Below, one piece after another: positions 1-20,000 of a stretch of 20,000 bases of DNA. The position numbers were made by a program, and so were the translations under genes. The notes under the pieces are model-generated. The model was given only the letters and a program-made list of their open reading frames with translations. It was not told where the DNA came from and did no database searches. This DNA is from an uncultured virus (IMG/VR IMGVR_UViG_3300027793_000086) (taxonomy: Duplodnaviria; Heunggongvirae; Uroviricota; Caudoviricetes), in the IMG/VR virus record IMGVR_UViG_3300027793_000086. One strand, 5' to 3'. How positions within the stretch are numbered: the first letter of the stretch is position 1; each line of letters begins with the position of its first letter.

Positions 1-463
1 CCCCGCTTTGGAACGCCACCGCACCGCCACCTGCGTAGCTGTGCATCTCGCCACCGTGCGCTGCCATGACGGGTGCTGCCTGGGGTTGGAGTTGACGACG
101 GGCCTGTGCCACAACTTCGTCTGCAATCGTGCCTTGCTGCGCAGCGTTTTGTCGCATAGCAAGTTCGTTTGCAACCGCCTTCTTCGTAGCAAAATTCTTC
201 TGCTGTTCAATAATCGCAGCAAGAACTCGGTTCGCGGGCACTGGTGACCTGGGGTCAAACAGCATTTTCGTAAGTTCTTCAGTGTCGTAGCCCGCTGTCA
301 AGGCAGGCACAAACGCCGTCAACCCAGGTTTCGGCCCCGACTGGCTAGGCATCATCCCCGGCATCGGTGGTGTTTGCATAGGCGCTTGACCGGGCATCGG
401 AGCTTGCGCCCCTTGTGGCATCTGCGCCCCTTGTGGCATCACCGAACGAATACCTTGCTGCAT
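1..463 (-). CDS. Putative internal virion/ejection protein, N-terminal part; runs off the left edge; not in ORF track
   Basis: ATG at 463 preceded by TAAGGA (stop of previous gene plus RBS). Frame is open to the window edge: MQQGIRSVMPQGAQMPQGAQAPMPGQAPMQ...PVMAAHGGEMHSYAGGGAVAFQSG. Pro/Gln/Met-rich N-terminus; lies downstream of the other ejection-type genes. Confidence 0.8.
   Translation of the reverse strand, partial: MQQGIRSVMPQGAQMPQGAQAPMPGQAPMQTPPMPGMMPSQSGPKPGLTAFVPALTAGYDTEELTKMLFDPRSPVPANRVLAAIIEQQKNFATKKAVANELAMRQNAAQQGTIADEVVAQARRQLQPQAAPVMAAHGGEMHSYAGGGAVAFQSG
405..440. repeat. Perfect 18-bp tandem duplication (encodes MPQGAQ x2 on the minus strand)
   Basis: tgcgccccttgtggcatc at 405-422 and 423-440. 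Confidence 0.95.
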
Positions 464-472
464 GTCGATTCC

Positions 473-1522
473 TTACTTCGGGTTCATGGCGTTGTACAGC
501 GCCAGTCCAGCCAGTGCGCCTTGCAGGCCGGTAAACATCCCAGACTGTCCAGAGGTTTCAGAGTACGGTGTAGCTTGCAGCGGCAGACCACCCAACAGAG
601 ACTGCATGTACGTAGCTTGCTGATACGGGAACTTCACCGACTCTTGGAACTGCTGATAGCCAAAGTCCAGAGGCTGCTGTGCAATTGCACGTTCCTTCTC
701 TCCCGCTGCCATCTGCGCCTGCAAGCCCTGAAGCCCTGCGCCAAACTGCTCCAAACCATACTTGGCACCGAATTGGCTGGACTGTTCGCCCAACTGCTGC
801 GACTCAAGACCCAACTTGGACTCTGCCAAGCGTTGTTGCATAGCGCGATCATAGGCACCTTGCAGGCCCTTGGTCGTGATGTCCTCCATCTGCTGCTGCA
901 GATTGCGTTGACGCTCAGACTCCATGATGGCTTGGCGTGACCCACCATACGCACCGGCTTGAGCCAGACGCGCTTGCTCTGCTTGCCGCCCGATGTCCGC
1001 TTGGCGGCGCATCTCCCGCGAAGTAATGTCCGTGACAGCCGTTGTGTACGGACTCATGTAGTCTTCGACAGACTTGAGCGAACCAAGACCAGTATCAAAC
1101 TTAGTGCCCTGATACTCGCCAGTAGGTGCTGTTAACCCGGCAATACCCTTAAAAGCCGCTTTCAGACTTTCTGGTGTCTCAGCAAAACGCTGTCCTGTGA
1201 ACGACTTATACGGCAGATTCGCCGCAATTTGCCCCTTCGCCAGCATGTCATAGACATACGACGAGAAGTTAGGGCTCAATGTGGACTGTGCCGCAGGGAT
1301 TGTGGTGGTAGTTGCTGTGACAGGCGTGCCGGTATAGCCTTTGGTTTTCATCCAGTTAATGTCATTCTGAGGCACCCCAGCTTGTAAAAGCTGCGCTTCT
1401 GTAATGCCTTGCTTATTGAAGTAATCGATCTTCTCCAACGCATCATCGTATGCGCCACCTGCTACGCCCCATGTTGAGGGTAGTGTTTTACCAATTCTTG
1501 CGGCCATTTCTTGGGGGGTCAT
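473..1522 (-). CDS. Putative DNA transfer/ejection (internal virion) protein
   Basis: 349 aa, Gln/Ala-rich helical protein with YMSPY, AGAYGGSRQAI and FQESVKFPYQQ segments and a hydrophobic Gly-rich C-terminus (GLQGALAGLALY), typical of podovirus DNA-transfer proteins. TAATG coupling with the upstream gene at 1522. Confidence 0.65.
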   Translation of the reverse strand: MTPQEMAARIGKTLPSTWGVAGGAYDDALEKIDYFNKQGITEAQLLQAGVPQNDINWMKTKGYTGTPVTATTTTIPAAQSTLSPNFSSYVYDMLAKGQIAANLPYKSFTGQRFAETPESLKAAFKGIAGLTAPTGEYQGTKFDTGLGSLKSVEDYMSPYTTAVTDITSREMRRQADIGRQAEQARLAQAGAYGGSRQAIMESERQRNLQQQMEDITTKGLQGAYDRAMQQRLAESKLGLESQQLGEQSSQFGAKYGLEQFGAGLQGLQAQMAAGEKERAIAQQPLDFGYQQFQESVKFPYQQATYMQSLLGGLPLQATPYSETSGQSGMFTGLQGALAGLALYNAMNPK

Positions 1523-2394
1523 TACGCACTCCTCTGCAACTTGTTCATGATTGCGTACATACGCTGTGCACCGCCTTGGTCATCAACTGCGGCTTTGGGG
1601 ACGTACGCTTCACCGTTGGACACTTTGGCAGGGGTTATCCCGTTGGGGCCTCTGATCACGGCGGGGGTGAGATCTTTGCGTCCTGTTGGATCAGGGGGGC
1701 CTCCGATCATTCTCGCACCGGGCACCAGTTGCTGTATACCCCTTGGGCCACCCGCACCGTCCACAGCCTTCTTGGTCATGACGAAGCCGCCATCTTCCAT
1801 TTGTACCTTACCGCCGTTGGCGTAAGCCTGCATCAAGCCGCCGTTGGCTGCGTAGGTCACCAGCGGGCCGTACTTGCCCTGGACTGTAGTTGGCGTGAGT
1901 TGCCTGGACGGACCTGCGTAGGCCTCTGTCGTACCACCGCCGTAGCTGGTGCCCTTCTGCCGGTCGAGGTAGCTGAGCAGCGCTAGGATACCCGCCATGC
2001 CGGTCTTTGATGTGGCAGCGTCGGCAGCCTTGGAGCCGAAAGACTTGATGAGATCCCACGCGCCCTTCCCCGACTTCAGGTATGACAGGTCGTAGTTTTT
2101 GCCAAGAGGATCTGTCCATGTCTGCTTGGACGCATCATATTTCCAATCTTTCCAGCGCTCGTTTGGCCCCGCTGCGATATCGCCAGGAGTTGTGCCGCTG
2201 GCAAAGTCAATAACCCATTTACCAGACGTCTCATCGTAATAGCCTGGAAGGGCATTTAAAAACTCACTGCTGTCCCCAGCAGGTAGGGGCGTTGCGTTTT
2301 GCTGACTGAAATAGTCTGTCCAATCAAAATCTTCGACAGATGGCGTACCACCTGACAGCCAGTTGAAATCGCCGAAGTCTACGTTATCACTCAT
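1522..2394 (-). CDS. Putative internal virion protein with tandem xxGG motifs
   Basis: 290 aa. Acidic/aromatic N-terminus, short hydrophobic helix (GMAGILALLSYL), YAANGG/YANGG/MEDGG motifs, and a C-terminal G-P..G..D..PA...S-NGE-(A)YV domain resembling the GPGTGTSDSIPAxLSxGEFV-type segment of phage internal and tape-measure proteins. GAGAGG RBS. Confidence 0.6.
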   Translation of the reverse strand: MSDNVDFGDFNWLSGGTPSVEDFDWTDYFSQQNATPLPAGDSSEFLNALPGYYDETSGKWVIDFASGTTPGDIAAGPNERWKDWKYDASKQTWTDPLGKNYDLSYLKSGKGAWDLIKSFGSKAADAATSKTGMAGILALLSYLDRQKGTSYGGGTTEAYAGPSRQLTPTTVQGKYGPLVTYAANGGLMQAYANGGKVQMEDGGFVMTKKAVDGAGGPRGIQQLVPGARMIGGPPDPTGRKDLTPAVIRGPNGITPAKVSNGEAYVPKAAVDDQGGAQRMYAIMNKLQRSA

Positions 2395-2395
2395 A

Positions 2396-4129
2396 TCAAC
2401 CTCTCAAATCGTACATCAAGTCAAACGGCGATTCTGGTGTGCCGCGTGCCACGTTAACCTGTGCGGGCGCTTGCCGATCCTGACCTTGTCCGCCCATAGC
2501 GCCGAGGAGTGCAGCAAGCCACTCCAAGTTGGGATCACTGCTGGTGGCAGGTGTAGCCGGTTTCGTCCCAGGCGTGGTCGGTTTCGTCCCAGGCTTCATG
2601 GTGTCAACCTTGGCAGAGGGCAAGCCCGTGACCAGATCCGGCTCTTTGATCTCGGTGCCTTCCAGCTTCTCATCTGGGCTGACCTTGGTCACGGTGCCAA
2701 TGTCTCGAATGCTCTTGGGCTCAATCGGCGGGAAGAGATCCAACGTGTAGTCAGGTATTGGCGTTGTCTCGCGCTTACCCGTAACCTCGATAGTCTGCGG
2801 CTCACCTTCGGTTACGTTGACACGACGCTCAGGATCTACAAACGGTTGCAGCCACGGATCAATGTTCAGGTCATCTCTACGGCCCGTAACACCCACTGTT
2901 TGGCTCGTCTCTTCACTCGGTACTTTGCCTGCCTGCAGTGCGGCATCTAACGCATCATCCCATTCAGGTACGCCCGAATATGTAGGCGTTGCACCTTCTT
3001 GATACCAATCATCGGCAGTTGCGGCTGCAGTTACGTCAATGGTCGGCCTATAAGGATCAAGCGCCCAGTCAGGTAGGTCCCCTGCGTCGGGCTCCATGTA
3101 CCCTGGTCCATCGACATCAAAGAAGCCTTCTTGAATTTCTCCCGGGGTTTCGTATCCAGGGAAGTAACCCTTGCCCCCTGTCGAAGAGGGTAGTTCTTTC
3201 ATCAAGCTGCCAATGAAAGAATTGATAACCGCCTTCTCGGGGTCTTTACCAAGCATGCCTGCCGTAGCGGCGGAGGTTACCGCATTGCGTACTGGTGCAG
3301 GTACATCCTTGAGATACTCGTTAAGCGTAGAGTTTGTGCCTTTGACAAGTACGTCAGTCCCCGCGCTTGTAGCACCGCTAGCTGCGCCCGTAAGCAAAGC
3401 ATCAACAATGCTGTCACCAGTCATTGCAGCACCAAGAGCCGAACGCCCAGCGCCTTGCACAGCACCAGAAGCAATTTTGCCCAGCATATCGCCACCAACG
3501 GCTTGACTTGCTGTCTTGCCAAGGTCTGCTAAATACGGAGAAGCAAGCTGCCCGATACCGCCAGTGACGCCCCCCATGAGAGCGCCCTTAAGAATATCCC
3601 CGCCAGTGACGGCTGCGCGAGTGCCACCTAGCAATGCGCCTGCCCCAGCGGCACCACCTAGACCACCGCCAAGCATTCCTGCAAGACCGGGAGCCGCCCA
3701 TGCAGAAGCTAAAGTGAGCGCAATATTTCGCGCTTTACCCGCATCGCTACTTGATCCCCAGACGGGAACTAAACGCCCATCTTGTGTGGCTACAAGGCTT
3801 ACATTACCCTTACCTTCAGGAGTCCATGCCGCTTGGGCACCGGGATCAAACTTGGCTTGGCTAAGATCTGTGATGCCTTGCTGCTGTAAACGTCGAGCAA
3901 AGTCCTCTGCAACATATGGCAATAACCTACCGCCAATTTCTGCTTGATCTGTCCCAGCACTACCAATACCGACGTTCTCGCCAAGCCCCTGCCACCCGGC
4001 AAGAAGTTGAGTCTTCAGCTTTTCAAGCGAAGCGTCCTGGGCCTTCTGCTGGTCAAGGATCTTCACCAAGTCTTCTTGGGAGACAAAGTCTCGGACATAG
4101 TCCGGCAGGAAGGATGTTAGGTCTTCCAT
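2396..4129 (-). CDS. Putative internal virion/ejection protein with Gly/Ala-rich membrane-like segment and acidic disordered C-terminal half
   Basis: 577 aa. Central glycine-zipper-like stretch (IALTLASAWAAPGLAGMLGGGLGGAAGAGALLGG...), then a D/E/P/T-rich tail. TAATG coupling at 4129. Position after the nozzle fits podovirus ejection genes. Confidence 0.6.
   Translation of the reverse strand: MEDLTSFLPDYVRDFVSQEDLVKILDQQKAQDASLEKLKTQLLAGWQGLGENVGIGSAGTDQAEIGGRLLPYVAEDFARRLQQQGITDLSQAKFDPGAQAAWTPEGKGNVSLVATQDGRLVPVWGSSSDAGKARNIALTLASAWAAPGLAGMLGGGLGGAAGAGALLGGTRAAVTGGDILKGALMGGVTGGIGQLASPYLADLGKTASQAVGGDMLGKIASGAVQGAGRSALGAAMTGDSIVDALLTGAASGATSAGTDVLVKGTNSTLNEYLKDVPAPVRNAVTSAATAGMLGKDPEKAVINSFIGSLMKELPSSTGGKGYFPGYETPGEIQEGFFDVDGPGYMEPDAGDLPDWALDPYRPTIDVTAAATADDWYQEGATPTYSGVPEWDDALDAALQAGKVPSEETSQTVGVTGRRDDLNIDPWLQPFVDPERRVNVTEGEPQTIEVTGKRETTPIPDYTLDLFPPIEPKSIRDIGTVTKVSPDEKLEGTEIKEPDLVTGLPSAKVDTMKPGTKPTTPGTKPATPATSSDPNLEWLAALLGAMGGQGQDRQAPAQVNVARGTPESPFDLMYDLRG
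2558..2594. repeat. 21-bp period duplication encoding PGTKPTT/PGTKPAT linker
   Basis: cggtttcgtcccaggc at 2558-2573 and 2579-2594. Confidence 0.9.
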
Positions 4130-5487
4130 TACGTCAGATCCCAGAATGAGAGGCTACCGATGGCGCTATGGGTGCCGGACAGCGACCGGACGGCCAGCGT
4201 GTAAATGTCCGATGTACCAGCAATGGTTGCGCCAAACTGCAAGTCCCAGTTGTAATCCCCGACCCCAACAGCGATGCCATTGGCAAGGTTGCTAGACAGA
4301 ACGTACTGCTGTTGCACTATGGTCCCGCCTGTGTACGATGTGGCCGAGAGATCTTGCTGGACATTGCTGGAGTCCGACGCCACCCATGAGGCTCCGGTCA
4401 GCGTTGGGTTTTTGACCAGCACAATCTCAAAGGTCGTGGCCGAAGTCGCCGTGGGCAGAACCGAGTATCCATCAGGAATCACGATAGCGCCAGTCCTTCC
4501 CGAAGCAAGGCGCAGGGAAACCAACGGGACAAAGGTCGTGGAGATAGACCCGTTTACCGTGGTCATCCGCGCCACATTCAGCGCAACCTTCTTCTCGTAG
4601 CCGCCCTCAGAAATCACTGTGGAGCAGATTTGCTTGAGTGTGCTGGCACTTGCCGCAGTCCCGGTATTTGTGATCTCGTAACGCACCGGCAGCATGGCCG
4701 TGGTCATGTAGACCGAGTTCAGATTGTTGGCATTCTGGAACGTGTGGCAGATAATGTACCCGCCGTCAATCACGAATCCAACCCGCACCGAGCCGACACC
4801 CAACCATTCAAAGTCTTCCCAGAGGATCTGCGCTTTGGTCAGGTCGAGGGTATACCCTGAATCTCCAGTGCCGTCGAGCTTGTCGCCGTTCCAACTGGAC
4901 TGAGGCACCACCGTATCCACGGGCGCACCGGAGGTGTATGTGCGCCTGACGATGTTGGTGTCCAGCCCGTTGCGCTCAAGAAAGACGCCGTTCTGTTCGT
5001 TGAAGTAACCTACCCTGGTGCGGACGTTGGCCTTGGCGGTATCCATCACAAAGGTGTTGAGCGAGAGCAGGCCCTTCCCAGGCTGATATGAGAACGAGCG
5101 GTATGACTGCCGCACCACTGAGCTACCTGAGCTTGTCGTAACATTGAGCAACACCGTGCTGGCGTTGGCGTCATAGGTCACCGTGCCGCCCGTGGCGGTA
5201 GTCTCGTCAAACAGATCGTTCTTGACGTAACGGTTTTGAGAGTCAAACAGCGTGTATGGCCCGCTGGTGCGTAAACGCCCAAAAGCATCTGTGTTTGTGC
5301 CGCCAATCGAAACTGGAACAGCGCTTCCTGTTGTAGTCACGATCTGCTCCAGCAGGTTATCTAGTTGGTTGAAGTACAGACGTAGGATGTTGACGAGGTT
5401 GTCAAGGTAACCCTTGTCGTAGTCCTGTGTGGGCTTTGGCAGCGGAGGCGCTTTGAAGCGCTTGATGATGGTGGACCAGATAGTCAC
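4129..5487 (-). CDS. Virion structural protein (tail-associated; N-terminal helical anchor plus beta-rich body)
   Basis: 452 aa, GTG start overlapping the nozzle stop (GTGA). N-terminal APPLPKPTQDYDKGYLDNLVNILRLYFNQLD helix, then a TDAFGRLR..PYTLFDS, YQPGK, WNGDKLDGTG, FEWLGVGSVR domain that I recognise from phage structural proteins. Confidence 0.6.
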   Translation of the reverse strand: MTIWSTIIKRFKAPPLPKPTQDYDKGYLDNLVNILRLYFNQLDNLLEQIVTTTGSAVPVSIGGTNTDAFGRLRTSGPYTLFDSQNRYVKNDLFDETTATGGTVTYDANASTVLLNVTTSSGSSVVRQSYRSFSYQPGKGLLSLNTFVMDTAKANVRTRVGYFNEQNGVFLERNGLDTNIVRRTYTSGAPVDTVVPQSSWNGDKLDGTGDSGYTLDLTKAQILWEDFEWLGVGSVRVGFVIDGGYIICHTFQNANNLNSVYMTTAMLPVRYEITNTGTAASASTLKQICSTVISEGGYEKKVALNVARMTTVNGSISTTFVPLVSLRLASGRTGAIVIPDGYSVLPTATSATTFEIVLVKNPTLTGASWVASDSSNVQQDLSATSYTGGTIVQQQYVLSSNLANGIAVGVGDYNWDLQFGATIAGTSDIYTLAVRSLSGTHSAIGSLSFWDLT

Positions 5488-7400
5488 GATTTACGCCCAT
5501 CCAAGCGAACATCAATTCTGGGTGAACCCAACTGCCACTGCACGCCGATCTGATCTGATGCTGCCTTGATAGACATTTGCCTACCGCGCACGCGGATGTT
5601 GACCTGTCCTGTGTACTGATCAATCGGCACCGTTGTGCTTCGCACCACAGGATAGGAGTTATCCCCGGCCACCGACATATCTGTAGTCACAGACGGAACC
5701 GGCACAGTGCCTCGGGTATACCCTGAGCCCGAATTCTGCAAAGGCAGCAGCGTCAGATTCATCGTCGGGCTGGTAGCCGTAGATCCTGTGAAATTGACGT
5801 CAGGGATTACTCGCCAGACAAAACCAAAGTTGTGTCCGTCGTCTATGTCAAACTCGGACGAAGTAATAAACGCTGCAATTGGAAGTGTCGTGACTGTAGC
5901 GTTGTCGTCTACTCCGGTTTCTTGATACAGCAAGCGGTTGTTGTAATCCGCAGCCATCGGCACATCGCTTGAAACGCTTGTGTCAATCCAAGCCGTGCGG
6001 CCCAGGTTGCCGTAGTACCATGCCTTTTCTACATAGTTGTATATGACGTAGCGATCCACAACCGTAGAGCTTGCGGAGCAGTAGAACCACCAGATCTCGT
6101 TAAACTGCTCGTTGGTGGATGCAAAAACTTGTTGTGCTTGGTTGGCATTAAAGTCGCTAAAGACATACTGCCTGAGGTCGCAGACAAGCGTTTCAACGCG
6201 ACCGTCGTAGCGATAAAACTTGCCGTTACCCATCCAATAGTTAATGCCTGCAGCAGTGGCCCAGGCTCTGTCGCTGACAATGGAGGTGTTGTCGGACAGA
6301 AGCTGCGTGCCCCAGACAATTGGCGGGCCGAGGTACTGCAGTGAGTACATAGCCGTATCAGTCCACACCAAAAACTCTTGGCGAACCTGCGCTACAGCTT
6401 CGATTCTTGAGCCGTGGGACAAACGCACACTGCCCGCTTGGTTAGTGGCTGCAGGAGTCCAGTTGACAGCGCTCTCTTGGTCCGACCAGCGAATGAGCAT
6501 GGTGTCCTGCACGCTGGAACCGTAGTCGTTGCAGCCGAACGCCAGCACAAACCGAGAAGTGTCAGATACCGTTAAAAGATGCTGCACCGTTGGAACGTCT
6601 GAAGCTCCAGCCAATGAACTGAGCGCTACACCACGAGTCGTTAATCCAGAAGAATGATCCCAGTAATACATCCCGCCATCTAACGGGCCAAAGATCAGGT
6701 CTTCACCAAAGTTGTCGTGGTTCCAAATGCGGATGTTTGTAAGCGCGGCACCTGTAGTGCCAATACCCCACCCACCACCGCCCCAGCCACCCGCGCCCCA
6801 CCCGGTAAGCGGCACTTGGATAGCGTCGCCTGTATTAACTTGGTAATTGGCGACAACTGCCGCACCACCATACGAACCCGCTGCGATTGACGAGCCCGTA
6901 GTGATTGTGTACGTATCAACGGTCAGAACCGTAATTTGAAACTCAGCATTGAATGTGGAAGCATAAGTGCCTGTAGCTCCACTGAACGTAACGTAATCTC
7001 CGGTGATGCCGCCATGAGCGACATCTGTCACAGTTACTGTGGTTGTACCATTACCCGCAAAAGGATTGCCTGTGCCAGGAGGATTAGGCCCCAGCATTGG
7101 ATTGACAGTCTTCCTGATCGGGGTAATATCGTTGTACACGCCGCCGCCAGCAAGCGCAATGTAGTATTTTAGGTGCGTACCTACGCCAACGTATTTAAGC
7201 CCGTTAAGCGCCGCCCAAGCCCACAACGTTCGACAGACCCCGATGAATTGATCGTTGGTAATTTGTTGCCAACCGCCAATCTTTTCAGGCTGTCCTGAGC
7301 GAAAGCGAATCTTGTCGCACGAAAACCAACCGCCCTCAGTGGAATAGCGGGTTCCTTCGCGGTTGACACCGGGCTTGAGTTGTAGCTTCTTGAGCGGCAT
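5484..7400 (-). CDS. Tail nozzle / tail tubular protein B-like (P22 gp10-like DNA stabilization protein)
   Basis: 638 aa beta-rich. MPLKKLQLKPGVNRE start, KIGGW, IRWSDQE, NEIWWFY, YNY.E..W and C-terminal G.PRIDVRLDGR motifs. Size and position before the ejection genes fit. Confidence 0.75.
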   Translation of the reverse strand: MPLKKLQLKPGVNREGTRYSTEGGWFSCDKIRFRSGQPEKIGGWQQITNDQFIGVCRTLWAWAALNGLKYVGVGTHLKYYIALAGGGVYNDITPIRKTVNPMLGPNPPGTGNPFAGNGTTTVTVTDVAHGGITGDYVTFSGATGTYASTFNAEFQITVLTVDTYTITTGSSIAAGSYGGAAVVANYQVNTGDAIQVPLTGWGAGGWGGGGWGIGTTGAALTNIRIWNHDNFGEDLIFGPLDGGMYYWDHSSGLTTRGVALSSLAGASDVPTVQHLLTVSDTSRFVLAFGCNDYGSSVQDTMLIRWSDQESAVNWTPAATNQAGSVRLSHGSRIEAVAQVRQEFLVWTDTAMYSLQYLGPPIVWGTQLLSDNTSIVSDRAWATAAGINYWMGNGKFYRYDGRVETLVCDLRQYVFSDFNANQAQQVFASTNEQFNEIWWFYCSASSTVVDRYVIYNYVEKAWYYGNLGRTAWIDTSVSSDVPMAADYNNRLLYQETGVDDNATVTTLPIAAFITSSEFDIDDGHNFGFVWRVIPDVNFTGSTATSPTMNLTLLPLQNSGSGYTRGTVPVPSVTTDMSVAGDNSYPVVRSTTVPIDQYTGQVNIRVRGRQMSIKAASDQIGVQWQLGSPRIDVRLDGRKS

Positions 7401-7402
7401 GT

Positions 7403-7855
7403 TTACCCCAGCAGCGCCGCCTCTGCGGCTCTACGCTTGACCAGACCGGGCAGTACACGCCCGCCACCGCGCACCCACTTCATCAACTCGGCCTGTGCGC
7501 CGCCTACATCGTCGGCGTTGATTCTCCGGCGCAACGTGCTGCTTGACAAGGCTCCAGTGCCACAGTTAAACGCGAAGTCAAGGATGGCCCCCACAGCGTT
7601 ATCACCCCAGTCCTTAAGCCCTGGGCACAGCGCCCTGACCCTGGGCAGGCAGTGGTTCAGTTCCCACTCTAGTAGCGCCATCGCTCTCTGACGAGTGATC
7701 GCAGGATCAGCAAGCGTAACACGCGCACCTGATTCGTAGAACGTGGAGCCAACCCCAATTGTTGGGACATTGGCTGGGCAAAGGTATGGCTTGAGGTACA
7801 TCCCCTCAAAGACGAGGCATAGGTCACGCGCCACCTGTATAGCCTTATTTTCCAC
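7403..7855 (-). CDS. Endolysin, GH24 (T4-like) lysozyme
   Basis: FEGMYLKPYLCPANVPTIGVG gives catalytic spacing E-x8-C-x5-T; also FAFNCG, STL and GLVKRRAAE. GTG at 7855 (MENKAIQ..., 150 aa), overlapping the end of the holin, is a more plausible start than 7879. Confidence 0.92.
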   Translation of the reverse strand: MENKAIQVARDLCLVFEGMYLKPYLCPANVPTIGVGSTFYESGARVTLADPAITRQRAMALLEWELNHCLPRVRALCPGLKDWGDNAVGAILDFAFNCGTGALSSSTLRRRINADDVGGAQAELMKWVRGGGRVLPGLVKRRAAEAALLG

Positions 7856-8312
7856 GCTTGCCAAGGCTCCGGTCGGCAAAGAAAAAACCCAAGATGGTCC
7901 CCGCCAACGTGATGTCCCACTCCTGCATCAGCCAATTCTGAGAGTTGAGCTTCAGGACCCAGAGCACCAAAGCGATGGTTGCAGCAGAAGGCCGGATGAT
8001 ACCGTTCCAGATGTCCACGATGGCCCAGCCAGTGGGCTTGAATGCGTTCTCGATAGCTTTGGTGAAGGCGTCAGCTTCCGCTACCGCAACATCTGCCTCA
8101 GCCTTGGCCTCTACCGTCTTGATGCCCAGTTCGCTTTGAAGCCTGAGCATCTCTTGAGTACGCTGATGTTGGGCAGCGTCCAGATCACCTTGAAGGCGCA
8201 GGCGCTCAATTTCAAACGCATGGTCTTGCTTCTTGTTATACCAAGCAGAGATTTCGCCCCAAACCATCCGGAATACGGAGCCGCCAAGGAAGGAGAAAAG
8301 GGCTTCAAGCAT
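7845..8312 (-). CDS. Putative holin (3TM-type)
   Basis: 155 aa directly upstream of and overlapping the lysozyme. Hydrophobic N-terminal helix, coiled coil, then IIRPSAATIALVLWVL and ITLAGTILGFFFADRS hydrophobic segments and a basic tail. Confidence 0.65.
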   Translation of the reverse strand: MLEALFSFLGGSVFRMVWGEISAWYNKKQDHAFEIERLRLQGDLDAAQHQRTQEMLRLQSELGIKTVEAKAEADVAVAEADAFTKAIENAFKPTGWAIVDIWNGIIRPSAATIALVLWVLKLNSQNWLMQEWDITLAGTILGFFFADRSLGKRGK

Positions 8313-8331
8313 GCTAAACGCCTTAAATGGA

Positions 8332-9585
8332 TTACAACTGCGTCAAATTTAACGTCAAAGACGCGGTACCTATGGTTCCAGTTGGGCTAGTTCTCGTCAC
8401 AGACAGGGCACTATCTGTTGCGATACTATCACCCCAAAAATCTGTTGTAGTTGTGTTTGTCCATGCACTAGACGCGTACACCACCGAAGAGCTGCCTACT
8501 GTGTACGTTCCTGTTAAAGACCCGTCTGAAGGTAGCTTGGCAAATGAAGTGTTTGTGCCGACGTAAAGATTGTTTGACCTATCGATCTTTAGGCTGTATC
8601 CGAACCCACCCGCAGTGAGGCTTCTTTGCCATACTATAGAACCTGAACTGTTGTATTTTGTTATCTGTGCTTTTCCATCCATGTCGCCTAACGCATACAC
8701 GTTATTGAAAGCGTCTACAGCGACAGATTGGTTACCACCGGTAGCTCCTGTTAAAGTCCTTTGCCACTGTATCGCCCCACTGCTATCAGTCTTCAACAAA
8801 CGTGGCACAGAAGTAACACCTGAAAAACCAGCAGCGTAGATATTATTGTTTTGATCCACCGCAAGATCGTTTGCAGCGCCATACCCAGATAAATACTTTT
8901 TCCATTGTTGAGTACCGCTAGTGTTGTACTTTGAAACGTAAGTACCCCCGTTGTCCCAGCCTCCAACGTAGATATTTTTAGAGCTGTCAAGAACTACACC
9001 TGACAGATAATGGCTTCCTACATATGCTGTTGTTTCGAAACTAGTTTGCTCCACGCCCGACGCATTGAATTTAATAAAAAATCCTAGCTCTTGCGTAGGT
9101 CCTGATTTCCCTACGATATAAACCTCCCCTGTCGCTTTATCTAAAAAACCACCTTGGGACCCTAAAAAGTATTGTTGTACAAAGTTATTGTAAACTATTG
9201 AACCAGAAGAGTTAAGTTTAACTATTGCAAAACCAAGAGCGCCTGTTGAGATCTCGGGTATGGATGTAGAAAAGTAAATATTGCCGTTATTGTCAACGTC
9301 AAAAAATGAAAGGCCGTGGACGCCACTAAACCCAGAAACTGTAGTATTCCAAGTTTTTTGCCACTGTAATACACCGATAGAATTGTATTTTATAATATAG
9401 ACATCATATGGAAATCCGGGACTTGATGCCAATAAGTACACGTTACCGTCGTAGTCTACGGTGGTAAAAATATAATAGTTATAAGATGAGATAGAGCCAA
9501 TCCAATACGGGCCACCGATATTAGCAACGGATAGAAACCCAACTCCTCTTGATGAGGCGACACCACGAGTACCGATTAACGGCAT
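8332..9585 (-). CDS. Beta-propeller repeat protein, putative receptor-binding adhesin of the tail fibre
   Basis: 417 aa. Repeated (V/L)D-x-x-x-N-(I/V)-Y....KYNSSG..(Q/V)WQ blades (SBBP-like). Short N-terminal MPLIGTRG.ASSRG.GF leader. TAATG coupling to the fibre gene; AT-rich. Confidence 0.7.
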   Translation of the reverse strand: MPLIGTRGVASSRGVGFLSVANIGGPYWIGSISSYNYYIFTTVDYDGNVYLLASSPGFPYDVYIIKYNSIGVLQWQKTWNTTVSGFSGVHGLSFFDVDNNGNIYFSTSIPEISTGALGFAIVKLNSSGSIVYNNFVQQYFLGSQGGFLDKATGEVYIVGKSGPTQELGFFIKFNASGVEQTSFETTAYVGSHYLSGVVLDSSKNIYVGGWDNGGTYVSKYNTSGTQQWKKYLSGYGAANDLAVDQNNNIYAAGFSGVTSVPRLLKTDSSGAIQWQRTLTGATGGNQSVAVDAFNNVYALGDMDGKAQITKYNSSGSIVWQRSLTAGGFGYSLKIDRSNNLYVGTNTSFAKLPSDGSLTGTYTVGSSSVVYASSAWTNTTTTDFWGDSIATDSALSVTRTSPTGTIGTASLTLNLTQL

Positions 9586-10574
9586 TATGCAAACCTCGTT
9601 TGAGAGGCCAAAACGGTGAAAGCTGCTGCCCCCGTTTTAATAATTGTGTAGGCGTACACGTCAATACCTGATACGTTACCCACCGTTGGTGCGGAGCCAC
9701 CCTGCCATTTCGGCGTTACCGAAGCACCATCCACCTGCACTGCACTGTTGTAGTACGCCGTGGTTCCTTGGGTAACAAGGAACGCCACCGTCACGCTCTG
9801 CCCCGTGCTCATCGCCGTGTTCAGGCTTGTGCCGCTGCTGGCGCGGAAGTTCACCGTCCAGTTGGCCGAGGCGTTCGTGGTGTAGTACAGCACCGACTGC
9901 GTGGTGATGTCGTAGTTGATCGTACCCGTTGCCGCCGTGGCGGAAATCGTCACTACTTCTGCGGCGTCCGTCAAGACAGTAGCCAACGTACTGGACGAAC
10001 CACTGAAGGTTTGCGTTGCCGTGAAAGTTGTGGCTGTTCCGGGGGCCACGTAGTCAGTGCCCGCAGTAGCGGCAGTGAACGCCGAAGTGCCGTTGCCTTT
10101 GAGAACGCCAGTCAGAGTGGCTGCTCCCGTACCACCAGAAGCTACGGGCAGCGCTGAGCCAAGCGTCAGGGAGCCAAAGTAGTTCGTCGCCGTTACTACG
10201 TCTGTGCCATTGCAACGCAGAAAGGCCGTGGACCCATTGGGGACCGAGATCCCAGACCCAGCAGAGGTCTTGAGCGTTTGTGCAAAGCCCGTGTTGTTGA
10301 AGACGATGTAAACCTTGCTGACCGCAGGACAGATCACATTTCGCGCCAGTCCAGGGGAGCCCGTCAGGTTCAGCACCATCGCCCGCGCTTCGTCGGTTGC
10401 GCCGTTGTTTGAGGACAGCGTGTAGTCCGCTGCCGTCATGGTAATCGTGGCGGTCCCCGCGATGGAGGTGTCCACCAGCGCCGTCAAGCCCGTATTGACC
10501 TGGGTGCCCCACGTACCAGAGTACTCCCCGGTATTAGGCTGGACCAGCCGAAGACTTGTGGTGTATGAAGCCAT
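9585..10574 (-). CDS. Tail fibre protein
   Basis: 329 aa, T/A/S/G-rich. N-terminal GEYSGTWG..N attachment motif, LPVASGGTGA fibre motif, and C-terminal KWQGGSAPT...GIDVYAYTIIKTG fibre-tip domain. Confidence 0.75.
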   Translation of the reverse strand: MASYTTSLRLVQPNTGEYSGTWGTQVNTGLTALVDTSIAGTATITMTAADYTLSSNNGATDEARAMVLNLTGSPGLARNVICPAVSKVYIVFNNTGFAQTLKTSAGSGISVPNGSTAFLRCNGTDVVTATNYFGSLTLGSALPVASGGTGAATLTGVLKGNGTSAFTAATAGTDYVAPGTATTFTATQTFSGSSSTLATVLTDAAEVVTISATAATGTINYDITTQSVLYYTTNASANWTVNFRASSGTSLNTAMSTGQSVTVAFLVTQGTTAYYNSAVQVDGASVTPKWQGGSAPTVGNVSGIDVYAYTIIKTGAAAFTVLASQTRFA

Positions 10575-10577
10575 GAT

Positions 10578-11087
10578 TTAGTGCCAGTTCGGAGACTGGG
10601 GGTTAGAGATCTGCGCCCATGCAGGGGCTTGCGTATCGGGCACTACCGACCATCCCGGCGTTTGACTTGTTCCCGCTGCGGTCCATCCCGGTGTTTGAAT
10701 CGTCCCTGCCGCTGCCCACCCCGGTGATTGGGCGTCTAATATCAGTTGCCAGTTAGGCGTTTGCCCAGATGGGATGGTAATCCAAGAGCCCGATGCCGTA
10801 AAGGAACTTTGCCAGTTTGGACTCTGCGTGCTCAGCACATCTGCCCAGCCCGGAGCTGGCGGTGTTGGAACATTGCCCCACGATGAAGTCTGCGTATTTA
10901 CAACAATCTGCCAATTTGGGATCTGCGTGTCATCAATGATGTTCCACAGTGCCGTAGTGACAGAGACATTCCCAATGAAACCTTGGGCTTGAACTCCAAT
11001 AACCTGAACAATGACACTTGTACCAGAGGAAACTGCTCCGTTGTAACTACCGAAGTAGCTGCCGAAGTAAGTGCCTGCGTAACTCAT
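10578..11087 (-). CDS. Virion protein with Trp-periodic C-terminal repeats
   Basis: 169 aa. YFGSYFGSY N-terminus, then eleven ~11-aa units ending in Q(T/S)PxW. ATGA overlap with the upstream gene. Confidence 0.7.
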   Translation of the reverse strand: MSYAGTYFGSYFGSYNGAVSSGTSVIVQVIGVQAQGFIGNVSVTTALWNIIDDTQIPNWQIVVNTQTSSWGNVPTPPAPGWADVLSTQSPNWQSSFTASGSWITIPSGQTPNWQLILDAQSPGWAAAGTIQTPGWTAAGTSQTPGWSVVPDTQAPAWAQISNPQSPNWH

Positions 11088-11935
11088 GTCGGGTTCAAAG
11101 TTGTTACGTCTCTTGTACCGGTTGTGTAAGAAGCCTGCACTCGGATAGTCGCGCCGTCAACACTGCGGAACACCATTGTGCTCCCTTCCAAACCAGTGGC
11201 ATCTCCAGCATTGACCGCAAGCAATAGCCGCATAACGTCACGCAAGGTCAGAGTGCCTTCTACGATACCTAGCAGTGGATCAGCCGCCGTACCCGCAGAG
11301 TTTAGCAACTCGCCCATCGTGCCGGGGTCGTTGTATGCGCTGGACAAAGCACTCCATACCGCCGCCGCTAAATTTTGCGGGCTGAGTTCTGTAAACGGCG
11401 TGATGTCGCCCGACAGGTTGCCCGTGGCGCGTGGCGTGGCGCTAGCCGAGAACTGCACCAGCGTGGCGCCGACAGCGTCAACGATGGCCCCAAGCGTGGC
11501 GTTGTTGACCGTGAACGTGACTGCTGTGCTGCCCGATGCCGACAGAGCGCCGGCCAAGTTGGCCGCAAGGTTGAACGTGATGGAGGCGTTGCCGACCGCC
11601 GAGACGATCAGTTGCCCGTCTGCCGGGTTGACAGTAATCGTGACCGTCGTAGAGCCGTTAATATTAACGCCAGCCGCAAGATTTAGCAGCCCCGGCGTGA
11701 CCGTCACCACCAGATTGGTGAACGACGACATCGCCCCCGGCTTGTACGGTAGCACCCACGACGATGGCGCGAGGTGCCCGGAGGGGATGCCCGCCAGCTT
11801 GGACGGGATGCCCTGGCCCACGGACTGGTTGCGCAGATCCGTGCGGCCCCACATCGGGCGCAGCGTGCCCACCGCGCCCCCGAGGTGGCGCAGCGGCATC
11901 TGAGCCAGCAATGTGGTGTTCTGCTTCAGCCCCAC
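11084..11935 (-). CDS. Hypothetical virion structural protein (283 aa; start corrected)
   Basis: GGAG RBS 5 nt before GTG at 11935 (MGLKQNTTLL...), overlapping the end of the upstream gene. A/T/G/V-rich beta-strand region, then LSPQNLAAAVW, GTMGELL and TLRDVMRLLLAVNAG motifs. The supplied 433-aa ORF adds a spurious extension. Confidence 0.7.
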   Translation of the reverse strand: MGLKQNTTLLAQMPLRHLGGAVGTLRPMWGRTDLRNQSVGQGIPSKLAGIPSGHLAPSSWVLPYKPGAMSSFTNLVVTVTPGLLNLAAGVNINGSTTVTITVNPADGQLIVSAVGNASITFNLAANLAGALSASGSTAVTFTVNNATLGAIVDAVGATLVQFSASATPRATGNLSGDITPFTELSPQNLAAAVWSALSSAYNDPGTMGELLNSAGTAADPLLGIVEGTLTLRDVMRLLLAVNAGDATGLEGSTMVFRSVDGATIRVQASYTTGTRDVTTLNPT

Positions 11936-12804
11936 GCCATCTCCAGCGAGCCGTAGAAGTTGGTGCTCGCCGCCGTGGCCGCGCCCGCGAAGTACAGCCA
12001 CACCAAGCACGCGCCGTCTTTGACCTGGGGCAGGCTCGGGATCTGGTTCAACAGGTCGCGCTCGCCCGCCACCGAGGCTGTCGTGATCGGCAAGGTCAGC
12101 AAAGGCCGCGCAAGGCACAGCGCCCCGGTGCCGGTGTTTGCGGCGGACATGGTGACCGAGGCCACGTTGGACACGCCTGTGTCGCCGGACGCCAGGGGCA
12201 GGAACGGCCCGTAGTTGTTGGCCGCAGTGCCGGAGTGGCTGATGTGGCCTGCAATCGCCGAGGCAGTCATGGCGACTGTGACCGGCAGCGCCCTGCCCGA
12301 AGTCGGCACCGTGTTGCTGTAGCTGAGCGCGATGTTTTGGGCCGTGGCACCCGCTGCGGCGGTCTGCACCCAGAACAGTCGGCACCCGGCCCCGTTGGTG
12401 TAGCGCAGGCTCGGCGTGCCCGTCAGCGTCTGAGCCACAGCACTGTTGTTGCTGATGCCGGGCCAGTAGCCTTGCAGGTCCACCAGCATCAGTTGTGCAG
12501 GCACGCCCGTGGCCACCGCCGTCACTGCCGAGACGTTCAGGATGTGCTTGGTGTCCGGGCTGACGTTGCCACCGTGCGGGATGCCGAAGATCTGCGTGCC
12601 GTTGCCCGTGGCCTCATCGCAAGTGCGCCACGCCAGCGCAGTGCCCGCCCAAGCGTTTGCCACGGGAGTGCCGTTCAGGTTGCTCATGTCATACCACCGG
12701 CCCGCCGCGTAGGCGGCAGCGCCTGTCAGCTTGTTCCAGTCGGCACGACTGAACTTGCCGCTGGTCATCTCGTTGATCAGATCATCCATCGATGAGAAAG
12801 GCAT
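11926..12804 (-). CDS. Hypothetical phage structural protein, paralogue B
   Basis: 292 aa; collinear motifs shared with 12808..13662; ends in WG. Confidence 0.75.
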   Translation of the reverse strand: MPFSSMDDLINEMTSGKFSRADWNKLTGAAAYAAGRWYDMSNLNGTPVANAWAGTALAWRTCDEATGNGTQIFGIPHGGNVSPDTKHILNVSAVTAVATGVPAQLMLVDLQGYWPGISNNSAVAQTLTGTPSLRYTNGAGCRLFWVQTAAAGATAQNIALSYSNTVPTSGRALPVTVAMTASAIAGHISHSGTAANNYGPFLPLASGDTGVSNVASVTMSAANTGTGALCLARPLLTLPITTASVAGERDLLNQIPSLPQVKDGACLVWLYFAGAATAASTNFYGSLEMAWG

Positions 12805-12807
12805 GCT

Positions 12808-13662
12808 TTATCCCCAGACAAATTGCACCCACCCGCGCAGGGGGGTGTAGTTGGTTGTGTTCAACAGCGCGATCATGTTCAGATACGCGCCTTCTTTGAT
12901 CTCAGGCACGTTGGCGTTCTGATTGAAGAACGTCTTTTCGGCTTGTGTGTTGGCCTCGAAGATCTGAATCTGCGCCAGCGGCTTGACCAGCACGAAGTTC
13001 ACAAACCCACCCGCACCACCCAAGAAGGTGACGCTTTCAATCGACCGGATGCCCTTGTCGCCATTAGCCAGGGGCGCGAACGGGCTCACCGCCGTGCTTA
13101 CGATGCTGTCGCTGCCTGTGTTGCCGATCAGGCCAATGTTGCCCGATGCAGTGACCCCGAAGGTCACTATGCGACCCGCCACACCATTGCTGTTGGTGTA
13201 GTTGACCGTGCACTGCACCGAGTTTGCAGTCGGCGTTGCAATCACGCACATCAGCCTCACGCCATGGCCATCCATGTATCTGGGCAGCGTGAGCGCGTTG
13301 TCCATCGCCTGCGGGTCGGCATCGTCGCCGTCAACCAGCGGGTAGAACATGAGGTAGTCGCACAGCATGAAGTGCGACGGCACCCCCACGCCCGCTGTGC
13401 CGATGGACATGGCGTGCAGGTACTTGGTCAGCCCGACTGGCGGCGTCGGCCCGGCGTAGATGCCCCGGTTGCCCTCGCCGTAGACAGGTGTGGCCTGGAA
13501 CTGTGAGCCGACGTAAGCCTGATAGACCGGGATGCCCGAACCCACCGAGGTGTCCACCCAGCGCCCGCCGACGTTGGGGCCTGTGGTCTTGTAGAAGAAT
13601 GACTGCCAAGTGTTGCTGCCATCCGCAGCATCGCCCAGCACGCGAACGCTATTCAGCGACAT
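12808..13662 (-). CDS. Hypothetical phage structural protein, paralogue A
   Basis: 284 aa; GAGGTG RBS; motifs shared with 11926..12804; ends in WG. Confidence 0.75.
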   Translation of the reverse strand: MSLNSVRVLGDAADGSNTWQSFFYKTTGPNVGGRWVDTSVGSGIPVYQAYVGSQFQATPVYGEGNRGIYAGPTPPVGLTKYLHAMSIGTAGVGVPSHFMLCDYLMFYPLVDGDDADPQAMDNALTLPRYMDGHGVRLMCVIATPTANSVQCTVNYTNSNGVAGRIVTFGVTASGNIGLIGNTGSDSIVSTAVSPFAPLANGDKGIRSIESVTFLGGAGGFVNFVLVKPLAQIQIFEANTQAEKTFFNQNANVPEIKEGAYLNMIALLNTTNYTPLRGWVQFVWG

Positions 13663-13783
13663 CGGGTGTCACCTCAACATGCCAATCCACCGCGCCATCT
13701 GGGTGCTCCGGGCACTGTTGCACCTCGTTGTCCACAAGCTCAAGGCCTCGCAGACAGTGGGCGCAAAAGTACCGCAGAGTCAC
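13649..13783 (-). CDS. Small putative zinc-binding protein (44 aa, CxxC-x13-CxxH); not in ORF track
   Basis: GTG 1 nt after the upstream TGA. Translation MTLRYFCAHCLRGLELVDNEVQQCPEHPDGAVDWHVEVTPDVAE*. Exactly fills the gap and overlaps the start of the next gene. Confidence 0.65.
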   Translation of the reverse strand: MTLRYFCAHCLRGLELVDNEVQQCPEHPDGAVDWHVEVTPDVAE

Positions 13784-13784
13784 A

Positions 13785-14225
13785 TCAGTCCACGGTGGCG
13801 GTCATGGCACCGGCAGCGAACTGCGGCTGGATGCCGTTGCTGATCGACAGGCTGCTGTTCAGCGCACCCTTGAGCAGCAGATTGCCCGCGCCGCTGGAGT
13901 CCGTGCCGATGCCGAAATGTGTGGCCGTGGCGGTGCCCGCCGTACATTGACCGAACTGCACCAGCGCGGTGTTGGCAATGGTAGACACCGTTCGCGTCCA
14001 GCCGCCTGCGGTGCGGTTCACAGCCACGCGGGCGTAGCCGGTGTAGCTGATCTCGTTGGTGCTCTGGTTGCCCGCCTCTCCAGGGTCTGCGCTGTGCAAG
14101 CTAATAAAGAACGAGCCTGCCGTAGCCGAGTTCTGCAGGCCAGCGGCGTCCCCGATGTTCGCCCAATCGACGTTCAGGAACAGAAGGTCGAGAAGTGCCG
14201 CTTCGGCGGCGTTGGTCATGGACAT
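13785..14225 (-). CDS. Phage structural protein (~146 aa fibre/tail-tip associated family)
   Basis: ISLHSADPGEAG..TNEISYTGYARVAV, F...TAG.T.THFGI and G.L motifs typical of small phage structural proteins. TAAGGA RBS. Confidence 0.7.
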   Translation of the reverse strand: MSMTNAAEAALLDLLFLNVDWANIGDAAGLQNSATAGSFFISLHSADPGEAGNQSTNEISYTGYARVAVNRTAGGWTRTVSTIANTALVQFGQCTAGTATATHFGIGTDSSGAGNLLLKGALNSSLSISNGIQPQFAAGAMTATVD

Positions 14226-14234
14226 GGTATTTCC

Positions 14235-14657
14235 TTACGCGATACGAATGATTGCGTTGGTTGCATTTGCAACAGGGAACTGGACGGTAAACGTACTACT
14301 AGAGGAGGACTTATCCTGCCCAAAGTCCAGCACCGCGACAGATTTATTTCCCTTGCTGGAGTTGTATATCAACGCTCCTCGGGCCGTGATGGTCGCAGAG
14401 GTAAATGAGATATTGTCAAACGTCACCCAAGCGGTAGTGCCAGAACTTGCCACTGTTACGCCTGTCAGCGTCCCGCCACCAGCAACGTATGACCCGCTTG
14501 CAGCCACTTCGTTGGTTGAGGAATAGACCGTGGTCGCAGCGCCTAGATCCGCAGCAGAAGTGTACAAGGCAAGTTTGAACGTGTCCGTACCAAAAACCTG
14601 GGTGCCCGTGAATAGCTCCGCTTTGAAGCTGGTGGTCATCGTTTGAACGATAGCCAT
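14235..14657 (-). CDS. Phage structural protein (~140 aa)
   Basis: TSFKAEL, FKLALYT, TNEV..GSY.AGG..L, ITARGALIYN and AVLDFG.DK motifs of a widespread phage virion family. Confidence 0.7.
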   Translation of the reverse strand: MAIVQTMTTSFKAELFTGTQVFGTDTFKLALYTSAADLGAATTVYSSTNEVAASGSYVAGGGTLTGVTVASSGTTAWVTFDNISFTSATITARGALIYNSSKGNKSVAVLDFGQDKSSSSSTFTVQFPVANATNAIIRIA

Positions 14658-14658
14658 A

Positions 14659-15309
14659 TCAGATCACCTGTGTCCTTACCTGCCCACTGCGGTAGGCATC
14701 TTGACGGTTCTTGCCATCACCCAGGTTCTTCAGCAGCGTCAGGGACTGCACGTACTGCTTGTCCGTATCGGCCACGATGTCAGGCTCCTGCTTCATAAAC
14801 CGAGCAGCCTCGACCAGCACCGCGTTGAACAGCACGGAGTCAAAGTTGTCGCCCAACCAAGACGTACCGGCAGTGACAATGCTGACCGGGTAGTAGAAGT
14901 AGTGCAGTTCTGCTGACAGATTCGCACTGGGCGTCGGCCCAAGGATGAACGTCAACTCCGTCAAATTTGACGAGTCAGGGCCAAACAGCGCGTAGTACTT
15001 TGGAGTACCCGTCGTGGACGGGTTAGGAAACGCGGAGCGGATGAAGTTCACATCCTTGTTCAGCAGATACTCGTAGTTTCCTGAAGCATCAATGACTGCA
15101 AGACTGAAGACAGACAAGAAGTCTGTCGGCGCGGACAGGTACTGATTGCCAGACGTCAACGTACCAGTAACGTTTTTCCGAAGCGCCGGAAGCTGAACAG
15201 AGTTGTAGATGCGCTGCTCTGCCAACTTCGTCATTGTGGCAAAGTCAGTCGCCGAGAACGTGTTCTCGACGTAATCCTCGCAGGCAACCTTGAGCGCAGC
15301 GTAGTCCAA
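14659..15309 (-). CDS. Head-tail adaptor / tail tubular protein A-like
   Basis: 216 aa, TTG start with GAGGTG RBS. Y..LK...DY.E, AEQRI, P.DFL, GTPKYYA, GPTP..... motifs and helical termini typical of podovirus adaptor rings. Confidence 0.7.
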   Translation of the reverse strand: MDYAALKVACEDYVENTFSATDFATMTKLAEQRIYNSVQLPALRKNVTGTLTSGNQYLSAPTDFLSVFSLAVIDASGNYEYLLNKDVNFIRSAFPNPSTTGTPKYYALFGPDSSNLTELTFILGPTPSANLSAELHYFYYPVSIVTAGTSWLGDNFDSVLFNAVLVEAARFMKQEPDIVADTDKQYVQSLTLLKNLGDGKNRQDAYRSGQVRTQVI

Positions 15310-15317
15310 GGCTCACC

Positions 15318-15509
15318 TCACGCCATCGGCCCGCGAGACATGAAGCCCCGCGTAGCAGCACCAGACCCACGCTGCTTGATGCCGGAAGTTTTGGCGGATG
15401 GAGCAGGATGCTTGGAGATGTTGTTCACCACCATGCAGAGGTCCCGAGGGTTCTCGGCTTCCTGGGGGTATGCCTGCTTGGCAGGCGGCAGCTTTGTGAT
15501 CTTGCCCAT
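15318..15509 (-). CDS. Small basic hypothetical protein
   Basis: 63 aa in operon order; C-terminal KTSGIKQRGSGAATRGFMSRGPMA. Confidence 0.7.
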   Translation of the reverse strand: MGKITKLPPAKQAYPQEAENPRDLCMVVNNISKHPAPSAKTSGIKQRGSGAATRGFMSRGPMA

Positions 15510-15512
15510 GGC

Positions 15513-15671
15513 TCACCCCGTCTTCTGGTTCATGGCGCGGGACATATTCTTGCCCAGGCGCATGCGGTCCTCAGAGGTGGGACCACCCTTTTTGAAGCCC
15601 TTGCTGTGCATGGCCTTCACGTGCTTGCCAACTTCTTGCTTGGCAACCTTACGCATTGCTTTTTCCATCAT
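15513..15671 (-). CDS. Small basic hypothetical protein (52 aa); not in ORF track
   Basis: TAGGAG RBS, then MMEKAMRKVAKQEVGKHVKAMHSKGFKKGGPTSEDRMRLGKNMSRAMNQKTG*. Fills the gap between 15677 and 15509. Confidence 0.8.
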   Translation of the reverse strand: MMEKAMRKVAKQEVGKHVKAMHSKGFKKGGPTSEDRMRLGKNMSRAMNQKTG

Positions 15672-15676
15672 GGCTC

Positions 15677-16069
15677 CTATGCCGTTATAACGGTGACTGT
15701 ACCTACTAAACCACTTGGTGCCAAGGCATTTGGCGTCAAGGCGGCATCAAAACTTCTGGACCCACCAACCGGGTTCCAGCCCCACTCAATCACCCGGCTA
15801 CCCCCGCCGAACGAGCCCGTAGCAGTCACACCAGACGAGTACCAAGTGTTCGTGTCTGGACGCGGATCTCGTATGGCGATTGGGTCGCTGACCGGGTACA
15901 TGCCAAGCTGCAACTGCGGATGATCCATCGACCAGCATTGAGGACACGCTTTGATCTGCGTTTGTTTGGTCTTTACGACTTCGTTTTTAAGCCTCTTTAG
16001 TGGAAACCTAAAATTGCAATAATCGCAAAACCCGAAGGCCTTAGCACCATTTGCGAAGCGGTTGCTCAT
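15677..16069 (-). CDS. Conserved phage protein with CxxC...CxxC zinc ribbon and PRPD motif
   Basis: 130 aa; GFCDYC, KACPQCW, DHPQLQLG, DPRPD. ATGA overlap with the upstream gene. Confidence 0.75.
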   Translation of the reverse strand: MSNRFANGAKAFGFCDYCNFRFPLKRLKNEVVKTKQTQIKACPQCWSMDHPQLQLGMYPVSDPIAIRDPRPDTNTWYSSGVTATGSFGGGSRVIEWGWNPVGGSRSFDAALTPNALAPSGLVGTVTVITA

Positions 16070-16761
16070 GATATGAATTGTTGACGCGGGACGAACCGGA
16101 CAGCACTCTTATCTCTGTCCTCGGAACTAGCCAGATCCCACGCCATATCGTATTGCTCTTTCAGCACCTGCATGCGCTCCATCGCGCCGGGGATCTTCAT
16201 GGACAGGTAGTAGGCAAGTCCCGATACCAAAGCAGGGATGAACCTAAACGGTACATCTTGTGTGTACGTCCCGCCCGCACCAGCGTCCTGAATCCTGCGA
16301 AGCCGCCAGTAGACAAGCGTATACGTCTGCGAATTGTCAGGCGTAGGCCACACCGTGAACTGCGGAGCAGGGCCTTGGCGGTTGATCCAAATTTGGATTG
16401 GCCTTGCCTGCTGCAGTTTGTTCGGGATAGACGAGTAGGTAGAAACACTGATGCGCGTGATGGTCAAGTCCGTCTGCGTAGATGCAGAGCCCGCACCCGT
16501 GCGGATCACATGCTCAATCAAATCCACCGTGTCGGCGGGCAGCGTGTAGGTATTGGTGCCAGGAGTCAGGACTTGTTGGCCCTGCTCAATGGTCCACATA
16601 TTGATGCCACGGTTCGCCCAATCTGCAAAGAGAAGATTTAGGCTACGTCTTGCAGTACGGAGATCGTAGCCCGTGCGCAACTCAGCACCACAACGCTCAA
16701 AGGCTTCTTCAACAGCCTCGTTGAGGTCGAGATTAAACGTAGTGGTGCCGGATGTGGTCAT
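16066..16761 (-). CDS. Head-tail adaptor / tail tubular protein A-like (T7 gp11 / P22 gp4-like position)
   Basis: 231 aa; EEAFERCG, RRSLNLLFADWANRG, Y.LP.D, RP.Q.W, VWPTPD and DVPFRF...LVSGLAYYL motifs. Confidence 0.7.
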   Translation of the reverse strand: MTTSGTTTFNLDLNEAVEEAFERCGAELRTGYDLRTARRSLNLLFADWANRGINMWTIEQGQQVLTPGTNTYTLPADTVDLIEHVIRTGAGSASTQTDLTITRISVSTYSSIPNKLQQARPIQIWINRQGPAPQFTVWPTPDNSQTYTLVYWRLRRIQDAGAGGTYTQDVPFRFIPALVSGLAYYLSMKIPGAMERMQVLKEQYDMAWDLASSEDRDKSAVRFVPRQQFIS

Positions 16762-16764
16762 GGC

Positions 16765-17040
16765 TTACTTTGCTGTCAGCGCAGAACGCTTGAAGGCTTT
16801 GGCAGTAGGAGCGCCGGGAGAACCCGGCTTACGCATCTTCTCACCTGATCCAGCGGCAATGCGTTTACGCTTTGCATTGATGTTGGCGTAGAGGCCAACT
16901 TCCCCACCTTCGGCGTACTCAGTAAAGTCTGTGTTGTCCCTGCGGGCATGGCGCTTGCCACCTTCCAAAAAGTCGGTGTTGTCACGGCGCTTCTTCACCA
17001 CACCCTTGCGGATGGCTCCCATGCCACGACTTGCGATCAA
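16765..17040 (-). CDS. Small basic hypothetical protein with internal RRDNTDF duplication
   Basis: 91 aa; TTG start overlapping the HNH stop; ASRGMGAI, GLYANINAKRKR and GAPTAKAFK segments. Confidence 0.75.
   Translation of the reverse strand: MIASRGMGAIRKGVVKKRRDNTDFLEGGKRHARRDNTDFTEYAEGGEVGLYANINAKRKRIAAGSGEKMRKPGSPGAPTAKAFKRSALTAK
16925..16989. repeat. 45-bp period imperfect duplication (RRDNTDF x2)
   Basis: aagtctgtgttgtccctgcg (16925-16944) versus aagtcggtgttgtcacggcg (16970-16989). Confidence 0.85.
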
Positions 17041-17525
17041 AGTACACCTCCGCAGCGAGCGCCACTAACAATTCTACTGATGTGCGGCTGATTGACGGCA
17101 AAAATTTTGGCAAGCTGCGATTGGCTAAACTTTGCAAACTTGTACATTCCACGTATTTGCCGCACTTGCATGTCTGTTAGTTTTGACGCCCCATTTGCTT
17201 GCCCATAAAGCGGTCTACTACCACTTCTCCCTTTGGAAACCCTATCCGCAACATTATCTAGATTTGTTCCTAAAAACAAATGCTTAGGATTGCAGCATTT
17301 CGGGTTATCACATTTGTGCAAAACATGCAGGGGGTTATCTAAGCTACCTAACAAACCAGCAAGCAAAGCTGCAACTCTTTGCGCCGCTCTTGCACCGGCA
17401 GATGTGTGCACCCAGCCATAACCTGAGCGCGTAAGTGCACCTGTCCACTCCCAGCAAACATCGTCGGTTTTCACCGCAACTTTTGTCCAAAAGCGTTGCT
17501 CAAGCGGGGCGCACTTGCGGCTCAT
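17037..17525 (-). CDS. Free-standing HNH homing endonuclease with C-terminal HTH DNA-binding domain
   Basis: RFWTKV, CWEWTG, GYG, VLHKCDNPKCCNPKHLFLGTNLDN (HNH_3-like) and SKLT...VRQIR...SQSQLAKIFAVNQPHISRIV. Lower GC than its neighbours (23/60 GC at 17221-17280). Confidence 0.9.
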   Translation of the reverse strand: MSRKCAPLEQRFWTKVAVKTDDVCWEWTGALTRSGYGWVHTSAGARAAQRVAALLAGLLGSLDNPLHVLHKCDNPKCCNPKHLFLGTNLDNVADRVSKGRSGSRPLYGQANGASKLTDMQVRQIRGMYKFAKFSQSQLAKIFAVNQPHISRIVSGARCGGVL

Positions 17526-17526
17526 G

Positions 17527-17748
17527 TCAGATCACCTTGCACTTGCGAAGGCCACGCTGTTCGCAACCACCGCCCTTTACAGAGCCGCCCTTGGCAAGTT
17601 TCCGGCCTTCGTGAGCCTTCATGCCCGCTTCGTTGGCCTTCTCTTGCTTCATGGCGTCCAGTTCTGCGCGGATGCCAGCAGGAGGTTTTTCGGGGTGGCG
17701 GCTTCTCAGTGACTTAACTTCGCGCTTAGATTCGGCTGCGTAGTCCAT
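17527..17748 (-). CDS. Small basic hypothetical protein
   Basis: 73 aa; GAGGAG RBS; C-terminal LAKGGSVKGGGCEQRGLRKCKVI. Confidence 0.75.
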   Translation of the reverse strand: MDYAAESKREVKSLRSRHPEKPPAGIRAELDAMKQEKANEAGMKAHEGRKLAKGGSVKGGGCEQRGLRKCKVI

Positions 17749-17757
17749 GATTGCTCC

Positions 17758-18057
17758 TCAGCAGGCTTTGCCGCCCATTGCCATCTTGATCTTCGTGCCC
17801 TTGGTCTTGCCCTTGGACTCGATGCCGCCACCCTTGGCGTAGGCCATGCCGCCGCCCATCATCTTCTTGGCGGGCTTCTTCTTGTCGTCCTTCTTGCCCT
17901 TCATCAGGAAAGCAGGCATCGGCTTTTTCATTTCGGACTCCTTATGGGCCTTCGGCCCGACAAACTTCTCGGCAACGCTACGGGGGATGCCTGTGCCCTT
18001 TGGATCTTTCAACGCAGCGTACATCAGACGCCGCTGAGCATCGGATTTAACTGGCAA
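17758..18057 (-). CDS. Small Lys/Gly/Met-rich hypothetical protein (99 aa; start corrected)
   Basis: TTG at 18057 (MPVKSDAQRRLMYAA...) overlapping the upstream stop. Lys-rich C-terminal half with MMGGG, YAKGG and MAMGG. Possible second start at 17931. Confidence 0.7.
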   Translation of the reverse strand: MPVKSDAQRRLMYAALKDPKGTGIPRSVAEKFVGPKAHKESEMKKPMPAFLMKGKKDDKKKPAKKMMGGGMAYAKGGGIESKGKTKGTKIKMAMGGKAC

Positions 18058-18292
18058 CTTGCTTGCTCCGCAGAGTATCCAGCTTGGCTTCGATCCTGTC
18101 AAAGCGCTCCAGCAACTCTTTCATGTCAGCCCGGAACTCAGACCGTGTGATGTGGTCACGGGCAATCTCTTCCCGCGTGCGGTTGAGCAGGATGGAGATG
18201 CGGTCAAGCTCCCGGAATTTGGAAGACATGAAGAACGCCACTGCACCGATTAGGATGGTCAGGACGAGGTTCCAAAGTATTGTGGCTTCCAT
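18047..18292 (-). CDS. Small membrane protein (one N-terminal TM helix plus coiled coil)
   Basis: ILWNLVLTILIGAVAFFM followed by heptad-like FRADMKELLERFDRIEAKLD. Confidence 0.7.
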   Translation of the reverse strand: MEATILWNLVLTILIGAVAFFMSSKFRELDRISILLNRTREEIARDHITRSEFRADMKELLERFDRIEAKLDTLRSKQVAS

Positions 18293-18293
18293 C

Positions 18294-18548
18294 TCAACAC
18301 TTCCATGCCCGCAGGCTTTTGTTGATACGAGAGTTTGGGTCTTTGGCTGTCTTCTCAGAAGTCAGCTTGTTCTTCATTCCGGTCATTCTGGCGCAGAATG
18401 ACTTCTTGCGGGGGCCACCTTCGGGTTGGGGCGCTTTCAGCCCAGGCTTGCCGGGGTTGGCTTTGTTGTAGCTGGCACGGCCTTTGGCGTTTAGCCCGCC
18501 TGATTCTGCCTTGCCTTCCTTGCGCTGCCAAGCGAGTGACTTAGCCAT
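18294..18548 (-). CDS. Small basic conserved phage protein (DUF6321-like)
   Basis: AWQRKEGK..SGGLNAKGRASY, GGPRKKSFCARM and SRINKSLRAWKC motifs. The family label is from memory and unverified. Confidence 0.7.
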   Translation of the reverse strand: MAKSLAWQRKEGKAESGGLNAKGRASYNKANPGKPGLKAPQPEGGPRKKSFCARMTGMKNKLTSEKTAKDPNSRINKSLRAWKC

Positions 18549-18549
18549 A

Positions 18550-18915
18550 TTAAGCCCACACGCGAAGGGGGGTTACGGGAGGTGGTGTTACCAAGAACAC
18601 ATCCAGCTCAGGCGCTGGGCCGATGTTGCGCACGTTGGCGTGGTAGCCCGTGTACGGCAGTGGCTTGTAGTTCTCAGGCACCGGATCAGGCGCAGGCTCG
18701 TAGATCGTGCCGATCATGTCCACCGCAGTGAACTTGGGCGTCAGCGTCACGTTGCCTTCGTCGTCAGTGGCTGAGTCGTACAGGACCGAATAGGCCTCTT
18801 CCTCATCAGCAAAAACAACCATGTAGTCGCAGTAGCCCTCGGTGACGATGGGCTCTGCTGGGGCTTCAGCAAGCACCTCGGGAGGTGCTTCTAGCGTGTC
18901 AACGGTGTCGGTCAT
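18550..18915 (-). CDS. Small acidic protein, possible fibre/spike partner or chaperone
   Basis: 121 aa; DY.V.FADEEEA, D.IGTIY, GYHANVR and P.TP.RVWA motifs. ATGA overlap with the spike gene. Confidence 0.65.
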   Translation of the reverse strand: MTDTVDTLEAPPEVLAEAPAEPIVTEGYCDYMVVFADEEEAYSVLYDSATDDEGNVTLTPKFTAVDMIGTIYEPAPDPVPENYKPLPYTGYHANVRNIGPAPELDVFLVTPPPVTPLRVWA

Positions 18916-20000
18916 TGTGTTATTGCCTGAAGAGTTGCGTTGGGTAGGCGTTGGTTGTAGTAGCTGATGGAGCGCAATCGCCCATTGATGTAGTTATTGT
19001 TTGAAAAACCATCAAAACCAAGCGCCACCAGAGTGCCCGCCCCTGCTGAAAAAGCCACGGTAGAAGTTACGGCAGTGCCGCCATTGGCAGAAATTGCATT
19101 GCTGCCCGTCAGATAAGCAGACGCAACTTTGTTTGTTCCCGGTACAGTTACAGACGGACCCGTGCTTGTAATTAGATCCGCTACAGCGCGAATGCTTGAA
19201 CGCGCAAGGCCGCTTTCTATGCGGGTTTGGAATACCTGCGAACCGCCTCCAAAAACAACCCCTGTGGCAGTAGACCCAATCATGGTTGAAAACTCAGTAA
19301 CCACCGTCCCCTGATCCTGCCGATACCAAGTCGCAAAGTTATCCCCCAGCATCGACGCATTGTCCGCTGCTCGGGTGACTTGGGAGGCTACTGTGGGGAT
19401 GTACGATGTAGCAAAGGAGCCTGCTTCTAGTTGAGCGCCCCAGAGAAACACCCCGCTGGTGCCGTCGCCAGTGTATCCAGTTGCACCAGCATTGATGCAC
19501 GGCCCAAAATAAAGACCGTCGCTTGCAGTTGCGGTTCTGCTTAAAGAGCATCTATACCAACCACCGCCAACAGATGTAATGACCCCAGCGCCGCTAATAA
19601 CAGTGCCGGCAGACAAATCAAAATATGACACAACAACGCCATCTGTTGCGTTGAAAAAGTAAATGTATGCTTTCGTTCTTTCAGCGGCTTTAAAGTAAAT
19701 AGATGCAGTTTTACTGCCTGTCCCCAAACCACTTTGAACAACCAAATGTTCTGCAAACGCCGTGTTTTCGACTAGTTTATCCGCTGTTGTAGTTGCGTCA
19801 GGTGCGGTAGTCGCATTCGCGGTAATGGATGCGTTGCCCTTTGTCCACGCCGCATTGCTGAAGTCCTCGCTGTACGTCAGCAAATTCGTCGACTGTTGCT
19901 CAATCAGCAGCCCGTTAGCCGCCAGCGTCGTCGGGTTGTAGTCAAACCTCGGCCCGTAGTAGGCCGTGCTGGTGGGCGCTGCTTGCGGGTTGTAGACGTA
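18912..20000 (-). CDS. Phage spike/fibre protein with carbohydrate-binding and LamG-like domains; 5' end outside the window
   Basis: The frame stays open from 19883 to 20000 (YVYNPQAAPTSTAYYGPRFDYNPTTLAANGLLIEQQSTNLLTYSEDFSNAAW...). Contains PRFDY..GLLIE..TNLL, GWYRCS, WGAQLEAGSFATSYIPT....TRAAD and NG.LRSISYYNQRL motifs. Confidence 0.8.
   Translation of the reverse strand, partial: YVYNPQAAPTSTAYYGPRFDYNPTTLAANGLLIEQQSTNLLTYSEDFSNAAWTKGNASITANATTAPDATTTADKLVENTAFAEHLVVQSGLGTGSKTASIYFKAAERTKAYIYFFNATDGVVVSYFDLSAGTVISGAGVITSVGGGWYRCSLSRTATASDGLYFGPCINAGATGYTGDGTSGVFLWGAQLEAGSFATSYIPTVASQVTRAADNASMLGDNFATWYRQDQGTVVTEFSTMIGSTATGVVFGGGSQVFQTRIESGLARSSIRAVADLITSTGPSVTVPGTNKVASAYLTGSNAISANGGTAVTSTVAFSAGAGTLVALGFDGFSNNNYINGRLRSISYYNQRLPNATLQAITQ

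What the first reader, a model, noticed from the sequence alone, without database searches (positions are those of the whole stretch)
2768..3046. TonB-box-like repeats in a putative ejection protein: possible hijack of host TonB-ExbBD for genome entry
Seen: the acidic, Pro-rich, probably disordered C-terminal half of the 577-aa protein carries four short beta-strand-like motifs: PTIDVTAA, QTVGVTGRR, RRVNVTEG and QTIEVTGKR. Established: TonB boxes of TonB-dependent transporters look like this (BtuB DTLVVTA, FepA DTIVVTA, common ExVxVTG[SR] forms), group B colicins carry their own TonB box to be pulled through the envelope, and phages T1 and phi80 need TonB. Inference: once ejected into the periplasm, this protein could engage TonB so that proton motive force pulls out or anchors the ejection conduit, with its Gly/Ala zipper entering a membrane. 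I do not know of phage-encoded TonB boxes in ejection proteins.
Basis: partly seen in the sequence, partly recalled or inferred. Interest (0 to 1): 0.8.

Follow-up and report, generated by a model that had tools for sequence, protein, structure and literature searches.

The report
TonB-box-like motif in phage ejection protein
A probable injected protein of an uncultured tailed phage carries, in a floppy acidic tail, a conserved short motif that looks like the "TonB box" bacteria and bacteriocins use to couple to the cell's energy-driven import motor, which suggests, but does not prove, that the phage taps this motor during infection.

Summary
The four motifs are present at the stated coordinates in the 577-aa ORF 2396-4129(-). 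Its C-terminal half is acidic, Pro-rich and predicted disordered. Only two motifs are strong. QTIEVTGKR (aa 445-453) is nearly invariant in homologues. QTVGVTGRR (aa 410-418) occurs in a subset. PTIDVTAA is weak and rare, and RRVNVTEG does not fit.

A profile learned only from 68-69 real TonB boxes of two bacterial genomes scores the two strong motifs at 15-18 and 12 bits (real boxes: median 19.5). The other 22 window ORFs reach at most 9.3 bits. Distant homologues with unrelated tails carry 1-5 copies between Pro-rich linkers.

Gene context (nozzle upstream; "ejection protein" and a >=1998-aa polyvalent protein downstream) fits an internal, ejected protein.

Against: the exact string type also occurs in XerC/D recombinases (36 of 51 bacterial ORFs tested, against 3 TonB-dependent transporters). 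The motifs lie in the C-terminal half, not near the N-terminus. The host is unknown, and no binding evidence exists.

Verdict: a real, conserved short linear motif. TonB-box mimicry is the best single reading (about 0.35) but is unproven. No description of a phage-encoded TonB box turned up in the held literature.

The parts
2396..4129 (-). Gene for the 577-aa protein (P0001), a putative internal or ejected virion protein
   Evidence: ORF and translation. 58 metagenomic homologues and 112 representatives. No Pfam or PHROG family.
3755..4129 (-). N-terminal region, aa 1-125: helix plus a small beta unit, the only part modelled with moderate confidence
   Evidence: AlphaFold2 block pLDDT is 56-86, apart from a dip to 46 around aa 51-60. 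Strands at 99-105, 108-114 and 120-125. Residues 80-123 match designed beta-trefoil repeats in the PDB at E = 2.4e-6.
3140..3754 (-). Central Gly/Ala-rich region, aa 126-330: 38% Gly+Ala, with small-xxx-small zippers. One hydrophobic stretch, aa 135-167, could enter a membrane.
   Evidence: Composition and Kyte-Doolittle scan. Predicted helices of low confidence. This is the part shared with most distant homologues (110 of 158 proteins).
2399..3139 (-). C-terminal acidic, Pro-rich, predicted disordered half, aa 331-577: a mosaic of short conserved modules
2771..2797 (-). Motif QTIEVTGKR, aa 445-453: the conserved copy and the best TonB-box match
   Evidence: Scores 17.8 bits, or 15.1 bits without L136, against a transporter-derived profile. 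T450 and G451 are nearly invariant.
2876..2902 (-). Motif QTVGVTGRR, aa 410-418: second copy, part of a module found in a subset of homologues
   Evidence: Scores 12.1 / 11.8 bits. T415 and G416 are at least 90% conserved among 15 two-motif homologues.
3023..3046 (-). PTIDVTAA, aa 362-369: weak match, found in few homologues
   Evidence: Scores 5.7-5.8 bits. Also seen in P0014, P0038 and P0064 only.
2804..2827 (-). RRVNVTEG, aa 435-442: does not fit the TonB-box profile. It is a conserved lead-in (ERRVNVTEGEP) to the last motif.
   Evidence: Scores -2.7 bits. Alignment.
2399..2434 (-). Conserved C-terminal end, ESPFDLMYDLRG. A possible virion-incorporation or docking signal (inference).
   Evidence: L571, M572, Y573 and G577 are invariant in 15 homologues. 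Consensus ESPFGLMYxLRG.
5484..7400 (-). Upstream neighbour, 638 aa: tail nozzle-like protein
   Evidence: PDB 8zkm_E 'nozzle' at E = 1e-5 and 9nwi_Y at 3.1e-13. phrog_3287.
4129..5487 (-). Upstream neighbour, 452 aa: virion structural protein
   Evidence: phrog_1645 at E = 1.1e-106. 54% identical to Phage DSL-LC04.
1522..2394 (-). Downstream neighbour, 290 aa: unknown, part of the presumed internal-protein module
   Evidence: No family hit. Synteny with DSL-LC04.
473..1522 (-). Downstream neighbour, 349 aa: weak match to a 'DNA ejection protein' family
   Evidence: phrog_4287 at E = 1.3e-5.
2..463 (-). Start of a 573-aa Gln/Pro/Met-rich protein. In the near-identical record G001 it is followed by a protein of at least 1998 aa with an LPD38 domain.

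Best explanation
The 577-aa product is an internal virion protein that is expelled through the tail at infection (inferred). It has three parts: a small N-terminal domain, a Gly/Ala-zipper segment that could enter a membrane, and a long disordered acidic tail that would lie in the periplasm.

The tail carries a conserved short linear motif, [QE]-[TSQ]-[IVL]-x-[VI]-T-[GA]-x-[RKL]. In this phage there are two good copies, QTVGVTGRR and QTIEVTGKR. The motif has the sequence shape of a TonB box (shown).

Most likely mechanism (inferred): the motif pairs as an extra beta strand with the C-terminal domain of the host's TonB, as bacteriocins' boxes do. The proton-motive-force-driven TonB-ExbBD motor would then pull on or anchor the ejected protein, helping to draw out or position the DNA-entry conduit. 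Multiple copies in some relatives would allow repeated pulls.
For: 1. The motif is real and under selection.
- The core occurs 3 times in P0001, against 0.23 expected, and 0 times in 5,534 aa of the other window ORFs.
- T450 and G451 are at least 90% conserved in 30 homologues and invariant in 15.
- 42 of 60 tail-sharing homologues carry it. So do 16 of 89 that share only the central domain. Those 16 have otherwise unrelated Pro-rich tails and 1-5 copies, for example P0088 with five copies and P0143 with three. P0030, which shares neither segment in the census, also carries three.
- Positions not fixed by my search pattern are also biased: Q in 59 of 82 instances two residues upstream, and R, K or L in 72 of 82 instances two residues after the G/A. 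The flanks are not conserved.

2. It matches an independent TonB-box profile.
- Motif discovery on the 60 aa before the Plug domain of 69 TonB-dependent transporters from two genomes gave x-[DE]-[IV]-[VTI]-V-T-[GA]-x-[RK].
- That profile scores QTIEVTGKR at 17.8 bits, or 15.1 bits after dropping the one transporter that had been found with a phage-derived pattern. It scores QTVGVTGRR at 12.1 / 11.8 bits.
- Real boxes score a leave-one-out median of 19.5 bits, with a lower quartile of 10.3.
- Controls: the maximum over 5,358 positions of the other window ORFs is 9.3 bits. 0.05% of 2,000 shuffles reach 17.8 bits. In 375,142 background positions from 400 kb of the same two genomes, 1 reaches 15 bits and 11 reach 12 bits.
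- All five copies in P0088 score 11.8-17.3 bits.
- Reciprocally, a profile built from 60 unique phage 9-mers picks the TonB box as its top position in 63 of 69 transporter N-termini. About 1.3 would be expected by chance.

3. The setting is accessible. The tail is predicted disordered, like the disordered bacteriocin N-termini that carry TonB boxes (PMC12927319, passages). TonB-box activity depends more on local secondary structure than on individual side chains (PMC11658791, passage).

4. The context fits ejection. The gene follows a nozzle-like gene. It precedes a weak 'DNA ejection protein' match and a protein of at least 1998 aa with an LPD38 domain. The order is syntenic with the 'tape measure ... 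DNA transfer protein' block of Phage DSL-LC04.

5. Cultured phages with the same nozzle type are listed with diderm hosts: Pseudomonas, Caulobacter, Pelagibacter, Roseobacter and cyanobacteria.
Against: - There is no evidence of any kind that the peptide binds TonB, or that the protein reaches the periplasm or is even in the virion.
- The exact string type is not specific to TonB boxes. Among 80 bacterial loci matching [QE]TIxVTGK[RS], 51 lay in open frames of at least 120 aa. Of these, 36 were XerC/D-type integrases, where the string is part of a folded domain. Only 3 were transporters with the string 17-27 aa before the Plug domain. The rest were 5 glutaminyl cyclases, 2 VgrG-like, 1 MurG, 1 BatD, 1 Wzt and 2 without a family.
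- The phage motif differs systematically from the sampled boxes. It has Asp or Glu at the fourth position in 57 of 82 instances, against 2 of 69 in the transporters. It has T, S or Q where 52 of 69 transporters have Asp or Glu. Profiles built from each genome alone give only about 10 bits.
- The motifs lie in the C-terminal half. In transporters and bacteriocins a single box near the N-terminus suffices (PMC12927319, passage).
- 18 of 60 tail-sharing homologues lack the core. Several of these are fragments or carry degenerate versions.
- The closest named relative, DSL-LC04, has a different repeat in the same place. Cultured relatives scanned show no clear copy.
- The host is unknown.
- My transporter sample comes from two genomes only. 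One of them was reached through a phage-derived pattern hit.
Confidence: 0.35

Rival explanations
1. The motif is a strand that docks on a phage partner (portal, core, nozzle or another internal protein), or that pairs between copies to build the ejection conduit. Its likeness to TonB boxes would be convergence on a generic edge-strand shape.
For: - Internal proteins must be held in the capsid and later assemble into a conduit.
- The motif is an amphipathic beta-type segment. AlphaFold2 draws strands at 412-416 and 445-449 in the whole-protein model, at low confidence.
- In many homologues the motif is followed by a conserved IIPDWD segment that could form a hairpin.
- The same string is a strand of a folded domain in XerC/D.
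Against: - Copy number varies from 1 to 5, with linkers of variable length and sequence. That is unusual for a fixed structural contact.
- The downstream IIPDWD segment is absent in P0088, P0030 and P0143.
- Conservation of T-[GA]-x-[RK], the same positions as in real boxes, is not required for generic strand pairing.
- The conserved C-terminal end ESPFGLMYxLRG is a better candidate for a virion contact.
Confidence: 0.25
2. The motif binds another periplasmic host protein by strand addition. One candidate is the C-terminal domain of TolA, which is structurally related to TonB's and is already exploited by filamentous phages and group A colicins. Chaperones or envelope-bridging proteins are other candidates.
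For: - The setting is the same as for the best explanation: a disordered tail, a multivalent short motif, a presumed periplasmic location.
- The systematic differences from sampled TonB boxes, an acidic fourth position and no acidic second position, could reflect a different receptor.
- That filamentous phage g3p and colicins bind TolA is recalled knowledge and comes from no call.
Against: - The motif scores like real TonB boxes on a profile learned only from them.
- No profile of TolA-binding segments was built here, so this rival was not tested directly.
Confidence: 0.15
3. The motif is an intramolecular folding element, a strand or hairpin that forms only after ejection or on a membrane. 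It would have no specific partner, and the TonB-box likeness would be incidental.
For: - The XerC/D example shows that the same string serves as an ordinary strand-turn element.
- Two motifs 35 aa apart pair in the low-confidence model.
Against: - Most homologues have a single copy (29 of 60 tail-sharing).
- No fold is predicted even with 50 aligned sequences.
- The flanks diverge freely.
Confidence: 0.15
4. The resemblance is chance and the motif has no particular function.
For: Short motifs recur by chance, and the core pattern was chosen by eye.
Against: - It is conserved across homologues with divergent flanks, and its copy number expands.
- It is rare in controls.
Confidence: 0.05

Closest known systems
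TonB box of TonB-dependent outer-membrane transporters
   Same: - The sequence shape is the same: hydrophobic-x-V-T-[GA]-x-[RK].
- The best copy scores within the range of real boxes (15-18 bits against a median of 19.5).
- It sits in a disordered, often Pro/Ala-rich stretch.
   Different: - It is not followed by a Plug domain or barrel.
- It lies in the C-terminal half of a phage protein.
- It has an acidic fourth position and T, S or Q instead of Asp or Glu at the second.
- There are several copies in some proteins.
TonB boxes in the disordered translocation regions of group B colicins, S-type pyocins and klebicin C
   Same: A foreign protein presents its own box in a disordered region, so that TonB-ExbBD pulls it into the periplasm (PMC12927319, passages). 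This is the mechanism proposed here.
   Different: - Bacteriocin boxes are single and near the N-terminus (same paper).
- Here they are internal or C-terminal, and 1-5 in number.
- The carrier would arrive through a phage tail rather than by binding a receptor on its own.
- No sequence homology was found.
Filamentous-phage g3p binding to TolA (recalled; from no call)
   Same: A phage protein exploits a periplasm-spanning, energy-coupled host protein for entry.
   Different: - The host system is different (Tol, not Ton).
- A folded domain binds, rather than a linear motif.
- The virus type is different.
Internal or ejection proteins of podophages (T7 gp14-16, P22 gp7/gp20/gp16; recalled)
   Same: - The gene sits in the late module next to tail genes.
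- It is mosaic and poorly conserved, with a possible membrane segment.
- It is presumed to be expelled to bridge the envelope.
   Different: - No family match to any of them.
- No TonB-box-like motif has been described for them in the literature searched.
Phage DSL-LC04 'tail tape measure protein' (759 aa, OR003939)
   Same: It occupies the same position after the nozzle-like and 452-aa-like genes. It is Gly-rich in the middle and has a repeat-bearing tail.
   Different: Its tail carries five tandem YAGMDLSSAQGTLGGPS repeats and no VTG motif. No tblastn match to P0001.
XerC/D tyrosine recombinases
   Same: They contain the string ETIRVTGKR or close variants.
   Different: There it is part of a folded cytoplasmic catalytic domain. 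There is no homology to P0001. It serves as a warning that the string alone is not diagnostic.

Membership tests
TonB box (functional TonB-binding motif) | Sequence fits the profile of genuine TonB boxes | tested here: met
   QTIEVTGKR scores 17.8 / 15.1 bits and QTVGVTGRR scores 12.1 / 11.8 bits on a profile from 69 / 68 transporters. Real boxes have a median of 19.5 bits. Controls are far lower. The reciprocal profile finds the box in 63 of 69 transporters. PTIDVTAA (5.7-5.8 bits) and RRVNVTEG (-2.7 bits) do not fit.
TonB box (functional TonB-binding motif) | Lies in an extended or disordered, accessible segment | tested here: met
   pLDDT is below 50 over most of 330-577. The tail alone gives pTM 0.18 and no strands. 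This is a prediction only.
TonB box (functional TonB-binding motif) | [quoted passage not shown] | tested here: not met
   The motifs are at aa 362-453 of 577. Transporters and bacteriocins carry the box near the N-terminus.
TonB box (functional TonB-binding motif) | Binds the TonB C-terminal domain by strand addition | not testable with these tools
   This needs a binding assay or a structure with the host's TonB. The host is unknown.
TonB box (functional TonB-binding motif) | Function depends on TonB-ExbBD and the proton motive force | not testable with these tools
   The phage is uncultured. No cultured phage has a homologue.
TonB box (functional TonB-binding motif) | The string is specific to TonB-dependent proteins | tested here: not met
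   Of 51 bacterial ORFs with [QE]TIxVTGK[RS], 3 are transporters and 36 are XerC/D-type integrases.
Podophage internal / ejection proteins | Gene lies in the late structural module beside tail and other internal-protein genes | tested here: met
   Nozzle-like gene upstream. phrog_4287 'DNA ejection protein' and a large protein with an LPD38 domain downstream. Synteny with DSL-LC04.
Podophage internal / ejection proteins | Sequence or fold homology to a characterised ejection protein | tested here: not met
   No Pfam, PHROG or PDB sequence match of that kind. No fold search was run, because the model is of low confidence.
Podophage internal / ejection proteins | Present in the virion and released on infection | not testable with these tools
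   This needs virion proteomics and ejection assays.

The most novel reading that the evidence does not exclude
A lineage of podophages equips an ejected protein with one to five TonB boxes spaced 32-59 residues apart. The host's proton-motive-force-driven TonB-ExbBD motor would then reel the disordered tail, and with it the entry conduit or the leading end of the genome, across the outer membrane and periplasm hand over hand, perhaps through the lumen of a TonB-dependent transporter used as receptor. This would be a phage counterpart of bacteriocin import. It would mean that TonB-dependence of a phage can reside in the phage's own injected protein and not only in the receptor.
Probability: 0.15. 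Interest if true: 0.9.

Novelty: new variant of a known kind. Interest (0 to 1): 0.6.

Why it matters
How tailed phages with short tails get proteins and DNA across the outer membrane and periplasm, and where the energy comes from, is largely open.

TonB-dependence of phages such as T1 and phi80 has been ascribed to the receptor (PMC11658791, passages). A TonB box carried by an injected phage protein would be a second route, copied from or convergent with bacteriocins. It would give a concrete, testable energy source for ejection. It would also make TonB a predictable resistance locus for such phages.

Even if the partner is not TonB, the finding stands as a conserved, copy-number-variable linear motif in the disordered tail of a presumed ejected protein. 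It would be a handle for finding the partner, host or phage, that this tail contacts.

Tried and rejected
- Complex prediction of E. coli TonB 148-239 with P0001 400-470 gave no verdict: score 0.01 against a mark of 0.32, and the controls were not run. It counts neither for nor against binding. E. coli TonB is also only a stand-in for an unknown host.
- tblastn of P0001 and megablast of the whole window against 50,697 phage records found no match. No cultured relative of this protein is therefore available.
- No whole genome is held for the window. The nearest record, G001, is a 26-kb fragment.
- A scan of bacterial genomes with alignment A2 found no relative. This gave no prophage or host clue.
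- The pattern scan for the exact string type in bacterial genomes was meant to show enrichment at transporter N-termini. Instead it showed mostly XerC/D recombinases. My choice of Lys at the eighth position biased it, and it is reported as evidence against specificity.
- The ESM Atlas gave only unnamed viral clusters, all below 0.85.
- PDB sequence searches of the 290-aa, 349-aa and 452-aa neighbours found nothing.
- Cultured relatives by nozzle type (HTVC023P, CRP-901, Pag-Yong1), plus DSL-LC04 and HMO-2011 (the latter two reached through the 452-aa protein), were scanned with the TonB-box profile. There were only scattered hits of 10-13 bits and none in a comparable tail.
- I considered a prohead-protease cleavage site and an outer-membrane beta-signal. 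Neither fits: the position before V varies (E, D, N, T, G), and there is no terminal aromatic residue.
- No supplementary files of any paper were consulted.
Full report
**What is there**

All plausible genes of the window lie on the minus strand and form the late module of a podophage-like virus. Identified parts are:
- SU10-type adaptor domains (PF24175) and a GP4 gp80-like fibre protein;
- a phage lysozyme;
- a 638-aa protein matching solved 'nozzle' chains, 8zkm_E and 9nwi_Y;
- a 452-aa virion protein, phrog_1645 at E = 1.1e-106.

The ORF in question follows at 2396-4129(-), 577 aa. After it come a 290-aa ORF, a 349-aa ORF with a weak 'DNA ejection protein' match (phrog_4287, E = 1.3e-5) and the start of a further ORF.

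In the near-identical record G001 that last ORF is 573 aa. It is followed by a protein of at least 1998 aa with an LPD38 'large polyvalent protein' domain and a faint virion-RNA-polymerase match.

The closest named genome, Phage DSL-LC04, has the same order: holin, endolysin, 'stabilization protein', a 474-aa protein, a 'tail tape measure protein', two hypothetical proteins and a 'DNA transfer protein'.

Cultured phages with this nozzle type are listed with Pseudomonas, Caulobacter, Pelagibacter, Roseobacter and cyanobacterial hosts, all diderms. The reading 'internal or ejected protein of a phage of a Gram-negative host' rests on context only. The protein itself has no Pfam, PHROG or informative PDB match.

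**The observation**

The translation contains the four motifs at aa 362-369, 410-418, 435-442 and 445-453, which is nt 2771-3046.

The C-terminal 247 residues are 12% Pro and 18% Asp+Glu, with net charge -25. AlphaFold2 gives pLDDT below 50 for nearly all of 330-577. With 50 aligned homologues the tail alone still gives pTM 0.18 and virtually no secondary structure. The part before the tail divides into two:
- Residues 1-125 are modelled with moderate confidence.
- Residues 126-330 are 38% Gly+Ala, with one hydrophobic stretch at 135-167.

The core [ILVM]x[VI]T[GA] occurs three times, against 0.23 expected. 39 of 20,000 shuffles reach three. It never occurs in the other 22 ORFs. No DNA duplication links the copies.

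**Conservation**

The word-index search found 58 homologues. The exhaustive search found 112 representatives. All are metagenomic, giving 158 proteins in all including the query.

The C-terminal half is a mosaic of short modules. The last motif is the most conserved feature of that half:
- T450 and G451 are at least 90% conserved in 30 sequences and invariant in 15.
- Of 60 proteins that share the tail after the motifs (aa 471-577), 42 carry the core. Several of the 18 without it are fragments or carry degenerate forms such as QTIDIIGKR or QQIEVVGNR.
- Of 89 that share only the central domain, 16 carry it in otherwise unrelated tails. P0088 has five copies (EQVLVTGNR, EQVTVTGNR, EQVTVTGSR, EKITVTGNR, QKVVVTAPR) between Pro/Ala-rich linkers. 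P0143 has three. P0030, which shares neither segment in this census, also has three.

Over 82 unique instances, positions that my pattern did not fix are also biased: Q or E two residues upstream, T, S or Q one upstream, and R, K or L two residues after the G/A. The flanks carry little information.

QTVGVTGRR belongs to a module seen in a subset. PTIDVTA occurs in three other proteins only. RRVNVTEG is the lead-in to the last motif.

**Is it TonB-box-like?**

I built the comparison from real data. Plug domains (PF07715) were located in two bacterial genomes, with 58 and 23 matches. The N-termini of 70 of them were fetched, and 69 were long enough to use.

Motif discovery without any phage input, on the 60 residues before the Plug domain, gave x-[DE]-[IV]-[VTI]-V-T-[GA]-x-[RK]. 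The site lies typically 13-35 residues before the Plug domain.

This profile scores the window's motifs as follows:

| Motif | Score in bits |
|---|---|
| QTIEVTGKR | 17.8 |
| QTVGVTGRR | 12.1 |
| PTIDVTAAA | 5.8 |
| RRVNVTEGE | -2.7 |

Real boxes, scored leave-one-out, have a median of 19.5 bits and quartiles of 10.3 and 23.1.

One genome had been reached through a transporter that matched a phage-derived pattern. Dropping that transporter gives 15.1 and 11.8 bits for the two strong motifs.

Controls:
- The maximum in 5,358 positions of the other window ORFs is 9.3 bits.
- 0.05% of 2,000 shuffles reach 17.8 bits.
- In 375,142 positions of long open frames from 400 kb of the same genomes, one position reaches 15 bits and eleven reach 12 bits.

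Profiles from either genome alone give only about 10 bits.

Reciprocally, a profile from the 60 unique phage 9-mers puts its top score on the TonB box in 63 of 69 transporter N-termini, against about 1.3 by chance. This test is partly circular.

**Evidence against specificity**

- 29 hits lay in short, probably non-coding frames.
- Of the 51 in open frames of at least 120 aa, 36 are XerC/D-type integrases. The others are 5 glutaminyl cyclases, 2 VgrG-like proteins, 1 MurG, 1 BatD, 1 Wzt and 2 without a family.
- Only 3 are transporters. In those the string does sit 17-27 residues before the Plug domain.

So the string by itself does not mark a TonB box, and context decides.

The phage motif also differs systematically from the sampled boxes. 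It is acidic at the fourth position in 57 of 82 instances, against 2 of 69 in the transporters. It lacks the Asp or Glu that 52 of 69 transporters have at the second position.

The motifs also lie in the C-terminal half. A single box near the N-terminus is the rule for transporters and bacteriocins (PMC12927319, passages).

**How it most likely works**

Shown:
- a conserved linear motif of variable copy number in a predicted disordered tail;
- a sequence shape within the range of genuine TonB boxes.

Inferred:
- the protein is packaged and ejected;
- its tail lies in the periplasm;
- the motif adds a strand to the TonB C-terminal domain;
- TonB-ExbBD then pulls or anchors it, as described for pyocin S2 and klebicin C (PMC12927319, passages).

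TonB-box function is reported to depend more on local secondary structure than on particular side chains (PMC11658791, passage). This makes binding physically plausible. It equally allows other strand-accepting partners.

I put TonB mimicry at about 0.35, a phage-internal docking or assembly strand at 0.25, another periplasmic receptor such as TolA at 0.15, a partner-less folding element at 0.15 and chance at 0.05.

**Novelty**

Four full-text searches found no paper describing a TonB box encoded by a phage structural or ejection protein:
- 'TonB box' + 'ejection protein' + 'phage': 0 papers.
- 'TonB box' + 'bacteriophage' + 'tail': 18 papers, none on this by title or abstract start.
- 'TonB box' + 'phage-encoded': 0 papers.
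- 'TonB' + 'internal virion protein' + 'periplasm': 4 papers.

One of the four, on pelagiphage Skadi, mentions a phage gene annotated as a TonB-dependent receptor and treats it as a receptor clue, not as a box (PMC10504331, passages). The library lacks most subscription journals.

The principle is known from bacteriocins: a foreign protein carries its own box. A phage ejection protein doing so would be a new variant of that principle.

Noticed in passing
L008 (Phage DSL-LC04) 10671-12950: The protein at the position of P0001, annotated 'tail tape measure protein', carries five tandem copies of YAGMDLSSAQGTLGGPS in its tail instead of the VTG motif. The tails of this protein class appear to swap short repeated motifs.
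   Followed up: partly
window 1522-2394 (-) and L008 10671-12950: The C-terminal end of the 290-aa neighbour (…GEAYVPKAAVDDQGGAQRMYAIMNKL…) resembles the C-terminal end of the DSL-LC04 759-aa protein (…GEFVFTAKAVRGMG…RMYALMKAL…). This could be a shared terminal module among the internal proteins.
   Followed up: no
window 3761-3892 (-), aa 80-123 of P0001: This stretch matches single repeats of designed symmetric beta-trefoil proteins in the PDB (E = 2.4e-6). AlphaFold2 draws three strands there. It may be one trefoil-like blade.
   Followed up: no
L221 6000-11993 (record G001, downstream of the window): A protein of at least 1998 aa, open at the contig end, with an LPD38 'large polyvalent protein' domain (E = 1.6e-34) and a faint virion-RNA-polymerase match. 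It is probably an injected polyvalent protein.
   Followed up: partly
window 17037-17525 (-): An HNH homing-type endonuclease gene sits inside the structural module, between tail and adaptor genes.
   Followed up: no
window 8001-14000: G+C falls to 47.6% over the 417-aa beta-propeller-repeat gene (8332-9585) and rises to 60-63% over 10001-14000. This suggests mosaic origin of the fibre and receptor-binding genes.
   Followed up: no
window 11084-12804 (-): Two long ORFs on the same strand, 433 aa and 292 aa, overlap by about 460 nt in different frames. Neither has a family match. This could be a mis-set start, a spurious frame or a frameshift.
   Followed up: no
window 18912-20000 (-): The partial ORF matches the head spike fibre Rcc01080 of the Rhodobacter capsulatus gene transfer agent (PDB 6tb9, E = 1.7e-42).
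   Followed up: no
L011-L090 (bacterial loci): XerC/D-type recombinases of Sphingomonadales and Bacteroidota conserve the string ETI[RQK]VTGKR. It is a look-alike of TonB boxes inside a folded cytoplasmic enzyme.
   Followed up: yes
window 2548-2589: A tandem 21-nt repeat encodes GTKPTTP / GTKPATP in the low-complexity stretch after the motifs.
   Followed up: no
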